From: Catajapyx aquilonaris
Taxonomy: Eukaryota
DNA: 62,350 bases
Reading direction: 5' to 3'
Assembly: GCA_000934665.2 (NCBI GenBank)
Contig: JYFJ02005096.1
Coordinates: forward strand, 1-62,350
Below are positions 1 to 62,350 of this stretch, piece by piece. Position numbers and translations under genes: made by a program. Position 1 is the first letter of the stretch. Each line of letters begins with the position of its first letter. Under the pieces are notes generated by a model, which was given only the letters and a program-made list of their open reading frames with translations, made no database searches and was not told the DNA's origin.

Positions 1-180
1 CCAGCACGGGGACACCCCCTTCATCTCGTGCAGAGTTAGGCCGTCTCTGGCTTCGTCTTGGGTGGTATCGCCAATAGACAAACCACCCAGGGGAGTTCAC
101 AAAACGACCACACATGAGACATTCACTGCACCTTGCACATCCCCTCCTGTCATCCTGCCCGTGGGACTGGGTGTTTCAAA
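1..180 (+). mobile_element. tRNA-derived SINE family A, partial copy (head cut by window edge)
   Basis: Closely matches the reverse complement of 7010-7120 and 35770-35875 (ggacacccccttcatctcgtgcagag...ccacccaggggagttcacaaaa). Confidence 0.75.
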
Positions 181-229
181 AATATGGTCTCACTGTATGT
201 ACTACAAGTTACAATAAAGGTCCGTGCAG

Positions 230-497
230 TCCCCCAGGGGGTCAGGTTTCCCTAGGTACAGGTCAGAAACTCCCCACTGACACTGCACCTCCTCATGGAC
301 AGGACAAGGATAGGAAAGGAAGGAATCGGCTGTGGCCTATTTTACGGTACGATCCCAGAATTTTTCCTGGGGCGACCTAGGAAAACCACAGAAAACCAGG
401 ATCAGGACCGCCGGCCTCCAGGACTCGAACCCAGGACCTCCCGATTAGCAGTCGGATACCATAATTATCCACTCCACCACTACTGCTTCGGTCCCCT
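230..497 (-). mobile_element. tRNA-derived SINE family C (core resembles orthopteran Lm1-type SINEs)
   Basis: B box GGTTCGAGTCC; core ggttttctgtggttt...aaaataggccacagccgattccttcc shared with the copy at 49950-50225. Confidence 0.7.
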
Positions 498-569
498 CTG
501 ACATTATGAATGCCCGTATAGAAAATAGATATTGTTTTCTCAAATGTGGCTTTCTATACATTGACTTAC

Positions 570-3500
570 CTGCATGCAAACTCTGCACCAAACCGCTCCT
601 CCTCACAAAGCAAATATTCCCCTCCCTCATCTCCACTCTCATTTTTGCTGCTATACTTCTCTTCTGAATCACTTAAAGCCTCCTTTTCCTTCTCTTCTTC
701 TTCTTTTTCCTTCTCTTCTTCCTCCTCTTTGGACTCATCTGGTGCCAATGCCTCCAAAACTTGCTCTGTCAAATCAGTCAGAAGAGTACTCTGTAACACT
801 TCTCCCATAGACACCAATGCCTTTCTGGTAGCAGCTGCACATTCATGCATCCAACCCTTTGCCTTGGCTGGATCACGTAAGGATGAACGACGGGACAATG
901 AAAATATGTCACTATCCCAAAGGTGTCCCTCTGAGGTTGAGGTTGGTGAAGGAGATGGCAGTTCAGGTAGTGGAAAAAAGAGGGCCTGTAATGCAGGTGG
1001 GGGTTCTGGTGGAGGGGGAGGTTCTAACCAGTAGCCTGGTGGGGGAGGATAGGCATCAAATAGTTTTGGAGGATCCTCTCCTTCTGCGACAACTGCATCA
1101 GGCACCCACCGTTCACTGGGGCCACCAGCAAAGTACATCTGGACTAAAAGGCGATTACGCATCATGGATGAAGCATCAACAGTAAATCCTTCTGGTTCCT
1201 CCATGCTGTAGCACATCTGCTGCAGTTCCACCAGTTGCACTTGCTGCAGAATTTTAAAAAATATGTCATTATACAATCCCACAGTAATATGATTTAGTTT
1301 ATTTTCACTGCATCCTAGTTCCACAATGTGGTCATATGCCTTGTATCTTGTTGCTCTGCATAAAGCCACAAATTTGTACTTTCTAACTCAAACATAACAA
1401 TCATGTGGCTGTTTAATCACATACAATTCAACTTGTTCAAACAGAAACTTATTGCTAACTTTCCAAAGTGCAAGTCACATACAAAAACCTTCTTTCTAGC
1501 AGTACCATGCCTTTCCTGCTGAATGAGAATAGCCAGTAGCCTTTATTTTCAATTAACTGTAACTCTCAAGTGCTAGCTCTGTACTACACACCACATGCAG
1601 AAACTACCCTACAGACAAAGCTTTTACCCTCAGCTGCAGGAAGCTGTCAAGCAGCAATATGGAGTCAAGAGAGGAGAAGAAAGCACCCATCAGCTGCAGT
1701 CCCAGTTGATGCAAGCCATCATTATCCAGAAGTCTGGCAGTAAATTCATTCCGCAGGCACATGATGCTCATGGTAAGGATCTGTGACAGGCTGACTGGGG
1801 TCTCTACTTCTTCACATGACAGGCTTTGCTGGCTCATGAAACCAGCAAGAAGTGGTGACCTCTGCATCATGCCACCCAAGTTCAATGGCTGACCTTCTCT
1901 CAACAGCACTTTCAGCCCTAAAAATTAACAAAGTAACAATGACATATTAATGCCTCATTATTTCCCCTAACTGACGTTGACCATTTCCTAAAGCACAAAT
2001 GAGACAAATGTATCAATTATCTCATTCACAGAAAAGTATAGCCTACTGCAAAAAAGGCACACTTCCATTGTTTGAGATACAAGCATGCAACACAAGTAAC
2101 TCGTGGTTTTGATATGCAGTTCATGTGCTTCTTTCATGCAGCAACATGTCAAAAAGAAACCTAAAAATTAATCCCCCCTTTTCCACATCTAATTATCTTT
2201 TTGTCTTCTAGATAAAAACAGCATCAAATGCTGTCCAATATTAATTTGATGTTTGTTGCACTGTTTGCCATACCATCAAACGAGGAGCATATGGTGAGCA
2301 AGGAGCGCACAGCACGTGACAGAAGCTTCTCCTTGGATCTGAGAGTGATTGGGTGGGGACCCAGATCTGGGCCTATAGGAGGTTCCAGGTCTTCAAGCAA
2401 GCCCCAGATGACCTGGATACGTTTGCATTCAACGCCAAGGGAGCACATGGCCTCAGCACCTTCTGCCCAGGTGGTCAGTGTAGCATACTGCTCCTCTTTC
2501 AAGAAGGGCTCCTTTTCTTGCGCCTCTTCCCTGCAAATGAATTGTGACAGCTCGGTTATTTCCGCACAGCCTTCAATTTTCCCTTGTAACAGAGACTTAA
2601 GGATATACGTATATCTTGATTAATTGTGTTAATTATTATCAATTAAAATGGAAACTCGAGTGTGTGGGCAATGCATAATAATGTGTAATGTCATAATATT
2701 ATGTAACCAGATATGATTAAAAACCATTAATGCATCTCAGGTTGAAAGATGCAGATAGAAATATTCTATTTAATCCTTTGGGAGAGAAAGAATAAGAGAG
2801 ACATGCATGATTCCTGTGCTTGTTACGGTAAAATTCAAATATAAGAATTTTTACCCTGCAGTTTTGCAGTTGCACTATTGTTGGCAGAGTTGCATTACTG
2901 TCATATATGTTAGTGACCTCATAAACTGATTTTTGGTCAGTAAGTCTTTACTACAAGGGGAGCCCTCCAACTCTCCTCACCTCACTATCATTATTCAAGC
3001 CATAAGTATCTGACAACATTCTTGACTCAAATTTTATAAAAATGGGAAAGCCTAGTAAAGAGACAGGCACTTACGGAGTAGTGGCATAAAGTGAAACAGG
3101 AGGCAGCACATCCTGCAGGAAAGACTGAGCACCTCCTCCCATTGGAACCTGTAAATGGGGACTGGAGGAGGACATGGAAGACAAAGATGAGGAAGGGGGA
3201 GGAGGGGGAGGAGGGGCATAAAATAGGAGACGGAGGGACTGAGGGTTACGTGTGAAAAATGCCACACTCTTCCTTAGAGTTGGCATCACTTGAATAGGGC
3301 TTTCAACAGGTGTTTGAAGTGTTGCTGCTAATTCAGGAGCCAGCTCCTCCTCTTCTTTTACTCCCTCTTCCTCTTTTGCCCCTTCTTCCTCTTTTGCCCC
3401 CTCTTCCTCTTTTGCCTCCTCTTCTTTTAACACTTCCTTTTCCTCTTCTTTGTTCTGGTTGTAATCTTCTGGGTTGTCCTTCAAACTATCTTTTGACTCC

Positions 3501-6334
3501 AGCACCACAGTTGAAAGGCTACTGGCTGAAGGTGAATCACGCTCCCGCAAAGGAGGAGATGGCTGGTAGTAAGGTGGCGGTGAGGGAGAACTTGAGTGGA
3601 CTGGAATATTCCGGTAGTCATACTCAATCTCATCCTCATCCTTATCATCCTCTTTCTCTTCATTTGGCACCACTGGTCCCATGGTGGCCATTGGGGAAAT
3701 GGCAGCCACCTCACTAGCCCACTCTCGCTGATGCATAGACACCAGAGCAGTAACAAATTCACCTGAACAGCGGTAAAGGGCACCAGATGCGGAAGAGCAT
3801 AGCTGAGACGTTACAGATATTGCAGATAAAATAGCCTCCTCTTCTTCCCGACGCCTAGGTGTCTGAAATTATTTGTCAGTAATGTAGATATACATCCACA
3901 AATTTGTTGAATAAATGGCACTAAAAATGTTGTTGTGCACTTTAGTTATAATCCTTGTAACCAGGAGCAGAACTACAATAGGTCAGTTAATAGGTCAGTT
4001 CAGGTGGTTAAGCCAAACTAGGGTTCCTATACACAGGGTAATGTGATTAAAATCAAATTAAAGCAAAGAAATAATATCAACACTACACTGTTCCCTAAGG
4101 AGGGGGCATCTTATTGTATTGCAAAGCAAGGTCCTTCAGGGCTAGTTGCACCAATGCTTTTACCCTTCCTTCCACACCATTGGAAATGTTGGGTATGATT
4201 TCATAGTATTGCCTCTTGTGCAATAAAACTGTGACTCAGTACAGTACATGACAATGGAACCAGTCATACAAATTACTCACAGGAATTTTACTCTGAGCAG
4301 CCTAAAGTTTCTATGATTTAGGAAAGGATGATTGAAAAATTAACACTGACTTCCTAAATTTCTTATGCAGTACTTAAAAATATATTAAATTATAAGGATT
4401 CCTGGAGTTCCATTTTATGATTAACAGTGTGGTTCCCATAATGTCGGATGATGAACCCACCTGTGGTTTCAGTTGCTCTTCCTTCTCCTTTCCTTCTCTC
4501 TGTTCCCTCTCTTGATCCAATTCTTGCTCTGGATCCTGCATGAATATCAAAGCAGCTGCCACAATCTTACCAAGAAGTCCCTGATCAGTCCCTTCCTCTT
4601 GCTTCTCTGCATCAAGCATTGAAAGCCACCCCATACGCAGCTGGTTCTCTAAGCAGTTTGTCCCTGAATTAGTGTCTAGCATGGCCTCCAGAACACTAAA
4701 GAGAGCCAGCAAGTGCCTGTGATGAGCTCTGGTCTCATCCCTGTCATGAGCATCATCTCCACACTCAGACTCTTGAGATTCAACTTCATCCTTTGAGGAA
4801 ATGGATGCAGGAGCAGTATGAGGAGGGTCATGACCAGGGGCTGGAAGAGGTGAGGAAACATGAGAATGGATGGAGTGCTGTGAATGTACTGAAGGATGGG
4901 AATGATTGGAATGCTGGGACTGAATGGAACGCTGTGAATGTACTGAAGGATGGGAATGATCGGAATGCTGGGACTGAATGGAACGCTGTGAATGTACTGA
5001 AGGATGGGAGTGAATGGAATGATGGGACTGAACGGAAGGGTGGGACTGAATGGAATGGTGGGACTGAATGGAATGGTGGGACTGAATGGAATGGTGGGAC
5101 TGAATGGAATGGTGGGACTGAATGGAATGATGGGACTGAACGGAAGGGTGGGACTGAATGGACTGCTGCGATTGAGAATGGACTGAGTGCTGGGAATGAA
5201 AAGAATACTGGGACTGGACAAAGTCTTGGCCAGAGATGGAATGCTGGACAGGATTGGAATGCTGGGATTGTGTGGCAGCTGATTGGGTAGACTGATGCGA
5301 AGATCCAGCCGGAGAAGGGGTGGCTGGAGGGCAGGCAGAAAATGGTGCTAGTAAGGTGTTTAAGACGGAGGGAACGCACATCAGAGCAGCACATGAGTTC
5401 TCCTTGCTAGCAACCATGCGAAGGGCCTCCACTACATTCCACATGAGCCCCTCTCGCTCACGTTCTCGATTGAGTAATGCAAGTGAGCGGACTAAGGCTG
5501 CTGTTGCCTGCAAAGCTGTTACCGGTGCACGACGGCCAACTAGATGAACTGGAAACAGTCTCCGACCCTGTAATTATAAACCATGAAATGCCATTATTAG
5601 CCTTGTGTAAAGTGATGAAGAATTGCCAGAAAGGAGCTTCCATTAGCTTCTTTGAAGTTACATTTCGTGGAGTAGAATCATTAATACAAATTAAAATTAA
5701 GGTCCTTTGGTTAATATGTATAATCACTTACAGTGTATCTACCAAGAGTCACACTCATACTATAATACAGCTTCCAAAAGATTTACTAGGCTTTCTATTC
5801 CTACGTCACACTTTCAACAAATATTTTCCTTGGATAGTACCTCAGAGTATCTCAGCAGAATAGCAACAATCCAGAGGGAGTGCAGCACAGCAGCCAGACT
5901 GACTGCAGAAGGAGGGACACACTCCCCAAGATGGCACCTCTCATTGGGCTTAAGCCAATCTAGCATCTCACATAAACCTAGACGATGGCTGTGAGCAAGG
6001 GCTGCCAAGAGGAGGCCCAGGGTTACAGCCAGTAGACGGGGGGAGTCAGCCAGCACAGCAGTGACCAAGGAGCGACCAAGGGCACCATGCAGCCAGTACT
6101 TCAACCAAGTTGCCTTTGGGTCCACCAAGGCCAAGAGATGAATTGGATGGAGAAGATGATGGCCATCCAAATCTGCAAGGCTGCAAACAGCATGTGACTC
6201 ATGTTAATTATCTATTTATATTTTAAAATTTAAAATTTAAATGTATTTAAAAATTGAATGCTTTTGTGGATTAAAAGATCTCTAAACAAAATTTTACAAT
6301 TAAAGGGTTGGCTTCTCATCTTGTTCACACGAGC

Positions 6335-6425
<91 letters not shown>

Positions 6426-6779
6426 GGGGGAGGTGTGGTGGCCGTGATGGTAACGTCTCGGCTTGCTGAGTGAAAGGCCCCAGGTTCGATCCCCGCCTGG
6501 GGAACTTTCCTTTCACCTGCGTCAGGAGGGTCTCTGACCTGCACCAAGGAGGTGTCTGGCAACCTAACCTCCTGGGGGACAGCACATGACCCCTTTACCG
6601 ACATTGCACTTGCACCAATGGTTCCTCCCCAAAAATCCCTACCCCTACCCTACATCCTAGACTCCTTGCACCAGTGTATGACGTTAAACAGAGAGAAAAT
6701 GGTGGTATCTCACCCCCCTAAACAGGCTCAGCCTTATCACGGGGTAACGTAAATAATAATAATAATAATAATAATAATA

Positions 6780-6845
<66 letters not shown>

Positions 6846-9800
6846 ATCCTGGGGTTGTGCTTTCACCCCCAACTGGGGGTATATCACATGGACCTTTATT
6901 TTTATTATTATTGTACAGTAGTTGGTGCCTATTAATTGAAGCGCCCAGGCCCACGGGCAGGATGACCGGAGGGGATGTGCAAAGTGCAGTGCGCGGACTG
7001 TTATGGGTACATTTTGTGAACTCCCCTGGGTGGTTTAGTCTAAGGAAATACCACCCGAGACGAAGCCAGAGACGACCTAAACTCTGCACGAGATGAAGGG
7101 GGTGTCCTCGGGCTGGGATCGAACCCGGGACCTTAACATCCGTGGGCGCATACATTTCCGCAGTGCCACTCCACCTCCCCTACACAAACAATAGTAGCTA
7201 ATCAACAATACATGGTTGTAATATGGAAATACCCACGCCCAATCGCCAGGTAGACTGATAGTACTCGCAAAACTAGTATAGGGATGTGCAATGAGTTTTG
7301 GGCGCCCATGCGTAGTTAATGTGTACTGGCCTTTAAAGTGTAGAGGGACAGATGGTAAAATATGAGGTAAAAATGACACGTGCACGGGTGTCGTACCCAG
7401 ACTCTTACTTTGACGGGATTTGATCAGCTATTGCACATGGAGGATGTGTTACGGACCCAAGGCTGGATTGATCGGTAGCCCTTGATATGGTTTTTGCTTC
7501 TTTATAGCTGGCGGGATGTGACATCATGAAACTTTGATGGTGCTGTACATATTAACTATGCAACGGCGTCAAAAACTAATGGCACATCCCTATATTAGTT
7601 TTACAAGTACTATAAGTCTACCTGGCAATTGGGCGCAAGTTTCCCTTCAACTCCGTACATAGTACTTTCATTTGTGTGTTGCCAAGGTCATATCCATCAT
7701 TTGGTCCTATCCATACAGGGTGTTTGTTACTAGTCCAGCCAACGCCAGTCACAGTACTCGAGCCAAAAGAAGTCGAAAATGTAGGGGGGGGAAATGTCGA
7801 TGGACCAACCGTTAAATGACCTTGACCAGAAACATTGGTCAATGGCTGCCGAAGGAGCAGGATGAGCATGAAAATCGCGCCTGTTGGGATATTTGCAAGG
7901 TCGCCTCTTTCACAGAAGTGATTATCACTGCTCATATCCTGCAACTTCGGCAACCACCAACCAATGTTTCTGGTTGTCTATCTCGTTAACGGGTCTTTCG
8001 ATTCGTTGGTCTTTCGATATTTCTCCCCCCTACATTTTCAACTTGTTTTGGCCCTACGCTGACAGCCATTGGCTGGACTAGTTAGAAACACCGTGTATAA
8101 GAAATAAATCAATGGCATGTCTGAATTTCTGACTCTTTAAAGTAAAGCCATGAATTAATGCATATACATCATGGCATGCCCAATTACACGTAATTGCACA
8201 TCCTTGTAAGTGACAAAGAAAGAATTTTAATAGTTCATAAACAACAATTTTGAGCAGAGCAATGCAGGTGCCTCGAAGCATCAATCACTTAACCCTCAGA
8301 CGGTGACGTGCGAAATGTTCGCTCTCCGGTGACGTGGGCACTTTTTGTGACCAAGCCATATTTTTTGTTATATCTGGCGAAATATAGCACATTCGGGCTT
8401 CACTTTTGAGACAATCATAGTGTGATTCCTTCTACGACAAATAGCGTTTGGTTTTCATTTTTTGAGGAAATAGCGCGATCAGAAAAAAATCGGAAAGAAA
8501 ATCAGTCGGGGCCAACTCCCGGGGGTAGGGGGATTCCACCCCTTGGCGGCCTGGGATGCCACCGGGAGCCGCCAGACCGGATCTTGGTTAGGCCCCATCT
8601 ACGCATTGCCGCCTAATTTATTTTTTCCTGGTCGTGCTATTTGCTCAAAAAATGTAAACTAAACGTCATTCATCACAGAAATAGTCAAACGAAAATGTTC
8701 TCAAAGATGAATCTCGAATGTCCTAAATTTGCCAAGTTATAGCAAAAAAAGGGTCGTTGGTCACAAAAAGTGCCCACGTCACCGTCCGAGGGTTAAGCAC
8801 CAGGAAAACAGTTATGCAACTCTAATGTATGAATCCCTTGACATGACAATCCTGTTGTGCAGTCCAAGAATTTCACATGAGACATTTCTGTGCAGTAAAT
8901 TGAATGATTCCATATCACATACCTCCCAGCTGAGTCCTCCATATGAAGGCACAGGACATGAAGGACATTTTCCACAACTTCTCCAGCCTTACGCATACCC
9001 ATTCGAGGCCAGGCTGACACAGACGTACGCATAGTTTCAGCCATGAAGTGAGCTAGACGTAGCATCCGAGATGTCGTTAGATCAGCTGGATCCAAACATT
9101 CCTGCAAGCAACAGCAATACCTTTTTCCAGGAGGATGAACCAAAGAGAAACTGCAGCACTACAGTAATTGTAGCAGTGCACTAGCTACAAACTTCGTGAT
9201 AGCAGTGGGATAAGTGGCAACGGTTTGTTGCAACAGTATTAGTACAGTGAGCCCCCGTTACCTGCAGTTTCTTTATTTGCAGTTTCAGTTAACCGCAGCT
9301 TGAAAATATTAAATCAAACATTATGATTTTAACATCAGCATGTACGAGTATGAAAGTAAGTTCCTTTTTTAATTATACGTACAAACTACAAAGCACCCAC
9401 AGAATTAATATTACACACATCTTAAAGGTTCTACTTTCTACTTTTTTTCAACATAGTTTCCAGCCAAATCTAGGCATTTGTCAAAGAGTTACAGAAAATT
9501 TTGCATGCGTACGTCATAGGAGTTTGCCACCATCCATTCCCCCGCTGGACTGCAACTCCTCGCCATTGTCAAACCTCTGCTTTGTGTGCCATTTCTTCAT
9601 GTTAATGGACAGGTGGTAATCTCTACCCTCTAAATCGCTGCTCTGAGGGGGGTGATTGAACAATTCTCCCTTGAATTGTTGTGGCAGGGTTTCATTGCAA
9701 AAGGCAGTATGCAGGTGGGCATTGTTGCGCAAGAAAAACACGGTCCGCAATTCAACATGCCACAACGTTTCTTTGGAATGGCCATCCTTAAGCTCTGTAA

Positions 9801-12800
9801 TGTATCACAGTAAACCTTTGGGTTGAACAAATTCCATGGCATGTTGAATTCCCAAGTGTTTTTTGCAAGACAATGCCAGCCCTCATAATGCCTTGGACAC
9901 TGAAACCCTGCCACAACAATTCAAGTGAGAATTGTTCGATCACCCTCCTTACAGCAGGGATATAGAGCCTAGTGATTACCACCTGTCCATTAACATGAAG
10001 AAATGGCATGCAAAGCAGAAGTTTGACAATGACAAGTTGCAGTCCGGCGGGACAATGGTTGGCGGCAAACTCATATGACGTGCGCATACAAAACATTCTG
10101 TAACTCCCCGACAAGTGTCTAGATTTGGCTGGAAACTATGTTGAAAAAAGTAGGCAGTTGAACCTTCCAGATTTGCATAATATTAATTCTGAGGGTGCTT
10201 GGTAGTTGTTATAATAAAAAACGAACTTACTTTCTGGATGCGCCTTGTATATTTATTACCAAAGTACGGATTTCTAGGATTTTAGCTACTTTTCATTTTG
10301 TAGGCAGAACACCGGAAGGAAAATATCTATCTGTTTCCTAACACAAGGAACTAAAAGATCGAAGTTTTATAAAACCTAACATTGCCTATTTTGGGCGTTG
10401 CCACTCGGAGGAGATTATTCCCTTTTCTATGCACTGGGGCTGACTGGCCTGCTATTGAGCCAGGGAATGGCTGTCATAAGTCAGGAGCATTAAATGTTAC
10501 GTAGAGAATTTCTGGGCTTTTGATGAATACTTGTTACAAGTTTGTCTAACTAGAGTCTGGTCACAATCTTTGTTGCTCAAAATATGATCATCCCATTGTG
10601 CTCGATTATACACTGTAGTCCCAATTATCTAGGTACCGCTTATCCATGCATCACCAAAATAAAATTATAAATGAAAGTGCGAAAAAATTGCAATGTCTTG
10701 CAAATAAAGAAAATGTAACAATTTTTCTAGAAGACAAACTAAAGATCTATGCAAAGTTTCACTATTTTCATTAAACCTTAGTTTTAAAGCAGCATACGAT
10801 TTTGTACAGTAGTACACTAAAAACAGCGTGAATAGCTCATTCTTATGGTATCTAGGACCATTTTCAGATTGCACATTTTCCCATACAATGCTTACCTTGA
10901 AGCATGGCAGCCTCATAGGTATGGATCCAACATAAGGCAGAGCCAAGGTCTCTGCAATATTGAGTAGTCCTTCCCTGTTGGCCCTGGGGCAGTTGCAGTG
11001 TACCAGCTGGGTGTGAAAGCGGAGAGCTAAGATCGCCACAGCCCCACTGCGATCCAAAAGGGCCACCTGCAGAGCCTGTCTGAGCTTTGGCCAACATCCA
11101 CACTGGACAGATTCACTTCCTTGGGAGAAGAGGAGCTCCTGAAGTGCCTCTGCACGGACGCTGGCTGACCGACTACGTCCTAGGCGCCACAGCAAACTTG
11201 AGCACTTTTGTGGATGAATGGGGACAAATGGGTCCCATGTCCACACCTTTGCTTCTCCATCCTGTTGTTTTCCTTCAGTTTCCCACTTTGACTGCAGCTG
11301 CTCCTCCCGCTCCAGCTGCAAAATACATTGTAAGCAAAGGTAATATTTCCTATAATAATTTGTTCACATGAAGTTTTCATAAGATAAGGACTGACACACT
11401 GGCCCCCAAACTTCCTCAACAGAAGGAACACTCATTACTGAAGACCAACTACAGTAAAACTTCTCTAAGTCGAACTTCCCTAAGTCGAAGTTCTCTACTA
11501 TAAGTCGAAGAAAATGACGAGCTTGGTTGGTCACAATGTAAAATAATAGGAAATAAACTTCCCTAACTCGAATTTCTTTAACTCGAAGTTCTCCATAACT
11601 CGAAGTGCTGGCAGGGCCTTACGATGGGATATCAATGCATTTTCAGTCGAAGTTCATGTTGGCGAGTACGGAAAATTTTCTCATTTCCCAGCTGAAGGGT
11701 CGAGAGTAGGCCACATGCACAAAAAGGCTCAATTTCCTGATCTCAGTCTACCAGACGTACCGAAAGAAGTGTTTGACTCGATTGTGACAATTGAATCCTT
11801 GAGTCTAAGAGTATAGGCAAATGTCCATAACAGAGATTTTTTTACAACAAAACAATGAGGAACATTGTAAGTGTGATAGTGATAGTTATTTCAAAGTTTC
11901 GAACACCTTTCGTCACTGGATATAAAGGTATGCTTCAGTATAGAATTCTGTGCTTTAAAAAATTCAAACTTCTCTAACTAGAATCTTCTATAACTCGAAG
12001 TTTTTTCCCAGTCCCATGGAGATTCGACTTATAGCAGTTTTACTGTACCATGCATCACGAAATCTACTCCACTGCATGTCCAAATGTGCTACTTTTATAT
12101 GCAAACTAGCAGAGGAGCCAGTTCTTCGCACAGCCTGTTTCCATGGTAATCACCAACAAAATGCTGTTGCCATGGGCAAACAAAAAAACAAAGAAACTTT
12201 GCCTTACATATAAAGATTATTAACAAAACATGTTATTTATTTATTAATTCACAGCAGCAAACCCGTGTGTAGTGTCTGGTACATATGTTGAACTTGGTGT
12301 CAGCCAATGTACGCAGAAATGATTGAAAGCGGTTAAGCGGAGGGAAAATGGGGAAGTAGCCTTGGTCTGGGATTTGGGATTTTTGTTCATAACTAGCTAG
12401 CCCATGCCTGTAAACATACATTCCATCACTCTGTTGCATCAAAATGACATTACTGGATAAATTACGGCACATTTAAAAGTGCCTTCAAAATTGGCGGGAA
12501 AAACGGGGCAGCCGGGTGGTGCCAATCGAAAGGGTACACTGAAATGCCTGGTTGACTGCGAGATATGAGGAATTTGACTTTGAATTAACCGCGGACACGA
12601 CGGAAAGCATTCGCAAGGCGGCTGTAGGCCATCGAGGTGGAGAAAGGGGGGGCCTTCATGTGCCGAATTCGGGTGACAGATAATTCCGACCTGGTGGCAT
12701 CACTGCCATGTACAAAGCGGCTTGAGCGACCTGGAATAAATACGCGCCCCGGCCGCTATCTTGCTCACGGAATGGGACGGTTGCTAACAACAGAGAAGCA

Positions 12801-15800
12801 TTTTACGACAATGACGGGGCGCGTTCTATAACACCATTTTTGCATTCATTTCACTTCGCGTGACGTCAACATTTTCTAGGGAAACAGTGACGTCACCATT
12901 TCCCTACATAAAAACCCAGATTACTCCGGAACGGGAACTGATTTCTTAAAGCGGAATATGCCAAAAAAATCCAAAAAATATGGGCGAATTTATTATGTAG
13001 TTTCCAAAATGAAGGCTACTTCCCCATTGGACAGTGTTATGTGGACTTGACTTAGTGGACTAGTGGTTAGCGCGCTCGCCTCTGGTCCCAAGGTTGTGGG
13101 TTCGAACCCGGCCGAGGTCGGTGACTTTTCTCCGGGTGGTAGAAAAGTGAGAGTGCGCCTTCCTTCGGAGGGGAAGTAAAGCCATCGGTCCCATGTGCTT
13201 GTGACATTGCGCGAGTGCACATTGAAGATCCCCAGAGTGGCCAAATTTCCAGGAGGTGGACCACCCCCTGGCGTCGGTGTTGAGCCTTAGAGGCAGAAAT
13301 AGGCCAACGTTAAGCCCCACTGAACTGAACCCAGTGTTATGAAATAATGGGTCGACTCACAAAAATGTGAAAATTGAGCCAAGCCCAGGAACATATTCCT
13401 AAAGCAGAGGTTCTTAATCTTTACGGGCCTCCGCACCCATTTGTAGACAATATATTGGTCCTTGTCGCACCACCTATACCAGGGGTGATTGATTAAGTTC
13501 ATAGTTAGACCAGTTATTAGCTGCCACCTCGCACCCCCCAGGGAAGCCACCTAGCAACCCCTGGAGGTGCGGGCACCCCAGGTTATAAACCGCTGACCCA
13601 AAGGATCCTACTTCATTCTGTTAAAATCATGGGTGAAATCTGCATACTTCTGCCAAAAATGATCGAAAAGAACACTGAATTAATTTCACAGGTATGATCT
13701 TCAAAGCCCTTTTTCTCAAAACTGTTCTCATGTGGGTTGACGCATTATTTTAAATTGAAAAAGAGTGAAAAATATGACGACAACAACACAATCTGAACAT
13801 AAGCACAACACTTCAACACTTTGGAGTCCAAACGCACGTCATAAAATAATACTGTTTTTTTGTTTTTTGGGGGAGGCATGGTGGCCGAGATGGTAACGTC
13901 TCGGTTTGCTATGCGAAAGGTCCCGGGTTCAATCCCCACCCGAGAACAAACCTTTCGCTTTCGTCAATGGGTCGTGACCCGCACCTAAGGAGGTGTCTTG
14001 GCAACCTGACCTCCTGGGGGACTACACCTGGCCCACCGCTGGACAATGCACCTGCACATGTGTCCCCTCCCCAAATCCCCAACCCTTACCCTATTTCCTA
14101 GTAATCCTTGCACCAGTGATCGAAGTCAAAACAATTAGAAAACTGTATGGTGGTCTGCCACCCCCCTATAACGACCTAGTAGTTGTATCACGGGGTAAAC
14201 AAAATAAAAAATATATAAACAAAAAAAAAATTTTGTCTTTCGTGGTGCCTTGTGGCGGGTTCTATCGATAAATACAGTACCGTATCGTTGGTCTCGTCGG
14301 AACCCTCCGAAGTCCGTTCAATACCCTACGTCTACTGCAGTTCTTGCCAAAAGCAGGTAAAAGAGGCATCAGAACCAAATGACCCTTCACCTGGAACCTC
14401 CCATTAAATGTGCATTATAAATGTTTGAAATAGTCGGCATTAAAAACTGCAATTTAAGCACTGTATCAGGAAATCTTTGGAAATCATGGAACCTATCTCA
14501 TTTACTTCCATTATAATTTTGTCTTGTTTTACCCCTTCTCATTTTACACGGCGTTTTGCGGGAACCAGTTATATGCGTAAAACGGGTACTACCTGTATCC
14601 TTATGGGGAGCCTTATTGGGAGCCCGTTCGTAAGTACAGATAGCAGTAAATCATACTGGATTAAGTCAGTAGGCCATTATCAAAACCAGGCAACCTATTT
14701 CAGAACACCAGGAAACGCGAATGTCTGATTTTGCGCTTTTCATTTATGACCATGGAAAAATTCATTACCATTTCGTTGCATGCTTTGCCATGTCTCCTAT
14801 CACATATTCAGAGCATGGAAATCATGATCCATAAACAAAATCACAATGATCAATATTGAAAATTATGATAGCCTGCTGGTTGTGAAACAGCCAAGAAAGA
14901 TTTCCTCTACGGGAAGTACCCATTTTATGCCGCTCCATTTTACGCCGCTTCACATTAACCCCGGTTTTAAAATTACATTTTAAAATTTTGTATCGGAATT
15001 TTTTGAAATATTAGATGATAACACAATCTACACATGAACGCATCACTTCAACACTTCCGAGACCAAACACACAGATGTATACCTGCTCTTCTTTTGTTTT
15101 TCCTGGTGCATTGTGGCAGGTTCTATCGATATGTACTGTACAGTACTGTATTGTTCGCTATTGTTGATCTCGGCACTCCCTGAAGTACCGTACTCCAACC
15201 GTTGTTACAATACCCTACGTGTACTGCAATTATTATTCTTGCCAACCTGCCCGTTGTTCTACAGTTTTCATTGTTGAATATGCAATGTTGATTATTTTGG
15301 AAAGTGAGTGAGACAGGCAGATCAATCTGTGGGCAGATCCTTCTTTTTGGTTTGTTGACAGCGAAGGTTGCTAGGCAATTGCAAAAGCTGCTGACAACTG
15401 CCCTTAGACTCAAAAAAGTGTGGTTTTGGGACTTTTCCCGGGGTCACCGATAGGTAAGACATGGGTGTGAGAAATTTCAGGGCTCTCCGTACCTGGGAAG
15501 TGGCTTACTTAGGCGGGATAAATATATACAGGGTCGTCCAACTTTTTTGTCCGAACAGCTATTGACAAATTCGGCCTAAGCTGCTTATGTTGTAGTGCGT
15601 TACCTGGCAACCCCGGCCGGCGGGCCAATTCAAACATCAGCACATGGAGACGAGTGCTAAGTGTTCTTTCCATTGTCATTGGCTTGTTCTTAGTAACATC
15701 ATTATTTTCCCTGCTTATCCCTTGCTACTGATGTGTAAGCAGGCAGAGACCCGTCGCTGGGTCGTCCGCGTCACTCACTCGATTTGTAAACAGTGGCAAC

Positions 15801-16775
15801 AATGGAAGCGCTCTCCATGGGCTAATGTTTGAATTGGCCCGCCGGACAGGGTTGCCAGGTAACGCACTACAACATAAGCAGCTTAGGCCGAATTTGTCAA
15901 TAGCTGTTCGGACAAAAAAGTTGGACCACCCTGTATATATACAGTGTACAAATTTTCAGCTTTATATTAAAAGGGACGTATATGCTCAAATACACAAAAT
16001 ATTAAACTGAGTTCATTAAAAAGTGCCTTCTTTAAAAGAAACCAGGCTAATGTATGGAAAATGTGAGAATGATCTGACATCATCAAGTTTTCCATGGAAA
16101 TACCCTCACAGAACAACATGAGTAAACATTGTCAACAAAAAGCAACAATGGAAGAAATGATGATGTCAGATCATTCTCTCGTTTTCCGTACATTAGCGGT
16201 AACAACCTTAAAATGATGAAGTTTCAATCTGTTAACAGATGTTTCTTTAGCCTTTATAAGGCCAGAATCTTTAACAAAGAGAGATTGAAAATCATTTGCC
16301 AAACCTCTTGGTGGATGAGTGGCAAGAGAGAACGAGCTTCCTTCCGAACTTGAGCCTCCAGCTGCCCAACATACTTGGTCATGTCGGTGCTTTCCCATAC
16401 TTCCTCCACTGCCTCTTCCACTGCCTTCTGCCAATCTGATGGTGTCAGCAACTGACTCCTAAATTTGAAAAAGTCAGTCAGTAGCTGTAACAAATAACAA
16501 ATTGCTTTATCTCCTCCAGTAGACTTACCCATTGTCATGGCGTGTATGAATGTGCATAGTGACGGTGTCTCCAAAAGTGTTACGGAGGGAATCCCAAAGC
16601 CACTTGGCCAGGGGACGGCCAGGACGTCCCTCCTTCTTGGGGTCAGTCTGCTTGACAATGAATGGGGGTGGGGAAGATGTCGAGACCCCTTTGAGTACAT
16701 CCAAAATGGCCTCAGACATTTTAGCAGCATTGTAAGGCTCATCAACAGTCTGAAGTGTTGGTGTGACTTCCTCAT
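570..16775 (-). CDS. TBC1D32: Protein broad-minded (BROMI/TBC1D32) homologue, multi-exon, 3' end outside window
   Basis: Phase-consistent GT-AG exons (minus): 16775-16529, 16458-16305, 11315-10896, 9101-8923, 6180-5841, 5567-4461, 3862-3075, 2530-2274, 1917-1628, 1243-570. Peptides match recalled vertebrate BROMI in the same order: LAKWLWDSLRNTFG~FVKYLRQHIGNTLG; VRAEALQELL..WPKLRQALQVALLD~VRYEALQTL..WTTLCEKLTVSLSD; HPIHLLALVDPKATWLKYWLHG~[28 protein letters not shown]~GRKLFP; FTVDASSMMRNRLLVQMYFAGGPSERWVP~[29 protein letters not shown]. Start uncertain (ATG 16719 or an upstream exon). Confidence 0.85.
4860..5270 (-). repeat. Coding 18-bp-unit minisatellite (SIQSHH/SVHSQH hexapeptide) within a TBC1D32 exon
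   Basis: Tandem GGGACTGAATGGAATGGT units on + plus 54-bp higher-order units; open in several frames. Confidence 0.9.
6335..6424 (+). repeat. (AAT)n microsatellite, about 30 units
   Basis: Direct reading; it explains the poly-I/poly-L ORFs. Confidence 0.98.
6425..6780 (+). mobile_element. tRNA-derived SINE family B with (AAT)n tail
   Basis: A box TGGCCGTGATGG, B box GGTTCGATCC; colinear with the copy at 13869-14200; ends ...ATCACGGGGTAAC then (AAT)n. Confidence 0.85.
6900..7180 (-). mobile_element. tRNA-derived SINE family A
   Basis: A box TGGCACTGCGG and B box GGTTCGATCC on the minus strand; three copies in the window. Confidence 0.8.
7716..8095. mobile_element. Tc1/mariner-type MITE
   Basis: TA-flanked CAGGGTGTTT...AAACACCGTG with imperfect inverted arms of about 130 bp. 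Confidence 0.7.
8293..8792. mobile_element. piggyBac-type MITE
   Basis: TTAA at both ends, CCCTC...GAGGG termini, subterminal inverted GGTGACGTGGGCACTTTTTGTGACCAA. Confidence 0.85.
9342..10250. mobile_element. Fold-back remnant made of two inverted mariner transposase 3' ends
   Basis: Degenerate HPPYSPDLAPSDYHL motif on - (HPPQSSDLEGRDYHL) and on + (HPPYSRDIEPSDYHL); C-terminal DKCLDLAGNYVEK; YCDTLQSLRMAI; inverted gaaagtaagttc termini. Confidence 0.85.
11452..12045. mobile_element. pogo/Tigger-like MITE
   Basis: TA|CAGTAAAAC...GTTTTACTG|TA with repeated TAAGTCGAA/TAACTCGAA subterminal motifs. Confidence 0.8.
12137..12181. promoter_or_regulatory. Pair of RFX X-box-like motifs (GTTTCCATGGTAAT; GTTGCCATGGGCAAAC)
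   Basis: Near-consensus GTHNYY-AT-RRNAAC motifs inside a ciliary gene, about 0.8 kb upstream of the 11315 exon. Confidence 0.3.
12499..12804 (-). ncRNA. Candidate ~300-nt structured ncRNA with type-3 (PSE+TATA) promoter, nested in a TBC1D32 intron; possible telomerase RNA
   Basis: Upstream PSE-like and TATA elements at U6-type spacing. No run of 4 or more T until T5 at 12503-12499. The 5' end AAATGCTT pairs with AGGCATTT (12549-12542). GNRA-capped hairpin TGGCA-GTGA-TGCCA (12708-12695). GC/CpG-rich against an AT-rich intron, with no credible ORF. Confidence 0.55.
12824..12895 (-). promoter_or_regulatory. snRNA-type promoter: TATA (TTATAGAA 12831-12824), PSE-like (TCACGCGAAGTGAAATG 12863-12847), two CRE palindromes TGACGTCA (12861-12868, 12888-12895)
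   Basis: The PSE-like 17-mer fits the vertebrate consensus TCACCNTNASTNAAAAG with 3 mismatches. It lies about -61 to -45 and the TATA about -30 relative to purines at 12804-12801. Confidence 0.5.
13045..13320 (+). mobile_element. tRNA-derived SINE family D (Deu/Nin-like core)
   Basis: A box TGGACTAGTGG, B box GGTTCGAACC, followed by ccttcggaggggaagtaaagccatcggtccc, which resembles the Deu/Nin SINE domain. Confidence 0.7.
13405..13596. mobile_element. hAT (Charlie-like) MITE
   Basis: CAGAGGTTCTTAA...TTATAAACCGCTG termini; degenerate 8-bp flanks tcctaaag/acccaaag. Confidence 0.55.
13869..14200 (+). mobile_element. tRNA-derived SINE family B, second copy
   Basis: Colinear with 6425-6750; ends GTATCACGGGGTAAAC plus an A-rich tail. 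Confidence 0.85.
15529..15933. mobile_element. Tc1/mariner-type MITE with long TIRs (copy 1)
   Basis: TA|CAGGGT...ACCCTG|TA with near-perfect arms of about 115 bp; sister copy at 50274-50649. Confidence 0.9.
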
Positions 16776-19071
16776 CTGCAAATGGAGTAAGAAATTCTGC
16801 ATGCAACATTGCTTCCCAACTCAACTTGGAATTTTTTTCAACCCATGTGACATGCAAGGAGTCCCTTTTCCAACATCGTAGGCATACTTGGTTGTAATGT
16901 CAAATCAAATGCAAGTAAAAGAGCGAAGATGCAGATGAGTATGGAGTATCAGTATATGGACTTACAGTATCTTGCGACTAGATATATGGGAAGCAGTGAT
17001 CAGTAGGAATAGCCTTTGGTAGGATTATAGCAATATTTTTTGCTATTGCTTAAGCATAGCTCAAATTTAGAAGTGAGCATTTTGCAGTTCAGGTCTACAT
17101 ATGTATCAAGGACCACTCATAAAACACCTCATAATTTTTCATAGATAATGGCTCAGGCAAACATGATCAACTATGATGGGTTGACCAAGATATTCTCAGA
17201 AATCACAATATTTCTTCTGGCAATGGAAACTAATAGAAAATGTAGGTAAATTTTGTTTAAAAATAATGGCCAGTTATTCCTTAGAATGTATGCGCATAGA
17301 GACTGAAAACCTAAGAAAAGCGTGGGTGATCTGGCCGAGCATCATGACTTTACGAACAGCAAGTTTCCCTTCGGGGCTATTCTATTTCATTTTTTTCTCC
17401 ATTCCATTCGCTGGTTCTATTGTTCAGTCAGATTCTCCCTTGCATCCAACTTCCATGGTGTAACCTGTCTGCACAGGCCATACTTCCTCCCCCACAATCA
17501 ATGGTGTCGCAGAAAAATTTCAGCAGGGTATACGCTTGAGGTGCAAATCCTCTTTTGTAGTGTTTGCACCCTAGGGAGAAATTTGGCAAGGTGTAGAGAA
17601 GGGTTGAATTGCAGCATAAGTAAAGAGGAAAAAAGTACAGGCAGAAAAAAAAAATTGTGGTGCAAGGTCACAGAAGCTTTTTTCGTGAAGTTATTCCGGA
17701 AAGTAACAGTTGAAACTATCAAGTAAACCTGGCAGATGAACGTGAAACTACTTTATGATAGCTCTAGGTATGTCGGAATCTGGTTTTTCTCCAAATTATT
17801 CTTTACCCATTGCAAAGCTGTCTGTAGATTTCAACTTTTCTTGTCACGTTTATGTTATTTTTCTTTCAAATATCTTCGTGGAGAACATGGGAGATGCTAT
17901 GCGGAGCACAGTTCAGGAACTTCTGCGTTGTACTCATGCAATAAGGGATAAAACATGAAAGAATGCAGTAGGCCTACTGACCGTCACTCGTCGCCAAGCC
18001 GTTTTTTTCACTGCACTTTTGCAGACAACAGTGATCTGAACTGATACGTCCAGTGTTCAAACCTCAACTGACCCTTTTTTCCCTTTATTTTAGCAGCAGA
18101 GCTCTATTGAGCCATTAAATACAGTAAGTAGTACCCTAATTTGTCAAGTGTCACAGCTAGGCGAAAAAGTCTCGGCCCCAATCTTTTGACCAGCAGCATT
18201 GACCGCCTGCTTTAGCAGACTCCATAAATTAGCCAACAACTGCCTTCCTCTACGAGGCCTCAGTTTCTCCAAATGGGATGCATCTGGAGGACGGAGGACC
18301 CATCCCAACCACACCAGGAGGACCCATGTCGAGAGGGATACCCCCCACCTCCTTTTCCACTCCTTGCCGAAAATTCTAGTTGCTGGTTGAGTCAAATTTC
18401 TTGCTAATTTTTATTTTAGAGAATAAACGAAATCAGCCTTATTGACAGCCATGCCAGGTGTAAGGTATACACAGCGTATACCTGCGTATAGCCTCACATT
18501 TCGTGTTTTCTCGACTGGGTATACGCCATATACCCGCGTACCTCCGTCGCGACAGCACTGCCCACAATCAAGAATAGAATCGCCTGGCAGGAAGCATGGC
18601 AGTTCACAAACTCATACTCCATGCAGTAGTGCAATGGTTTTGAACTGGTTGTCCACAGACTCCGAGGGATCTATGGACTTGCCCAAAAGGAGCAGCGAAA
18701 ATAACGAGGGCTAATGGATGATATTCTGGTACGTATTCTAATGATCATATGGGAAATACTTATCAGGTCACCTGCTCTCCTATCAGTAAAAAAATATTGA
18801 AAAAACATGAAAATCAGTATAACTTTGGGAAACTGATAATCCTGTCACATACAGTATTATAAAAAATTAATCAGTATTATTTCCCATTATGTGTTGGGTT
18901 TTCTGTTTCCTCTTCCACCGCTCTCTACTTCTTCCTCCCCTCTCTGCTTCCTTGTCCCCAACTACTACCTGACAACTGTTCCCATTCTCCAGGGGACACA
19001 TTAAGCCTTGACATTAAGCAGCACAAAAATTCACCAAGTAATATCACAAGGCAACATAAGAAAACCTTTAC

Positions 19072-19628
19072 CATTTGCCTGGCTGAAACGCACAACAACG
19101 GGAGTCCTCTCTCCATCTGCCCCACTCTCTCGTCTACCACCACCCCTGCCATTGCCACCGTCACCATTGTTTCTATCGTGATGCACATTGTTGTTGTCAT
19201 CAGTCTGAGCCCTGTCGCCGTCGGCGGCAGCAGTTCCAGCACGACTTTGGCGACGTCTCTGTGCAGCCACCCGCCTGTAGAGCCCTCGACGCTGCTGTGC
19301 CGACGACGACGCCGACGCCGAAGTTGTGCCGCCGCCGCCGCTGTCGTTGTTGTTGTTGCTGTCGTTGTTGGCCTTTGGATCGTTGGCCGTAGCTGATGCT
19401 GCTTCAGGCGGCCGGGGAGGAGCCGTGATGGGTAGTCCTTTGGCTCTAGCAGCTGCAGACTAGGCCGGCGCCGGCCCCCTCCTCCTCCTCATCATCTGGG
19501 CTCCGACAGCATCTCTCCGCTCCACCACCACCTGTCCCAACGTGCATCGGTGGTCCTTCCCGCCCCGGTTCGCACACTGGCTCCACTGGGCGGCGCCATC
19601 TTGGCCCTGCGCGGGTTCCGCCGCTCAT
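19072..19628 (-). CDS. Candidate low-complexity 5' exon(s) of the broad-minded gene
   Basis: GC-rich open frame 19452-19072 ends in AATG|gtaaag (phase 1), which fits the phase-1 acceptor at 16775. It could join ATG 19628 through a weak 79-nt intron (19453-19531). A strong donor CAG|gtaagg at 20107 suggests a further upstream exon. Confidence 0.3.
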
Positions 19629-21213
19629 CTGTCACCGTCAGACGCCTTTGCATTGGCTCCCGACGATCCCTCTTCGCATTTCAGCGGACCCTTTGACATG
19701 CACCTCTCCACACTCCTCATCAACCAGTCACAATAGACACACTTCCCACTGAAAAGACAAGGGAATGCACACAAACTCTGACATCTGACAAAACCTGTAA
19801 GCCTACTCAAAACGATCGATCTGACCGAGAGAAAAAAATATACCCACAGTCACTATACTGTAGGGCAGCATGCAGAGCGCGAGAGAGCAGGCCTCCAGAA
19901 ACTGGGACAAAGGAGAGCGAGGCCACGCACGCCGCAGCGGAAGCACAGGCGATGACATATCTACCCGCGGATTTAGCTCCAGGAGAAAAACCTATAGCTG
20001 ACAGCCTGCATGGCGGGCTGGCCCCACTCTGCTTTTCTGTGTGCGACACGTACTGTGCTCCCCCCTGGCCTCCCTCCCGCCTGTCCGCCCCCGCCGCCTT
20101 CCCTTACCTGCCTGCCAACTATGGCATTAGCTGCCCTGCGCGGGCCACTCTTCCTGGTTCCGGTGGCCTTCCGAGTGGACGCGACGGCAACTAGCCACTG
20201 CCACAGGTGCATGAGAAACACTCGCCAGATCGATACGCTACTTTTTATCCCCTTTTTATACCTACCTGCCTACGCGCTTGATAAGCCTGCTCGATATGCT
20301 GGGTGGCAGTGGCTGGCCCCGACCGACTAGCTTTACACACGCATGGGAGAGAGACCACCACCACGACAACAGCCAAGCCATTCTATCGAATTAATGACGT
20401 AACCATACGCACGCTCCCCTGTTTTCTTTCACGAGGGATTCCGTCGTGATGCACTAACCTATACTGTGAATGGCTCGTTTTACCTATACAATCTGCAGGA
20501 ACTTGTGGGCTGTTGATATAGCTCGCTGGGTTACTAGCTACTCCACGAAGCGTGGAATTATTGATAGTGACCTACATGAAGTAAAGATTTCCTCGGGAGC
20601 CTCAAGGCCAGCGATAGAAGAGAGCCCAACAAGAGCTCCGCCTCCTACCACCCTCCCATTCACGGCCAATTAACTGCTGCAAAATACCAAAATGTTCCCT
20701 GCATGAGAGAAGAAGAAGAAAAAAAAGGAGTCCCATGAGTCGAGGTGGCGTTTCCTTCAGGAATTTAGGTCTCCCCTTCCACTCAGGAACTCCCGATGAC
20801 TGTGATTGTTTGCATGTAAGACAGAATGACGTGTGGCACGAAACCCGCTGCCACACCAGCGAAATAAATGGACACTGTAGCCAGGCAGCGGGGGGAGGAA
20901 GTTTGCTATAATGTTTGCTCTGGTCGTATATCGCCAAGGGGTGCAATTAATGTCAACAGGTGAGCTATGTCCATCCAGGACGGTCATTGTGATAGCTATC
21001 CAGGGAATCGATTAGGCGCAAATGAGGAAGTTTGTAGGGGGGGGNGGGGGGGACGTGGCAGTGGCGCTCTGGACGCCCTCCGACGGCCGTGATATGACGC
21101 AGGTGAGCGCAGGCTGCTGCTGACGAGATCGGTCATACCCGGCGGCGCGGCATAGCAACCATATGGTGGACACTCGATTGTCACTCGGCATGCTCATCTT
21201 CGGTTTGTAGGGA

Positions 21214-24200
21214 ATGGCGTCTTCACCGGATTGGGCACGTTTCGGGCTGGATCCCAGCCAGAAACAGGAGCAGAAGAAGCAACAGGAGGAGCAGTATCAC
21301 AGGTGTCATGAGGAGCTCTTTGCTCAGGAGGAGGAATCGGGACCCACGCAGCCCAGTCCCTGGTGGCAGGTCTGTTGCTATATACCATATGGCATGCTTC
21401 CAGTACATTTATATGGTGTGTACTGCACTCGATTCAGGCGGCTGTTCCCTCTAGCACCCCGTGAGGCTGATCGATTATTTACTGCACTCTCGCATCGCGC
21501 TATAATTCTCGTCACAACCTCCTCTCATAATCCGAAGAGGGTTACTTTTCCACACGCGAGTGCATCATATAACTGGGAAAATGTCTTGCTGGTCGCTGAC
21601 CTAATTCTGGAGGACCTGTTGCTGTCAGAAAGGAGTGAAACGTCTCGGCAGGAGTGTCCGAGGAAGCAGCTGACCGCTCGGCATGCACTTTCCCGGCATG
21701 TTATGCAACTCGAGCGTGGCGCGGACCGATGGTCATTCTGGCCCACATTTGCTGGACAATACCTTTCCAGTGTCCTACTTCACTTTCATAATCTCTCAGG
21801 TCGACCTGTCGCCCTTTGCATGGCGTAGGACCCGGATGAGGTTAGGTTTCATTCCTCTTATATCTTCACATCGATCGTTAATGACCTCAGGTGTCCCTCT
21901 ATAGTTTCGCCAAGCCGCCGATAAGGTCCGGTCTGGAACAATAATAACGTCTGGATTCACGCTATCATCAAAGGACAAAAGATTACCTCCTGAGAATATG
22001 TCTTGTACAGTATATGCGGTCTATATACCCCCTTCTATTGCAAAATTAATGGACAGGACTATACAGAGGCTGGCGAGAGGTGTGTAGGTGTAGGGTAAAT
22101 AAAAGACGCCCTTGAGGATGACAGGATGATATACACTGTAGGCTAAATGAGACTTTATGTAACAATTCACTTCACAGTAAATCTGCATTGGATCGAAGAA
22201 AATATTATGCATGTTACCATTCTACGCACCCAATGAGAGTATGTAGGTCTACTTGCATCTATAACTGCTGACTTGCTGTTGCATGCCAAAATAACGTGTT
22301 AACTACGAGCTGTAGTTTTTCACTGGCGTCAAAAATAGAATTAAGTTTTGTCCTACATACTGGTGCTGTAAAACCTCCTAAAGATTTTTGAGATGGATAG
22401 TGTCTAATGCATTAATGTTCACGGTTGGGGGCAGGAAGGCCCACGATATGCACGAAATGGTGCAATGGTTCGCCTATACATGAGTGAAGCATATAGAGAA
22501 GCTCTCGTGTTCCAGATTTAAATGTAGTCCCCGCTCAACATGTTCTGCTTTAGAATATTTTTGCAGTTCCACTGAAGCACATCTCATGGGAAATTACGAC
22601 CCGCTCAGGGATAGAGAAATTACCATGCAGAACCGCTCTAGAGCTCTGGTGTTACTTACGGACGAGTTTTCGGATTAAAAATTATCATCCGACGGGGCAG
22701 GGTCATAAAGCATTGTATAAGCTACATAAGAAATAATATACCTCCAGTTCTAGTAGGCGTGTAACAAGGAGGCATTATGTAAAATTACCATGCAGTGAAA
22801 ACTGAAACTTCGTCGCATAGATTCGTTCGGTTCCAAAAATGTCCTGTTATATGACACAGAAAATAATATTATCAAGCCCCTCCTTCGAGGCAAAACAAAA
22901 GTTTCGCACCGGACAATATTCTTCAGTACCCAGCAGCATATCGATATTTATTACATTGGTGCCCTGATATGAAACACTTGCTTTGTCACAATTGACACCT
23001 GAAAGTACCATAAAATATGCAATTTCAGGAGCAATTTTGATAACTCCCATATACCCCCTCATATAGTGTACGGTATTATGCAATACAACGTGGCACATAA
23101 TATACCTTTCAGATACGTCCATGGTTCTCCCGAGGAGGTGGACTGAGCTGGTGGGACGGTGCAATGGCAACGGCTGCCCTGTCAACGCTGGGGGCTCTGG
23201 TGTGGGTCCGAGGAGGTTGGGCGGTGGGCACCGTTGGCCTGAGCGGTGCCCTGGGGGTCATGGTGCTCTGCCTGGTCCTCGGGGCCGCGGCCGTCTTCTC
23301 AGCTTCCGCCCTGCTGGTGAGGCTGCTGCGAACCGCCGACGCCTCCGACTACTACGGGTCCAGCAGCGCCACAGGGGGTGCCGTGTATTCCCTCCTCTCT
23401 CACTCTCTGGGTCCAACCGCCGCTGCTGCTCCGGCCATGCTCTACTGCCTGGCACACGTCGCTTCGTGTGCCCTGCATTTACGACTCTTTGCCGAAGCCT
23501 CCACCGACGTCGTCCTTGCAAGCTCAACATCTGCTCAGACCAGTAATGCTGCCAGCATGTCCAAATAATTATAACAATCGGCAATGCCTGACCAATAACA
23601 ACTGGTTCTTATTTCAGGAGAATGGGTGGAAAAGGGGGTCGCAATAGTGTCGCTGACTATAGTTGCGCTTGCCAACATGGCTGGTGTCCGTCGTGTTGCT
23701 CAGCTGCAGCTGGCATTGCTGGCCTTGTTGGTGCTAGCCTTGCTGGACCTTCTTATAGGTGCCGGTCGCCACTGGAAAGCGGGGAATTTGAAAAATAACT
23801 GGAGAGCGGACTACTTCATGGAAGAGGAAGATGACTCGTCGTTCTTGGACAGATGGAAGAACGTGTTCCGCGTCCTTTTCCCAGCTTTAGGAGGGGCCGT
23901 GGCGGCGGCCAATCTCGGCGCAGATCTTCGGAGACCACAACGGGACGTTCCTCTAGGAGCCATGGTGGCCTCCGGAGTGGCGGCTGTGGTGGCTTCCACT
24001 CTCTTTCTGGCTCTGGCGGCCTCGTCCACAAGAACTCAACTGTTACACGATCCTTTAGTTGCAGCCCATGTTTCAGCTCTCGGTATGAATCACGCCATTA
24101 CAACATCATCCTATAGCATTATTTATATATTCGTGATATTTTGGTGCAGGGGTGGTGTTCCTTAGCGGCGTGTACTTGTCTTCCCTGTCGAGTGGACTGA

Positions 24201-25653
24201 CGGCCTTGTTGGCAGCACCTCGTGTCCTGCAGGCGGTGGCCGCTGAGGACCTTCTCCGACCTCTGCGACCTCTTGCCAAATCCGTGAGCATCTGTGTTGT
24301 AATTGTTCCCTAATGGCCAGACTGAACATAATGATGCTTCCATCGATTAGACAGTAATAGACTACTACGAAGAGTATTATTGATGTAATATATTATTGCT
24401 AAATTATTGCAACGGAAGGCTTTATCAATTGACCTTTCCGCGTTATTGATCGGAGTTAATTCGGTGAAAGAGCTTCCATACATGCACAGCGGACGACAGC
24501 AGATTGTTCCATCTGTCGTCGTATAAATAATTCTCGGAATTCAGGGTTCATTTTTAGATTTTATAGGTCGGAATCATTTTTGAAGGTTAATACAATAGAG
24601 ACATTGCACTATCCACGGGTGCCTTCGTGATGCAAGGTCCAGAACTGGTTAACGGTACATGTTTCATACAACCCCAACATTATAAATCGTATTTTACAAG
24701 ATGTTTGCCTTGATTTTCTTCAGAGAGGCAGCAGCCAAGTTCCAGTGATGGCCCTGTGCTTGACGACAATGGTCGCTCTGTCCCTCATCCTCGTGGGCGG
24801 AGTGGCCGACCTGGCCCCGGTGGCCACCCTGGCCATGTTGCTAAGTCAGGCTGCATTACACCTGGCCTACTTCCTGCTGGCATCCGCTGAAAACGGCGAC
24901 GGTTTCCCCGACGACGACGACCTTCTGACCCCATCTATGGCCGCTGTATGTGTTCCCTGCCGCGAGTAAGGGCGTGCAAAAAATAAGCTAGTTTCCATCC
25001 ATCAGGCTGTAACGCCATCGTCCAGCAGCCTGCTCTCGTCCCCCGATGACCACTCCAGCATCCAGGACCCCTCTGAGATGCATGCTCTTCTGGCACCACC
25101 CACGACAGCAACTTCTTCCACCACAGCCAGCAGTTACGAACCGTGTCAGCACAAGCAGCGCTCCCACTGCACTTGGCGCCTCTGGAACCGATGGTTGGCT
25201 CTGTTGGCGGTACGCAGTCCAGTTGTGTCTCATTTTTGTGCAGGTAATAACCTGCTGTGTGGATTCCATTCCCAGGGTTTAGTGAAGGTGTCTCTTGCGA
25301 TGGTTGCGCAGTGGGTCTTGGCTCTGTCCCTGCTGCTGGGAGCAGTGGTGCTCTGGTTAGTTCTCCGTGCATTGGCACCAGCTTCACGTCCAGGTGCTGC
25401 AGCGTTGGCTCTGAAGCGCCGTCATCAGTTTTACCCTACATCGGCCAGCTCCAACAAGTCCTTATTGCGTTCTGCTGCGGCGGCCCTGCTGGGTCGAGCC
25501 AGTGACCCGCAGGGAGGCCACCACATTGACACGGTCCTGTTGACTTCGGCTCCCCCTGAGCCCCAAGTGGCGCCGCCTCAGGTGGTGACCAGGGAGAATC
25601 AAGACTTTGCTTCCAGGAAGCCCTTCCACCGTGCAGCGCTCGTTCAACACTGA
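21214..25653 (+). CDS. SLC12A8: SLC12A8-like cation-chloride cotransporter family member (divergent)
   Basis: Exons 21214-21369, 23113-23542, 23618-24082, 24150-24283, 24724-24945, 25006-25209, 25276-25653, all GT-AG and phase-consistent. Motifs ELF..PWW, WDG, GGAVYSLLSHSLG, NMAGVRRV, FPA..A.NLGADLRRP..DVPLG, GVYLSSLSS..APRVLQ and NRWLALLA match recalled SLC12A8. Confidence 0.85.
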
Positions 25654-26774
25654 AAAGTGATTGATTCGTACTAGGAATGTCATTTCTGCACTTTCCTACC
25701 TCCTTCTCTCAGAGACAAACACTGGTGGGCGGCAAAAGATGCACTCAATCTCAATCAAATGCAAACAACATACTGTAGCTTCAGATGGTTGGAGTCAAAA
25801 TAATGTATTGATATTTTTAGATAATGTGGAATTGCAGGATTTCTTCGTAGCGATGCGCTGCATATAAAACGGGTGGCTTCCAGTACCGATGCTCTATCGC
25901 TGGCATGTTCAAATTCATTGTCTTTCCTTACACTATGCTTTGCTAAGACTGTTTACCAATTATAATATGGTTGCTGGATGTTGAAAGTAATGATAGAGCA
26001 TATAATATATGGGGATAAAAATACAGCATGCGAGATACAGGGGACCAATTGTGTCTAAAATAATGTCCCGCAAAAAATGAAAATATGCATCAAGATAATA
26101 TATTTACGTCGACTGGTGTAGTCTACTGTATGTGTGATATCACTGATATGTATGAACAAGTACAGTAAGAATTAAAGTGAAGATGAAAGAGTAAAACTGA
26201 TGTGTAACCTTTCCTATAGCCTACCTAAATATTATTCCAGAATAGAACGATTTGGCAGATTGTAGATCAAAACTTTCCAGTGATTCACACAGAGTCAGCC
26301 AAACGGTGTACATGGCACAATATTTAGACCACTTCTTAGTCGCCAATAGACATTAGCACGTAGATTCATACTTTTTATTTTTTAGACGACTGATCACGTT
26401 TTCTACAAAATGTTCCTGAAACCGAATTGACCAACTTATTTCAATACGTATGGTAGTAGTACATACTTGATTTTCACCAATGTACTGTACCTTGTTTGTT
26501 GACCCACTAATATTCCTACATTCTCATTAAAGATCTGATAAATTACTTGTACTGTACATATCCAGCAGGTAGGCCCTACTTCAATGTCTCTATACTGATA
26601 ATGTATAGGGTCAATAAATCATTATTGATTAAACTGATTAACTGTGATTGAACCATAAATTAACATTAAGAAATATACTGTACAAGAACCTTCACCTCTC
26701 TTCAGGCACTGAGTCTTATCATAACAGTAACACATGTGAGAGAATACCTTGCAGCTAGTGCAGCTAGTTGCACA

Positions 26775-29700
26775 TCAGTCATTGGCCTGGTTTTGCTCCT
26801 CCATTACCGAAAGTATCCAGGGAACAAAATTTGGCACGTTGGCGTATATCCCCGGAAGACGCGGATGGGCACACTTGACCCCCCAACTGACAACGCCCAC
26901 GACGGCCCAGGCTCCCCTCAGGGGACAAACTAGCGGTCCTCCAGAGTCACCTTGGCAAGCATCGCGTCCTCCCAAGGGCAGCCCAGCACACAACATACCC
27001 TCTGTCACCTGGAGGTCCATGGCCGACAGCCACTGGTTGCAGGTAGACCGAGACACAATCGGAAGTCGAGCAGCACGTACCGCTCTCTCGTACGGGGCCT
27101 CTGAAAGGTACATACTCGTTGTACAGTACTATACCCGACCATCGTACACATGTAGCAATACCTTCGCTGTCTTCCCTCTTCCCCCATCCCAATACGGTGC
27201 ACACGGTTCCAGCCGCCAGTTGCAGGTTAGCTGGAGGCAGGCAAACGGGCCTCAACATTTCTTGGAAGGTAACTGGAGAAGACAGCTGGAAAAGCGCCAC
27301 GTCGTTGTCATTGGAGTGGCCCACATTGTACAGAGGATGTGGTACGACTCGAGCTATGCGCGACGTCAGTCCAGAAAATGGGCGACGGGAGAGACCCAGC
27401 TGGATGGTCCAACCAGACGCGTCTGTCTGACTGGAAGAAAGCATTCAGGTGCTGTCAAAATGAATTTATTTTACGTACGAGCGTATGTAGAAAGAGATAT
27501 GGCAGTGCAAATAATGGACAGCTCCAAATAGTGCCTTTTTTCATTTATTCAGCAGGCGCCTTGCAAGCATGCTACTCGGTGAACGAGAGAGGCTCATGGT
27601 TGGCCGATACGCAAGGATGAAGCCAAGGCCATTCAACTCTCACAGTCATAGTCAGTCGGAGAGTGCAATCTCGGGCACGATGCTGTGCTTCAACCCGCTG
27701 TCCATTTTTTGGTGCCACAGATCAACCACAATATAAGTAACAGTAAGGAGAACCCACTTTCCAACGCAGTGTGCGGCCGTAAGGACCCACTGAGAAGACA
27801 CCAGGGCAGCCCCGCAGTAAAAGACTTGTGCCGGACCGCCTAGAAGCGCCGCCACGAAGGGCCACTCACCTGGAGGTGCTTCTCCTCCCCCAACCACACG
27901 CAACGACGCTCCAGACGCCCACCGAGGTCCTCGACGACCGCATTCTGCAATGGGACAGGTTCCATTCTCATAACATCTCTCCCCATACTGTCACTTAATA
28001 GCCATGGTATACACTTGCCGTAATCGGAGCAGTTGAGTGTGATTGGAAAGGAAGCGGCAGGAGAATTACGTCGACTTGCATGATGGACTAAATAAGTAGA
28101 GCTGTCGTCTGGACATGGACGCAACAGCTCTCGTAAGAGTTGGAGGAACGAACTGGTTTGGCGGTGGTGGCGTCGCGTATATTCGGCGGACGGTGATACT
28201 GGAGGGGGAAGCAACGAGGGTGGCTCGGCAGAAGAGAAGGACAGCGGCTGCCATCCGGAAGACGATTTGTAGCCCAGCAGCCGGCAAAGACGTGACGCCG
28301 ATTGATGAGATAAATCCCTGCGAGATATGCAGGCAGGACGCCAGTGACGCTTGGACGAATCGAACACCTGCACTTGGCCTCTGCCTTCTTCTTGCATTAC
28401 TTCGCTAAGACGCACTGAAATAATACATGTTGCCCGCATCAGTATTGTATACTATTGTATATGTAGCTCGAGTGAAGAGCCGGACATACCGCAGTTTCGT
28501 TCGTCCTGGCCTCGCGAGCAGTGGACGTGCCCGTCACAAAGCTGGTGTTGTGACAGGCAGCGACGCCTTCCACAATGTAATGTTCCTTCAGGGCAACCAT
28601 TGCAGTGTGTTTCATCGCTTTGATCCAGGCAGTCCACGTGCCCGTCACATCTCCATTCTGCAGGTACGCAGCGACGACCTCCATCGCACCACATCCCACT
28701 GCAGGCTGAATATAGTGAATTGCACATTATGTAAACGTGTTCATGAGGCTAAGGGAATGTAAATGAGCCGTACAGGGCGCTAAGGAATCCGCAGTCTCCT
28801 GCATAAACTCGGGCTCTCCAACGCAGGCGTCTGGATTCATGCGACCGTCTGGCAGAAGTTCGCAACTCAGCAACGGAGGAAGGGACAGCCCAAACACAGC
28901 CAGAAAGAAGCCGCACCTTCTCAGCGTCTCTGTAGGAATAAATCATTATTGAAACATATTTTTGTACCTACCAGCGACCGAGCGACGACACTCACCTCGG
29001 CACAGCGCTCGACACGGTGGCACAGGAGTTCCAGTGCTTCCTCCACACCGCGGAACAAGAAGAGCGCAAAGAAATAGCCTGGTCAGAGCATAACATCGGA
29101 CATTCACCAACACTTCCAACACCTCCAGTTCCTGCATCGAGACATAAACTCACTGTCAGTGAAATCAGCTACATACTATCAGTATACGGTGTATATATAC
29201 ACGTACGTGTTCAGCTTCTGGCTGCGTCAAGTGACCCACGAAGTTGGGAAATGCGGTGAAGTTGTAGGGAGATCTGAAAATACAGTTGTTATAACCACCA
29301 GTTCTGATTATAGTGCAGTGTAACGATTCTCACTTACCTGGGAAAGATGCACTGTCTGGCCACGACAGCGACGCAGACTCCGGGAGCAGGGTTGTCACCC
29401 CAGGAAGGAACTGGAAGAACGGGATTATCAGTCGTGGCACCAGAGCCATCTTGGTGCTGATGCTGGCTCCGAGAAGTCAGCAGGAAGAGAAGCAGACCGG
29501 CGCCAAGTATTATCAACGCAAAGACGTTAATAACTAGTTGCAGAATACGAAGTCGGCATTGGTGCTGATGCTGTTCAGGGGCAGCCGCCAGAAGAGGAGG
29601 CAAAGCTGCCGGTGCTGTCAGAGTTGTGGTGGCCGCGGTTGTGGTGTTGACAGCAGCAGCTGTGATTCCAGGCAAGAAGATGAATGCGGCCGGGGAAGAT

Positions 29701-30044
29701 CTGCTTCTCTTAGGTCGAGACTCTTTGACGTCGTGGTGGAGGACCAGAAGCAGGGCGCCAGCATGGCCAGGGGTTGGGGCGGAGGTGGGACCTTGCGCCA
29801 GCCCCGACGCCGGTGACGTCACGCAGCTACCCGTGCCGCTGTCCACTGACGCAGTAGATGCATCTTCCAGTCTGGCGTCAAACAATCCGTTATATCATAC
29901 ACTTGACTTTATGCCAATGCCTCACGTTGCTACTCACCTGAAGGGAGGCCCTGGAGACAGCACGTTCACAAAATCCAAACTTCTACTCGATAGTGGCGGT
30001 CGGACATGCTTTGCGAGAGGTGCCTCATCATCTATGTGCATCAT
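26775..30044 (-). CDS. Corin: Corin-like type II transmembrane serine protease (TM, Frizzled CRD, 2 LDLa, SRCR, trypsin domain)
   Basis: Exons 30044-29938, 29871-29338, 29273-29207, 29131-28996, 28929-28774, 28705-28490, 28414-28019, 27944-27758, 27430-27162, 27100-26775. Motifs: [12 protein letters not shown] (FZ), [13 protein letters not shown] (LDLa), R|VVGG activation site, TAAHC/DNDVAL/GDSGGP triad, S1 Asp in DACQ. Confidence 0.9.
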
Positions 30045-32338
30045 TTTTCCATGTCCTTCCGTATGCTGACAATGTCCTTGTTATCACCAGCGAGAACGAC
30101 CGGAACTTTTAGACGGATTTATAGCTCCCATTTCTGCGAAATGTTAATTTGTCTTATTCTACTGCGGGTATAACGAATGTTAAAATTAGTTTTTTAAGGA
30201 GTTCCGTAAAAATGGTTTAGTAATAAAAGACACCTCATGCTTAAAAATAAAGACTTTGCATTTATTTTTCTGCCTTATACACCCATTTTTTCAAGACCCA
30301 CATTTTGCAGCATTCAAAAAAAAAAAATCGTATAGGCCTACTCTTTGAACAGATCCTTATTTCCCCCACTCATTACTAATAATATATGGTGAGAGATATA
30401 ATTTGCACCATTATATACTTATTCGGAATTTCCATTATAGGCCTACTGCAGATTTTTGATGTACGATAATAATAATAACACTCGAAATTAACTATTTTCG
30501 TATAAAACAAATATGGTCCATATTACCAGCTCTATACTTCACAATGCTTACTCCTCCTAATACGTAGATAGTCTCCTTTCGCTAAGACACATAGGCGGGC
30601 ATATTATAATACTCAACTACCTGACCCACATGACCTCTGCACACTGTTATTTTGATAAGCCGAGTCTAGATGTTATATGACACCCGACAGGCAATATACG
30701 CCCGGCATGCCCCAGAGAAGCCCGCATTTCAAATAAATGAGTAGGCCTACATGCATTAATGGCGGGATATTTTAAAAAGGTCGCACCTGAGCAGCAACAG
30801 TATCCCAACTGACCTGGTATCCGCAGAGGTGGCATTTTCCATCCCATCTGCTCGCGTTGATGCTGGACCACAAGGCACGGGAAGACGAGGTTGCCGTGAC
30901 GACGACAACGACGATACGCATAATAGGTCGAACCCCCCCTCTATTCCACCCCCGAACCGCCGCCGCCTCTACCCAGCCTCCCTCCCTCCCTCCGAAAACC
31001 CTGGTCTCTGTGGACCTCCCCCTGCACCTCTCGCAGCTTCCATCCGGAACCCCGTGAGTTGCCCCATCTGCTGCTCTCTCTCAGGTCCGGGCGCATGCTC
31101 CGACCCTGCATGCACTGGATGTGGGCCTGTCTTCAAAACTTCCCTCCCGGCCAACAGGCCATCGATCGACCCCGTTTTCGCCCCACGTGCGTCTCTCGAA
31201 ACCCGCCCCTTACACAGACAGGGGCACACGATGGATGGTTGCAGTATACAACATGGGATGACAACGAAAACGGGTGCGACTCCGCACACTTTTATTGGTA
31301 ATTTATTACAGTAATTTTCTTCGGTGGTATTGCTTGGCGGGTGGATTATTTATTGCCAGACTGGGTTTTTTTAAACTGGAGAAGGATTTAAATACTCTAC
31401 TGTACAAGGCGAGAGATGGGGATAAGGAGACAAATGCAAAAATGCCAGGAATGTGCGTGGGGAGTTTTAAATGCACCAAGGTGATGTCATCCTATATCTT
31501 TGGCTAGTGCCGAAAGAGGACTACATCGGAGCACCAGGGTTACACAACCAGCGGGACAGCATCACTGTCACCAGGGGGAGGTACTGAGTCAGTCATTTGG
31601 AGCTTGGTTGCAGCATCAATTTGTGTGAAATACTTTCGGAACCCTCTTGGGGACAGCCGGTTGGAACAGTTTGCCATAAACAATGTTGGTAGATGCAACA
31701 TTATCTAACTCACTGAACAATCCTGTTATGGCTCAGCTTGTAACACACTGATCAAACCAGCCACACAGGAGTTCATGCAGTAGACTTCCTCTGACAACAG
31801 CTTATGCTGTACCACTGTCGGCAACTCAGAAGAGTTTAGGAAAAGTGCATTGTGACGGGAAACAGCAATCCTGTACAAAGACGAATCTCATTTGGCAAAT
31901 GCTCTTTTTCAGGGAGGGGGAAGCACCTGCATACCTACTCCATCCATTCAAATGGAAACAAAAATCCAGACAAGAGAATTCGAGGTGACATTATTGCCAA
32001 AGCATGCCATCCATAGGCGGCAGAAGATATTTCTGCTCCACGTTGGGGGTAGACATGGTTTATGTCCAATTCTTTATCATTCATGTTTACAGTAGCACCA
32101 TGCTTTCATGACATTCTCATAATACTTTTCTCATGGGGATAAAAATACTACAGGGTGAGCCACATTAAATTGGAATAAAAAATAAGCACTGGGGTATTTC
32201 TGTCGCCTATGGCACATACCATACATATCTTTCTGCTTCATTTGAAAAAAGATGGTGTCAGAAGAGCGGAGGATATAGACGCACAAATCTGTGAGTCAGG
32301 GGACAGCTGGCTTCAGTTTTGCCCCAAAGGGCAGGGAG

Positions 32339-35300
32339 TCAGTGAGCCCGACGATGTGCTGCCAGTGTCTGCAAGGCAGGGCTGGAGCTGAGAAAGGCTG
32401 GATCCACGCATGCGACTTTGGCTGTCAGGAATGCATGCATGCACAGTAGTAGAGACTGCAGTGAAGAGCATTCCAGCTCCTGGAAAGACACCAGTTGCAT
32501 AGTTCCTTCAATCTCCTGCTTACCTGCTGCCACACTTTCTATGGCCTGTTAGTTTTAATAGTGCAATGAAAATGAAAAGATGTCGCAAAGCGAATGCAAC
32601 ACTCTTCAAAGTGATATCACATGTCAACAGTGCCAACCATCCTGGATGGCCACGTTGGCATTCAAGAAACATGAGAGCAGCCCTACTGTGGCCTTGCCAG
32701 GTGCAAGAACTAAGCAGAGGAATATTATGGATCCAATATCTTGAAAGACATGCTATAGGATGCATACATAAGCTTTGATATTGCAATAACTTCTGGAGTA
32801 CAGTAACACAATAGAAACTAAACACATTTTCACATTTTTAGGAATATGGTGCTGAGTTTGAACAGGACATAATTATTCATGAAAACCTGGGGTCATGGGT
32901 GATAGAAGGCCACGTGTTCGTTAATCAAGTTCCCTCTCCAAATTTAATCAAGCCTGACACAAATTGTAATTACATTCTTCAGTTGGACGACCTAAAATCT
33001 TGAACTATCATGATCAATTTCCTTGATAATAATAACAAGGTATATTTATCAGCATGCTACCCATTGATAGGTGCTGCCTGAATTAGCAGTGCGATATGAA
33101 AATTTAACCACAGCATCAGAATCAGTTTCTCACACCAATTTTTCCAGGCAAAACCAGATTTGGAAATCCTACTATGGTCAACCTAAATTCTCAGCAATAG
33201 TTAATAATAATTAGAACCATTGAAATATTTAATTTTCAAGTCTCCTGTCTTCAGCCACCTGACCCCAAACTTGACAAATTTGGAAGAATTTAGCTTATTC
33301 GAGGGGCTTTCAGAAAGTCTTTACATTTTATTTTTTTGCCACAAATACAGGGCCCATGCAGGTCAGCAGATAGGCACACATGATCAATAGTAAGATCCCT
33401 CCTGGAGCAGAATGCACTCTAGCACCACGAGTGTATCAACCTCTCCAGGCCCACCAGGAACCACTTTTTGGAGGTTCGGCACACCCACCCCTGAACAACT
33501 GCTTCCTGTTCAACAATGTCCTCGAAATGGCATTGGCTAAGGGGTTTTTTTATGGCTCTGAACAGGTGTCAGGTGAAAGTCATGGGAGGCTCAGGGGGGA
33601 ATAGTGCGGGTGTGGAGACACCAAAAGCCAGATCAATGAAACAAACCCTTCGTCGAAGCCATTTTCCCAGGACATTGTTGACAGTTGTTGACTATAAGCA
33701 GTTGTCTGGGAGAACCTCCAAAAAGTGGTTCCAGGAGGGTTCTATCGATAATGTGTGCCTGTCTGCCAACCTGCATGGGCCCTGTATTTGTGGCAAAAAA
33801 ATAAAGTGTCAAGACTTTCCAAATGCCCCTCATAATAGAAAGAAATGGTGGGTCTACATGATCTCAGCTTCCCAAAAGAAACAAAATCAAAAGAACACAA
33901 TCTCATCATCACAAAAGCAATATATTCAATCAAACTAGCTGCTTTTTCGCATCTTCACAAGCAGTGCATGAGTACCACCTACATATCTTACAAGGACTAA
34001 CCCTTATGTCCATCTTCCGTGTATCAGGGTCTTGGAAGTGCAGGCGCAAACGGCACTTCCCATCATCTGATGACCCCTTCAGCTGTGAGAACTTGTACTT
34101 CCAGGAGTATTCCTTGGCCTGCGTATCATATAACCCAAACCCCATGCCCAAATCTAGAGTGAGCCCGGCTGTGCGACCCTCACTGGTCACAGAGAAGGTC
34201 TTGCTTCCAAGGCGGTGGACAGCAGTGCAGACTGCCCTATGCCATGCACCTTCCAGACGTAGTAGCTCCTGGCGCGTCTCCACAGAGAGGTAGTGAGAGC
34301 AAGGCTGGTTGGGGTCTGGTGCAGCTGGGTTCGTAGAAGGTGGGGGTGAAGGAGGAGGGGGAGGAGGAGGAGGAGAAACTGACGGGGATGAATGAGAAGG
34401 AGATGGAGGTCCTGGGGAGAGAGATGGAGGATTCCCATGAATAGAACCCTTTGGAGTGAGAGTGCCCGATTGTGGGGGGTTTTGTGGCTGTCCCTGCAGG
34501 GTCTGCAGCAGAAAGCAGTGCTGGCGCTCATCCACATTTTCTGAAGCCTTGAGCACACGCAATAAGCTCTGGTGGAGGCGGAACACACGTGGACAAGCAT
34601 CCCAGTCCTCAGGACAGCGAGGAGCCCCCTTTTCAAACAGGTACACATCTGAACCCCGCAAGGCCAGGAAGCGGGGCTGCCACGTCTGCCAAGGTTGACC
34701 TCCACTAAGGAGGCCTTCGCTCACCCATCCCATGTATGAGATACGCTCCCGAGATGATAGGCCACGGTTGTGAAGAGTCATCTGTAACAAAGCATATTAT
34801 CTGTTGGGGCATCATTTGCAGGTAAATTTTTACACATAACAATGCCTGCACTAAACTTCTCCATGATATGCAGCAATTCCATGCACAATCAAAACTGTAA
34901 CCATTATTGATAACCACTCATAAGACAGGAACAATGCTCTGAAGAGTTCATTCCCTTATTTGATGAGCTTGTGCATTTCTCCAAGTGGATGGGAAATTGG
35001 GGACCAACACGTGGGAGTCCAAACCTCCCATTCCACCCAGTTACCCACACACTGAGAAATTGTGCAAGGTGATGAAGAAAGTAGGGCTAAATGCACTCTA
35101 GCTCAAACATGTTAGTCAACAAGTACAGACTAAGCATGCATCAGGGCACTATCAGAGATGTGGGTATTGGGTGCATTTTTATCTAAGCATCTCGCAAATG
35201 TGTAGGTGTATAATATTCATACACCATGTGTTTTAGAACATCTAGTTCACATCTGAATTTGTGAAATTTCACAGATGCTTGCCCCAGTTCACTGTCAGGT

Positions 35301-38300
35301 TTGGTTTGGTTTCAAGATTGCATGCCAAGAACCCTCTTGTTGATATACAGTATAGAAGAAGTCTCCAGAGCACCAAGTGATACAGATATTGTATCACATT
35401 GTACCACTCATTGTATTTTATCTAATGCATCTAGTACTCTATGGACATCAACTCTATGTCATCATAAAGGAGTGGATAAGCACACAACAAAAGATCCTCA
35501 TGAAATACCCTAGTTTTTCCAATACCCGTCTCAGATACGCCAATCAATTGTTATCCCACAAAATTCCCAGCCTTACTTTTAAAAAAAGGTTTACCACTTT
35601 GCCACCCCTTACTGGGTATTGGGGGGGAGGGGGGGGGGCACGACTCATCTGCACCCAATGATACCGAAGTAGTCCAGGATAATACTGGAACCTTTTGACG
35701 AAGCACCCGGGCCCAAGGGCAGGGTGACTGGGAGGTAATGTACAAGTGCAATGTCTATAACGTGGTACATTTTGTGAACTCCCCCGGGTGGATTAGTCTA
35801 TAGGAGATTCCACCCAAGATGAAGCCAGAGATGACCTAACTATGCATGCGATGAAGGGGGGAACCCCGGGCTGGGATCGAACCTGGGACCTAAACATCCG
35901 TGGGCGCATACGTTACCGCAGCGCCACTCTGTCTCCCCCCAGCCATATTAGTAAGTATAAAGGCTGCCTAGTTATTTGTTAATTATATCACATATTAACA
36001 AAATATTTTGGTTAAAATGTCCCACTTGACAAAGCCTGGTTAAAGATGACCAACACAATGCTTCATCTTGTTATGAATCAGTGTTACATATTTAAAATGG
36101 TTCTCATGTGAACATGAGGTCACATTGGAGTTTTTTGATGTCTTTGTCACGGAATAAACCCTTTTTGGGTGTGATTTTGTACTAAAAGAACCTGTAAGAC
36201 TTAGTATTTGTTATGGCAGTGTATTACAATCAATCACACACTGATTAAGTTATGAGCACAATACAAGCAACATATGAACACTTCAATTTTCTGATAGTAA
36301 CGTTACAGCAAACTTTCGATATGTGACATACATCACCTGGTTCCACGAAAAACCACAAGGAAAAGAATCCTCATGACATGTCTACACCAACCAGCAGAAG
36401 GTTGCCCATGCTCTTTTCAGGAAGAAGAATACAGTATGTTGCCTCAGCTCCTAACAGACATGGAAGTACAAAACAACAAGTCACCTGCAGATTGGTGAGT
36501 CCAACGATGTTGTCAGTAATGTGCTTCATCCACTGTGACAGGGATGCTGCATCATCACAGTGGATGATCCCAGTACTAGTCCCATTGACGCCTCTGACTT
36601 CGAATGCATTGGGACGCAGCTTGTCTGTCCCATACATGTAACGTGTAAAGTATGCCAGCATCAATGGCACTGCCACAATGTCCACCCATCGCTTGTCCAT
36701 GGAACAAGGGGTGACTGAGCCTGATGAGTTGCTGAGTGACGGATCACTGCCAGGTAGGCACTCATTGGAGGATGAGTGGCTGCAGCGTGGAGCTAAACGC
36801 TCGTTGTCTAGCTGCTGCTGCTGCTGAGATTGGTGATGGTGATGGTGATGGTGTTCAACAGCTATAGCGGTTGTTGGGGAGCGCCAGCCATCCTCAGGAC
36901 GTAGTTGTGCAGTAGCTGGGGAGTTGTTCAGCTGGCGGTCTTCCCGGTCTGCTGCTAGAATGGAGGTTATCATCGGCACCCTAGAAATAATTCATCTATA
37001 CAAGAGGACTCACGGCTTCGCTGCAAGAAAGGTGTGGCTGCTCGGTAGTGCTTGACTGTGAGCTGTACTTCATTTCCAGCAGATCTCAGTACTTGCACTG
37101 CCTCATCATGAGTTGTATTAGTCATCATGATCCCATTAACTGAAAGCAAATCCCGCATTCAAAGGTAATGATCCAATGTGTTACTCCAATCCTAGGCAGA
37201 CAACTGACTTCCTCACCTCTGAGAACAGCATCTCCAACAAAGAGACGCCCGGTTTGATCAGCTGCTTGCCCCTTTACGATACGTGAGATGAGTATAGGCA
37301 GACGATGTTCAGCTCCTCCCTTGATGCTGAACCCAAGCCCACCTGCCCTCTGGCGCACAACCACCACCTCCCGGATCCCAGAATCTACAGGCGCATCTCC
37401 GTCTTCCTCCTCCTCCACTTCAATTCCTCCGGGAGAGATGGAAGGCCGAGCACTTACAGTTTGGTGCTCTTCTTCGCGCTCTCGTTGAAGTACTAGGGTG
37501 TCCTGACTCAATCTTAGGCGCACTGGCCTGGGTCTGGACTTTCCATCACTAACCATAACCATGCCATAGCGAACCTGTAAAAGGGCAATGGATTCTTAAG
37601 AACTTTAACCAAAGCCCTAAATCAGGGGGCAGGATGCAAGTCTGTGATGCAAAGGAGGCTTCCTTGTGACTCCTAAATGCACAATAAGTTTTATAGAAAG
37701 TACAGGCTCCTACCATTTATATATATGTTTATTGTTAAGTATATCCCCGTGAAGATGTACCCTAGTATACACAAGAAAACAGTGAGAACCAAATATGCAA
37801 ATGTCAAGTTGCATGGTTTTGTTTGGCTTGGCATTGCATCTAGATCACTTAGTTTTGCAGCTTTTCAAGTAATTTAATTCACTATTAAACAATATGATTC
37901 AAAGCAGTAGCCTAACATTTTTTACATTACAAACAATTATGGTGGAAAGTGCTTCCCATATGTTGGAGGAGGCTACGTGCATGCCTAGCAAGTCCTACCT
38001 TCTCCCTCCTTTCTGGGCGGCCTTCCATGGCCTCAGATGCCCCTGGAGCCACCTCTGCCACTTTCAAATGAGTCCACCACGTTGCAATCAATCCTGCATT
38101 CTCCTCTCAGGATGTCAGGGAGGTGGAAATATAACCTGTCCACCTAATCAATATTTTCATCAATTTATTAGGTATTGATCAGGTAAATGTAATGAGCTGG
38201 AAATTGAAACCAAGAAGCATTAAAGGTGTATTAGTATCACATGCTTTTAAGTGCATGTGGTGTGTTCATCACTTTTTATGCAAAATGACATCAGCTTTTG

Positions 38301-39613
38301 AAGTTTACTTTAGGATGACCTAGTTCACTGAATAATTGCACAAAATATTTTATAACTTTTTTTCCCGTATCTGCCTTCACATAAATCTAGTTTTTAAATG
38401 TCATCCGCTTAAGTGTATAACCTTCTTTGATCCCCTGGCCAAGACCCTACAATAGCAGCTGAGAAAGTTTTCCAGTCCATTTATTGATTGCAGCTGATTG
38501 ATTGGATCCACAAAGTGGGTCAGTTTCAATGGAATCACATTCTGGTGATATTTGCGTGAATTAGATTCTTTCTTGTGCTTAAGCTCATTTGGGACATCAC
38601 ATCCACACAGTGGCACTGGGCATTGGTGCATGATTCATATGCTGTGAAGTGTGGCCAACACAGCATCATTATGCAAAGGCTCACCTTGCTTCATGTTTAA
38701 ATTCGTCTGTCCTTTGGTATCTTCACGTCCTTGACTTTAACTATAATTAAAGTATTTCATAGCCAATTTACCGACCTTGTCCGACTGTTCGTGATGCCAT
38801 AATTGACTCAACTGCGCAACTAGAGTAACACACACACACACACAGACGGAGAGAGTTAAGGGATATACTCTTCCTGCTTAATCCCTCGTTTTTCTTTCAT
38901 GCCAGCAGCTGAGCACGGCCTATATATCGCCCTAGTTCTAATATAGGTCAAAGGGAGTCGGCAGCATCTCATAAATTGCTGCCTGTTTCCCCGCTTGCCC
39001 CATCTGCACATTATTCAAAGGGTGACACCCGCTTTTTTTCCCCCCCGGTGGTATAGTTATCCAACCCAAATGTCACGTTTACAATGTCCCGGGTCTCGAT
39101 CTACCCCAAGGCGACCCTGCCTGGCTGGCTAACTAACAGTTTATAAATGTCCCGCCCCCGGGGTGTTGATGTATTGGGGTGGGGTGTACGGGCTGGGTGG
39201 GTGGGTTGGTGGAGGGGTAGAACTTCCTATATAGCTATGAAAAGCAGGTTGGGCGCACTATGATCTACGGGGGGGTATAGTGGGAGGCAGGCGGGGCGGG
39301 CTGCCGCAGTCCCCATTGAAACAAACCGGGCAATATTATGCACCTGTCACGCAGCGGAACGGTACCGTATTTGCTAACTACATGACTCACAGGCGGAGCA
39401 CCAGGTCAGCGATCGCTCCTCTCTCTCTGTGTGTACAAGGAGGGTATGCGGTCGAATGCGTACGGAGGGAGAGGCTGAGTATGTGCGCACCTGTAGGTGG
39501 ACTGGAGCCGTCTGCGGTGGCTGGCTGCCCCCTTCCTGCGACTCCACTCCTCCTTTTCCGCACTGCAGCCCCGTTTTCCCCCTCCCGAGATGTACTGCGG
39601 GCGGCGCGCGCAT
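32339..39613 (-). CDS. Syn2: Gamma-syntrophin (split PH, PDZ, PH2, SU domain); Drosophila Syn2-like
   Basis: Exons 39613-39491 (start less certain), 37574-37217, 37139-37014, 36954-36485, 34781-34002, 32479-32339. Motifs: [22 protein letters not shown] (PDZ), [40 protein letters not shown]. Confidence 0.92.
33298..33836. mobile_element. Mariner-type MITE in syntrophin intron
   Basis: Inverted arms cgaggggctttcagaaagtctttaca...gccacaaatacagggcccatgcagg and their complement at 33740-33836. Confidence 0.75.
35690..35940 (-). mobile_element. tRNA-derived SINE family A, third copy
   Basis: Colinear with 6937-7180. Confidence 0.8.
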
Positions 39614-40585
39614 AGGCGACCGACCCACCGACCGCTCCCCGACCACCCAGGCACTACTGCCCGAGTCCCCCAGTCTCACTCCACGGACTCTTCTTCTTCC
39701 CATCCTTCCTTCCTTCCCCTCCGCCCCCACACGGCTCCATTGACCTCTCGACCCCAACGACACTTCTCCGCCCGCCCACCTCATCTCCTCAATCGACGTC
39801 TGGCTTCCACAGGGAAGGGGGACAACGCACGCGGAAATTAAATGTGGTCCCCCCCCCCCCTCCTCCCTTCTTGTTATGCGAGTCGATAGATCCACGGCTG
39901 CTCAGGAATTGGCCCACACTTCACAAGTTTACACACCGAATTGAGCCCGATATACACTGCGACGGAATGGAATTCATAATCGCGCCTCAAAAGTATTTCC
40001 GATCTCGGGGCTCATGAGTCTGTCAAATTATAAACTCTGGATGGGGACATCGCATGTCGAGGCCTACTGCACAAATGTATGGGAGGAAATCATTTTGACA
40101 GGTTTATTACACAAAGTTAACTCAGCGTGTCTAACAGACTAGTGCTCAGTGGGTGGACACTACTTTTTCGTTGAATGGAAGTCCCAGGCAGCAGCTAGGG
40201 TTGTGGGGAAGGTCACAATCATGCCTTGGTATCATGCATGTCATGTCATACGATGGTATGGTCGGTAGGAGAGGATGGTTGGATGAAAAGTACACAAATA
40301 AATTGCTCCTGTTTACATAAAACATGTGTAATGGGGCAAAATGCCATTTTATTGTAACATCAACAGTTATCGTTTTCACACACAAACCAGATAAATCTGG
40401 CTTCATGGTACCGTGGTATAAAATTGGATTGCATCTAAAAAAATGTACAAGCTGCCTACGTCACATATATACAAAATAATCATTGCGAAATCAGTGCATG
40501 ATCATGAGATCACGGACGGAATCATTACCTGAATTAATTGTAATTATTTGCTGCACCTCATACTGGCTGCAGGGTGACTCTCTTA

Positions 40586-41113
40586 AGGTGGGTTTACATG
40601 TGAGCGAAATGATCAGCGATTTGCATCGCCAGCGATGAAATCCTAACGAAAGCACTGATTTGGGCCGAAAGTAGCAATCGCGTTTAAGAAGGGAGGGCCT
40701 CGGCGATGACATCGCTCAAGGAGATGGCGACGACATCGTCGCTCACTTGTGGCGTATTCGGGTGGCTGTACTGTGACGGCGTGCGGTGACAGAAAGGGTC
40801 CCTTGTTCCACCAAAAACACAGAAGCCGAGTATATTCGCGATACAGGCCGAGGGAGTCTCTTCGCCATTCCAAAATTCGAGCCATAAACAACCCAATCGT
40901 CTTTTGTCTCCTTCCGATAGTCCTTTGCGCGCTTGTTTGCGCGGGCGATGCTGTTGGCATCCTGTGGCGATGCACGTCGCCGGTATGTAAACACACGGGC
41001 GATGCTTAAGCGCTATCGCTTGAGTCATGACGTCAGAACCGCTACAATTCACAGTCGAAATGCATCGCCGCGATGCATTTCGCTGATCATTTCGCTCACA
41101 TGTAAACCCACCT
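40586..41113. mobile_element. PIF/Harbinger-type non-autonomous element
   Basis: TTA flanks; TIR AGGTGGGTTTACATGTGAGCGAAATGATCAGCGA of more than 30 bp; repeated CATCGC/GCGATG subterminal motifs. Confidence 0.85.
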
Positions 41114-43540
41114 TTATTTCCTTTTTGTTCACAAGCTGAACCACAAATGGTGAATTGCACTGGGATAATGTGGACATGAAACAGCTGCCCATCGAATGGA
41201 ACTTGACCCTGTAGACAAGAGTGTAGATGACTGACATACTGGAGGTACTGTACTTGCAGGGTAGCAGTGAACTCCCAGTTAAAATGCTGACACATGTGAC
41301 ATCAAGTATAGCTAATTAAAATTTTACAGCGGGTCTTTTAAAACTGGCAGTGCTAACTGCTTAAGGCTGATCTTGAATGTGAATGTACAGTAATTTCTAC
41401 TTAAATACAGTGCACTGTACTGCTCAAATATCAAGATGCTTCTTCACATCATCAGGCTGGCAATAAAGCACTGCAGTCCTTTCATGTTAATTTTCTGTTA
41501 AGTTACACATTTGTTTGAGGTCTATTACATTGAACATTGTGTGTCATTCTTGTGCCCCTGACTATTGTGCCAATAAGAAAATTACTATCTGAAAGGTATT
41601 TCATCTCTGTGCTTTGAACAGCAAATTGTTACTGAAGCAATTACAGGGGGAAAAAAAAATCAATACTTTTACCAACATTTAAACACCTGCTGACCTTTCA
41701 TAAGTACCCTTCTTTACCAACACAGTCAACAACTATTGCCAGTTTTCATTAATACAGACACTGCTGATGCAGGAACATCCCATACTGTAGTGAACAAAAT
41801 ATTATGCTATAAAACCAGAAACTCTGGTTAAATTTACACCCCTTTCCCATCAGTGAGTAATAAAACACTGTCATACAAGCACTGTAACAAGAAGTCTATG
41901 ATTGTCCCTAACTGCACATTAATCACTGGCAATGTCACTGGTATCACAAAGTCTTAGATACTTAGAATATTCCCATGAGAGAACGTTTGTGGACCCTGAA
42001 TTGTGTAACTATGCCATTTTGTTGTCATTTTAGAGAACCCTCAGCCAGCGAATATTGTCAAAATGACATTAGAAAAAGGCACATCATGCGTAAGTACATA
42101 TAGCGTGCTTTTGCAAATACCATGCCTAAATGCAAGGCTGGCTGTGTCCTTAACACCTAAAGGGAGCAGGGCAGGCATTTTGTGGCTAGTTCCAACTCAT
42201 GTCATGAGGTCACATCATGTCATAGGTACTGCTTTTTAAAAATTTCCCAGTATTGCTGATGTTGTTATAGTATTAGTAATACAGTAGCAGTTTTTTAAAA
42301 ATAAATTACTTGAACAATACAGTCCTCTAGTTCTGGGGTGCAAAAGTATTTTTTATGCTTTCAGATCATTCCTGAGACAGCTCAAGGTGGCTGTGAAACA
42401 CAACGAAATTTTGAGCCATTTCCTGTGCCTATAGAAATGCATGTGATAACTTGAGATACAAAAGATTGAATAACAACAAGTGTCATGTCATTTGCAGATT
42501 TCTTGAGACTTTAGTTTTTTCAACCTGTCATGCATAAAATGACACAAAAAGACTGACTGGTTTTGCCTAGTTTCTATGGGATCAAAACATTTTCAAAAAT
42601 AGCTGTCACGCTGACATTTTAATGTTCCACATGATATGGGATGGAACCTGACCGATATTAAAGATAAGCACCCCTGAAAAATACATTTGACTTTGTTCAT
42701 TCACACTATTTGTGACCATAACCTAGAAAGTTCAGTGGCAAAATATAGTTCAGTTTGGGATATGAACCTCCGGATATTTTCACATATCCATATACAATCT
42801 ATCAGCATCCTCTCTCTCATACGGTAATACGCCACCTCTAACAGCAAGAAGAAGTTTTCCGCCTAATTAAATAGAACAGTAATGCATGTGATAAAAACGT
42901 GACTAACTCTGCCCAACCAAGCAAAAACACAGTTGCATCAGGTACAATAACTGTTCTAATAACAACAATAATAATAACAAACAGTGAGGATGTTTTTTGG
43001 TCATTTTGGGAGAAGCTCAGAAAAACAAAATGTTGGCAAGGTTTGGAGAAAACCCTATACTGAAAAAATGAAAAGCAAGGGCTTGCTTGAATTATTGCTT
43101 CCCCTCATGAGAGGCAAAGATGCTGACATCTTCAATATGTCAACCCTATTTTTGCTACATTTTGCCATTTTGATTTTTCAAAATAATGGCAACATGCGGG
43201 AAAAAAAAACTGTAGGCTACACAGCCATTTTAACTTATTAACATAAAACAGTTACACTGCTATTTTAAAGGCAGCTGGCAAAACTTACTGCACCTACCAC
43301 CAGGCTGAACAGGATTTAAAAGTGAAGTCAAGTTTGATAAAATAATTCCAGTGGTAATTGGTCACTGGTAATTATTCAAGAGTGAAATTTAAACTGACAC
43401 TAAAAAGTTACTGATGCTGGAATGGGGACTAACTGTCAGACAAAGCAATGGAATGCAATGAAATTTTTGCTTGGTGTGGCAGAACTATACCATAAATGCT
43501 TTAAATGTCACAATTCCACCCTCAAAATGAACAAAAACAG

Positions 43541-46500
43541 TTACACCGAAGTCTGGGGTACAGACTGCTTATGCTTGACTGGGTAGCGTTCCTTTCCATC
43601 AGGAGCAAAATCCTTCCCTCCGCCATAGCCATCGTGTGTGTGGTGCCCTGAATCTGTTTCGGATTCTGAGTTGAGCCGCTGATGGTGGTGATCAGGGGGC
43701 TGGTCCAAATACAGGCGGAGAGGCATCTTGTGTTCCTGGCCAGGAGGCACCACCAACTCCAATGACCCGGATTGGGTCATGTATGCTGAGTCATATGCCC
43801 GGTCTGTTTGCCTGTTGGAAGGGTCATCGCAAGTAGGAACAGAGTGTTGGAATTGTTTCCCAGAGGCATTTAAGGGTTTGACAGGGGAATTCAATGGCTT
43901 AGCACTTGCTGAAGATAAAGGAGAGTGAGTGGTTGCTCGGGTGGTAACAGGAGCACGGGCAGAAGAAACAAGAGTGGCAGTTTCGGTTTCTGGTGTTGAT
44001 ACCACAGCTACACTCATACCTGAAGAGGGTTCATCCAATTTGTACCGAAAATGTGACCTCCTGGCAGCGTCCCAGAGAAAGGCAACAGATATTTGATAAA
44101 CACATGTAACATTCTTTGGCAGGTAATATAGTGACAAGTAATGGTATCAAAATAACAAAGCACCGAATCATGAGCAATATAAAATTGGGTTGTGCACTGG
44201 CTGTACAATGCCCTGCTTAAATCCCTTATTAATACTTTCTTTCTGCAGTAGGGACAAGATAACTCATGCGTTTTAGGAGGTGGCTTATGTCCTTGGCAAC
44301 CAAATAATTAACCCCGCCCCGTACCAGTTGACCAATCAGCATTTGATTTCAAAGGAGATGGGCGTTATGTTCTAAAACTTCATGTTAAATGATATGAGTT
44401 TGTTTACACTAACGCAATTGGTAACCCAGCTGAGGGGAAATATTTCCCCACAAATCGTTCTAAATTTCATACAAAAAACTCAGCAGGAGGTGGGGCTAAT
44501 TATGGCTGCCAAGACACAAGCCACGCCCAAAATGCATGAGTTATATCTTGTCCCTAGTATAGTTACGGCATCCCTATTTTTTCTTGTGCACAAGACATTT
44601 CATTTGCTCTTAAAGCTTTTTCTCTAGTAGTCTAGTTGATGGATGGATTCCCCCCAGTTATCCAAAGGAATCACTAGTCACTAATGGGAGATTTTAAAAT
44701 CATCACTGAATTAAGACCCCAGTATCCCTTGAGCAAGTAGCATGAGATTCAAGCACCCTTAATCCTCCCTATTTCATTGTCAGGAAATAAATCAGAAGTG
44801 GAAAATTTCAGAAAGGGTTGCTTTGGGAGGGGAAAGCAAAGGAACAGTAGAAAATGTATATCTGTCAATAGGGCAAGTGATTCATACCTTTTTGACAATG
44901 CAGCAAAGGGGGAAAGCCCTCACCTCTTTCATGGGATCACATTTCGTGCCCTTTTACCTCCACACTTTCATAAATGTCACATATACCCGCAAAAATATTG
45001 TCGCACTGTATCCATGTAATGTCCGCGACGCGTTGCTTATCCGGGGCGTTGCCAGGTTACGGACATTTATTTGGCGATATTCCGGAATCCACACCACATT
45101 ACTCACCAGTACCTCGGTTCCATAGCCGCACAGTCCGGTCCGGGTCGCTGCCAAACACACCTCCGGAACCTCCCACCTTTCCTACTTACATGGAAATGTC
45201 CTCACAACAATAGGAGTAAATTTTGTTTACTCCTGTTGTGTGAGGACATTTCCATGGAAACAGGAAAAGTGGGAGGTTCCGGAGGTGTGTTTGGCAGCGA
45301 CCCGGACCGGACTGTGCGGCCATGGAACCGAGGGACCGGTGAGTCAAGTGGTGTGGATTCCGGAATATGGCCAAATAAACACCCGTAACCTGGCAAAGCC
45401 GCGGATAAACAACAGGTCGCGGACATTACGTGGGTACAGTGCGACAATATTTTTGTGGGTCATAGTACATATGTGAAAGGAAATTTCCACAACAGCATAG
45501 GTTTTTTTCCCACAAAGGAGCACCCACACTGCTTAATTTTGCTCCTTTCTAGATCGAAGGTGTGTTGAATTACTTTTCATTATATGTTCGGACATTCATG
45601 TGACCATAATATGGATCTTACATAAAACCCCAATCTTGTACAACAAAGCACATTAGGGCAATTCCACGAATGGCGGCCATATTGTCCGTACGTAACGCAG
45701 GTTTTGCAGACATGTACTAGCGCATTTTATTGTAACAATACCCACACATTACATGAAATGGATTAAGCATGCAGTGCATGCATCCTGGCATTGTTATAAT
45801 AAAATACTCTTGTGCACGTAGGCAACACTTGCGTTACGTACGGACGGCTGCGCCATGGAATTTCCCATTATTTATTTGTTATTGAGAATAAACAAAAATA
45901 ACTTTTACTGATATCATGTTTAAATGCACAAGGGGTACCTGGAGGGTTAAGCCACATCCCCCAATAAATGTAGATGGATTAACATGTCATTCAGACCTAA
46001 ACCTACCTTTTAGCAGATCGCCAAAGGAGGCAGCAAGCCACACAAATCACGATCAGCAGCAGACAAGTTCCAGCTAAGCTCCAAAATGCAATCTGTAGTG
46101 GTTCTCTTGGCTCCCACCAAAACTGCAATCATAATATCAAGTTATTCACAATCAGAGAATGCATGCATGCAGTGAGCTCTTACCTCTGTAGTGGGTGGGT
46201 ATGTAGGCAGGAGTCGTCCCACCAGTGTTGGTAGGTACTGATACCAAAATGCACTGTACCACTGCCTGTAGTTTAGCTGCATGGTGGAGTTGTAAGTGTG
46301 GTTGATGCTCAGGTACCGCAGCTGCCCTTGAGAAGCAGGTTCCCAGTACACACTCAGGATGGCCTGTGGAGTTGGGTTGCCATACCGGGCAAAGTTGGTG
46401 TACGCTTCCATCATCAGCTGGCTCATGTTCCGATCACCTTCTGTCCACATCTCACGTTCGAACCGTATCTTCTCCGGATAGAATTCTGGGGAAGTAACAC

Positions 46501-49158
46501 ACCTTATTAAGCACGTTAAAACCAATATATGTGTGTCCTAATCGGAACTCTCGTCTTGTAGCCACGACCTGTAGTGCTATTTTAAATCGTAACCTGTGAC
46601 CCTAAAATGCAGTTCAGTCATAGTTATCGTATTCTATGTTATTTTATAAGCAACACTTAAGAAGGCATGAACAGCAAACAAGGCTTAGCCAGAATGAAGT
46701 GATATCAGCAGTACTTTATACATCAGAAATGAATATATTGATGATCAAGTGGACAAGAATGCCACATTCCATAATGTTCCAGATTTATTTAAATGGCAAA
46801 TGTCCTCAAGTTACATCAATTTGTTTTATTACTTTGCAAACTTCCAATTCCAAGTGACCATGAGACTGAACACACAATTTCAAGTCAGCCTAATTTGGAA
46901 ATGTTTTCAATTTACTAAAATGTTTCAATACTTTGCTGCAGTATGGGGAAAAAAAAGTTCTGTCTCAACAACACAACAACAGTGTCTTCCAAATGTACCA
47001 TGCAATTCCATTCATCAAGCATGTTTTCAAGTAAGACAAGGTGGAAAACATTTGTTCTGTTTTGCTTTCTGAACCAGAAATTCACTTAAAGGAAGAGTTC
47101 AGTGATTTTGCATGTTGGGCTTCAATGGAAAGCTCCCTGATTCCAAAAATGTGGTCAGTTTTTGAATCTGACGCCGCGTCAGCAAATGCTGTTAGGTGAA
47201 GGTTGAAACCGCTACTGTATTCAATATGGTACTCATACAGCTAGTGCCTCCTGCGGAGATGCTAAGCATAGTTACCGGAATCTCCGCGGGAAGAGCTAGC
47301 TGTATGAGTACCATATCGAATACAGCAGCGGTTTCGACTTCACCTAACGGCATTTGCTTACGCAGCGTCAGATTCAAAAACTGACCACGTTTTTGGAATC
47401 AAGGAGTCTTCCTTGATCTTTGAATCCCAACTTGCAAAATCACTGAACCTTCCTTTAAACACCTCAAGAAACTTTCAATTTTCTGAAGAACTCTTACCTT
47501 TGTCCATAAAGGGTCCTCCAGCAAGCAAATAGTATTCTGTGTCATGGGGTATGGCTCTCCAATACTGGTCATACCCAAAGTGGTATGCTTCAATTGAGGT
47601 ATTGAGAACATACTGGTACAAGGGCACGTTCCTTGCGAGAAGCAGCTTTACAGCCTCATCTGAGGGAGCTACGTAGAGGGAGTCAGACAGGAACTGCACA
47701 TACTGCTCTCGTATGTGAGTTACATTGGGCGGGTCAGGCCAGTAGGTGTACATGTATTGTATGGCATTGAAGATGGCATCTGGATTCAGTGTGTAGTTAA
47801 ACTGTAATATGTACTCATGGATCTTTTGATCAAAAAACTTTTGGGTGATCTCAAAACGTGGGAACAGGCTCTGATTCTGGTACACAAGGTAAGCTGCCTC
47901 ATCTCGAGTGACCCCAGACAGGTAGCGCAATCTGGAGAGGTCAACATCAGGTCGTTGTAACATGTCACGTGGATGTTGTGGCAGCAACCGCCAGTCTTCA
48001 GGTCGCCAGCCATTGATTACACCGTCACTTGGAATACGAATATCCCCATCTACCACACCAGACCATGGGAAGTACCCTAGCATTGGTTTAAGTTCAATGC
48101 TACCTAACTCGTGGTAGCTCCTCCCACGGCGGAGGCAACTGACCAGTTTGTAGGTGGTATCAGATGCACATCCTGCTTTCTCAGCAAATAGTTTGCTTGT
48201 GTTTAGCACTCGGTAATTATCCTGTATCACAGCCCAATCAGCAACTAATGACCCACTTTGAGCGATCACCTGTGACACCATTTCTCTAGTGCGAGGTGCA
48301 ACTGCCAAAATTCCAGCAGATGCTGCACCAGCCCCAGGCCCAAACAATGTTATATTATGTGGATTCCCATGGAAATTGCGTATGTTCTCATAAACCCAAC
48401 GAACAGCCATGGCCTGATCAAGCAATCCATAATTACCAGGTGACTGCTCATCGCCAGTGCTCAAAAATCCTAGTGCTCCCAGCCGGTAGTTAAAGGTGAC
48501 TATAATCACCTTATACATTGCTGCCATCATGTGACCAGGGAAGGCATTGGATGCACCATGTTCAAAGTGGCCTCCATGTATGTATATCATAACAGGGTAT
48601 GACTCAGCTGTTCCTTGGCTCAAAAGGGGTGAAAAAATGTTCAGGTACAGGCAGTCTTCATCTACACGTCGGACGCCTTGTGTATTTCCTGTGTATCGTA
48701 CTGGTTGTGGACATGCAGGGCCAAAATCAACTGCCTGCCACAAACTCCATCCACTGCTTGGTCTTGGGGGACGGAATCTCCCTATATCAACAGGTGGCTG
48801 AGCATAAGGGATACCCAAAAATACCGCCAGAGTAAGCCAATTACGGTCAACCTTTCCATAGGGCTGCCCAGGACGGTCTTGAGGGTCCAGCCCAGGCTTA
48901 TCATACAGTTGCACCTGAAAACCCTGGACAGTGCCATATCCAGTTTGGACTGTGACAGCTACAGGAGGTTTGATCGAGATACCAATGCGCTCTTCACCCT
49001 GGAGATCTGGACGCCAAGCCCCGAGGACACCAGGGGCAGGGGTAGTACTGGACTGGCCTGGGTACCACTGTCCACGATAGCTTGGGCGTTGCTGGCCATA
49101 TCGGGGGTCCTAAAATATAATAACACTTCAGTAAAACATGATATAACACATATGTGAT

Positions 49159-49225
<67 letters not shown>

Positions 49226-49561
49226 CACCACGACATTTCCCTATAAGGTGTAGTCAGCGATGACGGGAGCCACAAGCTAACCCAAAATATGAACTACATT
49301 AAAAATGGTAAAAATCAGCCTATAAACCACCCATATAAACCCCCCCCCCCTGCCCATCACAGACAACAAACTCTCAATATTAAATATAAAATATAAATAT
49401 TACACGACTACGCAACGCGGTACTTAAGAAACCCCCCCCCCCGGAAGAGGAATCAGCAACTGTTAAATTCCTCCAAGTGACCATAATATTCTCCTCCAAA
49501 CGACCAAAACACCCACAGGCCAGCGAGAAGAACCAGCATACAGAAATCCATACCCTAACTA

Positions 49562-49617
<56 letters not shown>

Positions 49618-49874
49618 GAGGGCGACACGGTGGCCGAGTGGTTAGCGCCGCAGCCTTCCACCTCTAAGGTCCCGAGTTCGATCCCCAGACCGGACAGAGG
49701 ATACTTATGTGGATAGAGTTTCGATGGGTTCTCTCCATATTCGCGTGGGTTTTCTCGGGGTTCTCCCGTTTCCTCCCACTATCAAAATCCATCACATTAC
49801 AGGGAAATGATTAAAGTCAGTCTATTAAAAGATGATCCCCTAAAAAGCCCAAGGAGGCTTATCACGGGGTATCC

Positions 49875-49949
<75 letters not shown>

Positions 49950-51874
49950 TCATACCCCGTTATCAGCCAGCGGCTCTTTAGGGGGGAGTTCACCCCAATT
50001 TTGTTTTGACTGGAACTCTTTGCTTTCATTTTTCTTTGCTTTTGGGAATAGGATAGGGATGGAAGGAAGCGGCTGTGGCCTATTTTTAAGGAAACATACC
50101 CCGGAATTATCCTGGGAGGACCGTGGGAAACCACAGAAAACCACGGTCAGGGTCGCCGGCCCCGGGATTCGAACACAGGACCTCCCGATTAGCAGGCGGA
50201 CTCCATATCCCCTACACCACACATGTGATTTTGAATTAACCTATTACGGTATCACTGCTCAATTCAGCTTATACAGGGTGGTCCAACTTTATTGTCCGAA
50301 CAGCTATTGACAAATTCGGCCTAAGCTGCTTATGTTGTAGTGCGTTACCTGGCAACCCTGTCTGGCGGGCCAATTCAAACATCAGCCCATGGAGACTGCT
50401 TCCATTGTTGCCACTGTTTACTAATTGAGTGAGTGACGCGGATGACCCAGCGACGGATCTCTTCTGCCTGCGCACTCACTCATTCGATTTGTAAACAGTG
50501 GCAACAATGGAAGCGCTATCCATGGGCTGATGTTTTAATTGGCCCGCCGGACAGGGTTGCCAGGTAATGCACTACAACATAAGCAGCTTAGGCCGAATTT
50601 GTCAATAGCTGCGTGATAGCTGTTCGGACAAAAAAGTTGGACCACCCTGTAGTTAATTACCCAAGTCCCATGCAGTCAATATGATGACCATAAAAAATAA
50701 ACACATCCTATCTTCAAGGTCAAAATTATTGGTGTACAGCCCTAAGAAATCAAACCTTTACACTGCTGTTCTACCAAAAACTGTTGCATCTGCACATTTC
50801 AATAATGACACTTGGGCCATACAATACAATACCATTTCGCAATGTGCATAGGTTTGTCAGTACGATGGCAATGGAGACGGCAATTGATTGATAAGTCCCT
50901 TTGGTTGGGCCAGACGTATCCTCTTTCAAGTCTCTTTGGACAACGAAATGTTGCTAGGTACATTGTTAATTTCCCCCCAGACCCAACATTGCCAATTCTG
51001 GTGGCTGCAGTGGGTAAGATAATGCAACAAAGTACAAACTGGTGTTCTTTTCAAGTGCATTAAAATGCTTACTTTCATGAGTACTGAGGATCAACATAAT
51101 GCAAACTAGCCCTTTGTTATGCTGCCATGGCCTTTTCAGCACTTGCTAAAATAATGCTCGGGTGGAATTTTCGTCGTACTACTTGTTACTTCTAACTTAG
51201 CAGTACCAGTGCAGTACACTTCTAAGTTAGCAGTACAACGAAAATTCCACTCCTAGTTTTTAAAAATGCAGTATAATACATACAGGTGGATATGGGTCTG
51301 GATCCCTGGGTCTGTAGGGATCTCCTGGCTGATGGCGGCTGTCATAGCCATATCGGTCCTCTGGCCTGTATGGATCCTGGTTCCGGTACCTCACTTCTGG
51401 TGGAGGGTATCTGTCAACTGATGGCCTGTAGTCGACAGGACGGTGCTCATCCCTTGACCCTGAGCTGGGAACAAAATCCGGACGTGCTGGCGGTGGTTCA
51501 ATGGTGGAATGGACTGGATACCTGTAGGAGTGTTGGTCACGACCATACTGATCACGGTCATACAGTTCACGAGATTCATATGGATATGGCCTTGGTTGGT
51601 TAGGATCTAGACGTGAGCTGTTATATGAACGTTGCCAGGAGCCATCATACGACCTTTGCGGTGAGCCATCATACGGACGCTGTGAGCCATCATAAGGGCG
51701 CTGTTGGGTGTCGTATGGTTGTTGTCGTTGGCCGTCATACTGGTTGGGTCGAGGAATGTTGCGGTTGACGTTGTACGAGTTGAATGTCCGACCGTCATCC
51801 TCGTCGTTGTGCCGTTGCTGTCCGAATGTTGTTGTCAGCAGCAGTAGTACACACATGCAAATTACAGTCGTCAT
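43541..51874 (-). CDS. Gli: Gliotactin (non-catalytic cholinesterase-like adhesion protein of tricellular junctions)
   Basis: Exons 51874-51284, 49109-47498, 46485-46184, 46122-46007, 44060-43541. Signal peptide; FLGIPYAQPP, EDCLYLNIF, GNYGLLDQ; catalytic Ser replaced (FGPGAG); FWWEPREPLQIAFW before the TM helix; C-terminal PDZ ligand PQTSV. Confidence 0.93.
44250..44555. mobile_element. MITE with 3-bp flank duplication
   Basis: AGT|AGGGACAAGATAACTCATGC...GCATGAGTTATATCTTGTCCCT|AGT. Confidence 0.75.
44965..45478. mobile_element. Near-perfect ~500-bp palindromic (fold-back) element
   Basis: Inverted arms of about 250 bp around a few-nucleotide loop near 45220; it explains the mirror-image ORFs 45071+/45186-. 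Confidence 0.85.
45655..45870. mobile_element. Short degenerate MITE
   Basis: gggcaattcca..gtccgtacgtaacgcag / cttgcgttacgtacggac..tggaatttccc inverted ends. Confidence 0.6.
47090..47454. mobile_element. Palindromic Kolobok-type MITE
   Basis: TTAA|AGG...CCT|TTAA; arms inverted almost to the centre. Confidence 0.75.
49161..49560 (-). mobile_element. 3' end of a LINE with (ATT)n tail
   Basis: acatttccc..gtagtcagcgatga..caagctaaccca..atatgaacta block shared with 53510-53600, next to a microsatellite tail. Confidence 0.55.
49617..49948 (+). mobile_element. tRNA-derived SINE family E with V-domain-like core, flanked by (AAT)n
   Basis: A box TGGCCGAGTGG, B box AGTTCGATCC, core gcgtgggttttctcggggttctcccgtttcctccca; tail TTATCACGGGGTATCC(AAT)n. 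Confidence 0.8.
49950..50225 (-). mobile_element. tRNA-derived SINE family C, second copy
   Basis: B box GTTCGAATCC; core shared with 230-497; tail GATAACGGGGTATG(ATT)n. Confidence 0.8.
50274..50649. mobile_element. Tc1/mariner-type MITE (copy 2 of 15529-15933 family)
   Basis: Same TIRs, TA flanks. Confidence 0.9.
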
Positions 51875-52116
51875 CTCTTGTCACTTGACGGATTCAGGTC
51901 CGCCCTACCCTACAAGCTCCGGCGAGTCATTTAGCCCGGTTTGCGCAGCGTCGTGGACGGAATTTGAGTCGGTTTTAGTGGAAATACTGATAAAACCTAG
52001 GCCCAGGAATACTCCTAGGCCTAGCGATGGTTTGAAAATGCACTCGCCTCCCGCCTGAGGGATCCGGCGATGGAAAGTGTGAGTGGCTGTCGAGGCGAGC
52101 CTCCCGGCCCCGCCCG

Positions 52117-52124
52117 TGACGTCA
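52117..52124. promoter_or_regulatory. CRE palindrome in GC-rich putative gliotactin promoter
   Basis: TGACGTCA next to a GC box (CCCCGCCC), about 240 bp upstream of the Gli ATG. Confidence 0.35.
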
Positions 52125-52692
52125 CTTCAGGTAGGGCGCGACTAGTTTCTCAACGACAAACTTGGCCTCGGATGACCGCGGCACAAAAAATAGGAGGATA
52201 AATGAACTCTCTGTACACTTTTACGGCTTTGAATAGCAGGATGAAGAGTGTTTCCGGTGGTAATAAACGTGACTGACACACATTAATTTGGGCACGGAAT
52301 TTCTCTGTGCACGTTTAACAGTAAAACTCGAAGCTCTATATGCTGTGACTCTGTGAGTTATTGCTGCTAGCACAGGTGCAATCAATGCTGGCTTATCACA
52401 GCCCGGAATCTCATTTCTTGCCATATCGGCCTCGTCATGTTTACCGCGGGTGTATGCATTACTCTCATTGGCTGTCCGGATTACCTGTCGTATATGAGGT
52501 ACACAAAAGGTTTGAGCAAGATGGCCTTACACACTGTTCATTATTTATAGTCCTCCAGGACTTTGACCGACTTTGACGCAGCGATGGGTGATAATGATAA
52601 ATTGCAGATAATGGGTTTTCGTCCTCCTTGGCCAGTTTCACCAAGCCCGCCGGTTTTTATGAAAACCGGGCTTGGTGAAACCGACCATTATA

Positions 52693-53130
52693 CAGGGTGT
52701 ATCAAAACTCCACCATAAGCCATATGCCAATGGCTTAATGGGCACCAGGGGATCAATTAATGTAGAGGAGTCATTATGTCTGGGCAGCCTCATTACTGAG
52801 ATAATTGATCATTTGCGTTTTAGCAATTGGGCCTAAGAGTGATTGTCACAGATTGTCACAGATTGTCACAAATGGTCACAGATCACATGCGACATGCAGT
52901 ACACATGCGACATGCTAGTAGATAAATGGAAAAGCTGCTATTTTCACGAGTGATGCGATGTCGGGGCTGAAGGTTTCCATACCTCCCAGGATACTTTGTA
53001 CTACGTGTTTGAAGGCAATTATCTCCGTAATGAGGCGGCCTAGAGATGATGACCCCTCTACATATAATGATGCTCTGGTGCCCCTTATGCCATTGGTACA
53101 TGTCTTATGGTAGAGTTTTGATACACCCTG
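52693..53130. mobile_element. Tc1/mariner-type MITE
   Basis: TA|CAGGGTGTATCAAAACTC...GAGTTTTGATACACCCTG|TA; internal (GATTGTCACA)x3-4. Confidence 0.85.
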
Positions 53131-53253
53131 TATATCATAGCAAGATCATAGGCTAGAGATCATACTAGAGGTTACAGTGCTGTAGAGTTCAAAAGATACC
53201 ACTGACCCAAGACCCTATTACTGTAGGACGAAAAATGAAGTTCTTGTTATAGT

Positions 53254-53930
53254 CAGCGGCGGATTTCCCATTAGGCACAGTAGGCACTGGCCTAGGGGCG
53301 ACCGCGAGTCGTAATAAATAATTTTTTCAAATACAATAGTAGGAAATTAAGGCGACATCACAAAGAAAATCAAATTTTTGAGAGCTTGATTTACCACTAC
53401 GTAGCTACAGGCAGAAAAGGTAATTGCCGAAGGGCGGCCGTCCTCTGGGCCCTGTAGGGGTGTCCGCGAGTCGTAATAAAATAATATTTTTCAACAACAA
53501 CAACAACAACATCACATTTCCCAATGAGGGGTAGTCAGCGATGAAGGGAGGTACGCAAGCTAACCCAACATATGAACTAATAAAACTCATGAGAATAAAC
53601 CTAAAAACAACCCGTCCCACCCCCACCCCTGCCCACCTCAGACATCACGACCTTATTCTCAGACATATTTACCTATTTACCAATTAATTAACCTACTCCA
53701 TTTACACATATCCAAACAAACAACCCTAGCCTCAGCCACGTCCCTGGTCCTATTGACACAAGAACGTCTCGGCTTAACACCCTCAAATACAATAATAGGA
53801 AATTAAGGCGAGATCACCAAGAAAAACGAATTTTTGAGAGCTTCATTTACATTACATTACATGAAGGAGAGAACACAATATAAAAAATTTGCATTTTTAA
53901 GAGTCAGGCNGGGGGGTAAATCCGGCGCTG
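53254..53930. mobile_element. hAT-type non-autonomous element with nested RTE-like LINE fragment (53492-53790, -)
   Basis: TIRs CAGCGGCGGATTT / AAATCCGGCGCTG and a perfect 8-bp TSD GTTATAGT. The insert encodes DVAEARVVCLDMCKWSRLI (RTE ORF C-terminus-like) and ends in (GTT)n. Confidence 0.8.
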
Positions 53931-55826
53931 GTTATAGTATAGGCTACATAACCGCGATAACGATAACTGTCTGATCCCCAGTCCCTTGAAGACTTTTACG
54001 TCTCTTGCATATCTGGAGCTTGCATATCTGGAGACTAGTCTGTCATCCTGCCTCTCTCCCTCCAATTTGACATGTCATCAGCTGTTGCTAACAGGAAAGT
54101 AGTGACACATGCCAATAATTCAAAAACAGAAATGATTACACAATGATGAGGCACATTAGTGTCAGACTACATGATTTACATCACCGATGGTCCCTAAACC
54201 CTAATCGACCGGGTACCCACTACCCAGCAATAATAAAATATATAAATAACCGCTAAAAAAAACTTGCTACATTTCTCTGCATATCACATGTCCGTGTACA
54301 GTAGCCTACTGTACAGGAACCTCTATACTAGAGGACTAATCGGATTATTAGGACAGTACATATTCTTGTTTTGACACTGGGGATAAAAAGTGGGAGTTGA
54401 TTCCATATATCACCAGCAGAACATTCCATTCTAAAGGCACTGTATAGCGCTGTCAGGCTATACTGTATATTTTATAGCATTATTTCGTTTTGTATACACT
54501 ATGGTATAAGCACAGACAATTTGTATCTGCACAGCAACCGTGTACCGACTGTACCCTGCCTCGTGACTGTTGCTCTGCAGCGTGATTTACTTCTCTATAT
54601 ATGCAATAAGCATAATACGGCATAATCTTTCTCCAAGCGGTCCATCGTCCATGGACCAATCCAAAAGGGTAACCTACAGTAAATCAGTACCACTATGCCC
54701 CTTATAAGGGGCAATTCATATACACGCAGTGTGTGAGATTTATTTAATTGCATGTGCACCAATAAAATACGTTAAATGTAGACTATACCGGTACGTACTA
54801 TCTCAAAACATTGGGTGACACACATTTGATGCATTCACACAAATTCCTAATTTACATTTCATCAACGAATCAGGTTCACGCCATCATCAGTGTGTTTTTA
54901 GTTCGGTTTAGTTTATCGGAGAAACCACAGGCATTGAGGGTAGTTTATTCTCTGAAATGCGAATATGGTACTCTGGTAGTGTACATTTCAGCAAACAGGT
55001 AAGCAATATAAGCAAACAAACAACGTCCGATACAACGTGCACAGGAGTGGCGTACGCCTGCTGGGTCCCAATAATACTATGCAGGCTGGCGTACCGTACG
55101 TCAACGAGGGCATTCACTGATGGCGAATGCAAAGTGAAGTCCCATTAGTGACGCAGAAGCAATGAGTAATGACAGTGTCTGGCTGTTACGCGCATCCGGT
55201 GACAACTGCTATCTTATTCAGCATTCCCCCGAATCGGCGTCCACAATATCATTCCCAGAAGAGCGGATGACGACATCACGCACACGCGACCTGCGTCATG
55301 TGTCATGTGCCCCGTTTGTAAAGTGGGTCACAATCGGGTCATAGCAAACGGCCAGGGCCATCACCACTAATAATACGGAGATGCTTTAATCAAGACGAAA
55401 TAGAGACTGGTGTGATCCATCAATCCGGATCGTCCCGCCTTGGCCTCCAACAGCTGGTGGGCGGGGGAGGCAGTGCCAGGCATTGGGGGACATGCGCTGT
55501 TGCAACCAGCTGTTCCCCGGCCGTCATATCTCCAACCCCTTTCACCTTCTGCCTGCCCCTGCCTCCTTCTCCCTGCCCCTGCCTCCTTCTCCCTGCCTCC
55601 TTCTCCCTCCCTCCTCCAGTACAGTCACGCGTATAGTGATGGCTGCAGCTGTCTGATAATCCCGTTCTCCGTTCACTCAGCTAGGGATAAGGACTGAGTG
55701 ACCACTGCCACTTTGGTGATATTACACATATCCCTCCAGCTGACCAGCCTCGTTTTGGCGAGGGAGATGGATCCCTGCACGGAGCAGGAGCAGCCTGCAC
55801 CAGCGCAGTAAGAGTGAAGACGCGCA

Positions 55827-58800
55827 ATGGCGGTGACGAAGAGCGCGGCTGGCCAGCAGCCGGGGTCTGCGGCTGCTGCAGGAGTGGTGCCCACCTCTTC
55901 GGCATCGGTGGCGCAAGGTGTGCTCTCCCACGTCCGGATGGAGCACCTGGTAGCCGGAGTCTCCGGAGGGGTGGTCTCCACGCTGGCCCTCCATCCCTTG
56001 GACCTGATCAAGATCAGGTTCGCCGCCAACGACGGACGCCTGGCCCTGCACCCGCAGTACCGGGGCTTGGGAAACGCCTTCGCCTCCATCCTCAGGCATG
56101 AGGGCCTACAGGGACTGTACAGGGGGGTCACCCCTAACATGTGGGGCGCCGGGACAGCCTGGGGATTCTACTTCCTCTTGTACGTAGCACAGTGCACCAT
56201 GTGTGGGGTGGTGATGGTCGTCGTGGGGTGGGGGAGTGACCTCTCTCTTTCTCTGGCTGGGTGCTGTGATGTAATCAGGCCCTCTGGTTGCATCAGTCTG
56301 CTCAATTAGTTTGAACTGTAGCATGCATCAAGGCATGGTAGCATTCAATCTCTCAGGGAAAGCCTAGGGAAATCAAGCAGTTGCATGCTATTCACTTTTA
56401 ATGAATTCCAATCAATACTTTCTATTTGAGTAGGACTAATATGTTTTGTGTTACAACCATTACAGTGTAACTTGTCACCAAGGTTACACAACTAAAGATA
56501 CAAAAGCTATCAATGGGTTAATAGATGTTATTGTTGATTAACCATTTCCAATGACATCTGTTTAACCTTCAGTATGTCTCCTATCATAAGTGGTGTACTG
56601 GTGTAACCAGGTCTAAGCTGATTAAGTTGAAACTGACTGGAGCATAAACTTGCATTGCGGATCCTTTACTTTGTCCTGACAGAGGATTTTCCATGTAGTT
56701 ATGCGCTATGCAACAGAAAATATTTGCTGTACCAGGGGACAAGGTGTGCATGATATTGACAGGAGCTCCCCCTCTGTGCTCAGAAGCTGCACCGAGATCC
56801 TGCGTCATTCAATGGTTTCATTTTGTAAGTTAGTTATTTAATCCACAGCACCTGTGATTGGCATCAAGTCTTGCAAACTATTTTCTGGCACAATTTTAAC
56901 TATCAGCAGAAGCATACTTCCATTTTACCTTCGGCCCTAGTTTTTCAATGCATAGTGTTTCTTGTGAAAGGTGACATTGGAATCTTTTGCAGTATTGATG
57001 CATCTGCCACTTGCCATTTCATTGTGCCTTATGTTGAGAAAAACTATTACTGACACTCATAATTGCTTGTTTCTTAGTTACAATGCCATCAAGACTTGGT
57101 TGCAAGGAGGTAACCCACAAAAGCCAATTGGACCCACTTGGCACATGATGGCAGCTGCCCAGTCTGGTGTACTTACCTTGATATTGACAAATCCCATATG
57201 GGTGGTGAAGACGCGCCTGTGCCTTCAGTACGGAGAACGCGACCTGGCAGCACTCTCGGAGAGCAAGCAATACAAGGGCATGATGGATGCCCTTAACAAG
57301 GTCTACCGATATGAGGGGCTGAAAGGGCTCTATAAGGTATACCTCTCTTTCACCAGATGTTCACTCTTTCACTAATGAATTTCTTCTTCCTCCTAGGGTT
57401 TCTTGCCTGGAATGTTTGGCGTATCACATGGCGCACTGCAGTTCATGACCTATGAGGAAATGAAAACTGTGTACAATCAGTACCGAGGGATGCCCATAGA
57501 TACAAAGTTGGTGAGTACTCACAAGATGAGGGTAGATCAGTAAAGATTTTAAACGAGCACAGTAATTTCACATTAGAAGACATTAGTAGTGATAGTGTGA
57601 AAAACCAATCCTAGGTTATATTAGAGTCTACAGAAATCATCGTGCATTGCATTTGCACTTTTGAATATAGATTTTTGGTGGCACTATCATTGAAAGTGTG
57701 AAATGGATCGTAGGATATGTTCTAATTGGTACTCTGAATTTGTCCAGGGTACAGCTGAATACCTTGGGTTTGCAGCGGCATCTAAACTGGTAGCTGCCAC
57801 CACCACCTACCCATATCAGGTTGTGAGGGTTCGCCTTCAGGATCACCACCGTGATTACACTGGGGTCATGGATGTTGTGAGGCAGACGTGGAGGTATGAG
57901 GGTGTGCGTGGGTTCTATCGGGGACTTACGCCATACCTATTGCACGTGCTGCCCAACATCTGCCTCGTGCTTCTCATCTATGAGAAGTTTGCAGGAAATC
58001 TGCCCAACTGAAATTTTCAAGTTTCTCTCACCTCCACCCAACACTTTGCATCCTTTCATACTTCCCTAGTATTTATTTTACTACCTTTTAAGGCTAATGG
58101 GACTGTCTCTTGCCTGTGTGCCAAAGAGCTAAAATCTGACCGAATCTCTTGGGGAGCAGAAGTCTTGTGTGTAATGTTGGCTGTCAATGACCTTTGTAAT
58201 CAGTGCTGAAAAGTGCTCAATGTGCAACCTAAGAAGTGGCAATTATATGAATTGAAGCATTTCAGGGAATGTAGACTATGTAGGTGCATAGAGCCAGTGA
58301 CTCTTTTTAAAAGTACACCTCTCTTTTTCACATGGCAGATGAATACTACACCACTTTTTATTTATTTTATTTTTTGTTCATCTAGATTGGAGAAAAGGGG
58401 GAATGGGGTGTGTTCACTTTGCATTGCAGGATGGCTACTGAAGTCATGTAGAGTCCCTTATTTTCTGTTTGATTATGCAGGTGAATACAAATGTAGGATT
58501 TGAATACGTAACTGGGATAGTTCTGATAATACCGCTCATAATGAGTGTTTGTGTCAGTAGATCATGGCAATAAGTAAGAGTCATGACAGCTATCATAGCA
58601 ATTTTAGGTCAACTGTAGCAGCAATGTCTTGTTTTCACCTGGCCCTTTACTTTCTGTCTGAAAAGTACCTCATGGAAGTGAGTGGATAAAACACTCCCTA
58701 GAAAGGGGAGAAAACCTGGAAGGAGAACTGGGGAGAGAAAACTTGAGGGAAGCCTGCAGTATTATCACGGGTTGCTATTTGTTGTGGCAATTTTGTGTCA

Positions 58801-59352
58801 GTGTATATGTGGTTCCTTGTTTCTAGAAACATTGTGTCTCAACAGGGTGTCAAAATGTGGAAGTCATGTGACTTCTCACCTTGCTGGGTTAAAAAGATGT
58901 GTAATTATATGAGGGTTGTGAGGCAGAGCTGGATCCTTTGCCACCCTCAAGTGGAGGTAACGAGGCCGTACCTAATTAAGTTATTGCTCATAACTTATTT
59001 GCTGAAATGGGGTATTTCCCAGCTGGGTCTGGGATATAATTTATATCTGGGATGGGATTTTGGCAATGAAAAAAAAAAAATATACAGCACGAGGTTGTGA
59101 TTGTTCAGTTATGTTGCACTCATTTTCCTGCTTCATTGTGTAATGAGACTTCTACAGTCATATCTTCAGCAAGCAGTGCAGAAGTACAGCTGTGTTCCTT
59201 TTCACAGATTCGAGGGTCTGAAGGGATTTTACAAGGGGTTGGTGCCAAACCTCATCCGTGTCACTCCGGCCACCGCCATCACATTTGTGGTTTATGAGAA
59301 TGTGGTGCATTCCCTGGCCTCGAAGAGGCAAAAGCACACTGATCTCGTCTGA
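55827..59352 (+). CDS. SLC25A32: Mitochondrial folate/FAD carrier SLC25A32, isoform with canonical distal last exon
   Basis: Exons 55827-56179, 57078-57336, 57397-57510, 57748-57893, 59208-59352. Carrier motifs [23 protein letters not shown] (SLC25A32-typical W), [13 protein letters not shown]-terminus [33 protein letters not shown] at 59412. Confidence 0.93.
57894..58011 (+). CDS. SLC25A32: Alternative proximal C-terminus of SLC25A32 (second version of helix 6)
   Basis: Reading through the donor at 57894 gives [38 protein letters not shown], colinear with the distal exon. Confidence 0.8.
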
Positions 59353-60186
59353 TATTAGCAGTATTCCAGAAAACAAATAATGAAGTGCCATATATAACTA
59401 GATTGAAGGGCAATAAAAACATCATGCCCATTATGATAGCAAATCTCTTGCATTTCGGGTTTTATTTATTTCTTTTTTTTAAACTTTCTGTTCAAAATGG
59501 ATCCCCAACAGACCCCAACCCCAGGGCGTGATACTTCAGTCCCATCAATAGTTCCTTATACACAGGGGTGGAAAAAACCTTTTAAAACACTCAACTGCTC
59601 ATAGCAGATAGAAAACTAATATAATAAACACTGTGCACAAGTGATATCAAAGTAGTAGAAATGGCTGATATGTGTTGGTAGCTGTCTCTTAGAACTTGCA
59701 ACAATATAGCTGCACGGTACCTACGAACAGTCAAAACACAAGCGCAGCAAAAAAAAAAAAAATACATGGCACTGGCAAATGTTGCCTGGAACAGCACTAA
59801 CTTCTCGCTGCACTTGACTAGACAAGTTTGATGCAATTGGATCCATGTTACAGTACAAGAGATAAAGGATCTGTAGGGAGATATCCTAAACATTTAAGGA
59901 CCTGTGCAAGTTAAAAGGTATTGAAAAAACACTGGACAAAGCAGGCTGACATATACAAAAAATGCACCTGCACTATTTTCTAAAAAAGGATCACTTTGGT
60001 GCCTCTTTTATAATAATAAAAAATCATCTGGAAGCACATTGGCTATCTTTGTGTAGTGCTTTGGAAGGATGTGTTTGGAACGTGGTGAAGGCAAACCTCT
60101 CTCTAGCTTCCTTAAAAGACAGCCGAGTCTCCTTGCAGAGCAGGCGAGTGTGTTCGGGAGAGGCGGGGGTGAGGGCAAGGCTTATG

Positions 60187-60506
60187 TCAGCAAGACGCGC
60201 AGCTTGACTTCGCTGTACCAATCGAGTTGGGTGTCTTCCCATCAATTGAAATGCGGCCAGGATCTGACTCGGAGTTGCTGTGGTTCCCCTGCTCGTTGGC
60301 CATTATCTGTTGAAGGGTTTATTATATAAGAAAAGCCATAGATCGATGAGAATTTCTTATACCTGTGACACAAGGAATGTGGCCGCCTCATCTATGTTGA
60401 TGTTGTCCTTTGCCGAGGTCTTGAACCATCCACAGAAGCCCTTCTCCCGTGCAAACTCATCCATTTTGGCTTGATTCTCAAAGGGTGGTTCACCACCTAA
60501 GTCACA
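60187..60506 (-). CDS. Rab32: Rab32/Rab38-family small GTPase, last two exons (not in ORF track; 5' exons not found in window)
   Basis: Exon 60506-60363 = CDLGGEPPFENQAKMDEFAREKGFCGWFKTSAKDNINIDEAATFLVSQ (G4 end and G5, Rab32-typical GWFxTSAKDNINI). Exon 60306-60187 ends ...AKSSCASC*. Confidence 0.88.
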
Positions 60507-62290
60507 CTACAAATCAGAAAGTTAAGAGTTAATAATATATCATCGTTGAACTATGACTACCAGCACTCCTCACTCAACCCTTTGTCTCCCGCTCCATTGT
60601 GCACTCTTTGGGTGGGGGTTTAAAAAGGTGAAAATCGTTGGATCTGGCACCATTGGTTTCGCTCTCGATGCACAAGAGGGGGCTGAAGCGTCCGAGACAT
60701 ACAAACCTGAGTTGCAACTTGAGAGAGCCATGTACCGCCTCATATGCTATGCACGAGAAGGTGACGTCAACCTATTGTGACATCTACACGTGTTTTTTAG
60801 GTGACTCGAAAAAATCCGAGATAATTCTATATGATTACTCAGACCTGATGAATTATGAAAACATTAAGTGTTTGTTAAAAAATTTTTAAAGGTCCGGTTT
60901 AAAAGGAGAACGTGAGCCACCAGGTGCGAAAAAAAACTGGCTCAGGTGGCAAGCGGGCTCCGCCTAGAACTCGGGAGCAGTCCGCCTGGGCAATTGGGAG
61001 CGAGGCCACTTCACAGCCGCAATGTTGCCGGGGAAGTTTGCCTACCCTTCACAAATCGTTCTGGTTTTCCCCCCGGCGAAAAGTATGTCGCAGAATTTCA
61101 GGAATTTTAAAATCGTTTTCAGCTGCATGTCCACTTACCGGGAAATAGGCGGCAGGGAGCTGTCTATTTAAATTCGTGCAGTGTTTGTTTACTATTAATA
61201 AGACCTTTGGCCTATGACGGCATGACATTAAAAATATCATGCCAGTGGTGTAAATACTCATGAACATTGAAACTATGAACATTTCCTAAGGGTATGGTGA
61301 AGAAATTTGCGTCGGGGTTATACCAGTGAATTAAAAAATAATAATTTGTTTGGTTGTATGATCATACAACCAACATGGCCGTGGGAAACAAAGGGTAACG
61401 TATTCCACACTTCTCTCTCTCTCTCTCNCCCAAAAAAAAGACCTCAGGTCTGATAACAGGGTAATAATAAATAAAATATTCCACACTTAGCATTAAGATA
61501 CCCTTAATATAAAGAAATGTCTCTGGCCAAATAACCAGATTTTCGCCCCTACATACGGTCTAGTGTCCAGCACCTAGAAAGGTAGGCAAAGTAGCCCATT
61601 CCTTTGCTTCTTAGTGGGCCATATTCAGTAACCCAGGGCCATAAGTAATTGCTAATTGCAATTGATCAGGGCAGCTGTACTGATTGCAACTTTCAAGTAG
61701 GTAGGGGGGAAAGTCAAAGCTAACTTTGGCATATGTCCTGAGGCCAATTCCCTCTCTCTTGAGGGAACAAAACTTCCACTGTCAGCCTCTGCAACTTAAC
61801 CTAATGCCTCCACCACCTGTGGTGGCACAGATAAACAAGAATTCATTTTTTGGAACTGATCAATTTAGACTGTTATTTTTTCAGCAAAGATTAATAGCAG
61901 TTTGAGGATCACATGAATTAAGAGAAGGAAAGAAGTACTTCTTACAAGAAATCATTTTGAAGCTCCCAAAATTGATTATGTACCAATACTAACTCAGCCC
62001 AGACTTACTGAAATTGGCCAATGATGCCTGATATTGTGTTGGCTCCCAAAGGCTGCCTGCACCATTCAAGGCATAAACCATATGTACAGATCACTGCAGA
62101 AATAGTAAATGTTGTTGCTACTGTGGCAACAAACCATTCTGGCTACAGGCCACTTAATCAGATATGGTTATGCATTACAAATAAATTACAAGTTGACAAA
62201 AAATTAATAATTTTGGGCAAACACAACAATTTGCTTATGCTACCAATCGCCAAGCAGGTGCAAGACCGCCAGTCATTATTTAAGACAGCG

Positions 62291-62350
62291 CAGCGGTTCT
62301 CAAACTTTGCCACATCGGGACCCCCTAGAAAGTAATTTCAGATTTGCCCC
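62291..62350. mobile_element. Start of a hAT/Charlie-like MITE cut by the window edge
   Basis: CAGCGGTTCTCAAACTTT...GGACCCC terminus. Confidence 0.45.

Follow-up and report, generated by a model that had tools for sequence, protein, structure and literature searches.

Our analysis of Catajapyx aquilonaris contig JYFJ02005096.1 revealed an SLC25A32-like gene on the + strand (start codon ATG at 55827 of the window, i.e., of the whole 62,350-nt stretch analyzed), which appears to encode two full-length mitochondrial carriers that would share helices 1-5 and differ in helix 6 alone. Removal of the last intron (57894-59207) would yield an mRNA for the canonical Arg-type helix 6, as in fungal Flx1 and human SLC25A32, and retention of the intron would let translation run past exon 4 into an embedded His-type helix 6 that ends at the stop codon 58009-58011. 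This swap would re-tune the central substrate site, leaving it with less positive charge and adding one aromatic and one titratable residue. The probability of the explanation as a whole, two carriers with alternative helix 6 and a re-tuned substrate site, is estimated at about 0.6. That the isoforms are real, conserved and expressed is very probable; that they differ in transport properties (substrate, charge or pH dependence) is somewhat more likely than not. The features of the gene are listed in Table 1.

Table 1. Features of the SLC25A32-like gene, in window coordinates.
Feature	Position	Strand	Evidence
Coding exon 1; carrier repeat 1	55827..56179	+	ORF; Mito_carr E 1.7e-18; frame check; GT..AG joint 56179>57078 in contig
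Coding exon 2; start of repeat 2	57078..57336	+	Joints 56179>57078 and 57334>57395 (cut +2) in contig; splice sites; Mito_carr match
Coding exon 3; repeat 2, end of helix 4	57397..57510	+	Contig joint 57509>57747 (cut +1); donor TTG/GTGAGT
Coding exon 4; repeat 3, helix 5 and matrix loop; common to both isoforms	57748..57893	+	Sequence, profile match, contig joints
Internal 5' splice site AG/GTATGA; doubles as Arg-Tyr-Glu codons of the putative read-through form	57892..57899	+	Sequence; contig joint 57891>59206 (cut +2 = 57893>59208)
Proximal His-type tail, alternative helix 6 and stop TGA 58009-58011; read only if the last intron is kept	57894..58011	+	Sequence, profile match, conservation, dN/dS
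Cavity-facing residues of the His-type helix: Tyr 57934-57936, His 57943-57945 (contact point III), Asn 57955-57957	57934..57957	+	Alignment to carrier structures
3' UTR of the read-through form or kept intron, beyond the proximal stop	58012..59080	+	Present in one cDNA-like contig
Genomic A12 run; end point of the read-through contig	59069..59080	+	Sequence and contig
Pyrimidine tract and acceptor AG of the last intron	59188..59207	+	Sequence; contig joint
Distal Arg-type last coding exon: canonical helix 6, Arg codon 59257-59259, stop 59350-59352	59208..59352	+	Mito_carr E 9.6e-11; contig joint
First canonical AATAAA 3' of the distal stop	59412..59417	+	Motif scan; second AATAAA at 59623-59628

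The protein contains the three repeats of the SLC25 family (PF00153): besides exon 1 and the distal exon (Table 1), the family profile matched exon 2 (E 2.9e-11) with exon 3 (E 0.0045), and exon 4 joined to the proximal tail, where positions 6-90 of the 96 in Pfam Mito_carr are covered (E 1.7e-19). The family signature of the odd-numbered helices, P-x-[DE]-x-x-[KR], occurs in its strict form once (PLDLIK, residue 57). Repeats 2 and 3 carry P-I-W-V-V-K-T-R and P-Y-Q-V-V-R-x-R, respectively, both invariant among 35 relatives and presumably typical of the SLC25A32/Flx1 subfamily. In a one-way search, nearly all named matches were SLC25A32, "mitochondrial folate transporter/carrier" or Flx1, and none came from another carrier subfamily.

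Splicing of 57893 to 59208 gives an open frame of 338 aa with the Arg codon CGT, and the unspliced sequence gives an open frame of 329 aa with the His codon CAC. At the donor (57893/57894), the terminal AG of exon 4 is followed by GTATGA; the acceptor (59207/59208) reads ...TTTTCACAG/A. The two tails align without gaps, with 14 of 38 residues identical (E 2e-11); together with the Mito_carr match and the two open frames, this lies far beyond chance. Relative to the contact residue, Asn of the Arg-type helix is replaced by Tyr at -3 and Ala by Asn at +4 in the His-type helix, so that these cavity-facing neighbors change together with it. Beyond helix 6, the His-type C-terminus is short (...YEKFxxx) and the Arg-type C-terminus longer and charged. 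The sequence-only reading had proposed two versions of helix 6, made by splicing or not splicing, with Arg (59257) becoming His (57943) and Asn-to-Tyr and Ala-to-Asn changes on either side; the coordinates, open frames, Mito_carr match and tail alignment confirm the former, and the two translations bear out the latter.

In alignments to ADP/ATP carriers, His66 of the exon 4 plus tail translation falls on R279 of bovine AAC1, R287 of TtAac and R294 of yeast Aac2. Against the structure 1okc, Tyr, His and Asn correspond to N276, R279 and G283, and against 6gci His corresponds to R287. The latter residue is named contact point III in two papers (PMC7611774, PMC11529707), which, together with the alignment to solved carriers, supports the earlier assignment of the changed residue to this point. 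According to PMC7611774, contact point III "does not confer specificity", since it is nearly always positively charged. The positive charge is kept in the Arg-type isoform and lost in the His-type one, and, as the position is so rarely uncharged, the conserved His is an exception worth explaining.

The fold was modeled for a relative of the window's own joined protein, namely the His-type protein of locus L001. The AlphaFold model (pLDDT 93.6, pTM 0.89) shows six long transmembrane helices arranged as in carriers, helix 6 spanning residues 285-307, and its TM-scores by query/target length were 0.78/0.83 against human UCP1 (8hbv) and 0.69/0.73 against AAC (1okc). The prediction thus gives the His-type protein a complete carrier fold, and its helix retains carrier hallmarks, the GxxxG-like G-F-Y-K-G and Y-E.

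Contigs of the sequencing run X1 contain GT..AG joints for all four introns, 57893>59208 included, and one X1 contig of 1217 nt is unspliced across 57864-59080, i.e., reads through. No run recorded as RNA was found to contain the stretch. As X1 is a single public run whose kind is not on record, and as its contigs also cover parts of intron 1, the read-through contig could be pre-mRNA or DNA; on the exon side of the donor it holds 30 letters, one below the bridging rule of 31. Depths of X1 contigs cannot give isoform ratios and were not used for ranking the isoforms. The canonical poly(A) signals AATAAA and ATTAAA are absent from the + strand of the kept stretch (58012-59207), in which the weak variants TTTAAA (58306), AATACA (58484), GATAAA (58685), AATGAA (59065) and AATATA (59079) were found. 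The A12 run at the end of the read-through contig may be a poly(A) site, a place of internal priming or an assembly break. Among metagenome loci, the cDNA-like contig L001 retains the Arg exon downstream of a His-type ORF that is intact over 310 aa, and L070 (spliced, Arg-type) is identical to L076 (His-type) for 90 nt upstream of the junction. Both the joint and the unspliced continuation were found in X1 contigs in the window (bridging 30 letters); among relatives, L001 shows the kept intron, and the L070/L076 pair and the RefSeq isoform pairs show both forms.

SLC25A32 proteins that terminate in the His-type signature PYLxHVxPNICxV come from insects, crustaceans and arachnids, from a chiton and from three annelids (Dimorphilus, Capitella, and Paralvinella); the tail was also found in a scorpion, a tick, spiders, mites, copepods and crayfish. 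Among the 120 matching proteins listed, 63 end in the His-type and 55 in the Arg-type tail, the other two being gene models with both. RefSeq isoform pairs carry the two tails in Liolophura sinensis (X1/X2), Ceratina calcarata (X3/X1-2), Rhopalosiphum maidis (X2/X1), and Macrosteles quadrilineatus (X2/X1). Many invertebrate gene models give a single tail or fuse the two, and the His-type is the sole annotated form in many species. In certain fragments, judged from the protein only, the His tail seems to come from an exon of its own.

Metagenome loci gave the same arrangement. An open frame with an intact His-type signature was found in 61 of 80 loci, and both tails in 16, where the His-type always comes first and the Arg-type exon follows 212-3095 nt downstream, after a pyrimidine tract and AG. 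The AG/GTAYGA donor is present in 35 of 41 genomic-like loci, the window counted in. Since this donor coincides with the codons for Arg-Tyr-Glu, the same few nucleotides both code for protein and direct splicing. The embedded GT is absent from some lineages, such as the RNEG and KHEG groups. A search of representative proteins with the 43-aa tail found a loose His-type pattern in 40 of 147 new proteins, at least one of them false (P0158); in two cluster look-ups, the only names obtained for these proteins were Intoshia, Tropilaelaps, and Saitoella. A region-limited protein search (19 candidates) yielded nothing new but P0123, which has neither tail type, and no fungal match contained the His-type helix. 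On this distribution the splice-or-retain switch of the last intron is at least protostome-wide, a lower bound, as deuterostomes, cnidarians, nematodes and Drosophila melanogaster lay outside the targeted searches. The earlier suggestion that similar dual C-termini occur in other insects and may be ancient is upheld; its range, however, was too narrow, since chelicerates, crustaceans, annelids and a mollusc share them.

Both tails are under purifying selection. The dN/dS of the proximal tail had been proposed as a check on its conservation, and its median is 0.135, against 0.150 in the Arg tail and 0.237 in exon 4. Owing to the saturation of dS, only 217 of 1225 pairs were usable. The loci compared were found in part by the pattern HV[TLM]PNIC[LI]V and picked by a regular expression that fixes H and P, so that the invariance of His and Pro is circular. 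Among 50 distinct His-type tails, Tyr is present in all and Asn in 49, and all synonymous codons are used at the invariant residues. Conservation of the His tail is strongest within the helix (at Tyr, Asn and the pattern-fixed His), and the C-terminal end varies freely. In a tail tree built on 32 columns, 24 His tails form one group with SH-aLRT support of 84, or 69 with Intoshia included.

This conservation bears on what the proximal tail could be. That it is a decaying relic of an exon duplication, with the read-through RNA as splicing noise, is hardly credible, even though X1 partly covers other introns too and the kept stretch is devoid of a canonical poly(A) signal: 61 of 80 loci, as well as named species of three phyla, have an open frame with an undamaged signature, the His-type tail terminates proteins from RefSeq and from transcriptomes, and the dN/dS and free use of synonymous codons at invariant residues are not those of a relic. 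The relic reading was rejected on these conservation data. The His-type protein could still be produced without transporting anything, acting as a regulator, a dominant-negative partner or a scaffold. An alternative isoform of another carrier, dPCoAC-B, sets a precedent, having shown no transport under any condition tried (PMC7504413), and contact point III has lost the positive charge that it almost universally bears. We consider this quite improbable, however, as a complete carrier fold is predicted with high confidence, the G-F-Y-K-G and Y-E hallmarks are kept in the helix, and many species are annotated with the His-type form only.

If the helix 6 swap does re-tune the substrate site, a difference between the isoforms would follow, be it in substrate, charge balance or pH dependence. 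They might instead carry the same substrate alike, the choice between them serving 3' UTR control, C-terminal tail length, stability or targeting to another membrane; this seems unlikely, although it deserves more weight than the preceding alternatives. Contact point III is described as generic rather than specificity-determining (PMC7611774), and further differences between the isoforms lie in the C-terminus past helix 6 (short versus longer and charged) and in the 3' UTR. However, conservation of the His tail peaks at the cavity-facing Tyr, His and Asn, not at the freely varying C-terminal end, and a regulatory switch alone would need no second helix held at dN/dS 0.135 for the whole age of the protostomes. 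The preferred reading, two carriers with different substrate sites, can be carried further, though only tentatively. The His-type isoform would then be a second transporter hidden in the SLC25A32 last intron of all protostomes, with its own substrate or coupling, the Arg-type keeping the Flx1-like role. Its cargo might be an aromatic cofactor of lower negative charge, such as riboflavin/FMN or a folate, or its transport might be coupled to protons through the titratable His. If this bolder version were true, a single gene would cover both the flavin and the folate activity over which SLC25A32 has been debated for twenty years, and one of the two would have been lost or outsourced in vertebrates.

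The substrate of SLC25A32, folate or FAD, is still argued, and its transport has never been directly measured for the human or the yeast protein (PMC9311062). The gene offers a natural experiment: one carrier in two versions, with the same helices 1-5 and different cavity-facing residues in helix 6, both kept under selection since before the arthropod/annelid/mollusc split. Comparison of the isoforms bears on how far contact point III and its neighbors set substrate choice or charge and pH dependence in SLC25 carriers. Moreover, knock-downs of "the" folate/FAD carrier in insects strike two proteins simultaneously.

The RefSeq isoform pairs named above represent the same phenomenon, having a common body that ends in either ...PYLxHVxPNICxV... 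or ...PNLxRVxPAxxITF...; they are automatic annotations, and C. aquilonaris is not among them. Our literature search found no paper describing the paired tails, how old they are or what changes at the contact point, in line with the earlier surmise that they are functionally unstudied, existing as database annotations only. There is a mechanistic likeness to the immunoglobulin mu gene, where a donor inside the longer terminal exon competes with an unspliced 3' end and the secreted and membrane forms receive different C-termini. The splice-versus-read-through choice at the last intron is similar, but the SLC25A32 C-termini are homologous copies of one helix, and the kept-intron RNA of L001 continues through the distal exon, intronic poly(A) use being only putative. 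The read-through mRNA would have no exon junction 3' of its stop.

The Arg-type is the form orthologous to human SLC25A32 and yeast Flx1, the helix 6 motif PNLxRVxPAxxITFxVYE being shared with fungal Flx1-like proteins. Human SLC25A32 is reported as a single protein of 315 aa (PMC7432027), in contrast to the two tails found here. The Drosophila dephospho-CoA carrier CG4241, a different carrier from SLC25A32, is likewise an arthropod SLC25 gene with two spliced isoforms, A and B, of unequal behavior (PMC7504413). Mutually exclusive cassette exons of the SLC25A3 type were considered for the present gene and rejected, as the proximal tail is contiguous with exon 4, lacks a separate acceptor and closes with a stop codon. 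The likeness to SLC25A3 lies in the outcome: according to PMC13252106, exons 3A and 3B make two carriers from one SLC25 gene, which are distinct in a single membrane segment and show slightly different affinities for phosphate. In SLC25A3, however, the exons are mutually exclusive, whereas here the last intron is kept or removed, the tails share 14 of 38 residues, and the contact point itself changes from Arg to His.

The window carries an SLC25A32-like gene on the forward strand, delineated by combining sequence, ORF list and contig joints; its exons are listed below together with other gene-like features and repeats.

Features of the window
Feature	Coordinates	Strand	Basis or description
Coding exon 1	55827-56179	+	sequence, ORF list, contig joints
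Coding exon 2	57078-57336	+	sequence, ORF list, contig joints
Coding exon 3	57397-57510	+	sequence, ORF list, contig joints
Coding exon 4	57748-57893	+	sequence, ORF list, contig joints
Last coding exon, Arg-type	59208-59352	+	sequence, ORF list, contig joints
Exon-like ORF	60357-60506	-	reads ...FCGWFKTSAKDNINIDEAATFLV...; converges on carrier gene 3' end; looks typical of a Rab32/38-type small GTPase
Single 544-aa open frame	47475-49109	-	looks like carboxylesterase or neuroligin-type domain, by eye
Exon-like ORFs	26775-27990	-	trypsin-type serine protease motifs TAAHC, GDSGGP
ORFs	33930-37595	-	PDZ-like stretch GLGFSIKGG..., proline-rich segments; may be a syntrophin-like gene
Long trinucleotide repeats	6230-7100, 49380-50310		translate in several frames as poly-Ile, poly-Asn or poly-Tyr

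Exon 4 ends in AG, immediately followed by GTATGA, and the last intron ends in ...TTTTCACAG. The sequence-only reading had derived two versions of helix 6 from splicing or not splicing at 57893. Both frames are indeed open, giving 338 aa spliced (Arg-type, distal tail) and 329 aa unspliced (His-type, proximal tail), and the His (57943-57945) and Arg (59257-59259) codons lie where it had placed them. The two tails align without gaps (14/38 identical, E 2e-11). Exon 4 with the proximal tail covers positions 6-90 of 96 of Pfam Mito_carr (E 1.7e-19), which a chance intron start would not do.

Aligned with HMMER to carriers of known structure, the His takes the position of R279 in bovine AAC1 (1okc), R287 in the Thermothelomyces carrier (6gci) and R294 in yeast Aac2, which upholds the proposed Arg-to-His change at contact point III, a substrate-site residue of helix 6 that is nearly always positively charged in mitochondrial carriers. 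Tyr and Asn correspond to N276 and G283 of bovine AAC1 (1okc); thus, three cavity-facing positions of helix 6, spaced by one turn, differ jointly between the two types. Each appears to be fixed in the His type, among loci chosen by patterns containing H. The predicted structure of a full-length His-type relative (pLDDT 93.6, helix 6 at residues 285-307) resembles human UCP1 with TM-scores of 0.78/0.83 (normalised by query/target length), and this relative is predicted to be a complete carrier.

Among 120 proteins listed for a query of exon 4 plus the proximal tail, 63 end in the His type, 55 in the Arg type (fungal Flx1-like proteins included), and two models (Tigriopus and Armadillidium nasatum) carry both, His tail first; the best named matches in this list are hemipteran insects and a copepod (71-75% identity). 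A profile search added many further proteins, among them those of the annelids Dimorphilus, Capitella and Paralvinella with His-type tails, as well as of a scorpion, a tick, spiders, mites, copepods and crayfish; lineages were verified for four of the named species. The signature P-Y-L-x-H-V-x-P-N-I-C-x-V is strikingly constant. Cluster look-ups found both tails as RefSeq isoforms of one gene in four species: the chiton Liolophura sinensis (X1 His type, X2 Arg type), the bee Ceratina calcarata, the aphid Rhopalosiphum maidis and the leafhopper Macrosteles quadrilineatus. The dual C-termini suggested for other insects are thereby borne out, and extend to a chiton.

The profile search also returned fused models, with both tails in one protein, from Cotesia, Trachymyrmex and Anopheles christyi, and in the orthonectid Intoshia one model contains a divergent His-bearing tail followed by an Arg tail. 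Fused public models (Intoshia linei P0171; P0315, P0316, P0317, P0008, P0035) are mis-annotations from tandem tails; P0171 (1134 aa) continues into a stretch resembling a voltage-gated cation channel. The sixth entry of the profile search (P0318, 573 aa, E 3e-62) is labelled Syzygium grande, a plant; the part inspected includes a helix of Arg type from a different kind of carrier, and the entry may be a fused model or may score via several repeats.

A scan of metagenome contigs yielded 80 loci, many of them near-duplicates (50 of 62 tails distinct). The His-type tail is present in 61 of the 80, plus the window, and both tails in 16, plus the window. In every one of the latter the His tail comes first, running on directly from exon 4, and the Arg-type exon follows 212-3095 nt further down, preceded by a pyrimidine tract and AG. 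Of 41 loci that look genomic, counting the window, 35 read AG|GTAYGA at the Arg/Tyr codons (a crude regex set these loci apart from cDNA-like ones), so that the conserved Tyr-Glu after Arg is coding sequence and donor site at once. One cDNA-like contig (L001) lacks the upstream introns and carries an entire His-type ORF of 310 aa, yet still contains the Arg exon, 606 nt further on; in this relative the His form comes from mRNA simply retaining the last intron. Two loci, one joining exon 4 to the Arg tail (L070) and one running into the His tail (L076), share the same sequence in the 90 nt leading up to the junction.

The embedded GT is absent in some His-type groups, which have codons R-N, K-H or R-H, not R-Y (L046-L053, L056, L064, L065 and Eurytemora P0348; e.g., the 'RNEG' and 'KHEG' groups). 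At the 12-kb locus L056, no Arg exon was found within 6 kb downstream. The short protein fragments P0234, P0239 and P0253 give the impression that the His tail is an exon by itself, with an acceptor of its own. In lineages without the GT, the two forms may be ordinary alternative exons or separate genes.

For C. aquilonaris itself, contigs came from X1, a public run whose kind is not on record and which contains 78% of the sampled words of the stretch; no run recorded as RNA contains it. GT..AG joints occur at all four introns (56179>57078, 57334>57395, 57509>57747, and 57891>59206, which equals 57893>59208), so the X1 contigs derive at least partly from spliced RNA. Another contig, 1217 nt long (57864 to 59080), crosses the donor and includes the proximal tail and its stop; its exon side is 30 letters, one short of the bridging rule, which is what a k=31 graph produces where it forks. 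The end of this contig coincides with a genomic A12 run (59069-59080), and 59081-59205 is covered by no X1 contig, the spliced contig joining across that part. The A run could be a poly(A) site with a weak AATGAA at 59065, a place where oligo-dT primed internally, or a break in the assembly graph. Both forms are thus seen in this animal's contigs. The read-through contig, with its 30-letter overlap, may represent a mature His-type mRNA, or else precursor RNA or DNA, which the run also contains, as partial coverage of intron 1 shows. Contig depths cannot rank the two forms, and between 58012 and 59207 neither AATAAA nor ATTAAA occurs, just weaker variants close to the A run.

Could the read-through be noise? 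Conservation leaves that reading almost no room. Pairwise Nei-Gojobori dN/dS over 31 codons, with dS close to saturation and the loci both found and selected by patterns that include the H, the P and some of the motif, has a median of 0.135 for the His tail (50 distinct sequences, 217/1225 pairs usable), the value that the sequence-only reading had asked for, vs 0.150 for the Arg tail (31; 125/465) and 0.237 for 30 codons of exon 4 (49; 254/1176). All synonymous codons are used at invariant residues. A tree built from 47 tails over 32 columns places 24 His tails in a single group (SH-aLRT 84; 69 with Intoshia), inside which annelids, chelicerates, crustaceans and insects each cluster together, in agreement with the suspected ancient origin; fungal tails are all Arg-type. 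For the protostome and fungal tails compared here, the simplest reading would be that the last coding segment was duplicated once, before Ecdysozoa and Spiralia split, with the Arg type ancestral; for human SLC25A32, a review reports one protein of 315 aa (PMC7432027).

The data show that two complete carriers, each of them old and constrained, arise from whether the last intron is retained or removed; retention gives the His form and removal the Arg form. The substrate site of the His form would be altered, being less positively charged and gaining an aromatic ring and a titratable group, and its transport properties would hence probably differ. Caution against a simple 'new substrate' reading comes from the review that defines contact point III, which states that this point does not confer specificity (PMC7611774). 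Both forms might instead transport alike and differ in regulation or targeting, or the His form might be a non-transporting regulatory form, for which dPCoAC-B is a precedent (PMC7504413).

The isoform pair is already in RefSeq for several species, and its existence is database knowledge. Searches of mainly open literature, in main texts (SLC25A32/CG8026 splicing, insect folate-carrier isoforms, carrier alternative last exons), found no paper describing the two tails, consistent with the suggestion that they may be functionally unstudied; the main text of a Drosophila carrier review mentions neither CG8026, SLC25A32 nor folate. Since the substrates of SLC25A32 have never been directly measured (PMC9311062), this natural pair offers a direct approach to what it carries. 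Among described systems, the closest parallel is SLC25A3 with its pair of exons 3A and 3B (PMC13252106).
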